This document shows positions 1 to 42,636 of a stretch of 42,636 nt of DNA, piece after piece. Under the pieces are notes generated by a model, which saw only the letters and a program-made list of their open reading frames with translations, made no database searches and was not told where the DNA came from. Numbering within the stretch: the stretch's first letter is position 1; each line of letters starts with the position of its first letter. This DNA is from a virus (lineage: Duplodnaviria; Caudoviricetes): the IMG/VR virus record IMGVR_UViG_3300033407_000046, positions 1 through 42,636 of that record; one strand, 5' to 3'. A program made the position numbers and the translations under genes.

Positions 1-13
1 ACGACCGCCCCGC

Positions 14-139
14 CGGAGTCCTGCCCGCCAAAGGAGCCCAGGGCCGCAAGACCCAACCCGTCACCGTCAGCCGCATCGATCGCTACCCCGGCAACAACAA
101 GCCGATCCCCGGCGGCCTCAACCTCTACCACATCGACAC
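14..139. repeat. Terminal direct repeat (circular overlap), copy 1
   Basis: 14-139 is identical to 42511-42636 (126 bp), giving a circle of 42,497 bp. Confidence 0.95.
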
Positions 140-503
140 CCACTACCACAAAGACCAGATCGCCAACAAACTGCAGATCGACCAGACCGACAACGGCGCC
201 CTCGTCCTGCATAGCGGCTATACCCACGACCAGCTCAAAGCCCTGCAGCGCGATCCCGCATCACCCCAGCACCACAATTTAGAGGACTACGCCCGCCAGA
301 TGTGCGTCGAATACCGCGACGAGCGCAACCTCTGGCAATGCCCCGCCGGTAAGGCCAACCACGTCTGGGACTGCGAAAGCAACGGCCTCGCCCTCGTGCA
401 ATACCTCGGCTGGGCCCATGCCGTCAGCAAGAATTTAATACAATCGCCGCCCAAGGAGACCCCCCATGCAGCAAAGCCAAAAAATGACCGCCGCCGCTGG
501 TGA
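15..503 (+). CDS. terL: Terminase large subunit (GpA family), C-terminal part continuing from 41042 across the junction
   Basis: In frame with the ORF from 41042 through the overlap. The C-terminal NHVWDC matches the GpA N-x-x-x-D-C motif. Confidence 0.9.
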   Translation, partial: GVLPAKGAQGRKTQPVTVSRIDRYPGNNKPIPGGLNLYHIDTHYHKDQIANKLQIDQTDNGALVLHSGYTHDQLKALQRDPASPQHHNLEDYARQMCVEYRDERNLWQCPAGKANHVWDCESNGLALVQYLGWAHAVSKNLIQSPPKETPHAAKPKNDRRRW

Positions 504-675
504 TATGCTCATCGGCATGAAAGCCATCACCCAATACCTCAACAACATCTCAGAGGCCACCGCCCTCAAATGGCACCGCGAAATCGGCCTGCCCATCAAA
601 AAAACCGGTAAAAACGGCTATTGGGTCGGCAGCCGCAAACGCATTGACGCCTGGTCACAGATGTTGGTTGGGTAG
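466..675 (+). CDS. Small HTH DNA-binding protein (AlpA/excisionase-like), possible late regulator
   Basis: LIGMKAITQYL..SEATALKWHREIGLPI..W..RIDAW resembles a MerR-like winged helix. True start may be 485 or 505. Confidence 0.65.
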   Translation: MQQSQKMTAAAGDMLIGMKAITQYLNNISEATALKWHREIGLPIKKTGKNGYWVGSRKRIDAWSQMLVG

Positions 676-688
676 GGGAGATAATACC

Positions 689-1387
689 ATGACCGATAAA
701 CTCCTCGACTGGCCAGATATCCAACTCGCCACCCTCGACGACCCCGCCGACCTCGACGAAGCCACTCTCGACGAAACCGGCGGGGTCGTCTGGCGCGCCA
801 AAGACCCCAGAACCTCCGGCCTCGAAGAGATGGAAGACAACCTCCTGCGCGTCTACAAAACCAAGGTTGCCGCAGTCATCGACCGCCTCGCCGACATCGG
901 CCTGCCACAGCCCGGCGAACAATTCCGCCTCATCACCCGCCGGTCCTTCAACGCCATCGAAATGCTCGAATACATCGCCCGCCAGGAACCCATCGTCGAA
1001 CTCAAAATGGCCGTTTTCTCCATCAACTACTACGCCGCCAAAATCCTCCTGGAGCTCATCGACTCCGGCCGCATCCAGCAGACCGAAATACTCATGTCCA
1101 ACCTGCGCAACGCCGCCCACCGCGAAAAAGAAGAAATCATCAAGCGCCGCTTCGCCGACCACCCCAGCATTACCCTCTGGTTCTGCTCCAGCCACGCCAA
1201 GCTCATGGCCTGCCGCACCGCCTCCGGCCAGCACTACGTCATAGAGGGCAGCGGAAACCACGCCTACAACAGCCGCGTCGAACAATACGTCATCGACAAC
1301 GACCCAAAAATCTACCAATTCACCGTCACCTGGATGGAGCAAATACAAAAATTCCTCGCCGGCAGAAAAGAACTGATCGTGCTCTAA
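689..1387 (+). CDS. Phospholipase D-like (HxK) putative nuclease
   Basis: SHAKL...IEGSGN...SRVE fits the HxK/GSxN PLD motif. GGGGAG RBS before ATG 689. Confidence 0.75.
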   Translation: MTDKLLDWPDIQLATLDDPADLDEATLDETGGVVWRAKDPRTSGLEEMEDNLLRVYKTKVAAVIDRLADIGLPQPGEQFRLITRRSFNAIEMLEYIARQEPIVELKMAVFSINYYAAKILLELIDSGRIQQTEILMSNLRNAAHREKEEIIKRRFADHPSITLWFCSSHAKLMACRTASGQHYVIEGSGNHAYNSRVEQYVIDNDPKIYQFTVTWMEQIQKFLAGRKELIVL

Positions 1388-1397
1388 AGGAGAGTTT

Positions 1398-1988
1398 ATG
1401 CAGATAACTATGGTTCCGGTCGCCGACCTTGTCCCCTACGAACGCAATAGCCGAACGCACAGTCCGCAACAAATTAACAAGCTCGCCGAGCTCATCCGCG
1501 AGTTTGGTTGGACAAATCCATTGATTGCCGATATTAACGGCATAGTCGCCGGCCATGGCCGCCTGCAGGCCGCGAAACAAATCTACGCATCCGGTGGAAC
1601 CATCAATCTCCCCTCCGGAGACTCCCTGCCGCAAGGTCATGTCCCGGTTATCGACTGCACCGGCTGGAGCGACCAGCAACGCCGCGCCTACATCATCGCC
1701 GACAACCGATCCGCCGAGGATGCCGGGTGGGACAAAGAACTTCTTAAATTGGAACTCCACGACTTGCAAGAAGCAGGTCTTAACCTTCAACTAACCGGTT
1801 TCGATGAGAGCGAAATTGACAAGCTCCTCATCCCCCCGGAACCGCCACAGCTCAAAGAATGGGATTTGTCGGCCACCTACGAACCCTTCTGGATTGTAAT
1901 CCGCGGACCGATCGACCGCTATCCGCAGATCATGGCCGCCCTTGAAAGCTTGCGTGATGAGCACCTGGTCGTGGAGGGGTCGTTATGA
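1398..1988 (+). CDS. ParB/Srx N-terminal domain protein
   Basis: LVPYERNSRTH, EFGWTNPL, IVAGHGRLQAA, RAYIIADN. AAGGAG RBS. Confidence 0.9.
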   Translation: MQITMVPVADLVPYERNSRTHSPQQINKLAELIREFGWTNPLIADINGIVAGHGRLQAAKQIYASGGTINLPSGDSLPQGHVPVIDCTGWSDQQRRAYIIADNRSAEDAGWDKELLKLELHDLQEAGLNLQLTGFDESEIDKLLIPPEPPQLKEWDLSATYEPFWIVIRGPIDRYPQIMAALESLRDEHLVVEGSL

Positions 1989-2596
1989 CCACCAAGATCT
2001 GGAAACCGACCGACAATACCGACCGTGGCGAAAAAATCGCCATCCGCCGACGGCTGCTGGGTGCCATCGGCTCCCCTTCGGTGTTGGAATGTTTCGCCGG
2101 CGAGGGAAAGATTTGGCAAGAACTCTACCGAGACCTCCCCTATCTCGGCCTCGATCTCAAAGCCATCTCCGATGAACGGCCGCTGGTTCGCATGGACAAC
2201 CGGCAGTATCTGCGCAGTGCCGACCTATCACCATTCAATTTTTTCGATCTCGACGCCTACGGCTCTCCCTGGCATCAATTCCTGATTGTCCTACACCGCC
2301 GCCTGATTCAACCAGGAGAAAAGATTGCCGTGGCCCTGACTGACGGACTCGATTTTAAAATGCGCATGTCCGGCCTGCCGGATGGCATGCGTTCCTTTCT
2401 CAACCTGCCCAAGGGAATGAACGTGCCTTGCCTCAACCTGCATCACGAGTTTATCGCCAAGCTGATCATCCGCAAAGCCTGCGTCCGATACGGGTTGACC
2501 GTCGACCAGGCTTTTGCCGGAAACAATCCTCGCAAGAATATGCTCTATATAGGGCTGATAATTTCAAAAAAGTGTTGTAAAATCAATGGGTTGTGA
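1985..2596 (+). CDS. SAM-dependent methyltransferase-fold protein (Trm1-like motifs)
   Basis: VLECFAGEG (motif I) and FDLDAYGSP. ATGA overlap with the ParB gene. Confidence 0.7.
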   Translation: MTTKIWKPTDNTDRGEKIAIRRRLLGAIGSPSVLECFAGEGKIWQELYRDLPYLGLDLKAISDERPLVRMDNRQYLRSADLSPFNFFDLDAYGSPWHQFLIVLHRRLIQPGEKIAVALTDGLDFKMRMSGLPDGMRSFLNLPKGMNVPCLNLHHEFIAKLIIRKACVRYGLTVDQAFAGNNPRKNMLYIGLIISKKCCKINGL

Positions 2597-2633
2597 TACT
2601 ATTGGCAAAACTCAAACAAGGAGGAACCAACCC

Positions 2634-3356
2634 ATGTCCATCATTTACGAACCAAAAGGCAAGGCCCGCGAATACTGTCCTCTGGCCGCCAACCTCTACA
2701 GCGGATGCAGCCACGGCTGCCGGTATTGCTACGCGCCGGCTTGCCTGCGCCGATCCGGCGAGCAGTTCCTCGCCGCCACTCCGCGCAAGGACATCATCCG
2801 ACAGATTGCCAAAGAAGCCCCGGCTTTCACCGGCCGAGAGGTCCACCTCTGTTTTACCTGTGACCCCTATCAACCCATCGAAACCGACTACCGCCTCACC
2901 CGCCAAGCTCTGGAAATCTTTACCGCTCACCAGGTCCGCGCTCGGGTCCTGACCAAAGGCGGCACCCGCTGCCTCGACGATCTCGACCTTCTCAAGGCCA
3001 ACGGCGCCACTGTTGGCGCCACCCTGACTTTTTTGAACGTCGCCGATTCCCTGGAATGGGAACCAGGTGCCGCCCTGCCGCAGGATCGCCTTGCCGCCCT
3101 CGCCGAGATGCATCGCCGCGGTGTTTCCACCTGGGCCAGTCTAGAGCCGGTCATCGATCCAGAACAAACCCTGGAAATCATCCGCCAAAGCCACACATTT
3201 ATCGATGAATTCAAGGTCGGGCGCTGGAACCACGCCAAGGCCGCCAACGCCATCGACTGGGCCGCTTTCGCCAACCAGGCTGTGGCTCTGCTGGACCATC
3301 TTGGATGCCGCTACTACATCAAGGACGACCTGCAAAAATATTTGTCCGCCGCTTAA
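2634..3356 (+). CDS. Radical SAM protein (spore photoproduct lyase-like/DUF5131-related)
   Basis: NLYSGCSHGCRYCYA (CxxxCxxC), DPYQP, LTK, SLEP. GGAGG RBS. Confidence 0.88.
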   Translation: MSIIYEPKGKAREYCPLAANLYSGCSHGCRYCYAPACLRRSGEQFLAATPRKDIIRQIAKEAPAFTGREVHLCFTCDPYQPIETDYRLTRQALEIFTAHQVRARVLTKGGTRCLDDLDLLKANGATVGATLTFLNVADSLEWEPGAALPQDRLAALAEMHRRGVSTWASLEPVIDPEQTLEIIRQSHTFIDEFKVGRWNHAKAANAIDWAAFANQAVALLDHLGCRYYIKDDLQKYLSAA

Positions 3357-3374
3357 AAAACCCAATAAAAATCG

Positions 3375-3403
3375 TTGACACCAAGGTAATACCTTGGTAA
3401 TAT
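3375..3403 (+). promoter_or_regulatory. Sigma70 promoter with a palindromic operator in the spacer
   Basis: TTGACA(3375)-17 bp-TAATAT(3398). ACCAAGGTA-A-TACCTTGGT is a perfect inverted repeat at 3380-3398. Confidence 0.8.
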
Positions 3404-3480
3404 CTACATAACAAAGGGGGCAAACAAGCCCCCTCCTAACACGCCACCGGCCAGGCCGGAAGAGCGAAAGGAGATCCACC

Positions 3481-4248
3481 ATGACCGCATCGACTACCCT
3501 GACCCGCAGCAGCTACGGCGAAATCCTCACCCACACCGCCAGTCCCGAACACCGCGCCCTGATCGCCTCCGCCCGCGAGCTGGTAAAAAAAGCCGCCAAA
3601 AAACTCCCCGCCGCCTACGACACCCTCAGACGCGACCGCAAAGGGCGCTGGGACGGCTCCGCGCTCCATCATGAGATTTACGACGTTACCCCCACCGGCT
3701 CCAAGGTCCTGCTGTGCTGCCGTGAAGTCGATGGCAGCAAATACGGCGTCAAAACCCTCAGCAAAACCTATTACCTCATCACCCGCCACGGCAAGGGCGC
3801 CAAGGTCGCCGAAGCCAATAAGGCCGTTGCCGCCAAAGCCGCTAAAGCCGCCGGTCAGGTCATCGGCTACGCCATCGAAGTCATCGAAGGGAAGTCCCGC
3901 CTGGCAGGTAAAAAGCAAGACTTGCGCTCCGGATACAAAGCCCTCACCCTCGACGAAGAAGGCAACCCCGTCTCCGTGTGGGACAACTCTCCCTGGCCGC
4001 TGGGCAAAAGACGCACCGAAAAAGCCACCGACGACCACACCGGTGGATTTTACTACTATCGCACCCTCGACGAAGTCCTCGCCGCCGCCCATGAAAGCAA
4101 CATCTTCGGCGATGCCCGCGAGCACCACAACCTGATCATCGCCCGGGTCGAAGTATCCGGCCGCGAAGAAAACGTAGACAGTGAAACGGGCAAGCTCTGC
4201 GTCACTCGCATCACGCCCGTTGAGATCATCGCCAGCGTCACGATCTAA
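3481..4248 (+). CDS. Hypothetical protein
   Basis: 255 aa ORF, AAGGAG RBS, phage-like codon usage. Confidence 0.8.
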   Translation: MTASTTLTRSSYGEILTHTASPEHRALIASARELVKKAAKKLPAAYDTLRRDRKGRWDGSALHHEIYDVTPTGSKVLLCCREVDGSKYGVKTLSKTYYLITRHGKGAKVAEANKAVAAKAAKAAGQVIGYAIEVIEGKSRLAGKKQDLRSGYKALTLDEEGNPVSVWDNSPWPLGKRRTEKATDDHTGGFYYYRTLDEVLAAAHESNIFGDAREHHNLIIARVEVSGREENVDSETGKLCVTRITPVEIIASVTI

Positions 4249-4261
4249 CAACCAACACCAG

Positions 4262-4517
4262 GGGCCGGGCAACCGGCCCCTTACTCACAGGAGGACCACC
4301 ATGAAAAAACAGATCACCGTGAAACACCATGAAGGGAAATTCCTCTTAATCGGTTCTGATGGCTATAGCACCACCGTAAAAAGATGGGTTTTCCAGCAAG
4401 ACGCAGAAAAGGCTCGTGCGAGAGAGCAAAAACTTGAAGACGCCGGGAAGCCCTCCCGGATGAAATGGGAATACTGATCTCACGGGCCAGGCAACCGGCC
4501 CCTTACTCACAGGAGGA
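4262..4517 (+). repeat. Direct repeat pair (hairpin plus RBS) at 4262-4295 and 4484-4517
   Basis: GGGCCRGGCAACCGGCCCCTTACTCACAGGAGGA, 33/34 identical. Confidence 0.9.
4301..4477 (+). CDS. Small hypothetical protein
   Basis: AGGAGG RBS lies inside the upstream repeat. Lower GC than its neighbours. Confidence 0.7.
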   Translation: MKKQITVKHHEGKFLLIGSDGYSTTVKRWVFQQDAEKARAREQKLEDAGKPSRMKWEY

Positions 4518-4523
4518 AACCCC

Positions 4524-4964
4524 ATGTCAAGACGCACCAGCCTCTACCTCGGCGATCACGCCGAAGCCGCCCTCGGTCCCCTCGAAGCCGACGATAGCCT
4601 CTCCGGGCGCATCAACACCATCCTGATCCGCTACGACCAGATCCGCATCGCCGCCTGCCCCGATCTCACCGAAAAAGAATGGCTCGCCATCTGCGACGCC
4701 AATAACGGCACCTGGCTGCAGGCCGACCATGCCGAGACGGACCCCGCCCGCCATCTCTGGATGAACGTCGCCGACGACGACGAACTAGACGAAAAATGGG
4801 GCATCGACCGCCTCGAACTCGCCCGGCGCATGAAAGCCATGAGCGTCGCCGAGCAATGCGCCGTCATCGAAGTCGTCGGCCGCTTTTGGCGCCCAGGCGA
4901 AGTCGCCGAGGGCGAAACCTACGCCCAACTGCTGGCCAGATCCGGCGCAAAAATCACAACATGA
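4524..4964 (+). CDS. Hypothetical protein, possibly with a ribbon-helix-helix-like N-terminus
   Basis: AGGAGG RBS. N-terminal RRTSLYL...SLSGRINTIL pattern. Confidence 0.75.
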   Translation: MSRRTSLYLGDHAEAALGPLEADDSLSGRINTILIRYDQIRIAACPDLTEKEWLAICDANNGTWLQADHAETDPARHLWMNVADDDELDEKWGIDRLELARRMKAMSVAEQCAVIEVVGRFWRPGEVAEGETYAQLLARSGAKITT

Positions 4965-5224
4965 AGTCCACCAACGTCCACCAGGTCCTCCACCGCCTCG
5001 ACACCATCCGCCTCTTCCTGGCCGAAAAGGTCCATTTCAACGCCAACATCCTGGCCGAAGAATTCGACATTTCCCCCCGCACCGCCAAGCGCTACCTGAA
5101 GCTCCTGCGAGACTATTACGGCATCCGGATGGAATACGATTCCTCCGACCGCACCTATTTTTTAGTCGAGCCCGGCGAAGATTACACCCTCAGACATCTG
5201 CTCAAAACAAAAAGCAACAAATGA
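4961..5224 (+). CDS. HTH_11-type winged-helix protein
   Basis: LAEEFDISPRTAKRYLKLLRD...IRMEYD...Y. ATGA overlap. Confidence 0.8.
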   Translation: MKSTNVHQVLHRLDTIRLFLAEKVHFNANILAEEFDISPRTAKRYLKLLRDYYGIRMEYDSSDRTYFLVEPGEDYTLRHLLKTKSNK

Positions 5225-5230
5225 CGAACC

Positions 5231-5258
5231 AAAAAGCCCCGCACCCCGCGGGGCTTTC
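5231..5258 (+). terminator. Intrinsic terminator-like hairpin
   Basis: AAAGCCCCGC-acccc-GCGGGGCTTT after the operon. Confidence 0.65.
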
Positions 5259-5317
5259 CTAGACAAACCACTAACCCCTGTCAACCCCATACCCCAACAA
5301 ATTCCACCCAATCACCC

Positions 5318-5373
5318 GCAAATTCCAGCAAATTCCGGCAAATTCCAAAAACCCCGAAAACGCAAGCCATAAT
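5318..5373 (+). promoter_or_regulatory. Candidate late promoter: 3 x 10-bp tandem repeat plus a -10 box
   Basis: GCAAATTCCR at 5318, 5328 and 5338, another CAAATTCC at 5298, and CATAAT at 5368, upstream of the head genes. Confidence 0.5.
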
Positions 5374-5395
5374 CCCCCACAACCAAGGGGGCCTC

Positions 5396-5632
5396 ATGTC
5401 CATATTCACCGCCGAAGAACTCGACCAGCATATTGCCGCAGTCAAGGCCGCCCTGCTTGCCAACCCCAAGACCGCCGAATACACCATCGACATCGGCGGC
5501 AGCCGCCGATCCACCAAATACAACACCACCGCAGAATTGCGTGATCATCTCATCTGGCTGCAGTCCGAAAAAACCCGGATCACCGGCACCGCCGTCGGTC
5601 GCACCTATGCCAAAACGGTGGGGCGCTACTGA
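5396..5632 (+). CDS. Head-tail joining protein (gpW-like)
   Basis: 78 aa, directly before the portal. YTIDIGG...ELRDHLIWL pattern. Confidence 0.7.
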   Translation: MSIFTAEELDQHIAAVKAALLANPKTAEYTIDIGGSRRSTKYNTTAELRDHLIWLQSEKTRITGTAVGRTYAKTVGRY

Positions 5633-7197
5633 TGTCCGCCACCAAAAAGACCGGGCTTTTTGCCCCCTCTCGCCTCATCACCAATAGCTCCTCTCGCCAA
5701 TACGCCGCGGCCAAAGTCACCCGCCTGACCGGAGACTGGATACCCGCCGGCCAGTCCGTCAACCAGATCCTGCGCACCTCCGCCCCGGCCGTCACCCGCC
5801 GGGTCCGCCAGTTGGTCCGCGATTTCCCTTATTTCACCCGCGCCGCCAATATCATGGTCGATTTCACCGTTGGCACCGGCCACAATTTTCAGAGCCGTGT
5901 CCTTAGCCCCGACTGGAAACCCGGCGCCAAGGGAGGAAACAAATTCGACCGGGTTATCTGTCAAAAGATTGAGGATGCCGTCGCCTGGGCCATGGAAGAA
6001 CTCGACGCCGGCGGCCGGATGCACGGCGCCGAGCTCGAACGCCTTGCCAAGCTCGAAGAAGTCGAAGCCGGCGAGTTTCTGTTTGTCAAAGTCCTCGACA
6101 AAGACCCCAAGCGTTACATCCCCTACGCCCTGCAGCCCATCGAAGCCGAATGGCTCACCGACTACAATGCCCTTGTCATCGGTCAAAACAAAATCGAGCG
6201 GGGTGTCGAATACGATCCCCTCACAGGTCGGGCCGTCGCCTACCATATCGCCGACCCCGACAACCATCTTCTGCCCAGGCGCATCGAGGCCCAGTACATC
6301 CTGCACGGCTTTGACACCCGCCGCTCCGGCCAGCTGCGCGGCATTTCGCCCTTCGTCGCCGCGGTGCTCATCGCCCACGATCTCGACGACTATATCGGCG
6401 CCACCATCGACACCACCAAAGCCGCCGCCCGCTACCTGGCCCTGATCGAAACCCCCGACCCAGCAGCCTTCCAGGGAGCGCGGACGATCAATGGCACCGG
6501 CGCGGATGCAGGTAAAAAGATCGAAGAACTTGAAAACGCCATCATCGACTATCTGCGCCCCGGCGAAAAAGTCAGCTTTGCCAAAAACGACAACCCCGGC
6601 AGCACCTTCGAGCCGTTCACCAAATTTATCCTGCGCACAGTGGCCATTGCTACCGGTGTGCCTTTTTCGGCCCTGACCAATAACCACGCCGATTACAACT
6701 ACACCTCACTGCGCGGCGAGCGCCAGGACACCCTCAAAAGCTTCGAGCCTCACCAGACGCGCCATGGCCGTCAGTTAAAAGCACCGGTTGTGCGCGATAT
6801 CATCACCAGCGCTGTGATCAAAGGCCGTCTCGATCTGCCCGGCTATTTCAGTGACCCCCGCCGTTACTGGCGCGGGATGCACATCCCGCCCGGCATGGAG
6901 CCCATCGACCCCCTGCGCGAGAGCAAAGCCAACCGCGACGACATCAGCGCCGGTTTGCGATCGCCGCAGGAGATCGCCGCCAAACGCGGCCGCGATATCG
7001 AAGAGGTCCTTGACGAAATCGCCGAATTTAACGAGATGGTTACCGAGCGTGGCATCACCCTCGATATCGGCAGCACCGCCCTGGCCGGCAACCCTGCCGC
7101 CGTCGCCGGTGACGACCGCAGCCTGGTGCAGATCATCAGCCGCGCCGTTGAGGACGCCGTCGACCGCGCCGCAATGCTCAAAGAAACGGAGGAGTAG
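5632..7197 (+). CDS. Portal protein, lambda family
   Basis: RVRQLVRD, GVEYD..GRAVAYHI, RSGQLRGIS, NYTSLR, IDPLRE, GRDIEEV. Confidence 0.95.
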   Translation: MSATKKTGLFAPSRLITNSSSRQYAAAKVTRLTGDWIPAGQSVNQILRTSAPAVTRRVRQLVRDFPYFTRAANIMVDFTVGTGHNFQSRVLSPDWKPGAKGGNKFDRVICQKIEDAVAWAMEELDAGGRMHGAELERLAKLEEVEAGEFLFVKVLDKDPKRYIPYALQPIEAEWLTDYNALVIGQNKIERGVEYDPLTGRAVAYHIADPDNHLLPRRIEAQYILHGFDTRRSGQLRGISPFVAAVLIAHDLDDYIGATIDTTKAAARYLALIETPDPAAFQGARTINGTGADAGKKIEELENAIIDYLRPGEKVSFAKNDNPGSTFEPFTKFILRTVAIATGVPFSALTNNHADYNYTSLRGERQDTLKSFEPHQTRHGRQLKAPVVRDIITSAVIKGRLDLPGYFSDPRRYWRGMHIPPGMEPIDPLRESKANRDDISAGLRSPQEIAAKRGRDIEEVLDEIAEFNEMVTERGITLDIGSTALAGNPAAVAGDDRSLVQIISRAVEDAVDRAAMLKETEE

Positions 7198-7201
7198 GCT
7201 T

Positions 7202-9322
7202 ATGCCCATAAAAAACCGCCGTCCTTATGACGGTATCCGCGCTTCGAACGAACTGCCCCGAGACCTTACCACCCGCAGCCTGAGCCTGCGCCTCGACACC
7301 GGCGGGGTGCCGATCACCATCGACGAAAAAGCCCGCTCCGTCGAAGTGATCTGTTCCACCGAAAACCCCGTCGAGATTTTCGACTGGGAAAGATGGGAGA
7401 TCATCCCCGAGATCCTGCTGATGAGCGGCTGCCAAATACCAGAATCCCGCCAGATACCGCTGCTGGATACCCACTATCGGGGCGGGGTCTCAAGCGTTTA
7501 TGGCTCGTGCCGGGATCTGCGCACCGAAGGAAACCAGCTCCTCGGCCGCGCCATTTACAGCCAAGACGAAGACGCCGAAAAAGCCTGGCGTAAAACCCGC
7601 GAAGGGCACCTCACCGATTACAGTATCGGCTACAGGGTCATCGAATCTTACTACGTCCCCGAAGGGGAAAAACAGGTGATTGCCGGTCGCACCTTCGAAG
7701 GACCGGTAAAAGTTGCCACCTCCTGGAGAGTCCGTGAGCTCTCCACCTGCCCGATCGGGGCCGACGAAATGGCCAAAGCCCGGGCGGCCACGTCCGATTC
7801 AGAACATAACCCCGCAAGCAAGGAGCACAACGCCATGAACGAAAGACTCCGCAAGTTTCTGGAGAGCCGTGGCCTGGCCAAGACCGCCACGGAAGAGGAA
7901 GCCTGGCGCTTTCTCGCCACCCTCGAAATCCGCACCGAAGGCAAGCTGCCCGAAGGTCTCACCGAAGCCGACCTGGTACGTTCCGCACCGGCTCAGCCCG
8001 GCACCCCGGCCACCACCGGCCTCACCGCCGCCGATGTCCAGCGTCAGGCCCAGGAGATCGCCCGCACCGAGATCAGCCGCCGTGAAGAGATTCGCGCCAT
8101 GTGCGATTTTTACGGCTTTACCGAGCAGGCCCGCGAGCTCATCGACGGCAATAAAACCATCGAGCAGGCCCGCGCCGCCATCATGGCCAAACACATGGAA
8201 GCCACGCCCACTGCCGGCGGGGTCGGTTTCCGCGCCCAGTTGGTCGTTGACGAGCGCGACAAGTTCCGCGCCGCCGCCCAGGACGGCCTGCTGCTCCGGG
8301 CACATCTCCACCAAACCCCCGACAAACCCGCCGCCGGAGCTCTCGACCTGCGGGGCTATTCCCTGGTCGAAGTAGCCCGCGAAAGCCTGCGCATGGCCGG
8401 CCAGCCCTTCGGCGGCGATCCCATGCAGATGCTCGGCCGGGCCATGACCACCAGCGACTTCCCCGTGCTGCTCGGCAACGTCGCCAACCTGTCCGTCATG
8501 GCCGGTTGGGACGCAGCGGAAGAATCCTGGGACCGTTGGGCCGACGGCACAGGTTCCGTCGCCAACTTCCAGCTGCACACCATGGCCCGTGCCGGGGAAA
8601 CCGACGACCTCGACGAGATCGGCGAAGACGGCGAATACAAGTACGGAAAACTTTCCGAACAGTCCGAGCAGTACAAAGTGGCCACCTTTGGCAAAATCTC
8701 CCGCATCACCCGCCAGATGCTCATCAACGACGCCCTCGGCGAAATCACCCAGGCTTTTGCCAACCGGGGCGAAGCCGCCGCTCGCAAAGTCGGCGATGTC
8801 GCCTACGCCGTCCTGATCGCCAACAGCGCCATGGGCGACAACGTTGCTCTGTTCCATAGCGACCACGGCAACCTCGGCACCGCCGGAGTGATTAGCGAAA
8901 TCACCGCCGCAGAAGGCATCAAGCTGATGGGCCTGCAAAAGGACATCGCCGGCAAACGCCGCCTCAACCTGTCGCCGCGCTTTTTCATCGGTCCCAAAAC
9001 CATCGAAGGGGCCGCAGAAATCTTCTTCAGCTCCAACCAGTTCGCCGGGGCCAGCACCGACACCACCCGTAGCAACCCCTATGCCGGTACCCGATTCGAA
9101 CGCGTTTACGACAGCCGCCTCGACGACGCCTCCACCACCGCCTTCTACTTCGCCGGGCCCAAAGGCAAAACCGTCAAGCTCTTTTTCCTCAACGGCAACC
9201 GCACCCCGTTCCTCGAAACCAAAGAGGGATGGACCATTGACGGCGTTGAATTCAAGACCCGGATCGATGTTGGCGCCAAAGCCATTGACTGGCGCGGCCT
9301 GGTCAAAAACGCCGGGCAGTAA
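7202..9322 (+). CDS. Prohead protease-major capsid fusion protein
   Basis: N-terminal PLLDTH, SIGYRV and ELSTCPIGAD (HK97-type protease). C-terminal TTSDFPVLL, ITRQMLINDAL, IDWRGLVKN (capsid). GGAGG RBS. Confidence 0.92.
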   Translation: MPIKNRRPYDGIRASNELPRDLTTRSLSLRLDTGGVPITIDEKARSVEVICSTENPVEIFDWERWEIIPEILLMSGCQIPESRQIPLLDTHYRGGVSSVYGSCRDLRTEGNQLLGRAIYSQDEDAEKAWRKTREGHLTDYSIGYRVIESYYVPEGEKQVIAGRTFEGPVKVATSWRVRELSTCPIGADEMAKARAATSDSEHNPASKEHNAMNERLRKFLESRGLAKTATEEEAWRFLATLEIRTEGKLPEGLTEADLVRSAPAQPGTPATTGLTAADVQRQAQEIARTEISRREEIRAMCDFYGFTEQARELIDGNKTIEQARAAIMAKHMEATPTAGGVGFRAQLVVDERDKFRAAAQDGLLLRAHLHQTPDKPAAGALDLRGYSLVEVARESLRMAGQPFGGDPMQMLGRAMTTSDFPVLLGNVANLSVMAGWDAAEESWDRWADGTGSVANFQLHTMARAGETDDLDEIGEDGEYKYGKLSEQSEQYKVATFGKISRITRQMLINDALGEITQAFANRGEAAARKVGDVAYAVLIANSAMGDNVALFHSDHGNLGTAGVISEITAAEGIKLMGLQKDIAGKRRLNLSPRFFIGPKTIEGAAEIFFSSNQFAGASTDTTRSNPYAGTRFERVYDSRLDDASTTAFYFAGPKGKTVKLFFLNGNRTPFLETKEGWTIDGVEFKTRIDVGAKAIDWRGLVKNAGQ

Positions 9323-9332
9323 ACCGATAAAC

Positions 9333-9365
9333 GCCGGGGCGGATTGATAGCCGCCCCGGCCCTTT
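9333..9365 (+). terminator. Hairpin terminator after the capsid gene
   Basis: GCCGGGGCGG-loop-CCGCCCCGGC followed by CTTT. Confidence 0.6.
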
Positions 9366-9394
9366 AAAAATCATCCTCCAAAAGGAGTTACGCC

Positions 9395-9772
9395 ATGCAA
9401 AACGAAATCCAGCCCGGCAACCGTATCACCTGGACCAACGGCACCGGTTCCGCCGTCGCCGCCGGCGCCGTCGTCGTTCTCGGCGCCCTGATCTGTATCG
9501 CCTGCGTCGATATCGCCAACGGTGCCACCGGCGAACTCGCCACCGAGGGCGTTTTCGAGTTGCCCAAGGTGGCCGACACCTCGGGACACGCCATCGCCCA
9601 GGGCGAAGCCGTCGTGTTTGATGTCAGCACCGGAAAAATCGATCTCGGCGCCGCCGTCGCAGCCTCCGGCGACATCGTCGGCGGCGGCATCGCCTGGGAA
9701 GCCGTCCTTACCGCCGCCACCACCGTCAAAGTCAAAATCAATGCCGGTCACGGTTCCGTCTCCGCCGGTTAA
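9395..9772 (+). CDS. DUF2190-like capsid cement/decoration protein
   Basis: Follows the capsid gene. GVFELPK, AIAQGEAV, TVKVKIN. Confidence 0.85.
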   Translation: MQNEIQPGNRITWTNGTGSAVAAGAVVVLGALICIACVDIANGATGELATEGVFELPKVADTSGHAIAQGEAVVFDVSTGKIDLGAAVAASGDIVGGGIAWEAVLTAATTVKVKINAGHGSVSAG

Positions 9773-9870
9773 CGATGACCTGGCCAGTCGACCTGACACC
9801 CCTTAACCCGCGCGGGGCCTTATCGGTCCCCATCTCCTCGCGAGAGGCCCCGCGCACCCAGGGAAACCCA

Positions 9871-10188
9871 ATGGCCGACCATTGCATGAACGAGGGACAA
9901 ATCAGCCTGCTCGGTCAGCGCTGGGCCGACCTCGACAAAAAAATGGACCGCATGGTATCGGCCCTCGAATCCCTAGCCGAACAGCGGATCGAGATCAAAC
10001 ACCTCGATGAAGACCAGAAAGACAGCCGCGCCTGGCTCAAGCATCTCGAACAGCGGACCCAAGCCCTCGAAAAAGCGCCAGGCTCCGCCGCCAGCAAATT
10101 TCTGTGGGTCATGGTCGGGGCCGCCATGACCGTTTTTGCCGGGGTATCCACCGGCATGATTATGTTTTGGTTCAAAGGGGGACCATGA
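9871..10188 (+). CDS. Coiled-coil protein with a C-terminal TM helix (holin/XhlA-like)
   Basis: Coiled coil plus hydrophobic C-terminus, overlapping the endolysin start. Confidence 0.6.
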   Translation: MADHCMNEGQISLLGQRWADLDKKMDRMVSALESLAEQRIEIKHLDEDQKDSRAWLKHLEQRTQALEKAPGSAASKFLWVMVGAAMTVFAGVSTGMIMFWFKGGP

Positions 10189-10757
10189 AACAAATTATCC
10201 TCATCGACCCGGGCCACGGCGGCAAAGACCCCGGAGCCGTCGCCAACGGGCTCCACGAAGCCGATATTAATCTGGCAGTGGCCGGATTCTTGGCCATTGC
10301 CCTGCGCGAAGCCGGCGCCGCGCCCCTGCTCACGCGATCGCGCGACACGATCATGACCCTTGGCCGGCGCGCCTCCATCGAACACGCCCTAAAGCCGGGG
10401 TTGTTCATTTCCTTGCATTGCAACGCCGCCACCAACCCCCAGGCCCATGGCATTGAGATTTACACCTCACCCGGGCAAACCAAAGCCGATGCCGCCGGCA
10501 CCGCCATCTTCGAAGCCATTCGGGAGGCATTTCCCCAGGCCAACTACCGCACCGATCCGAGCGATGGCGATCCGGACAAAGAAGAACGGTTTTTTGTGCT
10601 GACCATGACCCTCTGCCCGGCCGTCCTGCTGGAGATGGGTTTTTTGACCAACGCCGCCGAAGCCGATTGGCTGTCTCGCCGGGAAACACAGATGCAGATG
10701 GCTGCCGCCATCGCCAAGGGCATTTTGTCCTGGAAGGAGACCACCCCATGGATTTGA
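10185..10757 (+). CDS. Endolysin, N-acetylmuramoyl-L-alanine amidase (Amidase_3)
   Basis: IDPGHGGKDPGA, FISLHCNA, PAVLLEMGFLTN. Confidence 0.95.
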   Translation: MKQIILIDPGHGGKDPGAVANGLHEADINLAVAGFLAIALREAGAAPLLTRSRDTIMTLGRRASIEHALKPGLFISLHCNAATNPQAHGIEIYTSPGQTKADAAGTAIFEAIREAFPQANYRTDPSDGDPDKEERFFVLTMTLCPAVLLEMGFLTNAAEADWLSRRETQMQMAAAIAKGILSWKETTPWI

Positions 10758-11170
10758 TCGGCATCGGCACCGCGGCCGTTGGAGTTATCGGCAAAGTCAT
10801 CGACAAAGTATTCCCCGATCCGGTTCAGGCCGCCATAGCCAAGGCCGAGTTGGTGAAACTGCAGCAGGATGGTGAGCTCAAAGAGCTCGAAATCCGTATG
10901 TCGGCCATCATCGCCGAAGCGCAAAGCAAAGATCCATGGACCAGCCGGGCCCGCCCGTCCTTTTTATATGTGATGTATGCGCTGATCCTGGCCGCCATCC
11001 CCATGGGGGTATTGCACGCCTACAACCCGGAGCTGGCCGTTTCCATCGCCGCCGGTCTGAAGGCCTGGCTTGAAGCACTCCCCGAGGAACTGTGGTGGCT
11101 GTTCGGTGCCGGCTACCTCGGCTACACCGGGGCGCGCTCCATCGACAAGGCCAAGGGGGTTAAAAAATGA
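10748..11170 (+). CDS. 3TM holin family protein
   Basis: KVIDKVFPDP, WTSRARP, GYLGYTGARSIDK. Confidence 0.85.
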   Translation: MDLIGIGTAAVGVIGKVIDKVFPDPVQAAIAKAELVKLQQDGELKELEIRMSAIIAEAQSKDPWTSRARPSFLYVMYALILAAIPMGVLHAYNPELAVSIAAGLKAWLEALPEELWWLFGAGYLGYTGARSIDKAKGVKK

Positions 11171-11520
11171 GCTGGCACTCCTACCACAACGGCCAAAAAA
11201 TCCCCTATGCCCTGGGTGTGCTGATCGGGCTGGACCAGTTCGCCGGCAGCCTCGTACCCGGGGCCGACCTGGACCGGACCATCTCCCACCGCATCGGTGT
11301 CAAGCGCGCCAAGCTGGCGATCAAGAAAAGGCTCGTCGACCGGACGGATATCTATCATCCGGACGGGTCCATCATCCCCAGCACCCTGTACGACCGGCAC
11401 GTGAAAATCATCCTGAAGGAAACGCGCCTGTCCTTCTGGCGCCACCCCCTGGAAGCCTCGATCGATTGGTTTTTAGAGCGGATCGATTCCGGGCATTGCA
11501 TCCGCGCGATAGGGAGCTGA
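11167..11520 (+). CDS. Hypothetical phage protein
   Basis: LDQ...TISHRIG...GHC motif. Translationally coupled. Confidence 0.7.
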   Translation: MSWHSYHNGQKIPYALGVLIGLDQFAGSLVPGADLDRTISHRIGVKRAKLAIKKRLVDRTDIYHPDGSIIPSTLYDRHVKIILKETRLSFWRHPLEASIDWFLERIDSGHCIRAIGS

Positions 11521-11524
11521 CCCG

Positions 11525-11824
11525 ATGGCCATCGACACCACCGAAATCATGACCGCCGCCCTGGGCGACTGGGGAATCACCGTGGTTTTCACCGGGAAAC
11601 CGCCGATTGTCGGCCTGTTCGACCTGCCCGCGCCGTCACCCGGGCCCTATCTCGACGACCCCGGCGAGACCCCGCCACAGGTCACCGTGCGGCTCGCCGA
11701 TCTACAGGCCATCGGCCAGTGGCCGCTCACCGCCACCGAATTGACCTGCGAGGGCAGTACCTGGTCCATCGTCCGCCCCGATAAACGGGGGGGAGAAGTC
11801 ACCATCATCCTGAGGGAGCAATGA
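11525..11824 (+). CDS. Head-tail joining protein (gpFII-like)
   Basis: Size, position and beta-rich C-terminus. Confidence 0.6.
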   Translation: MAIDTTEIMTAALGDWGITVVFTGKPPIVGLFDLPAPSPGPYLDDPGETPPQVTVRLADLQAIGQWPLTATELTCEGSTWSIVRPDKRGGEVTIILREQ

Positions 11825-12309
11825 CCACCGCCGAAGTGTTGCAAGCCATCCAGCAGGCATTAGCCACCGATATCGAGTTTCTGACCTGGTGCCGCGCCAC
11901 CCTCGGCGCCATGCCCACCGTGCAGATCGATTTCGACGAGGAAAAAGAGTTAGAAGCCGACTGTTACCCCTTCATCGGTATCCTCGCCGTGGCGCATGAC
12001 GGGGCCATCAACAGCCCCCAGCAGAGTTGGAGCGTCACGATGCTGGCTGCCGTGCGCCGCGCCGAACTCACTGCCGCCACTGTCGCCACCGATCTGGGCG
12101 ACGATGACGTTGTCCTGGTGCGCACCCGCACCCACCCCGGCCGACTGCAGGCCGAAACCCTGCGCGAGCAGGCCATCGCCGCCCTTTATCGCGGCAAGCT
12201 CGGCAAGGTCGCCATCAACAGCGACAAGCTGGACCACAGCTACCACCCCAAGTTTTACAGCCCGTTCATCGCAACTATTACCCAGCAAAGGAGCCCCAAC
12301 CATGGCTGA
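11821..12309 (+). CDS. Putative tail completion/terminator protein
   Basis: Position before the tail tube gene. Confidence 0.55.
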   Translation: MTTAEVLQAIQQALATDIEFLTWCRATLGAMPTVQIDFDEEKELEADCYPFIGILAVAHDGAINSPQQSWSVTMLAAVRRAELTAATVATDLGDDDVVLVRTRTHPGRLQAETLREQAIAALYRGKLGKVAINSDKLDHSYHPKFYSPFIATITQQRSPNHG

Positions 12310-13060
12310 CAGTTTCCTCGGATCCGGCGATCTCTATTTCGATCGCCTCACCGCTGCCGGTGTCTCCCAAGGCGCCAAAATCGCCGGAGCATGCAGCAAG
12401 TTTTCCCTCAACCCCGAATCGGAGATCAAGGAGCAGACCGGCCGGGGCCGCGACAACTACGGCCAGGTCATCGCCGCGGCGACCCTGCCCGGCAAAACCA
12501 ACATTTCCATCACCCTCAACCAGCTCGACGCCGAAAACCTGGCCGTCGCCTTTTTGGGCGACGTAGTCGCCGGCCAGCAGGCCAGCGGATTGATTGATGT
12601 CGGAACCCCGGTGGAGCTCATCGCGATCCTCGACCGCTATATCGAGATCGGCAAGGAAGAGCTCAGCAGCGTGGTGGTCAAAGACGCCACCGATGTCACC
12701 ACCTACGTCCTCGGCACCGACTACGTGCTCCATGCCCGGCTGGGCATGATCAAGGTTCTGTCCACCGGCAGCATCACCGCCGGCGCCGAAATCCACGTTT
12801 CCGGAGCCTATGCCGAAGTCAATTATGAAAAGATCACCGGCGGCACCTCGCCGATCATCCGGGCCCGCCTGGTGCTCGACGGCAAAAACTACGTCAACGG
12901 CCGAAACTGCAAGGTGCTGGTCAAAAACGCCCGGCTCAAGCCTTCGACCGAAGTAGACTTCCTCTCCGAAGACTTCCTGCCCCTGGAGCTGGAAGGGGTT
13001 TGCGAGATTCCCGAGGGCGACACCACCCCCTTCGAGATTCTGTATTACGAAGCCGAATAA
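12302..13060 (+). CDS. Major tail (tube) protein
   Basis: SFLGSGDLYFDR...VDFLSEDF..LELEG. AAGGAG RBS and gene order. Confidence 0.85.
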   Translation: MADSFLGSGDLYFDRLTAAGVSQGAKIAGACSKFSLNPESEIKEQTGRGRDNYGQVIAAATLPGKTNISITLNQLDAENLAVAFLGDVVAGQQASGLIDVGTPVELIAILDRYIEIGKEELSSVVVKDATDVTTYVLGTDYVLHARLGMIKVLSTGSITAGAEIHVSGAYAEVNYEKITGGTSPIIRARLVLDGKNYVNGRNCKVLVKNARLKPSTEVDFLSEDFLPLELEGVCEIPEGDTTPFEILYYEAE

Positions 13061-13066
13061 CCCGCG

Positions 13067-13212
13067 CCGGGCGGCCATGGCCGCCCGGAATTTAATGTGG
13101 GCGCGGCGCTTGCTCCGCCCGGAATTCAATGTAGGGGCGGCGCTTGCTCCGCCCGGAATTCAATGTAGGGGCGGAAAGATCCGCCCTGGGGCGCGGCAAG
13201 CAGCGCCCCTAC
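13067..13212. repeat. GTAG-family REP/REPIN-like cluster with 34-bp periodicity
   Basis: GT(A/G)GG.GCGG..CCGCCC units at 13097, 13131 and 13165, an inverted unit at 13189-13212, and a perfect 22-bp palindrome at 13067-13088. Confidence 0.75.
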
Positions 13213-13227
13213 CAGCGAGGAACCCAG

Positions 13228-13539
13228 ATGAAAAAGAGCAAGATCATCCAATTCGACGGCCAGGAAGTCACCGTCAAGGAACTGACCGTCGAAGAAATTG
13301 CCGACTGCATGGACGCCGTCGCCTCCGGCCAGGTCGACACCCTCGACCTGCTGTTTGACGGCCGTCTGCCCAGCGAAGCCGTGGTGCGCTGCGCCGGTAT
13401 CGCCCGCGCCGATCTGTCCAAGCCCGCCCCGTCGGCGCTGGAGCCACTGTGGCAGGCGGTGGAAGAAACCAACCCTTTTTTTCTCAAGATGCTAAAGCGA
13501 ATGGTGGGTCAAAGTCCGGCACCGTCCGGCAAGATTTAG
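13228..13539 (+). CDS. Tail assembly chaperone
   Basis: VTVKELTVEEI...NPFF, between the tube and tape measure genes. Confidence 0.8.
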   Translation: MKKSKIIQFDGQEVTVKELTVEEIADCMDAVASGQVDTLDLLFDGRLPSEAVVRCAGIARADLSKPAPSALEPLWQAVEETNPFFLKMLKRMVGQSPAPSGKI

Positions 13540-13623
13540 AGCTCGCCTGCGCGGTACTGATGCAACACGGCTACTCACAGCCCTGGACCTGGGGCGGCAG
13601 CTTCTTCCTGAGGATAATCAAGC

Positions 13624-16600
13624 ATGTCGGCAAGTGAAAAACATCTAAAACTTGTCATCTCGGCCTACACCCAGGGCGCCGAAGACGGCCTGAAAAACAT
13701 CTCCGGCAGCTTTTCGCGCCTGCGCAGCGACCTGCCCGGCACCGCCAAGGCCCTGGAAGCCGCCGGCCGGGCCCTCGATGTGCGCACCATGCGCTCCGTC
13801 AACCAAGAAGTCGAAGCCCTGCGCAAAAACTACCGGCTGCTGCGCGACAACGGGGTGCTCGCCCAGAAGGAACTGGCCCAGGCCGCCGCCAACCTCAAGA
13901 CCAAAACCGCCGCCCTGCGGGCCGAATACGCCCAAGCCAACATTACCCAAAAGCAGGGCATCGCCGTCACCAGCAACCTCACCGGCCACGTCAAGCGCCT
14001 GGTGGCCGCCTATCTCGGCTACCGCGCCGTCACCGCCGTGATCGGCGGCATGGTCGGGGCCGCCCGTAACGCCGAGCAGGCCCAGTTTAACCTGGCCTCC
14101 TCGGTCGAAGCGGCCGGGCGCGAATTCTCCAACACCGGCAGCCTCGACCACTGGAAGGGCAAGGTTGGCGAGATGGCCGGCGCCCTCAAAGTCTATTCCG
14201 AAGCCGACGTGGCCAACGCCATCAGCCGCACGGTGGACATGACCAAACGCCTGGGCCTGTCCGCCGAGCAGATGGAAGTGCTGATCAAACGCTCCGCCGA
14301 CCTGGGCGCCGGAAAAACCGACCTCGAAGGCGCCATCGAGCGGACCACCGCCGCCCTGCGCGGAGAGGCCGAGTCCGCCGAGTTTCTCGGCCTGACCCTC
14401 AACGAGACCTATATCGCCGCCTGGCACGCCACCCACGAAGTCCACGGCAAGGCTTGGAAGGATCTGACCGATCTGGAAAAAGCCCAGGTCCGCTATCAGG
14501 TGCTGCTGGAGCAGAGCGACGGCATCCAGGGCAAGGCCGCTGGCAGCGCCGCCACCCTGGGCGGCGCTCTGCAAGAGATCAAGAGCCAGGTGTCTGATGC
14601 CGTGGCCAACAATAAGGATTTCGCCGGCGCCATGACCGCCCTGGCCGCCACCATCCGCGAGAACGCCGACGAGATCGGCGAGTGGGCCGCCGATTTGGCC
14701 ACCGCCATCGGGAGCGTGATCGAATTCGTCGTCGAAAACAAAACCCTGATTCTCACCCTGGTCGGCGCGGGCGGAACCCTTTACGCCGTCAACGCCGTTG
14801 CCAAAGGTATCAGCGGGCTGGCCGGCACCGTCGATGCCCTGCGCAAAGCCAAAATGGCGCAGATGGCCGTCGAAACCGCCGGCGGATTGGGGCAGATGGC
14901 CACCGGCGCCGCCGGGGCCAGCAGTTCCATGGGTGCACTGTCCGTCCTCATCAATCCCTACGCCGTCGCGCTGGTCGCCGCTACCGCCGCCACCGTCGGC
15001 ATCGCCATGGCCATCCGTGGCTGGCGAGATGCCGCCGTCGAAGCCGACCTGGCCCATTTTCGGCTAACGCTGAACATCGAGAGCAACCTGCAGCGTTTCG
15101 AGAAGTATAAGGGTTTTCGCCTGCCGGGCCTCGATGGAAAAACCGCCGAGGAGCTGCAGACCATCCAGGGGGAGCTGGCCAAGACCTACGGCTATTGGGC
15201 CACCATGGTCACCAATCTGCAGGTCAAAGCAGAAGAAACCGGGTGGTTCGGCCAGATGACCGCCGAAGCCAAAGCCGCCGCCGCGCAACTGCCCGAAGTC
15301 GAAGCCCGCTTGGCCCAGGTCAAGGCCGAACTCGGGCTGGTCGGTGCCGCCCTGACCGCCACAGGCGCCGCTGGCAGCCAATCGCTGTTGACCATGGAAC
15401 AGGCCCTGTACCAGGTCGAACAGGCCGCCCTGCGTTTCCAGGAAAAACAAGACCTGCTCACCGCCGCTATGACCCGCGCCCGGGACGAGCAGGGAATGCT
15501 TGAAGCCAAAGTCAAGGAACTGGCCGCCGCCTACTACGAAGCCGCCGTGGCCCTCAAGGCCACCCAGGAAGGCACCGAAGAGCACGCCAAGGCTCTGGCC
15601 ACCAAGCTCGACGCCGAATCGGCCTATGTGTCCGCCGTCAAGGCCCTGCATGATAAGCAGATGCAGGATACCCAGCAGGATTTCGCCGCCGATGAAAAAG
15701 AACTACGCCAGCACCTGGACCGCGAGTTGATCGAGCTCGAAGACCAGTTGAAACGCGAATGGATCACCCAGGCCAAATTCAACCACCGCAAGGCCGAAGC
15801 CGACCAGCAGCTAACCGAAGAGATCCTGGAGATGCGCCGCAAGGCCGCCGAGCAGTCCATGGAGCTTTACGGCGAGGAATCCCGCGAGTACCGCCAGGCC
15901 CGCATGGCCATGGTCGACGCCGAACTGGCCGTGCAACGCGCCGCCAGCGTTACCTCTGCCCGATGGAAGGAAGTGATGAGGGAAGCGATCGGCGGAAGCA
16001 AGGCCGCCGACCAGTTGGCCGAGTCCCTCGAAGCCGTCGGCGAAGCGGGAGAAAGAGGAGGCAACCGCGCCGCCGCCGGTATCCGTCAGGTGGCGCGGGC
16101 CGCCGAGGATGGAGCCAACTCCATCAAGCGTCTCAAAACCGCCATCACCGCCGATGAAGGCGGGGCAGGCGGAGGAGCAGCCGAAGGTGGCGCCGGCACC
16201 GCGGGAGTCGCCAACGAAGGCATCGCCGGATGGTTCGCCGGGGTCTGGAACAATATCAGCAAGATGGCCACCGACATGAAATCCCTCGACGAGATCCGCG
16301 CCTACCGGCAACAGAACTACAAAACGCTCAACAATTTTTCAGGCCTCCGCGATTCCCAGGGGTTTTTCATGGCACTCAACAAGCACGCCGACGACGCCCT
16401 GCGCCAGAGAAGTTCCGAGCTCATGGACCTGGCCCGCGGCCAGATGCACGCCGATACCGCCGCGATCCGTGAGGCAGCCGCGCAAGCCTCCGGACCCCTC
16501 GCCGCCGGTGCCAGGGGCGCCGCCCGCACCGTGGCCGTGCAGTTCAAGGCGCCCAACGGCCAGAGCGTTTCGGGCCAATTCGAAGAGGGCGAAGCCTCGC

Positions 16601-16644
16601 GTTTGCTCGATGTGCTGCGTCAGTCAGGAGCCGTCACCGCATGA
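13624..16644 (+). CDS. Tape measure protein
   Basis: 1006 aa, Ala-rich helical/coiled-coil, expected gene order. Confidence 0.93.
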   Translation: MSASEKHLKLVISAYTQGAEDGLKNISGSFSRLRSDLPGTAKALEAAGRALDVRTMRSVNQEVEALRKNYRLLRDNGVLAQKELAQAAANLKTKTAALRAEYAQANITQKQGIAVTSNLTGHVKRLVAAYLGYRAVTAVIGGMVGAARNAEQAQFNLASSVEAAGREFSNTGSLDHWKGKVGEMAGALKVYSEADVANAISRTVDMTKRLGLSAEQMEVLIKRSADLGAGKTDLEGAIERTTAALRGEAESAEFLGLTLNETYIAAWHATHEVHGKAWKDLTDLEKAQVRYQVLLEQSDGIQGKAAGSAATLGGALQEIKSQVSDAVANNKDFAGAMTALAATIRENADEIGEWAADLATAIGSVIEFVVENKTLILTLVGAGGTLYAVNAVAKGISGLAGTVDALRKAKMAQMAVETAGGLGQMATGAAGASSSMGALSVLINPYAVALVAATAATVGIAMAIRGWRDAAVEADLAHFRLTLNIESNLQRFEKYKGFRLPGLDGKTAEELQTIQGELAKTYGYWATMVTNLQVKAEETGWFGQMTAEAKAAAAQLPEVEARLAQVKAELGLVGAALTATGAAGSQSLLTMEQALYQVEQAALRFQEKQDLLTAAMTRARDEQGMLEAKVKELAAAYYEAAVALKATQEGTEEHAKALATKLDAESAYVSAVKALHDKQMQDTQQDFAADEKELRQHLDRELIELEDQLKREWITQAKFNHRKAEADQQLTEEILEMRRKAAEQSMELYGEESREYRQARMAMVDAELAVQRAASVTSARWKEVMREAIGGSKAADQLAESLEAVGEAGERGGNRAAAGIRQVARAAEDGANSIKRLKTAITADEGGAGGGAAEGGAGTAGVANEGIAGWFAGVWNNISKMATDMKSLDEIRAYRQQNYKTLNNFSGLRDSQGFFMALNKHADDALRQRSSELMDLARGQMHADTAAIREAAAQASGPLAAGARGAARTVAVQFKAPNGQSVSGQFEEGEASRLLDVLRQSGAVTA

Positions 16645-17015
16645 TCACCCTCGATGCCCTGAACCTGCCGGCCGACCTGATCTGGACCGACGAATACCGC
16701 TGGAGTCCGATCGCCCAGCAGGAGAACATCACCCTGTCCGGCGCCCTGGTGATCCAGACCATGGCCCAGCAGTCCGGCCGCCCCATCACCCTGACCGCCG
16801 GCGAGGGTTACGCCTGGACCAGCCGCAGCCTGCTCGACCAGGTGCGCGCCAAGGCCAATGACGGGGGCTTGGAGATGACCCTGACCCTCAACGACGGTGT
16901 GGCGCGCCAGGTGGTGTTCACCGGCGAGCGCTTCACCGCCGATTCCGTGTGGCCGGTATCCGACCCCGAAGCCACCCAGCCCTATGTGGTCACCCTCTAT
17001 TTCCGCGAGGTTTAA
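16641..17015 (+). CDS. Minor/distal tail protein
   Basis: LPADLIWTDEYRW...GRPITL, right after the tape measure gene. Confidence 0.8.
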   Translation: MITLDALNLPADLIWTDEYRWSPIAQQENITLSGALVIQTMAQQSGRPITLTAGEGYAWTSRSLLDQVRAKANDGGLEMTLTLNDGVARQVVFTGERFTADSVWPVSDPEATQPYVVTLYFREV

Positions 17016-17017
17016 CC

Positions 17018-20000
17018 GTGAGCATCCTGAAAACCGATATCAAACTGATGGCCTCCGAACGCCTCACCGACTATGCCGACGGCGGCGGCGAGATGACCGG
17101 TACCGAGATCACCGACGGCGAAGTCAATAACCTGTTTCCCGACATCTCGCGCCTCGACCGGGTCTATGGCCGGGTCAGTTTGCGCAAATCCTTCCTGGCC
17201 GTGATGACCGACAATAAAGACATGTACTATGGCAGCCACGCCATCATCGCCGACCCGCCCGACGACGACAACGTGCACGTCACGCTGTTTTCCACCGGCG
17301 ATTTTTACGACGAGCGCTCCGACGCCAAAAACCATATCGAGACCTACGTCACCCTGTCCCACGAGCTGGCACTCCGGCCCCTCGGCGATCAGCTCAAGGG
17401 CCAGTTCGCCCTCATCTGTTTTCAGTCTCCGGACAGCACCCTGCCCCGGGTCGGCGATACCATCGCCCTGCGCGACACCGTCACCGGCAACGAGCAATAT
17501 GTCCGCATCCAGGGCCTGACCAGCGAGCGCCAAAGCTATGTTCATGTCACCTATGGGGCCTTCGTCGCCGACCGGGTGACCATCGAGTTGTCCGCCGCGC
17601 TGCAATTCGCCTTCCCGGGTATCTCGCCGACCCCCTATGTGGCATCGGCTCAGACCCGCATCCATGCCACCGTGGTCGCCGACGCCGCCCGCTATTTCGG
17701 CGTGTCGCGCCTCACCGCCCCGGCCGTGTCCGGCGCCATGTCCCTGCAGATCGACAGCATCTACAATCAACTGGTGCCCACCAGCCAGATTGAAACCGCC
17801 CTGGTCGATCAACTGCTGACCGGCAGCAGCCAGACCATGACCGCCTCCGGCGCCGCCGGCAGCTTGACCTTTTCCGGTACCCGCTCCGACACCGCCGCCG
17901 TCATCCACCTGGCCACCGGCCTGCTGCCCGGCTCGCTGGCCTTGACCGTCGAGGGCCACGACTTCCGCGACGAGTCCGGCCGCCTGGTGGCCCTGGTCGA
18001 TGCCGGGGGCTACAGCGGGCTGGTCGATTACAGCGCCGGGCGCATCACCCTGGAAAAGACCGGCACCTGGAGCCAGACCGTCGCCCTCGCCGCCACCCCG
18101 GCCGCCGCCGTTTCCGAAGGGCAGTTCACGCAAGAAATATTCATCGAGCTGGCCAACCGCGCCTGGAACTACACCCCCAACCTGACGCCGAAGCCCGCGC
18201 CGGGGTCGCTGCGGGTCGATTATATGGCCATGGGCCAGTGGTACACCCTGACCGACAACGGCCGGGGCGTGCTGACCGGCAATCAGGACGGTATCGGCAC
18301 CGGCACCATCGATTACGCCAGCGGCTCGCTGCTGTTCACCGTCGGCGCCCTGCCCGACGTGGACAGCAGCATCATCTTTACCTGGGGCACCGGCATCTCC
18401 GCCACTGCCCGCCCCGGCGTCATCGACGGTCAGCCGGTAGTCATCGAGCACACCCTGCCCCACCAGGGGATCGAGCCCGGCAGCCTGAGCATCACCTGGG
18501 ACACCTATACCGCCACCGACAACGGGGCGGGGGCCATTACCGGCAACGCCACCGGCACCCTCAGTTATGGCGACGGGATTATCCGCTTCACTCCGGCCAT
18601 CATCCCCGCCAGCGGCACGGCCTTCGCCCTCAGCTATCGCCGCGAGCATCCCGGGTCCGGCACCATCACCGCCCTCGCCGCCAACGGCGACCAGCTCACC
18701 TTTACCATCCCCAACGCCCCGCTGCGCCCCGGCAGCGTGTCCCTCTCCTGGAGCATAGAGCAGATCAAGGACGTGCAGACCAACGGCACCGTCAGCACCC
18801 GCACCGTCACCAAGCGCGCCAGCGACAACGGCTCCGGCGGATTGGTCGGGGCCACAGGCTCGATCAATTACGCGACCGGCCAGGTGGTGGTGGTGGCCAT
18901 GGAGGACTACCAATATAAAAAATATTCCATCGTGCCCGACCCCGGCCACCCTTTCCTCCGCCAGAGCATCGTCGTCACCATGGTCTCCGCCGGACAAGAT
19001 CCTCCGGACGCCGTGCTGGTGAAATATCAGCAGGATATCGCCGCCGACTGGGAAGATCAGACCGACAGCATCGCCGCCGGAGACCTGACCATCGACCTGA
19101 CCCCGACCACCGTCGAAGCCATCGTGCCCGGCTCGGTGCTGATCGATCTGGCCGCCAGCCGCTACTACGATGTCGGCGGGGCCCTGTACCGCGACCGCGA
19201 CACCGCCACCGGCGCCGGCACCCTGGCCGGGTCGATCAACTACGAAACCGGTCAGGTCGCCATCGACAGCTACCCGCAACTGGCCACCACCACCGTCACC
19301 CTGGCCGCCCTGCTCACCCGCAGCGCCGCCTGCGCTCAGCACGAGATGACCCTGCGCACCCCCGGCGCGCCGGTGCGCGACGGCTCGCTGAGCCTGCGGG
19401 CCGCGCTGCCCGACGGCACCCAGATTACCGCCATCGCCGCCAATGACGGTGAAATCAGCGACACCCTGGTGTCCGGCAGCATCGATACCTCCGTCGGCGT
19501 GGTGCGCCTGCAGTTTGGTCAATGGGTAACCGCCGCCGGCAACGAGGAGGAGTCCTGGTACGATCCGGCCCTGGTGATCGAGGGCCAAATCTGGCAGCCG
19601 ATGGGCGTGATCCCCGAAACCGCCCTCTACAACTGCGTGATCTACAGCTTTTTGCCCCTCGACGCCGCCCTGATCGGCATCGAGCCGGTGCGCTTGCCCC
19701 TCGACGGCCGGGTGCCGATCCTGCGCAAGGGCGATGTGGCCGTAATCCACCACACCGCCGACGAACTGCTGCCCGACAATCTCACCGCCGGCCAGCAGGT
19801 GGCCCTGTCCCGGGACAACCTCTCGCTGGTCGAGCTGCGCGACCAGGACGGCGACCTGGTCGACGAAACCCTCTACGCCGTGGCTTTGACCACCGGCGTC
19901 GTGACCATGGCCACGCCCCTCGACCTGGCCGCCTACACCCAGCCGCTGGTTGCCGCCCACCGCATCGAAGACATGGTGCTGCTCGCCGAAGCCCAAATCA

Positions 20001-20527
20001 ACGGCGCCCTGCGCACCGTCGGCCCGATCACCCACGATTTCCCGGCCAACACGACGCAAGTGGCCGGCGCGCTGATCTTCAGCGACTTGGCCGCCCGCAT
20101 CGTCCGCCAATTTACCCAGAAAACCTGGGACAATATCTGGTCCGACAGCCGCAACGGCGACGACACCACCGCCAAATACGACAGCCTCCACTACCCGATC
20201 GCCGTCACCAACCGCGGTGCCCTCGCCCAGCGCTGGTGCATCAAATTTACCGCCGCCACCACTTTTGACGTGATCGGCGAGCAGCTCGGCGTCATCGCCA
20301 CCGGCACCACCAATTCCCAAGTTTCGCCCCTCAACCCGGCCACCGAGGTGCCCTATTTCATCATCGACCCCCAAGGCTGGGGCACCGGCTGGGCCACCGG
20401 CAACTGCCTGCGCTTCGACACCTCGGCAGCCAACGCGCCCCTGTGGCTGGCCCGCACCACCATGCCCGGCCCGGTCGAAGAGCCGACCGATAATTTCACG
20501 CTGCAACTGCGAGGAGACGCCAACTAA
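17018..20527 (+). CDS. Large tail protein with internal repeats
   Basis: GTG start. NNLFPDISRLDRVYGRVSLRK and repeated G(T/S)I(D/N)Y.(S/T)G units. Confidence 0.85.
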   Translation: MSILKTDIKLMASERLTDYADGGGEMTGTEITDGEVNNLFPDISRLDRVYGRVSLRKSFLAVMTDNKDMYYGSHAIIADPPDDDNVHVTLFSTGDFYDERSDAKNHIETYVTLSHELALRPLGDQLKGQFALICFQSPDSTLPRVGDTIALRDTVTGNEQYVRIQGLTSERQSYVHVTYGAFVADRVTIELSAALQFAFPGISPTPYVASAQTRIHATVVADAARYFGVSRLTAPAVSGAMSLQIDSIYNQLVPTSQIETALVDQLLTGSSQTMTASGAAGSLTFSGTRSDTAAVIHLATGLLPGSLALTVEGHDFRDESGRLVALVDAGGYSGLVDYSAGRITLEKTGTWSQTVALAATPAAAVSEGQFTQEIFIELANRAWNYTPNLTPKPAPGSLRVDYMAMGQWYTLTDNGRGVLTGNQDGIGTGTIDYASGSLLFTVGALPDVDSSIIFTWGTGISATARPGVIDGQPVVIEHTLPHQGIEPGSLSITWDTYTATDNGAGAITGNATGTLSYGDGIIRFTPAIIPASGTAFALSYRREHPGSGTITALAANGDQLTFTIPNAPLRPGSVSLSWSIEQIKDVQTNGTVSTRTVTKRASDNGSGGLVGATGSINYATGQVVVVAMEDYQYKKYSIVPDPGHPFLRQSIVVTMVSAGQDPPDAVLVKYQQDIAADWEDQTDSIAAGDLTIDLTPTTVEAIVPGSVLIDLAASRYYDVGGALYRDRDTATGAGTLAGSINYETGQVAIDSYPQLATTTVTLAALLTRSAACAQHEMTLRTPGAPVRDGSLSLRAALPDGTQITAIAANDGEISDTLVSGSIDTSVGVVRLQFGQWVTAAGNEEESWYDPALVIEGQIWQPMGVIPETALYNCVIYSFLPLDAALIGIEPVRLPLDGRVPILRKGDVAVIHHTADELLPDNLTAGQQVALSRDNLSLVELRDQDGDLVDETLYAVALTTGVVTMATPLDLAAYTQPLVAAHRIEDMVLLAEAQINGALRTVGPITHDFPANTTQVAGALIFSDLAARIVRQFTQKTWDNIWSDSRNGDDTTAKYDSLHYPIAVTNRGALAQRWCIKFTAATTFDVIGEQLGVIATGTTNSQVSPLNPATEVPYFIIDPQGWGTGWATGNCLRFDTSAANAPLWLARTTMPGPVEEPTDNFTLQLRGDAN

Positions 20528-21460
20528 ATGAGCACCGTCCGAGTCTATAAATCCACCGACAGCGGCGCCCCGGCCCATCCAACGGCCACCAAGGGGACGA
20601 TGGCCGCTCTGCTGAGGGCCTGCCTGGTCACCGGCTATGGCAGCAAAGCCCCGGCCGGGTGGTCGGAACCCCATGTCGAATCCGGCAACATCGCCTGTTT
20701 CCGGGCGCCGGAAGGGGCACAACAGTTTTTCCAACTGGCGGATACTCAGGCAACCAATGTCAATGTCGCCGTCATGGCCGGCTTCGAATCCATGTCGGAT
20801 GTTGCAACCGGCCAAGGCGGCTGGGGGTCCAAATATTTTGGCAAACGATCGACCGTCGTCGGCAGCACCGCCTGGTGGGTTGTCGCTGATGAGCGCACGG
20901 TCTATGTGTTTTTGGATACGACCCGGGGTCTGACCGGTCATGTCTTTGGTGAGTACCGCAGCTTCGTGGACGACGACCCGTACAACTCATTGATTGGCGG
21001 GCATCAGAACGCCGGGGGGGTCTACACTATTAGCGGGCCATCCCCTAACGCCAATGCCGGGGTACTATTTTTGAACCCCGGGAAAAAGGTAACAGATACC
21101 TTTACGGCGACAGTGTCCTCTTTCTATGATGGGCCGAGTCATGCTAAAAATGGGGTATCGACCATAGGCCCCACGGGGCTGGCAAACAATAGCGCTTTTA
21201 TCAATGGTGCGCTCCAATTTCCGGTAGTCGCAGCGCTCAGCTATCCCGTCGTGACTCCCTACATCATCAACGGCTCCAACGGGTCAGTCTGCGGCAGATA
21301 TCGGGGGATTTATTGCCCTCTGGCCTTCCGCCCCAAAACCCACGGCACCACGTTTGAGCTCGGTGGCAAAACCTTTTTGCCCCTCGACCTCGGCTACGGA
21401 ACAGGCGGAGACACACACGGCCAGGTCTGGCTGGATACCACCGGGACCTGGGAGGTTTAG
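20528..21460 (+). CDS. Virion structural/putative receptor-binding protein
   Basis: STDSGAP..LRACLVTGYG..AGW N-terminus. C-terminal half has atypical codon usage. Confidence 0.7.
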   Translation: MSTVRVYKSTDSGAPAHPTATKGTMAALLRACLVTGYGSKAPAGWSEPHVESGNIACFRAPEGAQQFFQLADTQATNVNVAVMAGFESMSDVATGQGGWGSKYFGKRSTVVGSTAWWVVADERTVYVFLDTTRGLTGHVFGEYRSFVDDDPYNSLIGGHQNAGGVYTISGPSPNANAGVLFLNPGKKVTDTFTATVSSFYDGPSHAKNGVSTIGPTGLANNSAFINGALQFPVVAALSYPVVTPYIINGSNGSVCGRYRGIYCPLAFRPKTHGTTFELGGKTFLPLDLGYGTGGDTHGQVWLDTTGTWEV

Positions 21461-21462
21461 CC

Positions 21463-21789
21463 ATGGCGGGTCCAATACTGGCGGAAGTCATTGTGGTATC
21501 CGGAATCCCGTGGCCGTCTGTCCCCCACCGCATTGAGGGGCAGACTCTGCTCGATGGTCAGCCGGTGCAAAGGCGGGTGGAGATCCGCACCCGCCGCACC
21601 TTAGCCTATATCGCCAGCACGGTCAGTTGTGCCGCCGGCACTTTCACTTTTCGGCACCTGCCCGAGCAAAACCTGGCCAATCCCTATATCGTGACCTGTT
21701 TTGACGACCAGCCAACCGATCCCGGCAACGCCTTGGTCTTCGATTATATCTACCAGGTCGACGACGCAGGGAACCCGCCGCAAACCTAA
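21463..21789 (+). CDS. Tail-associated beta-sandwich protein
   Basis: IEGQTLLDGQPVQRRV...GTFTF. Confidence 0.65.
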   Translation: MAGPILAEVIVVSGIPWPSVPHRIEGQTLLDGQPVQRRVEIRTRRTLAYIASTVSCAAGTFTFRHLPEQNLANPYIVTCFDDQPTDPGNALVFDYIYQVDDAGNPPQT

Positions 21790-21798
21790 GGAGCGCCG

Positions 21799-22209
21799 AT
21801 GGCCACCTCGGAATATCTCGAACAACAAGTGCTCGGCCACCTGCTGCGCTCCGCCGCCTGGACCAAACCGGCCGCCATCTACCTGGCCCTGCTCACCGCC
21901 CTGCCCGACGACGTGGGCGGGCTGGTGGAAGTGACCGCCGCCGATTACGCCCGCATGGCCGTGGGTCCGGATGATGCCGTGTGGATTCTCCGCGATCCGG
22001 ACCAGGCACACATCAACGCCGCGACGCTGTTATGGGACGAGCCGGTCAACGATTGGGGTACCCTGACCGGCGTGGCCCTGTTCGATGCCGCCACCGCCGG
22101 CAACCTGCTGCCCTGGAGCGCCCTGGCCGCGCCAAAAGTGGTTTCCGCCGGTGGCCCGGCCGTGATGTTCCAGCCCGGCGCGCTGGCCTTTGCCATGAAC
22201 GATGGCTGA
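21799..22209 (+). CDS. Minor tail/tail fibre-associated protein
   Basis: SEYLE..LGHLLR, YLALLTA, WGTLTGVALFDAATAGNLL. Confidence 0.8.
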   Translation: MATSEYLEQQVLGHLLRSAAWTKPAAIYLALLTALPDDVGGLVEVTAADYARMAVGPDDAVWILRDPDQAHINAATLLWDEPVNDWGTLTGVALFDAATAGNLLPWSALAAPKVVSAGGPAVMFQPGALAFAMNDG

Positions 22210-24244
22210 TCTGCTCTTTGAGGCACTCAGCCAGCCGGCCTATGTGCCCCCGTCCGGGGATGCCCTTATCTTTGGCGGGGAGCAGGCAACCGGCCCCATC
22301 GAACTATCGGCGCAGTGCTCTCTAAGCATCACGGCCACCGCCGCGCTGCGCCTGGTGCACCTGGCCGTCGCCACGGTGGATCTCGGCATCACGGCCACCG
22401 CCATTTCCGGCGGGGTGTTTTCCCTGTCCGCCGACATCGCCCTGCCGGTGAGCGCCTCGGCCGCCGCGACGCTGGTGGTGGCCCTCGATCCGGTAACGGT
22501 GACGCTACAGCTAACCGCCACCGCCGCCACCGCGCCGAGCTGGTACGTGCCGCGCCCCTTCGGTGGCAGCACCCGCGCCCGCTGGGGCGATGCCGCCCTC
22601 GCCGAGCACCACATCTGCCACCCCTACGTCCAGGCGCCGCCGATCGAGCCGCAAACGGCCCTTCCCTGGGGCGAGCAGCAACGCATCGAGCAACACCTGG
22701 CCGCGATCTGGGCCGACATCCCCCCTTGCGAGACCGGGGTCGCCGTGCCCTGGGCCGACCTGACCGACCAGCCCCAGCGCGCCGCCGGTCTGGGGTATAC
22801 CCACCCGTCGATCAAAAACCAAGAGCGAATGGTGATCCCCTGGGGTGGAATGCTCGATCCCCTGGCCGCCACCCTGGCCGCCAGCTATCTCCACCCGGCG
22901 CGCAACGAGCGGGCAGAGGTAATATCCTGGGACGACTTCGGCGAGCTGCTGTCCGCCACCCTGAGCCTGCCGCACAGCCACCCGCCGCCCAAGGATGTAG
23001 AAAAGCCGATCATCAGCGGGCCCTATTGGTACCCGCGCTGGTGCATCAACCGTTATGATGCGCCGGACGGGAGCCGTCTCGTCTTTGCCGCCGTCACCGG
23101 CAACTATCAACCGCCCCAGGGCGGCGCGCTGGTATTCGCCGACCTGTCGGCCAACTATCCCCGCCACTGCTTCGACGGCACCTGGAACGGCCCCAAGGAC
23201 CCCTACTGGTACAAGCCCCGCAACTGGAGTATCGCCCAGCCCAATAATCGGAGGGTCTACCTCATCATGAATACCGTCAGCCTCACCCGCCTGATCGACA
23301 GCGTGCCGATCCCCGTCGAGACCCTGGCCATCGCCTCAACCCGCGACAGTTGGGCCTGGACCCTCAGCGCCACCCTCGTCCGCAAGTCAGACCTCGACCT
23401 GGTCCGCCCCACCGGCGGGGCACCCGTCGAAGTCGAAGCCGTCATCAACGGCCTGGCCTGGCGCTTCGCCATCGAGGAATACGGCGAAGAAATCCGCTTC
23501 GGCCAGCGCGCCTACAGCGCCACCGGCCGCAGCCTCGCCGCCTATCTGGCCGATCCCTACAGCGCCCCGCGCGATCATGTGCAGGTCCAACAGCGCTCCG
23601 CCCAGCAGCTCGCCGAAGAAGAGCTCATCGATACCGGTTTCAGCCTCGTCTGGACCCTGCCCGAATGGCTGATCCCCGGCGGCGTCTGGAGCTACCAGGG
23701 GCAAACCCCCATCCAGGCCATCGCCCAGATCGCCAGCGCCGCCGGCGGGGTGGTACAGTCCCACCCCTCCGCCCGGCAACTACAGGTCCAACCCTGGTAC
23801 CCGACCCTCCCTTGGGCCTGGGGCGGAATGATCATCGACGCCGCGGTACCGTCATCCATGATCGACAGCCGCCGTGCGAGATTCGAACCCCGCCCGGCCT
23901 ACACCGGCGTTTACTGCCGAGGCCAGCAGCAGGGAGTCACCGCTTTCGTCCGCCGCACCGGCACCGACGGCAGCCGCCTCGCCGGACAGCAGGTCCACAG
24001 CCTGATAACCGCCACCGAACCCGGCCTGGCCCTCGGCAAGAAAATCCTCGCCGACAGCGGCCCGCGAAGCATCGAAACCCTCAACCTGCCCCTGCTCGAC
24101 AACCCCGGTCTCCTCGCCCCGGGCGCCCTCATCGAGGTCCAGGACACAACCACCTGGTACGGCCAGATCATCAGCACCAACATCAACGCCCAGCGCCCGG
24201 CCGTCAACCAGACCGTCAACGTGCTGCGCTACCACGGGAGCTAA
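22202..24244 (+). CDS. Tail tip/hub protein
   Basis: 680 aa with W-containing repeats and a hub-like C-terminus, expected gene order. Confidence 0.75.
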   Translation: MADLLFEALSQPAYVPPSGDALIFGGEQATGPIELSAQCSLSITATAALRLVHLAVATVDLGITATAISGGVFSLSADIALPVSASAAATLVVALDPVTVTLQLTATAATAPSWYVPRPFGGSTRARWGDAALAEHHICHPYVQAPPIEPQTALPWGEQQRIEQHLAAIWADIPPCETGVAVPWADLTDQPQRAAGLGYTHPSIKNQERMVIPWGGMLDPLAATLAASYLHPARNERAEVISWDDFGELLSATLSLPHSHPPPKDVEKPIISGPYWYPRWCINRYDAPDGSRLVFAAVTGNYQPPQGGALVFADLSANYPRHCFDGTWNGPKDPYWYKPRNWSIAQPNNRRVYLIMNTVSLTRLIDSVPIPVETLAIASTRDSWAWTLSATLVRKSDLDLVRPTGGAPVEVEAVINGLAWRFAIEEYGEEIRFGQRAYSATGRSLAAYLADPYSAPRDHVQVQQRSAQQLAEEELIDTGFSLVWTLPEWLIPGGVWSYQGQTPIQAIAQIASAAGGVVQSHPSARQLQVQPWYPTLPWAWGGMIIDAAVPSSMIDSRRARFEPRPAYTGVYCRGQQQGVTAFVRRTGTDGSRLAGQQVHSLITATEPGLALGKKILADSGPRSIETLNLPLLDNPGLLAPGALIEVQDTTTWYGQIISTNINAQRPAVNQTVNVLRYHGS

Positions 24245-24248
24245 AAAA

Positions 24249-24473
24249 ATGAACCTCTGGAAACGCTTCCAGGACCTGCTGCCAAAAGAACCGCTCCTCA
24301 CCGCCACCGTCGCCGCCCACAACAGCGACGGCACCAGCACCGTCCAATTCCCCGGCAACGGCATCGCCCGAGTAAAAGGCCAAACCGTAGCCGTAGGCCT
24401 CATGGCCTACGTCCAGGGAGGCTGGATCAAGGCCGAAGCCCCGAATTTGCCGGTGTATGAGTTTGAGGTATAA
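24249..24473 (+). CDS. Small terminal tail-module protein
   Basis: MNLWKRFQDLLP...EAPNLP. GGGAG RBS. Confidence 0.75.
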   Translation: MNLWKRFQDLLPKEPLLTATVAAHNSDGTSTVQFPGNGIARVKGQTVAVGLMAYVQGGWIKAEAPNLPVYEFEV

Positions 24474-24475
24474 TT

Positions 24476-24500
24476 GGGTGTAGTGGGATGTAGTGAGATG
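24476..24500. other. Candidate integrase arm-type sites
   Basis: Tandem TGTAGTGRGA repeats about 50 bp from the att core. Confidence 0.45.
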
Positions 24501-24504
24501 GCAT

Positions 24505-24546
24505 AAAAAAAGGGGATATGGAAAACACCCATAACCCCTTGTTTTT
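24505..24546. terminator. Bidirectional terminator between the tail operon and int/tRNA
   Basis: A-tract-AGGGGATATGG...CCATAACCCCTT-T-tract. Confidence 0.7.
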
Positions 24547-24548
24547 AT

Positions 24549-24594
24549 TGGTGCCCAGGGACGGAATCGAACCGCCGACACGAGGATTTTCAGT
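24549..24594 (-). other. attP: attP core: 3' half of tRNA-Phe(GAA)
   Basis: Reverse complement is ACTGAAAATCCTCGTGTCGGCGGTTCGATTCCGTCCCTGGGCACCA (anticodon loop, T-arm, CCA), adjacent to the integrase 3' end. Confidence 0.93.
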
Positions 24595-24612
24595 ATTATT
24601 TGCACTTTGGAA

Positions 24613-25677
24613 TCATTCGTCATCTCGCGGGGTTATCTCCTCATCGGGTTGACTGGTGTAGCCGGGCAGTTTTGTTACCTCGCTGCGCAGGTGCTGGTTG
24701 CGCAGGTGGATGTATTCGCGGGTGGTGCGGATATCGCTGTGCCTGGCGATGGTCTGCAGGGCAGTGATTTCGACGCCGCATTCGATGCCGTGGGTGACGA
24801 AGCTGTGCCGGAACAGGTGGGCGTAGACGCGCTGGTCGATGCCGGCTTTTTCGGCCGCGCGGATGATCGCCTTGCGGATGCTGTGATAGGGCTTGCCATT
24901 GTTTTTGGGGTTGCGGAACAGGTACCCCAGGGGGTGCTGCCCTTTGGCTGTTTTCAGCACCTCGAACAATCGCGGGGTGGTGATGGGCAGGATCTTTTCC
25001 TTGTTGCCCTTGCCGATGACGCACACCTCGCGACTGTTGAGCCAGACGTCTTCTCCTTTGATCTGCAGCGCCTCTTCCCGTCTCAATCCCAGGTCATAAT
25101 ATAGCAGCAGGATCGGCCGGTATCGCTCCTCGATGTTGTCGATCACCGCCTGTACCTCGTCCATGCTCGGCACCCGGATCTGCGGCCGGCGCACTTTGGG
25201 GAACACCGGGATACGGAATGGTGGCTGGTTGCAATGACCATGGGCCGCCGCCCACTTCCAGAGGCTCGAAAACCAGGTTAGCTCTTTGTTGATCGTGCGT
25301 TTTCCGACCCCGTCTTGCAGCCGTGCAGTTTTATATTTTTCAATCAGGGGCTGGTTGAGGGCCGTCCAGAGTTTTTGCCCGAAGTGGGGCGATAGTTTCT
25401 TGAGACAGTTTTGAATGTCGAGGTAGGTGCTGGCTGCGTAATTGTTGCGCCCGGCTGCCAGCCACCCCGGCAGAGCGTCGATGACCTTGCCGTGCAGGGG
25501 CACGGCCGTCCCGTACTGGCGCCGGATCTGGGATTCCAGTTCCCAAGCCTCGCCCTCGGTCATGTCATTGGCTACCTGCTGCACCCGTTTGCCCTTGCGA
25601 CCCTGGGGGTAATAGTCGATGATCCAAGAGCGGGGGAGGATGTTGCCTTTGTTGTCTTTGTTGGGGCGGATGGACAT
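24613..25677 (-). CDS. int: Tyrosine integrase
   Basis: GLRREE, GKGNK, HLFRH, ARHSD, TREY catalytic residues. Confidence 0.95.
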   Translation of the reverse strand: MSIRPNKDNKGNILPRSWIIDYYPQGRKGKRVQQVANDMTEGEAWELESQIRRQYGTAVPLHGKVIDALPGWLAAGRNNYAASTYLDIQNCLKKLSPHFGQKLWTALNQPLIEKYKTARLQDGVGKRTINKELTWFSSLWKWAAAHGHCNQPPFRIPVFPKVRRPQIRVPSMDEVQAVIDNIEERYRPILLLYYDLGLRREEALQIKGEDVWLNSREVCVIGKGNKEKILPITTPRLFEVLKTAKGQHPLGYLFRNPKNNGKPYHSIRKAIIRAAEKAGIDQRVYAHLFRHSFVTHGIECGVEITALQTIARHSDIRTTREYIHLRNQHLRSEVTKLPGYTSQPDEEITPRDDE

Positions 25678-25732
25678 GGTTATCTACCTAAAAGCAACAC
25701 TTTGGATGTAGATGGCGCCGCGGGTCATGTGG

Positions 25733-26065
25733 TCACCGGCCCACCCGAACCCCTTCAAGAGGGAAGGACGTCCGCCCGAGGTAAACTTTCCCTTGCCACT
25801 GGCTGCCTTGACTCATCCTGCCGCCCTCGACCTTTCGGCAATACCGGTTGCCGTTGGGCGTAAAACCGCAAACATTCACATTCATGAGCGACGATCCGCT
25901 GCAGCTGTCGAGAGTGAGGGTGATTTCGGCGATATTGTCACCGTTAGAGCTGCGGTGTATTTGGTGGACTTCGATGAGCCAGCCATCGCTTTTTGCAGCA
26001 ATGGCGGGGGTGGTGATCAGGGCCAGTGCCGTTATGGCCAGAAAAACGAAGTGAAGATTTTTCAT
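25733..26065 (-). CDS. Secreted/periplasmic protein
   Basis: Signal peptide MKNLHFVFLAITALALITTPAIA. AAGGAG RBS. Confidence 0.7.
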   Translation of the reverse strand: MKNLHFVFLAITALALITTPAIAAKSDGWLIEVHQIHRSSNGDNIAEITLTLDSCSGSSLMNVNVCGFTPNGNRYCRKVEGGRMSQGSQWQGKVYLGRTSFPLEGVRVGR

Positions 26066-26090
26066 GTTCCTTCTCCTTTTGTTCCGTTGG

Positions 26091-26684
26091 CTACCGAAAA
26101 ACAACATTTTTAAGGTCCCATAGCTCACCTATCCCTGGAGTAACCTCGCAAATGTAATGAGAGCGGATCTTTGCGCCGAAACTGTTTTGCGAATCGACAT
26201 AGGATGAAACCCAGTATGTCTCCCCCCGGACAGAAACATATTCCTCTGAATACCAGGGAAAGTCGGCAGAGGAAGGGGCTTTAAGCCTCTCTTGCACGAA
26301 TTGCCCGCATACCGTATAGGCTTCGATTTTAAGGTTCCTTGGCGCGGGATCGGTTTTTGTTTCTGGCATTTTGTCCGGCCAAAGGAAGATGTTTGCCAGG
26401 AGAACAAGAAGAATCAACCCAACTGCTACCTTCAAGACACCAGCCAGCAGTTGGAAAATTAATTGACTTTGCCCAGGTGTAGTTGTTTGAGGGGTGAGAT
26501 CAGCTCCGCAATGACAGCACCGAATAGCCTGTTTTTTGATGGTCTCTGCGCAATAAAGACAGACCTTATTATCACCAGCCTCTACGGGGGCCGCTTTATG
26601 GATAACGCGAGATCGACAAAAAGGACAATTGGGGGCTTTGTCGGAAATCTTTCGGCCGCAAGATTGACAAATGATGAATGCCAT
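26091..26684 (-). CDS. Double zinc-ribbon membrane protein
   Basis: Four CxxC pairs, a TM helix, LKAPSSADF and VDSQNSFGA. Confidence 0.85.
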   Translation of the reverse strand: MAFIICQSCGRKISDKAPNCPFCRSRVIHKAAPVEAGDNKVCLYCAETIKKQAIRCCHCGADLTPQTTTPGQSQLIFQLLAGVLKVAVGLILLVLLANIFLWPDKMPETKTDPAPRNLKIEAYTVCGQFVQERLKAPSSADFPWYSEEYVSVRGETYWVSSYVDSQNSFGAKIRSHYICEVTPGIGELWDLKNVVFR

Positions 26685-26896
26685 TATTCAATGCCCCCTT
26701 TGCTTTTACACCTCATCCAGTGTTCAGTTTCAAGGACGGCCACCGCCCAGAAAGCAATTCGTTTTTGTCCTTCGACAGTAACTGCGCGCATCATCTCAAC
26801 TACTTCTCGCTCTATCTCTGACAAGACCATATAGCCCTCCGTTGGAAGAAAAATGAATTCTAAGTCAACGAAGTTTTTATAATGCACCTGGCCCAA
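26684..26896 (-). CDS. Small hypothetical protein
   Basis: Short ORF between the repressor and the Zn-ribbon gene. Likely start 26830. Confidence 0.45.
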   Translation of the reverse strand: MGQVHYKNFVDLEFIFLPTEGYMVLSEIEREVVEMMRAVTVEGQKRIAFWAVAVLETEHWMRCKSKGGIE

Positions 26897-26921
26897 AAAA
26901 AACAGCCTTTCTAATTATTTT

Positions 26922-27380
26922 TTATTCGCTATGCTTCTGGGTTTCGCTGCGCCGGTTGGCCATAATCCAAACCGATCGGACGCCTTCGGCCGCGATGTCC
27001 CGGAGATCGGGGGGCATTCCTCTCAGCCAGTAGACCACTTCTTCTTCCTGGCGGGTGAGCTTTAAAGGACCGCTATTGTATTCGGCTTCAACCTCATTGA
27101 CCACTGGTCCGCGATCTCTCTCCATCAAATCCCCGAGATATTCCCGCGTGGCGGCGCGTGGCTCTGGCCCCTTGATGAGATAGTCGGTGGTGGTTTCCCC
27201 TAGGGCTGCGATCTCGGCCAGGATAACAGGATCTGGAAGTCTGGCGCCTTTTTCATATTCAGAAACAGTGCTCTTGCTTGCCCCGAACAAATTGCCGAAC
27301 TCGGCTTGGTTTAGATCGCCCGGCAGGTTTTTCCTCACCGCCTTTATTCTCTCGCCTATGTTTTTCAACTTATTTTCCAT
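26922..27380 (-). CDS. CI-like XRE repressor
   Basis: IGERIKAVR..LNQAEFG..STVSEYEKGARLP, divergent from the Cro-like gene. Confidence 0.9.
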   Translation of the reverse strand: MENKLKNIGERIKAVRKNLPGDLNQAEFGNLFGASKSTVSEYEKGARLPDPVILAEIAALGETTTDYLIKGPEPRAATREYLGDLMERDRGPVVNEVEAEYNSGPLKLTRQEEEVVYWLRGMPPDLRDIAAEGVRSVWIMANRRSETQKHSE

Positions 27381-27386
27381 TCCCCG

Positions 27387-27415
27387 AATTTAATTTTATT
27401 TTCCGGCTTTGTCAA
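27387..27415 (-). promoter_or_regulatory. Repressor promoter (PRM-like)
   Basis: Minus strand TTGACA-17 bp-TAAATT, 6 nt before the ATG. Confidence 0.7.
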
Positions 27416-27515
27416 ACCTTTCCGCGAATTAAGGAACCGTTACAAAACGGGGGCTTAAGAGCGGGAATTCCCCGGAATAGTGGGCAAAAAGTCCGAGAAG
27501 GAAGGAAAATAAAGT

Positions 27516-27569
27516 TTGACATTCCCGTTTTCCAGGATTACAATGGTCCACAAGTACGGGAAAACGGGA
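27516..27569 (+). promoter_or_regulatory. Lytic promoter (PR-like) with operator-like repeats
   Basis: TTGACA-17 bp-TACAAT. TCCCGTTTTCC in the spacer and its inverse GGAAAACGGGA downstream. Confidence 0.8.
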
Positions 27570-27576
27570 GAAAACA

Positions 27577-28134
27577 ATGACAATCGGGAAAAAAATAACA
27601 GCAGCCAGAAAAAAAAGGGGTGTAACCCTCGAACAACTCGGCGATCTGATCGGCATCGGGAAAAGCTCGATGTCGGCAATGGAGCGCGGCGAACTTAAAG
27701 GGGGGCCAAGTGCTGATACTTTGGTTCGCATTGCCGACGCCCTCGATGCCCCTGAAATCCTCCTCTATCACTGCCAAGCCTGCCCCATCCGCCAACATGT
27801 CGTTTTGCGCTACTTCCCCGAGCTGAACAACATCCGCCGAGATCCTGCCGTGATCGCTGCCCGACTGCGCAAGGAGATGGTCGAAGCTGCGGAAGCACTG
27901 GACCGGCTGGGCGAGCGCTTTAGTGCTCCGGATTTCAAAAATCGTCCGGACTATCAGGAGATTTTTGAGCGGGAGATGGAGCAGGTCATCGATGTTAAGC
28001 GGGGGATCGAGATCCTGGAGTTTGAGCTGGTGCTGGAGGGTGTCCATACCCCGAAGGACCTGAAGTCTGTGTACGAACGCCAGCAGGCCAAGTGTGAAGC
28101 CCGCGGGCATCACAAGCCGAAGGGGTCGAAGTGA
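27577..28134 (+). CDS. Cro-like XRE regulator with a C-terminal extension
   Basis: IGKKITAARKKRGVTLEQLG..KSSMSAMERG, followed by HCQACPI and a helical domain. Confidence 0.85.
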   Translation: MTIGKKITAARKKRGVTLEQLGDLIGIGKSSMSAMERGELKGGPSADTLVRIADALDAPEILLYHCQACPIRQHVVLRYFPELNNIRRDPAVIAARLRKEMVEAAEALDRLGERFSAPDFKNRPDYQEIFEREMEQVIDVKRGIEILEFELVLEGVHTPKDLKSVYERQQAKCEARGHHKPKGSK

Positions 28135-28135
28135 T

Positions 28136-28561
28136 ATGACCACCGACGAGCGCCAGATGCTGGAGAATGAAGGAATGCTTATGAAGCTGAGCAAGGTCGA
28201 GCTGCGACACCTGCGGGACATCTTGAGCATCTACGCCAGTGAGGCAAGACTCTCCCTCAAGGGCTGGGTGTCCCTGAATGCCCTTCTTGTGAACGTCGGC
28301 GCTGAGCCTCGAACCGAGTTCGGTGATGATTCCGAGTATATGGAGGTAGAGAAGAGGACCTTACCCTTTTTGGATTCTCCCGACCCGCGTTCCGGGTATT
28401 ACCTCAAATCGGGTCAGAAATATATTGCCGCCCATGGATGGACCGGCCGCCGCGACTGCGCGGATGTTTTTAGCCTGGAACAGGCCGAAGAGCGCCGCGA
28501 TTTCGAGCGCCAATACGGCCATCACCGGGACCGTATTGATATCATCCCCGTGGAGGGTTGA
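28136..28561 (+). CDS. Hypothetical protein
   Basis: ORF flanked by direct repeats. Confidence 0.6.
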   Translation: MTTDERQMLENEGMLMKLSKVELRHLRDILSIYASEARLSLKGWVSLNALLVNVGAEPRTEFGDDSEYMEVEKRTLPFLDSPDPRSGYYLKSGQKYIAAHGWTGRRDCADVFSLEQAEERRDFERQYGHHRDRIDIIPVEG

Positions 28562-28599
28562 GAGATGGCTGCCAACCACAACCCGAAGGCGAGCGCGAT

Positions 28600-28785
28600 A
28601 TGACCACCGATGAGCGCCAGATGCTGGAGGAGATCCGGCAACAGAACATGGAAATCCTCCAGCTTTTGCGCGGAGAAGGGGACGGTGGTTACACGGTGGC
28701 CATGTTGGCCGCAGCCCCGGACCCAATCGCAGCGATCCGGGAGCGCAATCGTGTGCTCGCCGGACGAAAAAGGAGACTGAGGTGA
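28600..28785 (+). CDS. Small hypothetical protein
   Basis: Shares the N-terminal MTTDERQMLE with the 28136 ORF. Confidence 0.6.
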   Translation: MTTDERQMLEEIRQQNMEILQLLRGEGDGGYTVAMLAAAPDPIAAIRERNRVLAGRKRRLR

Positions 28786-29144
28786 CTTACGACAAGATTC
28801 TGGAGAAGATCGAGGAGCTTTATTCCGCCGCTTTTTACCCTGGCCGCACCCCGCGCAGCGATCCCTACAAGAAGGGGGTCATGGCCGCACTCAAGTGCGA
28901 CCTGGGGATGATTGATTTGAGGATGCCCTTTGCCATCGGCACGGCGGATGCTGATGCCTGGCTGGCGGGGGTGCAAGAAGGGCTTGCTATTTCGGGAAAA
29001 TTTGAAGGGGGAAAAAATGAACATGATCGGCACGATACTCTGCGTGGTGTTGCTGACGGGTGCTCTGGGGTTTGCCGCTGCTCGCCGAAGCCTGCAGCGC
29101 CGGGGTCTGATGGATCGCATGGACAGTGTCATCGGCCAAGCTAA
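28782..29144 (+). CDS. Hypothetical phage protein
   Basis: PRSDPYKKG...GTADADAWLAG motif. 3' end overlaps the next ORF. Confidence 0.6.
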   Translation: MTYDKILEKIEELYSAAFYPGRTPRSDPYKKGVMAALKCDLGMIDLRMPFAIGTADADAWLAGVQEGLAISGKFEGGKNEHDRHDTLRGVADGCSGVCRCSPKPAAPGSDGSHGQCHRPS

Positions 29145-29352
29145 GCCTTTGCAAAAGGGCCCGGGCGGGGTGGTGCTGCCGAAGAATTGCCCCTGCTGCG
29201 GGCGCAGGATGACCCACCCGGTGGGGATGGCGCTTGAGGTATCGCTGGAAGGCACCAGGGACATTCCGGTTTGCTCGGTGTGTCTCGCCATGGGGCCCTT
29301 GGATAGTCTGATCGCCGCGGGGCAGGAGTCGTGTTTGAATTTGTCACAATGA
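29017..29352 (+). CDS. Membrane-anchored Zn-finger protein
   Basis: N-terminal TM segment, CPCC and CSVC. Confidence 0.6.
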   Translation: MNMIGTILCVVLLTGALGFAAARRSLQRRGLMDRMDSVIGQAKPLQKGPGGVVLPKNCPCCGRRMTHPVGMALEVSLEGTRDIPVCSVCLAMGPLDSLIAAGQESCLNLSQ

Positions 29353-29474
29353 TCGGCCGGGCTGCCGCCTCCCGGTATCCCGCAAAAGGTGGGTAGTACC
29401 CCCGGGGTTTGGTTCCTCCGCCTCTCCCCGGGGGGTAGGTTTCGCGGGGGATTTTATTTAATGACAGGAGGTAA

Positions 29475-29717
29475 GTGATGAGTGTGTATATCTGTGCCTG
29501 GTGCGGCAAGCCTCTGCGCCAATCCCCGACCCCCGAGAATAGTCATGGCGCTTGCCGTCCCTGTGCTGCCCGTCAGCTTAAAGAGATTCCTTTTTTTCTA
29601 AGACTTAAAGCCCGGGCCAAGGTGGACGGGTGGAGCGCCGTGGCCGCCTATGGCCTGATCTATGTGGCGCTAGGGTTGTGGGCCCTGGAAGTTTTGTGGA
29701 TGGGGGTGATGCGATGA
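29475..29717 (+). CDS. Small Zn-finger/TM protein
   Basis: CAWC..SHGACRPC. AGGAGG RBS. Confidence 0.65.
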   Translation: MMSVYICAWCGKPLRQSPTPENSHGACRPCAARQLKEIPFFLRLKARAKVDGWSAVAAYGLIYVALGLWALEVLWMGVMR

Positions 29718-29836
29718 GATGGTCTATCGTGTTGTGCCTGATTGCCCTGGCCGCTCATGCCGCCGCCTGCACGTTGGATATGCGGGACCGTGTCCAGTGC
29801 ATCCGGCAGCTACACTGCGCCCAGGTGCTGCCATGA
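29714..29836 (+). CDS. Very small hydrophobic protein
   Basis: ATGA overlaps at both ends. Confidence 0.45.
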   Translation: MRWSIVLCLIALAAHAAACTLDMRDRVQCIRQLHCAQVLP

Positions 29837-30036
29837 GCCGCCGACGCAGGCAGTACAGCCGAGCGATGCTCCTTGACCTCCATAAGGCTGACGCCAAGAT
29901 CCGGGCATCCCTTAGCGAGCAGGTCAAGGTGTTGACGCAGGAGGAGGTGGACGCGATCGCGCCGGACCTTCAGCAACCGGCCCCCGCGAAAAAGACCGAT
30001 CACCGTGAGACCTATCGCCCCGCTTGGCGGGATTGA
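29833..30036 (+). CDS. Small hypothetical protein
   Basis: ATGA-coupled ORF. Confidence 0.5.
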   Translation: MSRRRRQYSRAMLLDLHKADAKIRASLSEQVKVLTQEEVDAIAPDLQQPAPAKKTDHRETYRPAWRD

Positions 30037-30267
30037 GGTACGCCAAGTGGTTTACGTGACCTGTAATACCTGCCACTACTCGGGCCGATGCAGTGCCGAG
30101 CCAACCCAGCACAGGGAATCGTTCTTTGCCTGCTTCAGGGGCGAACGGTCCCCTTCCTGCTGCGACTATCGCGGGAACTATGAGCGAGGGGTTGATGGTG
30201 TTCTCTCCCGTCCCTCCCCTCGCCCCTCCCGCCAGGCGGGGTTTTCTACCTTCCAAAGGAGATCATC

Positions 30268-30975
30268 ATGCTGAGGATTAGGTTTGAGCATTTCGATGAG
30301 GTCGAGCGGGAACTTCGGCATCTTGGCAGGGATATGCCGAAGGCGGCAGCTATGGCAATCACCTGGGCAGCGCAGGCGGGAAAGCAAGCCACCCAGAAGA
30401 AGATGGACCGGATATTCGACCGGCCGACCAAATGGACGCGGGAAAGCACGTTCCTACAGGCCGCGGATATGCGGACATTGGAGGCAACGGTCTATATCAA
30501 GGAAGGGTCGCTATCTAGCCTGGCCCACCATGTGGAAGGCGGCCGCCGCCGGACGAAGACATCGGAAGATCTTCTCCGCCAAAAGGGCATTCTCAAAGGG
30601 TCGCACCAGTATATCGTCCCGTCTCTGGCACTAAAGCTCGACAAGTACGGGAATGTCCCTTATGGATTGATGAACCGGGTGCTGTCCTCGGTCGGAGCCC
30701 AGCGCGACAAAGCCTCCAACACCACCGCTAAATCCCTGCGACGCAACGCAGGGCAGGGCGACTTCTTCATCCTGCGCCGACAGAAGGGTACACACCCAGG
30801 CATCTACCGCCGTAAGGGAGGCAAGAAGAACCCACGCCTCGACCCCGTGTTGATGTTTGTCAAGAGTGTCAACTACAAACGCCGCTACCCCTTCCATGAG
30901 ATTGTCGAGGACGCTGCTTATGATGATCTGCCACGGGCCATCAGCCTGGCACTCAAGCGGATATCAGGCATATAA
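30268..30975 (+). CDS. Basic phage protein (gpZ/tail-completion-like family)
   Basis: DRIFDRPTKWT, LDKYGNVP, HPGIYRR, YKRRYPF. AAGGAG RBS. Confidence 0.75.
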   Translation: MLRIRFEHFDEVERELRHLGRDMPKAAAMAITWAAQAGKQATQKKMDRIFDRPTKWTRESTFLQAADMRTLEATVYIKEGSLSSLAHHVEGGRRRTKTSEDLLRQKGILKGSHQYIVPSLALKLDKYGNVPYGLMNRVLSSVGAQRDKASNTTAKSLRRNAGQGDFFILRRQKGTHPGIYRRKGGKKNPRLDPVLMFVKSVNYKRRYPFHEIVEDAAYDDLPRAISLALKRISGI

Positions 30976-31087
30976 AAAAGCGCGGGTCCTTCTGGCCACC
31001 CGCTGTGGCACGGTAATGGAGACCCCGGTTTGTGGGTCCATTTAAAATTTTGAGATTGCCTGAAATACTGAAAGGTTGCTTTCAAAA

Positions 31088-31522
31088 ATGTCGAAGTTTC
31101 GGGGTGTTGCAGAAGTTGAGAGGCCATCTGGGCCGGTAACCTGGTTGCCGGCGGATGCCGTGGCCGTATTGTCGGCCGCGTTTTTTGACGCTGCCGCCTG
31201 CACAGACTGGTTCCTTGAGCGCTGTTATCCGGACGGCCCTCGGTGTCCGCGCTGTGGCTTCCACATTACCGGCCAGCGCGCCCAGGTCCGCTGGCGCGAA
31301 CTCAAGCGCATCACTTGCCAATCGTGCGAACGCAAGATCAAGGCCACCAACGGCACCCTGCTGCAGGAGTCGCACCTCGACCCGCGCCAGTTGTTTATCT
31401 TGCTCTCGCTTCTCGGCCTCGGCGTGGAGCCCGCCGCCGTTGCCCGTGTGGTCGGTGTGACCCAGACCACCATCCTTAACTGGCGGGATAAAGTCATCGC
31501 CCTGGCGGAGGTAGCGCAATGA
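31088..31522 (+). CDS. Zn-ribbon plus HTH protein resembling the IS1595 transposase N-terminus
   Basis: YPDGPRCPRCG, CQSC, GTLLQESHL and an HTH. No DDE domain. Confidence 0.75.
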   Translation: MSKFRGVAEVERPSGPVTWLPADAVAVLSAAFFDAAACTDWFLERCYPDGPRCPRCGFHITGQRAQVRWRELKRITCQSCERKIKATNGTLLQESHLDPRQLFILLSLLGLGVEPAAVARVVGVTQTTILNWRDKVIALAEVAQ

Positions 31523-31827
31523 GTCTTTTCGACCTGCGGCCTATCGAGCCTGAGCCGGTCATCGCCGCCCCGGCCCCGAAACAGGAATATGCCCTCCGAG
31601 TAAAGCAGACAAAGTCCGGACGCGAAATCATGGTTTACACCGCAGCCATCGCGCCAGCTGATGTTATCGCCGAGGCCGAAGCCAGGGGGTTGGCTCTTTT
31701 CACAGGCCCGGAAATATTACTCATGCGCGACTGTCTGCCAAAACTGGTCGATCACATCATATCGGTTAAAACAACCTTTCCTGGATGCACAGTCCAGCAA
31801 ATTATCAACGAGGCCGTTGCGGAATGA
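31519..31827 (+). CDS. Hypothetical protein
   Basis: Coupled ORF with a C-terminal VKTTFPG. Confidence 0.7.
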   Translation: MSLFDLRPIEPEPVIAAPAPKQEYALRVKQTKSGREIMVYTAAIAPADVIAEAEARGLALFTGPEILLMRDCLPKLVDHIISVKTTFPGCTVQQIINEAVAE

Positions 31828-34229
31828 GCTACCACGTCAATCACAACGATGTCCTCGATCAACTCACCAACCATGGTCTGATGGTCATGAGCCTTGAGGT
31901 CGATACCGACCGGGTCAAGCGGTGCACCACCCGAGACAGCGGCCGCGAAAAGTCCGGATGGTATTGGCTATCCTCCATCACCATCGGCAGCGACCCGTAT
32001 ATCGTCGGCGCCTACGGCATCTACCAGGGCAACGACAACGGAAAACAGAAAGTTGTCCTGAACAAAGAACAGACCGGACGACTCACCGCCGACCAGAGCA
32101 AAGCCCTTGCCGATCAGCAGCGAGCCGTCCGCAAAAAAGCCGACCTCGCACGCGCCAGCCAGCACAACCGCGCCGCCACCCGGGCAAAATCAGAATGGGA
32201 CAAACTTTCCGAAAACGGATCGAGCGATTATCTCACCGTAAAAAAGGTGGGAGCCTACGGCGTGCGCTTCGGCCCTCGCGGAGAGGTCGTTATCCCCATG
32301 CGCGACGGATCAGACGCCATCCGCGGGCTGCAGATGATCCTGCCAAAAGGCCACCCGCGCATTGCCAAGATCGAGCGCAATAAAGAGTTTTTCCCGGCCG
32401 GCCTCGGCCTGTCCGGAACCTGGCACCTCATCGGCGGCCATCCCCGCGAAATTCTGCTGATCACCGAAGGATACGCTACCGGGGCCAGCCTCCACGAGGC
32501 CACCGGTTATCCCGTCGCCGCCGTCTGGAGCGCCAACAACCTGCTAGCCGGTTGCAAGGCCCTGCATAAAAAGTATTCCCGTTGTCAGTTGCTCATCTGC
32601 GCCGACGACGACGCCATGCAGACCTGCGCCGCCTGCGACAAAATCACCGCTGTTACCAGCGACCTCTGCCAGCACTGCGGACAACCGCACCGCAAGCAAA
32701 ACGCCGGGATTTCCTGTGCCCAAGCTGCCGCCCTGTCCATCGGCTGTACCTGGATCGCGCCGCAGTTTGCAACCGAAAGACCGTCCGACCGCAAAGGCGA
32801 CACCGATTTCAACGATTTGCACGTTGCCGAAGGCCTGCGCATCGTCGGGGCTCAGATTAACGCCAAGGTGTCCGACCTGGGCTGTATCCGCCCCGCCATG
32901 GAGGTCGCCGCCTCGGCGACTGGGGGAGGGGGGGAAAAGCGTCCGCCCTTGAAATCGATGCTCAATACGGACGAAGCCCTGCAGCGCTTCTGTTTTGTCT
33001 ACGGCGGAAAAGGGACCATGTTTGACCAACAAGAACACTGTCTTATCCCCAAGGCCGACGTTCTCGACATCCTGCCCGAACACGGCTGGCGCGATATGCG
33101 CGCGCACAAAACCGTCGTGCGTCTCGATGAGGTCGGATTCGACCCCGCCGGGACTGACACGAATATCCGCTGCAACCTCTACGGTGGTTGGCCAACCGAA
33201 CCAAAAAAGGGCGACTGCAGCAAAATATTGGAGCTGCTGGGCTATTTATGCAGCAACGAAGTCGCCGCCGAAGACGTTTACAGTTGGGTCATTCGCTGGC
33301 TTGCCTACCCGATTCAGCACCCCGGCGCCAAAATGCAAAGCGCCCTTGTCTTTCACGGCCCGCAAGGCACCGGGAAAAATATGTTTTTTGAGACGATTAT
33401 GGCGATCTATGGCGAATACGGCCGGATCGTCGACCAGGCCGCCATCGAAGACAAATTCAACGACTGGGCCAGCCGAAAATTATTTCTTATCGCTGACGAA
33501 GTCGTCGCCCGCAGCGAGCTTTTCCACGTCAAAAACAAATTAAAAAGCTTCGTCACGGGCGAGTGGATACGGATCAACCCAAAAAACGTTTCAGCCCACG
33601 ATGAGCGCAACCACGTCAACCTGGTTTTTTTGTCCAACGAAGCCACCCCGCTAGTTCTTGAACACGACGACAGACGTTATATGGTCGTCCACACGCCGGA
33701 AAAACTCCCTGCCGAATTTTATAAATCCGTCCGGGCCGAGATTATCACCGGAGGCATTGCCGCCCTCCACCATCATCTAAAAACACTCGACCTCGGCGAT
33801 TTCAGTGTTTACACCAAGCCGCTGCACACCAAAGCCAAATTCCAGCTCATCGAGGCCAGCCTCGACAGTGTCAGTTCGTTCCTGCGCGAATGGTACCTGG
33901 GGGAGATCCACAAAATCCCCTTTTGCCCCTGCACTATCACCCAACTATTCGCCACCTACCAAAAATACTGTGCCGCCGCCGCCGAAAAATCCCCGCGCAA
34001 CAGGCGCCAGTTCATTGCCGAACTCAACATGCAACCAGGTTGGCGGGTCGGCCCCTTCCCGGTGAGGGTTTTGCCAGGGATAGAAGAGCGCACCACCCGA
34101 AAAATGATTATTCCATCCTCCGAGCTTTTAGCCGGTGGCGACTACACCAAACCGGAAAGCATCAGCCAGGAACAATGGCTAGCCGAGTGCCATCAGGCGT
34201 TCACCATCGCCGGAGACTTCCATTTATGA
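31824..34229 (+). CDS. DNA primase (Toprim)-SF3 helicase fusion
   Basis: ITEGYATG, ADDD, DFNDL, Walker A GPQGTGKN and Walker B LIADE. Confidence 0.93.
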   Translation: MSYHVNHNDVLDQLTNHGLMVMSLEVDTDRVKRCTTRDSGREKSGWYWLSSITIGSDPYIVGAYGIYQGNDNGKQKVVLNKEQTGRLTADQSKALADQQRAVRKKADLARASQHNRAATRAKSEWDKLSENGSSDYLTVKKVGAYGVRFGPRGEVVIPMRDGSDAIRGLQMILPKGHPRIAKIERNKEFFPAGLGLSGTWHLIGGHPREILLITEGYATGASLHEATGYPVAAVWSANNLLAGCKALHKKYSRCQLLICADDDAMQTCAACDKITAVTSDLCQHCGQPHRKQNAGISCAQAAALSIGCTWIAPQFATERPSDRKGDTDFNDLHVAEGLRIVGAQINAKVSDLGCIRPAMEVAASATGGGGEKRPPLKSMLNTDEALQRFCFVYGGKGTMFDQQEHCLIPKADVLDILPEHGWRDMRAHKTVVRLDEVGFDPAGTDTNIRCNLYGGWPTEPKKGDCSKILELLGYLCSNEVAAEDVYSWVIRWLAYPIQHPGAKMQSALVFHGPQGTGKNMFFETIMAIYGEYGRIVDQAAIEDKFNDWASRKLFLIADEVVARSELFHVKNKLKSFVTGEWIRINPKNVSAHDERNHVNLVFLSNEATPLVLEHDDRRYMVVHTPEKLPAEFYKSVRAEIITGGIAALHHHLKTLDLGDFSVYTKPLHTKAKFQLIEASLDSVSSFLREWYLGEIHKIPFCPCTITQLFATYQKYCAAAAEKSPRNRRQFIAELNMQPGWRVGPFPVRVLPGIEERTTRKMIIPSSELLAGGDYTKPESISQEQWLAECHQAFTIAGDFHL

Positions 34230-34480
34230 TTACGCTTATTACGATTATTACGCTTATGATTACGGTCCAACCCATTGATTTAATTGCATTATTACGCTTA
34301 TTACGCTTTTTCTCGCGCGCCATACGCGCGAGACGATACATAACCACACCACACGATACATATACGCGCGCGCGGATATGTATCGAATAACCGTAATAAC
34401 CGTAATAATATAGTAATATTAAACACTTGAACCGTAATCATAAGCGTAATAAGCGTAATAATTGGTCCAAAAGCGTAATA
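34229..34480. other. Replication origin with converging iterons
   Basis: About six ATTACG(C/A/G)T(T/C) copies on the left, inverted AA(G/C)CGTAAT copies on the right, central CGCGCG palindromes, AT-rich, directly after the primase. Confidence 0.8.
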
Positions 34481-34525
34481 ATCAATGGATTTGAGCTGGA
34501 TTCACTATTCAAAAGGAGAAAAACC

Positions 34526-34924
34526 ATGACCAAGGTTTACAGCACCAACGGCGAAGAATTCGACCACGAAGAGCTCGAAGAAGCCGTCGACGCAGTAATC
34601 GAAGATTCCTGGGGGATGCCCACGGATATTCTCGCCGTATCGGAAGGAGACAAAGTGCCTTTTCGCGCCGGGGATTTTCTGGAAGTGGACGATCTGCTGG
34701 AAATACTGGAACAACGGGCATGGTTTTTAGCCGAAGAATATGCCAGGGGGTGGCCGGGCGTTTCTTTGGTACAAAAAAATGATCTAGCCGAATTAGTCGC
34801 CGCCGCCATCAACACCTGGGCCGATGGCCACTGCCTTCAACCAACTTTTTTTCTCGTCAAAAACGTGAAAGAAATCAAAATTAAACTGCTGGACACAAAA
34901 GGCGCCTGGGAGATAGTCCAATGA
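34526..34924 (+). CDS. Acidic hypothetical protein
   Basis: AAGGAG RBS. Confidence 0.75.
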   Translation: MTKVYSTNGEEFDHEELEEAVDAVIEDSWGMPTDILAVSEGDKVPFRAGDFLEVDDLLEILEQRAWFLAEEYARGWPGVSLVQKNDLAELVAAAINTWADGHCLQPTFFLVKNVKEIKIKLLDTKGAWEIVQ

Positions 34925-35220
34925 GCCGAAAAACCGACTGGCAAGGCCCCTTCATCCTCTCCCTCATCTGCGCCCTGGCCGATGGCCTGCGCCAGGCAGA
35001 GCCCATCAGACACAGCGCCCGGGTCAACCGGGTAAACCGCGTCGAAGAAGCCGCCCTGCGCGCCATCGATTTCTACCCGCCCGCCGAACTCACGCCCCAG
35101 GTCATGGAGATGGCCACCCGATTTTTCGAGCAGGTGGAGGAGATGTTTCAGCAGGCATTTCCCCAGGAAGGACCCGCCTGGATTGAAGAGGTCGATTCAT
35201 GTCCAAGGTGCATCACGTGA
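34921..35220 (+). CDS. Hypothetical protein
   Basis: ATGA-coupled ORF. Confidence 0.65.
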   Translation: MSRKTDWQGPFILSLICALADGLRQAEPIRHSARVNRVNRVEEAALRAIDFYPPAELTPQVMEMATRFFEQVEEMFQQAFPQEGPAWIEEVDSCPRCIT

Positions 35221-35242
35221 GCGAAAAGGAAGGAAATTGACG

Positions 35243-35485
35243 ATGCCAAAAACAAAACTCCCAACTATTTATTCTCTACTGAGCGCGCTGCCATGGGTTT
35301 GTATCCTCCCCGGTCGCGGGATTATAGGCAAATATCCTTCTTTCCGTTTTTACTGGATCAATGACAAGTGGCTGGCCAGGGTTGGCCTATTTTCCATCTT
35401 CAAGATCGGGAAACGAGTGGGATTTCATCTGTTCTCGAAAAAAGAGAAAAACGCCGTCTTGAAACAAGGGCCAGCCGACCAATGA
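35243..35485 (+). CDS. Hypothetical protein
   Basis: AGGA RBS, lower GC. Confidence 0.5.
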   Translation: MPKTKLPTIYSLLSALPWVCILPGRGIIGKYPSFRFYWINDKWLARVGLFSIFKIGKRVGFHLFSKKEKNAVLKQGPADQ

Positions 35486-35598
35486 TAATGTCCACCCCTA
35501 AAACCTGCCCCAACTGCAACGGCCACCTCGCCAACATCGGCCAGGGCCTGCGAGAATGCGAGCAATGCGGAAAAATTCAAAAGGAGGAAAACCCATGA
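35482..35598 (+). CDS. Small Zn-ribbon protein
   Basis: CPNC...CEQC, ATGA overlaps. Confidence 0.55.
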   Translation: MIMSTPKTCPNCNGHLANIGQGLRECEQCGKIQKEENP

Positions 35599-36173
35599 TC
35601 GATCTTTCGAAGTTTTGCAGCAGCCAAAACGACAAAATGAAAACCCCGGCCACCATCGGCCTCTACACCTACGCCACCAATAACCACATAATCATCCGCG
35701 TTCCGGAAGGTGAGCACCACACGCCGCCGGTCGGGTTTCCCGCTGTTGATCACCTCCCCTGGATACACGACCAAGCCGCCGAATGGGTCAACCTGCCGGA
35801 CCTCGGCGAGATCAAGCCCGAATTTTGTACCCTCTGCGCCGGAACAGGCAAAACAATGATCTGCCCAGAATGCGACGGAGACGGCGCTTTAACCTTCTCG
35901 AATCACCATTCCTATTATGAGGTCTGTTGTGACACCTGCAATGGAGACGAGGTGCTCCCTAAGGGGCCGGATCAATGCCGCAATTGCGATGGCGTTGGTC
36001 AATGCGTCGCCCACAGCCCCATACCCTGGCAGCGCGGGAAAATCAACTCCCGCTACGTTTACCTGCTAAAGGATTTACCAGATATCCGAATAAGCACCCA
36101 CGGCAGCCCACTGGATCATATTCTATTCCGGTTTGACGGCGGTTGCGGCCTTCTCATGCCGATGCTGAAATAA
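35595..36173 (+). CDS. DnaJ-type Cys-rich Zn-finger protein
   Basis: Four CxxCxGxG-like repeats and a C-terminal GLLMPM. Confidence 0.75.
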   Translation: MIDLSKFCSSQNDKMKTPATIGLYTYATNNHIIIRVPEGEHHTPPVGFPAVDHLPWIHDQAAEWVNLPDLGEIKPEFCTLCAGTGKTMICPECDGDGALTFSNHHSYYEVCCDTCNGDEVLPKGPDQCRNCDGVGQCVAHSPIPWQRGKINSRYVYLLKDLPDIRISTHGSPLDHILFRFDGGCGLLMPMLK

Positions 36174-36185
36174 GGAGCCACACCC

Positions 36186-36404
36186 ATGCCCTGGATGCTG
36201 ATCACCTGCGGCCATTGCGCCCACACCGCCGACATCAACGCTTTCTGCAGCACACCCATCGGCGGCAAGCTTCCGAAAGACATCTACCAGTGCCCGGCCT
36301 GCAACTGCGCCATCCAGCGCCGCATGGCCCCGGCCACCATCCACCCTTCCGGATGGGTAGAGCCCGGCAAGATCACCCTCGAACCCATCGCCGCCAGACT
36401 ATAA
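36186..36404 (+). CDS. Small Zn-finger protein
   Basis: CGHC...YQCPAC. AAGGAG RBS. Confidence 0.7.
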   Translation: MPWMLITCGHCAHTADINAFCSTPIGGKLPKDIYQCPACNCAIQRRMAPATIHPSGWVEPGKITLEPIAARL

Positions 36405-36413
36405 GGAGCCCCA

Positions 36414-36935
36414 ATGCCCAATCCAGCCGCAAAACCCCAACCCATGCCCACCGCCGGACAGCAAGATGTGCTGCCCGAAGTCATCGCCGATCTGCAGGCC
36501 AGAGACGCCTTCGGCGTCAAAAAATACGGCACCACCCTGCAGACCCGCAACGGCCGCGATCCGCTCATGGACGCCTATCAAGAAAGCCTCGATCAGGCCA
36601 TGTATCTCAAACAGGCCATCCTTGAGCGCAACAACCCGGCGCCAACCTACAACTGGCCGAAAACCATCTTCGTCAGCCGCAACACCCTCATCGACCAACT
36701 TGCCCACATCCTCAGCGAGGTAGACGAGATCACTCAGCTCGGGCCGCCAGTCACCACGCCCCTGCTCCACATGGAGCTCGCCGACCTGCACCACAGTTTA
36801 GAGACCCTCTGGCAAATCCTCGAACGCCAGGCAGGACAGGATTATGTCGCCGCAATATTCCAGGCCGTCGAGGAAAAAAACCGGGTTCGCGGGTATTACG
36901 ACCTGGAAGGGTTTGGCGAGATCGAAATTATTTAA
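36414..36935 (+). CDS. MazG-like (all-alpha NTP pyrophosphatase) two-domain protein
   Basis: GVKKYGTTL..YQESLDQAMYL and SEVDE..ELADL..KNRVRGYY. Confidence 0.6.
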   Translation: MPNPAAKPQPMPTAGQQDVLPEVIADLQARDAFGVKKYGTTLQTRNGRDPLMDAYQESLDQAMYLKQAILERNNPAPTYNWPKTIFVSRNTLIDQLAHILSEVDEITQLGPPVTTPLLHMELADLHHSLETLWQILERQAGQDYVAAIFQAVEEKNRVRGYYDLEGFGEIEII

Positions 36936-36957
36936 CGCTTGAGATCCTATAACCCTT
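36930..36957 (-). repeat. attC: Internally deleted attC remnant (attC0)
   Basis: TAACGCTTGAGATC is identical to the start of attC3, then TAACCCT is complementary to AGGGTTA at the cassette end. Confidence 0.6.
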
Positions 36958-36975
36958 TACGAGTGGAGGTTGCAA

Positions 36976-37158
36976 GTGACGAAAGAAAATATTCCCGGCA
37001 AGGTTGAGATGCTCGATGCACCTGAACTGAATCAGGACGTGGTGAGAATTACTGAGGAGATTCTTAGGCAGAATGCAGAAATTATCAAGATGAATGGCCG
37101 GTTGCTTGCTGTGTTGTCTGCCGCTTCGCAATTCGTAGTCTGGCGCGAAGAGGGTTAA
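36976..37158 (+). CDS. Cassette A: small hypothetical protein
   Basis: GGAGG RBS. Stop TAA lies in the core site. Confidence 0.65.
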   Translation: MTKENIPGKVEMLDAPELNQDVVRITEEILRQNAEIIKMNGRLLAVLSAASQFVVWREEG

Positions 37159-37217
37159 CGACTGAGGTCAAGGGCTCGGCGCAGTTTGCCGAGTCCGCTT
37201 GCAGCGATTGGTTAAAC
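37153..37217 (-). repeat. attC: attC1
   Basis: Minus strand: GTTTAAC-CAATC-GCTGCAAG...CTTGACC-TCAGTC-GTTAACC. Confidence 0.9.
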
Positions 37218-37241
37218 GGCGCTTTTCATCCGGAGACGAAT

Positions 37242-37547
37242 ATGAAAACGATAAAACTCGCAGAATTTTTAAAAGAGGCAGAGGCTCGTTTCGGCGGGGC
37301 AACTCATAAATGGAAATTTGTTTGCCCGAGTTGCAAGACGGCGCAAAGCGCAGAGGATATGGTTGCCGCTGGCGTGAGCAAGGAGGATGTTGGCAGGTAC
37401 GTCGGATTTTCATGCGTGGGTAGATTCAACAAGGGGAAAACCGGCTGTGACTGGACTCTCGGAGGACTGTTCCGGATACACGAACTGGAGATTGAGGACG
37501 AAAGCGGCAAAATGCACCCGCATTTCGACCTGGCAGAAGCCGTTTAA
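37242..37547 (+). CDS. Cassette B: Cys-rich phage protein (VVA0879-like)
   Basis: WKFVCPSC..QS, FSCVGRF, GCDWTLGGLF. Confidence 0.8.
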   Translation: MKTIKLAEFLKEAEARFGGATHKWKFVCPSCKTAQSAEDMVAAGVSKEDVGRYVGFSCVGRFNKGKTGCDWTLGGLFRIHELEIEDESGKMHPHFDLAEAV

Positions 37548-37600
37548 CACTTGAGGTCAAGGGCTCGCGTAGCGAGTCCGCTTGCAGCGATTGGTTATGT
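37542..37600 (-). repeat. attC: attC2
   Basis: Same L/R boxes as attC1 with a shorter loop (59 bp). Confidence 0.9.
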
Positions 37601-37626
37601 GGCGAGGGTGCCACGAAGGAGAGAGT

Positions 37627-38079
37627 ATGGAACTGACAAAAGAGACATTTGAGGACTTCGTGAACCGCCTCCGTTATCACAATAAAGGTGAAGGCGTGAA
37701 TGACCATTGCACACGTGACCCTATTTTCATCGTGCAGAGTCGCAAGCGCGTGTATGGGTTCGACCAGCAATACGAAGGTGATTACGTTTGGTGCGATACG
37801 GCCAACGAACATGACGAAGCGGACGCACTCATGGCCAAAAGGCTCGATGTTCTGGATGATGGCGGAAGGGAAACCGGCAAGTGGGAGAAAGTTTACTATG
37901 TTGACCGGTGGGATTACGTTTGCTCCCACTTCACCAAAGAGGCAGCGTCTACGTTCATTGATCGCAAAAAGCACGACCACCACGAACTCCGCATTTATGT
38001 TGACTGTCAGCTTTACTGTTGGGAGTACAACGCAATTATTAACGGGCTGTTGGACGGGAAAATAACGTTCAACGGGTAG
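37627..38079 (+). CDS. Cassette C: hypothetical phage protein
   Basis: TRDPIFIVQ..HFTKEAA..RKKHD..LRIYV. AAGGAG RBS. Confidence 0.8.
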   Translation: MELTKETFEDFVNRLRYHNKGEGVNDHCTRDPIFIVQSRKRVYGFDQQYEGDYVWCDTANEHDEADALMAKRLDVLDDGGRETGKWEKVYYVDRWDYVCSHFTKEAASTFIDRKKHDHHELRIYVDCQLYCWEYNAIINGLLDGKITFNG

Positions 38080-38081
38080 CC

Positions 38082-38136
38082 ACATAACGCTTGAGATCAC
38101 GGGCGCGAAGCGTCCGCGTGGATCGACTGGTTCTAA
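38082..38136 (-). repeat. attC: attC3
   Basis: Minus strand: TTAGAAC-CAGTC-GATCCACG...CGTGATC-TCAAGC-GTTATGT. Confidence 0.9.
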
Positions 38137-38178
38137 AGGGTTTTTGCGCTCTGGCGAAGCCAGATAAGGATTTTGATT

Positions 38179-39030
38179 ATGGGTTTATTCGAGACAACAG
38201 AAGAAGAGCTTTACCTGATTGCCATAAGCCGGCCCCTGGAAGAGAAGATTGAACAGGCTATATCTCTTATCCATGTGATGGAAAGCCAAGCGTTGAAATT
38301 ATCTGATGATGGCTTTTACGTCTGCTTTTCTGGCGGTAAAGACAGTATTGTTATGGCTAAACTGTTCGAGTTGGCCGGTGTTAAATATGATCTACATTAC
38401 AACAATGTGACAATCGATCCGCCTGAACTGGTCCGCTTCATCAAGCGGGAATACCCTCACGCAGAATGGCATTCTGTCGGCAAGCACCTGATTAACTACA
38501 TGGCCGAAGCCAAGGTTTGCGGGCCACCAACACGCCGAATTCGCTGGTGTTGCGAAATTTACAAAGAACAGGGGGGCATTGATAAATTCCGGGCAATAGG
38601 GGTGAGGGCTGAAGAATCTGTCAGGCGTAAGGGGTTATGGAGGCAGATTACCACTGACAGGAAAACTAAAAAGCCCATTTTGTGCCCTATTTTATATTGG
38701 ACAGATGCTGATATTTGGGCATTCATCGGACAACAAAAAATGGCCTATTGCGGCCTCTACGATGAGGGCTTTTCTCGGCTCGGCTGTGTTGGTTGCCCGA
38801 TGGGAGGGCCTAAAGGGCAAGCCCGAGATTTTGCCCGATGGCCCAAATATGAGGCCATGTGGAAACGTGGATTCCAAAGGTATTGGGACAAATACAAAGG
38901 CGTTCCGAAGCGGAACGGTGAACCTCGGGCAATCGAGAAATTCCCGACAGTTGACGATCTATGGGACTGGTGGACCAGCGGCAAAGCCTACGAAGGCAAC
39001 AAACCGGATTGCCAACTGTGGCTGTGGTAG
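38179..39030 (+). CDS. Cassette D: PAPS reductase family protein
   Basis: FSGGKDS PP-loop, RWCC, GVRAEES, RLGCVGCP. Confidence 0.9.
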   Translation: MGLFETTEEELYLIAISRPLEEKIEQAISLIHVMESQALKLSDDGFYVCFSGGKDSIVMAKLFELAGVKYDLHYNNVTIDPPELVRFIKREYPHAEWHSVGKHLINYMAEAKVCGPPTRRIRWCCEIYKEQGGIDKFRAIGVRAEESVRRKGLWRQITTDRKTKKPILCPILYWTDADIWAFIGQQKMAYCGLYDEGFSRLGCVGCPMGGPKGQARDFARWPKYEAMWKRGFQRYWDKYKGVPKRNGEPRAIEKFPTVDDLWDWWTSGKAYEGNKPDCQLWLW

Positions 39031-39048
39031 GTTTTGCGCGAAAAGACT

Positions 39049-39113
39049 TTAGAACGGCTGAGGTCAAGGGCTCGGCGCAGTTTGCCGAGTCCGCTTGCAG
39101 CGATTGGTTCGGC
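39049..39113 (-). repeat. attC: attC4
   Basis: Body is 54/55 identical to attC1. Confidence 0.9.
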
Positions 39114-39138
39114 GGCGCTTTTACCACGGAGACGGGAT

Positions 39139-39321
39139 ATGGCCAGAGTTGAAAGAGCTAAATGCCACAATTGTGAACACCGGTGGATGGTGGATATTGA
39201 CCCAGAGGGCGATTATGGGTGTTACCGGATTCACGGGTGCAAAAAGCCGAAGAAACAGAAATTTAAGGGGAAGGCGGCATGGTATGCCGGGTCACCTTGC
39301 CCTGACTTTCAACCATTTTAG
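39139..39321 (+). CDS. Cassette E: small Cys-rich protein
   Basis: CHNC..C..CPDF. GGAG RBS. Confidence 0.65.
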   Translation: MARVERAKCHNCEHRWMVDIDPEGDYGCYRIHGCKKPKKQKFKGKAAWYAGSPCPDFQPF

Positions 39322-39327
39322 CAAGCT

Positions 39328-39460
39328 GCAGAACGCTTTAGCTAACGGGCTTGCGGCCCAAGAGGTAGACAGATGCAACCATGGCAAAAAGACCCTTTAG
39401 GCGTAGAAAAACCGCAAAATACCGAGTGTAGCAAGTCCGCCGTTGAGCGACTGGTTAGCC
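39328..39460 (-). repeat. attC: attC5 (long, 133 bp)
   Basis: Minus strand: GGCTAAC-CAGTC-GCTCAACG...CGTTAGC-TAAAGC-GTTCTGC. Confidence 0.85.
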
Positions 39461-39612
39461 AACCTGCCCCAACAACTATACGAGCGCTAAATGACATGGC
39501 GACCATTTGCCGGGAAGCTCTGATTACTGTGCGCATGGACCCCGCATGGCACACCTCATTAGATGAGCAAACGAAAAACGATGTTGTTAAGGCATTGCGC
39601 CTGATTGGATAA
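39373..39612 (+). CDS. Cassette F: small protein starting inside the attC5 loop
   Basis: GAGG RBS and ATG lie in the loop. Stop TAA lies in the next core site. Confidence 0.55.
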   Translation: MQPWQKDPLGVEKPQNTECSKSAVERLVSQPAPTTIRALNDMATICREALITVRMDPAWHTSLDEQTKNDVVKALRLIG

Positions 39613-39669
39613 CGGGCCTGCGGGTAAACCGCGACCGTAGGGAGTCGGATTTTGACCCGCTGGTTATCT
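39607..39669 (-). repeat. attC: attC6
   Basis: Minus strand: AGATAAC-CAGCG-GGTCAAA...TTTACC-9 nt-GTTATCC. Confidence 0.75.
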
Positions 39670-39690
39670 GGCGGGTGATCGGAGAGACCA

Positions 39691-39873
39691 ATGGACATCG
39701 TAATGGACTGCAACGAGGTGGTAACCATCCATTTTACGAAAGGCAGAAATGAGCCGGGCGCTATTATTACCATCGCTCAGGGTATGCCCGGCCTCGGAAA
39801 TGTCGAGATCAAAGGAGAGACTAAGACGGTCAATTACAGGGTCGTCAAGGGATCTATTGAGGAAGCTAAGTGA
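39691..39873 (+). CDS. Cassette G gene 1: hypothetical protein
   Basis: GGAG RBS. Confidence 0.6.
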   Translation: MDIVMDCNEVVTIHFTKGRNEPGAIITIAQGMPGLGNVEIKGETKTVNYRVVKGSIEEAK

Positions 39874-40025
39874 GGCTCATAGTTTCCACTATTTCGCTCG
39901 TTGCGGCGAACTTCATCTATCAGTATTTCGCGGGACACCTCTGGGACGTCGCCGTTGAACGGTCACTATTCGAGGTCACTGCAATTTTTACAGTTTGGGT
40001 GAACGGATCGGTTCAATCCAGATAA
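39870..40025 (+). CDS. Cassette G gene 2: 51-aa membrane protein (not in the ORF track)
   Basis: GTGA overlap. MRLIVSTISLVAANFIYQYFAG...VQSR, stop in the core site. Confidence 0.55.
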   Translation: MRLIVSTISLVAANFIYQYFAGHLWDVAVERSLFEVTAIFTVWVNGSVQSR

Positions 40026-40056
40026 CAAGGCTTATACAGACCCCCCCCTATATAAC
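40020..40056 (-). other. attI/attG-like recipient site
   Basis: Core G|TTATCT with no attC hairpin, and a second GTTATAT 30 bp upstream on the minus strand. Confidence 0.55.
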
Positions 40057-40080
40057 CCCATATCTTAATTCGCGGAGCGG

Positions 40081-40269
40081 ATGCCAACGATGGAACAAAA
40101 ACCGATTACAGCAAAAACGATAGGCGAACTGCGTGATGCGCTGGACAAGATTATCCAGGAGCATGGGCCAGACTTCGAGTGGAACGGGTTCGATGATGAA
40201 TCGATTTATATTTATTCGAAACATGATGGCCCCGGGGAATCGTTCGAGATTCGGCCTCGTGGCGTTTAG
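40081..40269 (+). CDS. Small hypothetical protein
   Basis: GGAG RBS, KTIGELRDAL. Confidence 0.6.
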   Translation: MPTMEQKPITAKTIGELRDALDKIIQEHGPDFEWNGFDDESIYIYSKHDGPGESFEIRPRGV

Positions 40270-40295
40270 CCTTTGACAAAAGGACCGCCTTTAAC

Positions 40296-41045
40296 ATGAC
40301 CGACCGCACCCAACAACTCATGGACGTCGCCAGCCCGCACGAAAAAGCCGAGCTGGCCACCATGCACAACGCCGTCATCCAGTGCATGCAGGCCTACAAA
40401 AAAGCCAGCACCGCCACCAACAAACGCGACTGGGACGCCGCGCGCAACGGCCTGCACGACGTTGTCGAACGCCTCTGGCCGGTCTACTTCCCCGCCGAGG
40501 CCGCCGCCGATCCCGAGGTATTCGAGCAGCAAAAGGCCGCTCTCGCCTGGCTGCACAACCGCTTCGGCAAACCGTACCCGTCCGCCGGCAAATTCTCCCA
40601 GGACATCCGCGACGGCCTCTGTCGCCAGCAGGAAAACCGCACCATCCTGCGCAAAGAGCTCAAAAAATACGCCGAGATCATCGCCCACGACAAAAAAGCC
40701 GCCAACCTCTCAGCCGACAAAGCCGCCCAGCGCGAAGACCTCGAAATCGAAAAACTCCAGTTAGAGGTCGCCAAACGCAAAATGGAAAACCGCAAAGAAG
40801 ATAAAAACTGGATTGCCCGCGATATCGTCTTCGAACGCGAAGGCGCCCTGGTCGGCCAGATCATGGGCGAGGCCCGCCACCACCTCGGCCGCTCCGTGCC
40901 CGCCCTCATCCACGCCGCCAAGGGCGAGCTAGAACGCACCCCCGAAATAAAAAAGATCCTCGAAGAAGCCCTTTTCGATGCCTTTCGCGCCATGTACGAA
41001 TCTGGAGAAATCGACATGACCTTCCTCGACGAAGAAGCCGAATGA
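40296..41045 (+). CDS. terS: Putative terminase small subunit
   Basis: Overlaps the terL start. Coiled coil EIEKLQLEVAKRKME..WIAR. Confidence 0.7.
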   Translation: MTDRTQQLMDVASPHEKAELATMHNAVIQCMQAYKKASTATNKRDWDAARNGLHDVVERLWPVYFPAEAAADPEVFEQQKAALAWLHNRFGKPYPSAGKFSQDIRDGLCRQQENRTILRKELKKYAEIIAHDKKAANLSADKAAQREDLEIEKLQLEVAKRKMENRKEDKNWIARDIVFEREGALVGQIMGEARHHLGRSVPALIHAAKGELERTPEIKKILEEALFDAFRAMYESGEIDMTFLDEEAE

Positions 41046-42636
41046 TGCAACCCGCCCTGACCGCCGACATCTTCGCCCAGCCGCTGCCCGACTTCTTTCC
41101 CGAGTCGCTGCGCCGCGCCTGCGCTGGCAAGCAGATCCGCTACACCCTGCCCCGGGCCGTGCGCGAGCGCATGCAGGTACCCGAAGACCTCACCGTCAGC
41201 CAGTGGGCCGAAAAGCACCGCCGCGTCACCGAGATCGACGCCCAGCCCGGCCGCTGGCGACAAGACCTCGTCCCCCACACCAAAAAGCTCATGGACTTTA
41301 TCAGCCTGCCCTGGGTCCGCGAGGTCTGGCTGTGCATGGTCGAGCGCGCCGGGAAAACCCAGGTGCTGCTCAACGCCGCCATGTGGCAGATCGACCGCGG
41401 TATCGACTCCGGCAACGTCTTCTGGCTCATGCCCAGCGAAAACGAAGCCAAGAAAGCCCTCGGCGAGCGCATCATTCCCGCCCTCAAGGCCAGCCCGCGC
41501 ACCGCCCGTCTGCTGTCCCGCTACGCCGACGACACCTCCCGCTCCCTGGTGCGCTGCAACCACGGCCCGCGCCTGATCCCCGCCTGGTCCAACAGCCCGG
41601 CCTCTTTGTCCTCGTTTTACGGCAAACTGCGCATCGGCGACGAAATCGACAAAAACGCCGACCGCTCCGGCGGCGAAACCGATTCCATCACCCTGCTCAA
41701 AAAACGCGGCCGCGACAGCGACGACTCCAAACTGTTGCTGGCTAGCACCCCGGCCGGGAAATTTATTTACAAGGGCATGCTCGCCGCCCAGCAGGTCTGG
41801 GCCTACCATAGCCGCTGCCCGCACTGTCGCGAGTTTGTCCTCATGGATGCCGAGCATTTCGTCATCCCCAAGGGTGCCACCGTCGAGAGCGTCAAGCACG
41901 GCGAGCACTCCGTTGTCTACGACTGCAACGCCTGCGGGGTCGAGTGGGACGAAGCTGATCGCGCCGAAGCCTACCAGGCCGGGGACTTTGTCGCCATCAA
42001 AGGGGCCGACGTTGAACGCCCCGAATCCATCGGCGCGCACATGCCAGCCTTCCCCCTGCCCAACATCAAGATGGCCGAAATCGGCGCCGCCATCGTCCGC
42101 GCCCGCTCCGGAGATCTCGCCGCCTTGATGGACCTGGCCCACGGCTACAAGGCCATCGATTACACCGCCGAAACCAAAGACCGCCAGGAAGACACCATCC
42201 TCCTGCTGCGCGACGACCGCCCCGCCGGAGTCGTGCCCACCTGGACCGACGCCCTGGAGATCAGCATCGACACCCAGGACAACGGTTTCTGGTACCGCAT
42301 CCGCGCCTGGCGCTACGGCATCGACCTAAAAAGCGCCCTCGTCAAAGCCGGATACGTGCCCAGCGCCTGCGCCAGCGACTTTACTTCCCTCGATGCCCTC
42401 ATCGCCGCCGAATACCCCGACGAAAACGGCGAGCCCCACCGCATCATGGCCGGCATCATCGACAGCGCAGGCCACCGCACCGGCGAGGTATACGCCTGGT
42501 GCCGCACCAGCGGAGTCCTGCCCGCCAAAGGAGCCCAGGGCCGCAAGACCCAACCCGTCACCGTCAGCCGCATCGATCGCTACCCCGGCAACAACAAGCC
42601 GATCCCCGGCGGCCTCAACCTCTACCACATCGACAC
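41042..42636 (+). CDS. terL: Terminase large subunit (GpA family), N-terminal part, about 652 aa in total
   Basis: VSQWAEKHR..PGRW, RAGKTQ, GDEIDK, ASTP, CPHC, IDTQD, IDSAG. Open to the window end. Confidence 0.93.
   Translation, partial: MMQPALTADIFAQPLPDFFPESLRRACAGKQIRYTLPRAVRERMQVPEDLTVSQWAEKHRRVTEIDAQPGRWRQDLVPHTKKLMDFISLPWVREVWLCMVERAGKTQVLLNAAMWQIDRGIDSGNVFWLMPSENEAKKALGERIIPALKASPRTARLLSRYADDTSRSLVRCNHGPRLIPAWSNSPASLSSFYGKLRIGDEIDKNADRSGGETDSITLLKKRGRDSDDSKLLLASTPAGKFIYKGMLAAQQVWAYHSRCPHCREFVLMDAEHFVIPKGATVESVKHGEHSVVYDCNACGVEWDEADRAEAYQAGDFVAIKGADVERPESIGAHMPAFPLPNIKMAEIGAAIVRARSGDLAALMDLAHGYKAIDYTAETKDRQEDTILLLRDDRPAGVVPTWTDALEISIDTQDNGFWYRIRAWRYGIDLKSALVKAGYVPSACASDFTSLDALIAAEYPDENGEPHRIMAGIIDSAGHRTGEVYAWCRTSGVLPAKGAQGRKTQPVTVSRIDRYPGNNKPIPGGLNLYHID
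42511..42636. repeat. Terminal direct repeat, copy 2
   Basis: Identical to 14-139. Confidence 0.95.

Follow-up and report, generated by a model that had tools for sequence, protein, structure and literature searches.

Integrons are taught as bacterial devices. In a canonical cassette the gene lies upstream of its attC site in the same orientation, and the cassette is mobilised by the integron integrase, IntI. In the Treponema denticola type the intI gene is flipped, lying upstream of the array and pointing toward it, while genes and attC sites keep their usual relation. Some recent work presents integron cassettes as anti-phage stores. To our knowledge, the first making of cassettes is an open question.

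One proposal on cassette origin is mentioned in PMC7923331, which is cited here, like PMC3001079, PMC9892861 and 10.1101/2022.02.06.479319, from excerpts. 'Reverse orientation' IntIs are described from Spirochaetota (10.1101/2022.02.06.479319). Phage attC arrays have also been published, including attC clusters without intI (phage CALINs) and methyltransferase cargo (Qi 2023; PMC9892861). The attC sites of phage PH101, which resemble attC2 of the present locus, are recombined by IntI1 with a preference for the bottom strand, and the complete phage integrons of that paper were captured from bacteria (Vibrio, class 1, Shewanella) and have canonical genes. In the excerpts cited, PH101 is described as typical, and there is no mention of an inverted class, a phage IntI clade, an attI-only platform or sister-phage turnover.

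The window analysed here is a stretch of 42,636 nt from a Caudoviricetes virus, a circular record with a 126-nt terminal overlap. Its array is very probably a phage-resident integron in a form without integrase. It comprises seven cassettes bounded by attC, with their genes on the bottom strand, and an attI-like site at which an IntI from a sister phage or the host likely acts. With class 1 and sedentary chromosomal integrons and VchIntIA (PDB 2A3V) it shares the attC anatomy, the paired cassette ends and the attI layout, with a repeat at +27 to +29; the intI of the sister phage (L028) is alike in family score, in its insertion and in pointing away from the array. In contrast to bacterial integrons, the genes lie on the bottom strand and read toward intI, and attC precedes its gene and can contain the start codon. 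Expression, which comes from Pc in bacteria, would here come from the phage operon, and the platform is a fixed module of a temperate phage, without intI in the window. In inverted-integrase integrons intI and the cassette genes also share one strand, but there intI is flipped, upstream of a canonical array and directed toward it, whereas here only the genes are flipped and the arrangement of intI, attI and attC is the usual one, the sister intI lying downstream of the cassette genes and pointing away.

Layout of the locus

The array occupies a place in a rightward phage operon ahead of the terminase genes (Table 1). Its GC content is 0.505 against 0.574 and 0.638 in the flanks, and the GC skew is reversed within it. 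At the left border, the stop codon of the preceding backbone gene overlaps the AAC. Family searches gave no match for the putative terminase small subunit, Rfam no match inside the array and ARAGORN no complete tRNA in the window; blastn of the array against 50,697 GenBank phages found no match.

The integrase of the window belongs to the ordinary phage type. As the original prediction held, it does not have the IntI-specific insertion: 65 residues separate GKG from the histidine of HxxR, compared with 106 in true IntI. The absence of intI was confirmed too, with nothing above the TIGR02249 cut-off in the circular record. Unlike a complete integron, the window has no intI adjacent to its array, and it fits the definition of a CALIN (at least 2 or 3 attC sites with no intI nearby). 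The predicted attP beside the phage integrase matches the 3' half of tRNA-Phe genes, and the three matches checked are tRNA-Phe. Its full 46-nt pattern was matched in none of five sequence sets, and conservation of the shorter match is too high for a host to be named from it.

Table 1. Features of the array, its flanks and the phage integration module
Feature	Coordinates	Strand	Remarks
attP-like 3' half of tRNA-Phe	24549..24594	-	38 nt, at most 1 mismatch, in 117/151 genomes of the order of G001
Ordinary phage integrase, not IntI	24613..25677	-	PF00589; TIGR02249 73.6 bits vs cut-off 265
Left backbone gene	36414..36935	+	97.7% identity in sister phage; 63-65% in L156 and L352, there also preceding an array
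attC0, decayed	36930..36960	-	R', spacer and L' start retained; inner part deleted
Cassette 0 gene, 62 aa	36970..37158	+	No family; frozen cassette; identical in sister
attC1	37153..37217	-	36 bits; crossover AA|C at 37158/37159
Cassette 1 gene, VVA0879 family	37242..37547	+	NF041591 106.5 bits, cut-off 37
attC2	37542..37600	-	31.1 bits; viral locus L004 has a nearly identical body
Cassette 2 gene, phage family of unknown function	37627..38079	+	phrog_3205, E 1e-23
attC3	38082..38136	-	32.4 bits
Cassette 3 gene, PAPS-reductase-domain protein	38179..39030	+	PF01507, E 5e-20; phrog_424
attC4	39049..39113	-	30.7 bits; body almost the same as attC1
Cassette 4 gene, 60 aa, Cys-rich	39139..39321	+	ORF with RBS; family search negative
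attC5, long	39328..39460	-	22.2 bits; its gene's RBS and start codon lie in the terminal loop
Cassette 5 gene, 79 aa	39373..39612	+	Starts at 39373, inside attC5
attC6	39607..39669	-	Anatomy, 9-nt spacer; 37-nt part 86-92% like attC-type sites of host-class genomes
Cassette 6, two short genes	39691..40025	+	ORFs 39691-39873 and 39870-40025
attI-like site	40020..40056	-	AAC, 5 nt, TTA, TAAC repeat at +27; crossover 40025/40026
62-aa ORF	40081..40269	+	No family; occupies place of intI in sister
Putative terminase small subunit, backbone	40296..41045	+	Named from position only; sister identity restarts at its ATG
Terminase large subunit	41042..42634	+	PF05876, PF20454; crosses circular junction

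The attC sites and their strand

The six attC sites of the original prediction (attC1 to attC6) are real, and their coordinates were right. On the minus strand they read R'', 5 nt, L'' (8 nt with an extra fourth base), loop, L', 6 nt and R', with 9 nt as the last spacer in attC6. A covariance model trained on 22 bacterial and class 1 attC sites only, and on no phage sites, matched five of the six when run on the whole window, every one on the minus strand (22-36 bits, E 1e-6 to 3e-3); its next-best match had E 1. The sixth, attC6, was not recovered by this model and is recognised from its anatomy. A grammar scan found five sites in the window, whereas 60 resampled sequences gave 0.15 per 3.2 kb. 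With attC3 alone as the query, only chance matches were returned. The earlier inventory had overlooked the decayed attC0 and the attI-like site. A homologue of the cassette 0 gene (55%) forms a complete cassette with an intact attC in prophage L303, and in run X2 a different attC body follows position 36937.

The ends of each cassette had been described as complementary, and overall this stands: beyond GTT they pair at 33 of 36 positions, the top of 720 pairings (mean 17.7). Pairing is complete in cassette 6 (6/6) and imperfect in cassettes 4 (4/6) and 5 (5/6). A relative of cassette 3 shows a compensatory change in these paired ends.

Every gene of the array is on the plus strand and the top strand of every attC on the minus, as originally reported; no gene has the canonical position upstream of attC on the top strand. 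Since attC sites are imperfect palindromes, the inversion could be an artefact, with cassettes that are canonical on the plus strand or hairpins that serve as terminators or regulatory repeats. Free MFE folding does not separate the strands, whose energies differ little, and the first grammar scan called attC3 on the plus strand; scored in both orientations, it falls on the minus (7 vs 5 L-box pairs). Against this reading, four independent lines agree on the strand, namely the bacterial-only model, the position of attI and intI, the breakpoint in the sister phage and an intron. The model is also able to call the plus strand, and does so in phage TJE1. The artefact explanation is largely refuted and has very little probability left.

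The intron, of group II, interrupts an attC of the sister phage on the plus strand at TTGT|T (TIGR04416 349.9 bits). According to the excerpts cited, group IIC-attC introns enter the bottom strand of attC (PMC3001079, PMC7923331), with the same target, TTGT|T in R'', as here. The intron is thus an independent marker of the plus strand as the bottom strand. Such introns are normally antisense to cassette genes, whereas in the sister phage the intron lies on the same strand as the genes.

Turnover at the locus and the attI-like site

The sister phage is 94% identical to the window up to 37160 and 96% from 40295. The difference begins exactly at AA|C of attC1 and ends where the next backbone gene starts. 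In the sister this stretch holds other cassettes, an attI and a gene for a true integron integrase (TIGR02249 415.8 bits, cut-off 265; VchIntIA 2A3V as best PDB match, E 1e-78) with codon use like that of the backbone. The two phages share gene 0 and not the attC1 body, so this body moves together with its right-hand gene, which is what the inverted reading demands. Intact units of attC2 with its gene (37548-38088) and of attC5 with its gene (39332-39614, followed by another attC) in run X2 are consistent with this, the run evidence being contigs in which several joints have sides of less than 30 nt. AA|C is both the breakpoint in the sister and the end of the contig pieces, and it is where the original prediction had expected gain and loss among related phages. 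A metagenome scan for further sister arrays gave the window's own record only, and a left-anchor scan the sister only.

At the right end, the layout of the attI-like site recurs before phage intI genes (repeat at +28) and in attI1 (+29). The window's attI sequence, which differs from that of the sister, is found with other cassettes in L269 and in runs X2, X3 and X7; it was beside an intI at none of the loci compared. Layout and turnover together point to an attI at the integrase-side end of the array. The attI pattern gave four matches in 401 host-class genomes and four in a reversed control, and two further candidate attI loci (L267 and L268) were set aside as chance matches. A promoter scan found no promoter-like site at attI and no excess over chance, and the genes face away from the Pc direction. 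The adjacent 62-aa ORF has third-position C of 0.17 against 0.59-0.66 in backbone genes and the sister intI; family search gave no informative relative, and the Atlas no match above 0.80.

The array might also be a frozen relic, built while intI was present, whose only changes now come from homologous recombination among phages at repeated attC bodies. The circular record has no intI, attC0 is decayed, and the near-identity of attC1 and attC4 could allow them to recombine. Where copies of one cassette have diverged (85%, about 72% and 66% protein identity), the attC body is not retained. Bodies are thus swapped, and over longer times a cassette does not persist as a fixed unit. This explanation is nonetheless improbable, since all cassette ends still pair and, in three other runs and L269, differing cassettes adjoin the intI-less attI allele at 40023/40024, with no common sequence left of AAC. 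One of the diverged copies, cassette 3 at 85% in prophage L352, has the same ends and different neighbours. Separately, cassette 3 of the window (38164-39045) was uncovered in the four runs examined, an observation of no evidential weight.

Source of the integrase

An integron integrase stands next to attI at the same locus in the sister phage and in many relatives. The sister intI falls in a tree clade of 22 rows, all viral or prophage, and one prophage within a 1.36-Mb contig carries an attC array, attI, intI (78%), terminase, portal and capsid. We infer that the window would borrow its enzyme from a sister phage or the host; for this genome the two sources are about equally likely.

The original prediction had named host IntI, possibly co-induced by SOS. 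Such borrowing is possible, and in its strict form the array would be a CALIN dependent on a host chromosomal IntI that is SOS-induced with the prophage, the phage intI genes of relatives being incidental. Of 401 host-class genomes, 192 contain an IntI-like match. Prophage L352 (terminase 79%) lacks intI but carries 8-9 attC sites and an attI-like end, and the genome around it encodes a chromosomal IntI (447.6 bits); attI-only arrays occur also in L011/L353 and L269. In addition, attC6 has a body like that of host-class sites that accompany canonical genes, and IntI1 recombines phage attC sites (PMC9892861). However, the phage IntI clade stands beside attI at this very locus in sister and relatives, with backbone codon use, and the intI and intI-less alleles are both present in runs X2 and X7, so that the sister IntI is an equally open source. 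SOS co-induction found no support: a strict E. coli-type LexA box was seen before 0 of 29 phage intI genes, 2 of 14 host-class chromosomal ones and 3 of 3 gammaproteobacterial controls, although its absence from 12 of the 14 host-class genes makes this a weak test. Sole dependence on the host is unlikely.

In the preferred reading of a phage-resident integron, ordinary IntI chemistry would act on folded bottom strands, and an intI from sister phage or host would insert and excise cassettes at the attI site. The placement of intI and attI would let intI read with the phage operon; read-through would then transcribe reversed-gene cassettes only, and selection would retain the reversed pool. The newest cassette would enter next to attI, at the far end of the transcript, and intI would be expressed with the lytic operon and not from its own SOS promoter. 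The window lineage may have lost or swapped out intI and be served in trans. Alternatively, the sister may have gained intI: one relative, 82% identical in terminase, bears a methyltransferase at the locus and lacks an array there.

Cassette pools in phages and bacteria

The suggestion of a phage-side pool of reverse-oriented cassettes is borne out by an orientation tally, in which strands were called by an RBS-weighted ORF rule and the viral loci contain near-duplicates (Table 2). Pooled, 63 of 90 viral and prophage cassettes are inverted and 5 canonical, against 12 inverted and 114 canonical among 153 bacterial ones; 18 bacterial rows are training sites of the covariance model. Dropped beforehand were five duplicate viral rows, viral rows with E > 0.01, one truncated bacterial row and, in the host-class set, L316, L309:191 and rows with E > 0.05. 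The tally rule replaced a cruder one based on the longest ORF, which short viral genes made too weak: under it 13 viral cassettes were plus, 6 minus and 19, or half, unclear.

Table 2. Orientation of cassette genes relative to attC
Source	n	Inverted	Canonical	Unclear	No body
Viral	78	53	5	13	7
Host-class prophages	12	10	0	1	1
Bacterial	106	10	78	11	7
Host-class chromosomes	47	2	36	5	4

Inversion is not universal among phage arrays, since the cassettes of TJE1 are canonical. With two of the three arrays of PMC9892861 that were checked inverted (PH101 and MW202573, not TJE1), published phage CALINs would need re-reading. The inverted-integrase arrangement was observed in L186, L203, L204 and L232. 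On the origin of the phage IntIs, the FastTree topology needs at least three changes, and a single clade is not rejected (p-AU 0.099 on 44 of 151 rows).

Phages appear to own integron machinery. The chances are even that the integron has become a domesticated core module of temperate phages, in which IntI clades specific to phages, with portable attI-only platforms located in the lytic operon, shuffle mirror-image cassettes that phages, and not host integrons, can express, repeatedly made from phage genes joined to attC bodies of a pool shared with the host. Reversed coding would separate the phage and host pools in expression, while chemistry and attC bodies stay common. DNA-methyltransferase cassettes are numerous among the phage arrays and would offer combinatorial tuning of counter-defence. 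If the domesticated-module reading is true, phage populations would be a place to trace cassette birth. The PAPS-reductase family occurs both as a plain phage gene and as a cassette, and its cassette copies are not one clade; the origin of cassettes is thus testable by phage comparison. PADLOC gave only a partial match, to the PAPS domain of BrxP. Virus Rctr41k carries an IntI-like gene with a single weak attC match.

Anatomy of the cassette array

The original prediction described a cassette array in which every gene runs against its attC site, and its anatomical part stands. Six attC sites lie at the predicted positions. Read on the minus strand, all consist of R'', a 5-nt spacer, L'' of 8 nt with one additional base at position 4, a loop, L', a 6-nt spacer (9 nt in attC6) and R'. 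To avoid circularity, a covariance model was trained on 22 attC sites from bacterial and class 1 sources only. In the whole window it gives five matches with E < 0.01, all inside the array and all on the minus strand, while attC6 was not detected in this search. The same model is able to report the plus strand, as it does for the canonical array of phage TJE1. The paired cassette ends match at 33 of 36 positions, the top score among 720 pairings. All array genes are on the plus strand, opposite to attC, and most of their starts are preceded by RBS-like sequences. The GC content of the array is below that of its flanks, and its GC skew is opposite to theirs.

Features of the array and its right border in the window
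Feature	Position	Place or strand	Basis
Half attC	36930-36960	left end of array	inspection of sequence
Gene 0 (62 aa)	36970-37158	cassette 0	
attC1	37153	minus	
attC2	37542	minus	
attC3	38082	minus	
attC4	39049	minus	
attC5	39328	minus	
attC6	39607	minus	
attI-like site	40020-40056	right end of array	
62-aa ORF (no family)	40081-40269	plus	

At window position 39373, an RBS and a gene start lie within the attC terminal loop, so that the protein begins in the recombination site. The same arrangement is seen in L269, L303 (17749) and L352 (8771), and forms a recurring attC5-type family.

A 55% homologue of gene 0, the gene next to the half attC, forms a complete cassette in prophage L303, where its attC is intact. 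The half site and gene 0 make up a seventh, frozen cassette. At the right end of the array, the last cassette terminates in AAC, 5 nt, TTA, and TAAC stands at +27. This layout also precedes intI in 22 phage loci inspected, and is matched in attI1 of a class 1 record (repeat at +29); the site is therefore read as a putative attI. An unrelated viral record (58 kb) carries the window's attI with a different array containing the attC1 body, and no IntI match was found in this record, which is 81% complete. In sequencing run X1, the window attI (40023-40069) is present in other contigs too, followed by other genes and a C run of varying length. This stretch may represent a portable attI-only platform.

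A sister phage with its own integrase

Between the window and its sister phage L028, identity is 94% over window positions 32039-37160 and 96% over 40295-41935. Identity ends one base past the AAC of attC1 and restarts at the ATG of 40296. Between these flanks, L028 carries a different attC, two cassettes (the first for a cytosine methyltransferase), an attI-like site and a gene for a 322-aa protein; in the window, the 62-aa ORF occupies the place of this gene. Against the integron integrase model (cut-off 265), the 322-aa protein reaches 415.8 bits. Its stretch from GKG to HxxR spans 106 residues, and its best PDB match is VchIntIA. Third-position C is 0.66 in this intI, the same as in the terminase gene; it is 0.16-0.35 in cassette genes and 0.17 in the 62-aa ORF.

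Gene 0 is common to both phages and the attC1 body is not, so this body goes with the gene to its right. In addition, a 1,896-nt group II intron (TIGR04416, 349.9 bits) interrupts the first L028 attC on the plus strand, at the motif TTGT|T. Group IIC-attC introns are described as targeting TTGT|T of the bottom strand, usually antisense to genes (PMC3001079, PMC7923331); the L028 intron is likened to them by insertion motif and strand. The sharing pattern and the intron strand fix the orientation of the array model-free.

The intron (L028:5166-7061) has an intact RT gene and shares its strand with the phage genes, and thus could splice out of the phage transcript. Within one L028 cassette, two long ORFs in different frames overlap (7093-7803 and 7109-7786), and they match the methyltransferase-class families phrog_363 and phrog_1008; similar phrog_1008 matches occur in L162 and L166.

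A family of phage integrons

Searches for IntI gave 17 and 60 viral loci as well as 80 bacterial ones, and 192 of 401 host-class genomes were positive, five with a phage-type enzyme at 65-78%. In one of these (G187), the gene lies inside a prophage on a 1.36-Mb contig, in the order primase, four attC cassettes, attI, intI, terminase, portal, protease and capsid. A homologue of the window terminase genes begins within 1.5 kb past intI in at least 17 of 55 viral IntI loci, a lower bound since window proteins served as queries. When 83 viral loci are oriented with the query gene on plus, 106 of 108 covariance-model matches are on minus.

Orientation of cassette genes relative to attC (the viral tally includes five window cassettes and some near-duplicates)
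Source	n	Inverted	Canonical	Unclear	No defined body
Viral loci	78	53	5	13	7
Host-class prophages	12	10	0	1	1
Bacterial loci	106	10	78	11	7
Host-class chromosomes	47	2	36	5	4

As a class, the cassettes of this family lack the canonical gene orientation. Many viral strand calls are confirmed by sense-strand PHROG matches, a check that took in ORFs of the presumed coding strand only; DNA methyltransferases are a frequent product. Single inverted cassettes, for example toxin-antitoxin pairs with their own promoters, are known in chromosomal integrons.

In a 152-row tree, L028 IntI falls within a 22-row clade made up of viral and prophage rows only (support 99). Another clade comprises 21 viral rows and one bacterial contig. 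A 44-row tree gives the wider first clade a support of 84, and a single origin is not rejected. The locus exists in three states: attI with intI (L028, L127, L156, L303), attI alone (the window, L352, L011/L353), and no array (L027).

A G272 contig has, downstream of intI, a second group of inverted attC cassettes (L305:10379-11999). Further lone attC sites occur at L136:8236 and L150:10115, two 668-nt copies form a tandem duplicate cassette at L165:5566-6904, and an attC body is repeated at L352:10691-11034. Two bacterial MAG contigs (L236, L183) scored as inverted and a bacterial IntI within a phage clade (L243) may be prophage contigs. On host-class contigs, a relative of cassette 2 is flanked by two attC-like sites (L354:9125-9790), and a lone attC6-like site is present in L355 (G318:C16:147670-147732); neither terminase nor intI was matched near either locus. 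The GenBank phage Rctr41k (L122, KX853513.1:4680-5678) has an IntI-like gene (45%) annotated as xerD, with one weak attC match downstream.

The text of Qi et al. 2023 (PMC9892861) describes 17 phage CALINs together with captured bacterial integrons, and activity of IntI1 on phage attC sites. The present model, combined with GenBank annotation, assigns an inverted layout to PH101 and MW202573 and a canonical one to TJE1; PH101 is labelled typical in that text, although the figures there may show strands. Searches of the open-access PMC and bioRxiv literature yielded no description of phage IntI clades whose genes are inverted, and none was found in the passages searched of PMC8876359, PMC8946536, PMC8618304, PMC9024848 and 10.1101/2022.02.06.479319.

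Mechanism and source of the enzyme

The window array is predicted to work like an integron, and the family as a whole qualifies as one by definition; taken by itself, the window is a CALIN plus a putative attI. Excision of cassettes as circles from folded bottom strands and insertion at attI belong to the established chemistry of IntI (PMC5027507, PMC8946536). Most likely, IntI would handle window-type cassettes in this way and with the usual polarity. Because intI is oriented with the phage operon, the genes of canonical cassettes would be antisense, and those in reverse orientation would be the only ones read; selection for the latter would maintain a mirror pool of cassettes. The attI to intI start gap of about 55-85 nt in the L028 IntI clade fits read-through.

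The phage integrase of the window is not an IntI, and the whole record is without one, as was predicted, so the enzyme would have to act in trans. The proposed integron reading is borne out for the attC cassettes, inverted genes and AA|C change, but not for the host as sole IntI source: a sister or co-resident phage, such as L028 with its own intI, is about as probable a supplier as the host. IntI-family genes are present elsewhere in the hosts of the two attI-only prophages, with scores of 447.6 and 328 bits. That the array is frozen is less probable than either trans source.

Turnover and exchange of attC bodies

Contigs from four of 20 listed runs, which show presence only, were compared with window 36400-40800; X1 is possibly the window's own source. 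In X2, 37548-38088 (attC2 and gene) is present without differences within longer contigs, as is 39332-39614 (attC5 and gene), there followed by another attC-like body. Contig pieces stop at 37160 in X2, X3 and X7, and attI with the 62-aa ORF is found in all three, each time with other left neighbours. X2 and X7 also contain the end of the L028 intI joined to 40295. Several of these joints have short sides and may derive from other phages. In both X2 and X7, an allele of attI and the 62-aa ORF still matches the window for about 30-37 nt of the following gene, beyond which it diverges; 40296-40332 may be where intI and non-intI alleles were exchanged.

The L352 relative of cassette 3 has 85% identity and the same ends, and an attC body unlike attC3. 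L354 and L011 likewise have differing bodies, in cassette 2 and cassette 3 respectively. It follows that attC bodies are exchanged, against the simple cassette picture. The attC1, attC2 and attC4 bodies each recur with many genes. Part of attC6 resembles sites of six host-class genomes, where the longer ORF runs in the canonical direction. The PAPS-reductase gene is a cassette in five of 17 copies, as labelled from their flanks, and the cassette copies do not form one clade (p-AU 0.0007). Repeated cassette birth accounts for this no better than border loss or gene swaps within an old shell.

The phage and its host

The termini of the 42,636-base record overlap by 126 nt, and thus it is circular. 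It encodes lambda-like head genes, tail genes, a repressor region, a primase, and a tyrosine integrase adjoining the 3' half of tRNA-Phe. The host is likely a member of the Desulfuromonadia, because close prophages occur in genomes from the same class as the Geobacter record G001, and the sister-IntI clade includes a member labelled Geopsychrobacter.

A phrog_1924 (minor tail protein) gene at 30268-30975 is situated in the early region, well apart from the cluster of tail genes. A ParB-like/methyltransferase-associated gene and a radical SAM gene are located between terminase and portal (1398-3356). In L027, an 82% relative, a ParB-methyltransferase gene stands at the position of the window's array.
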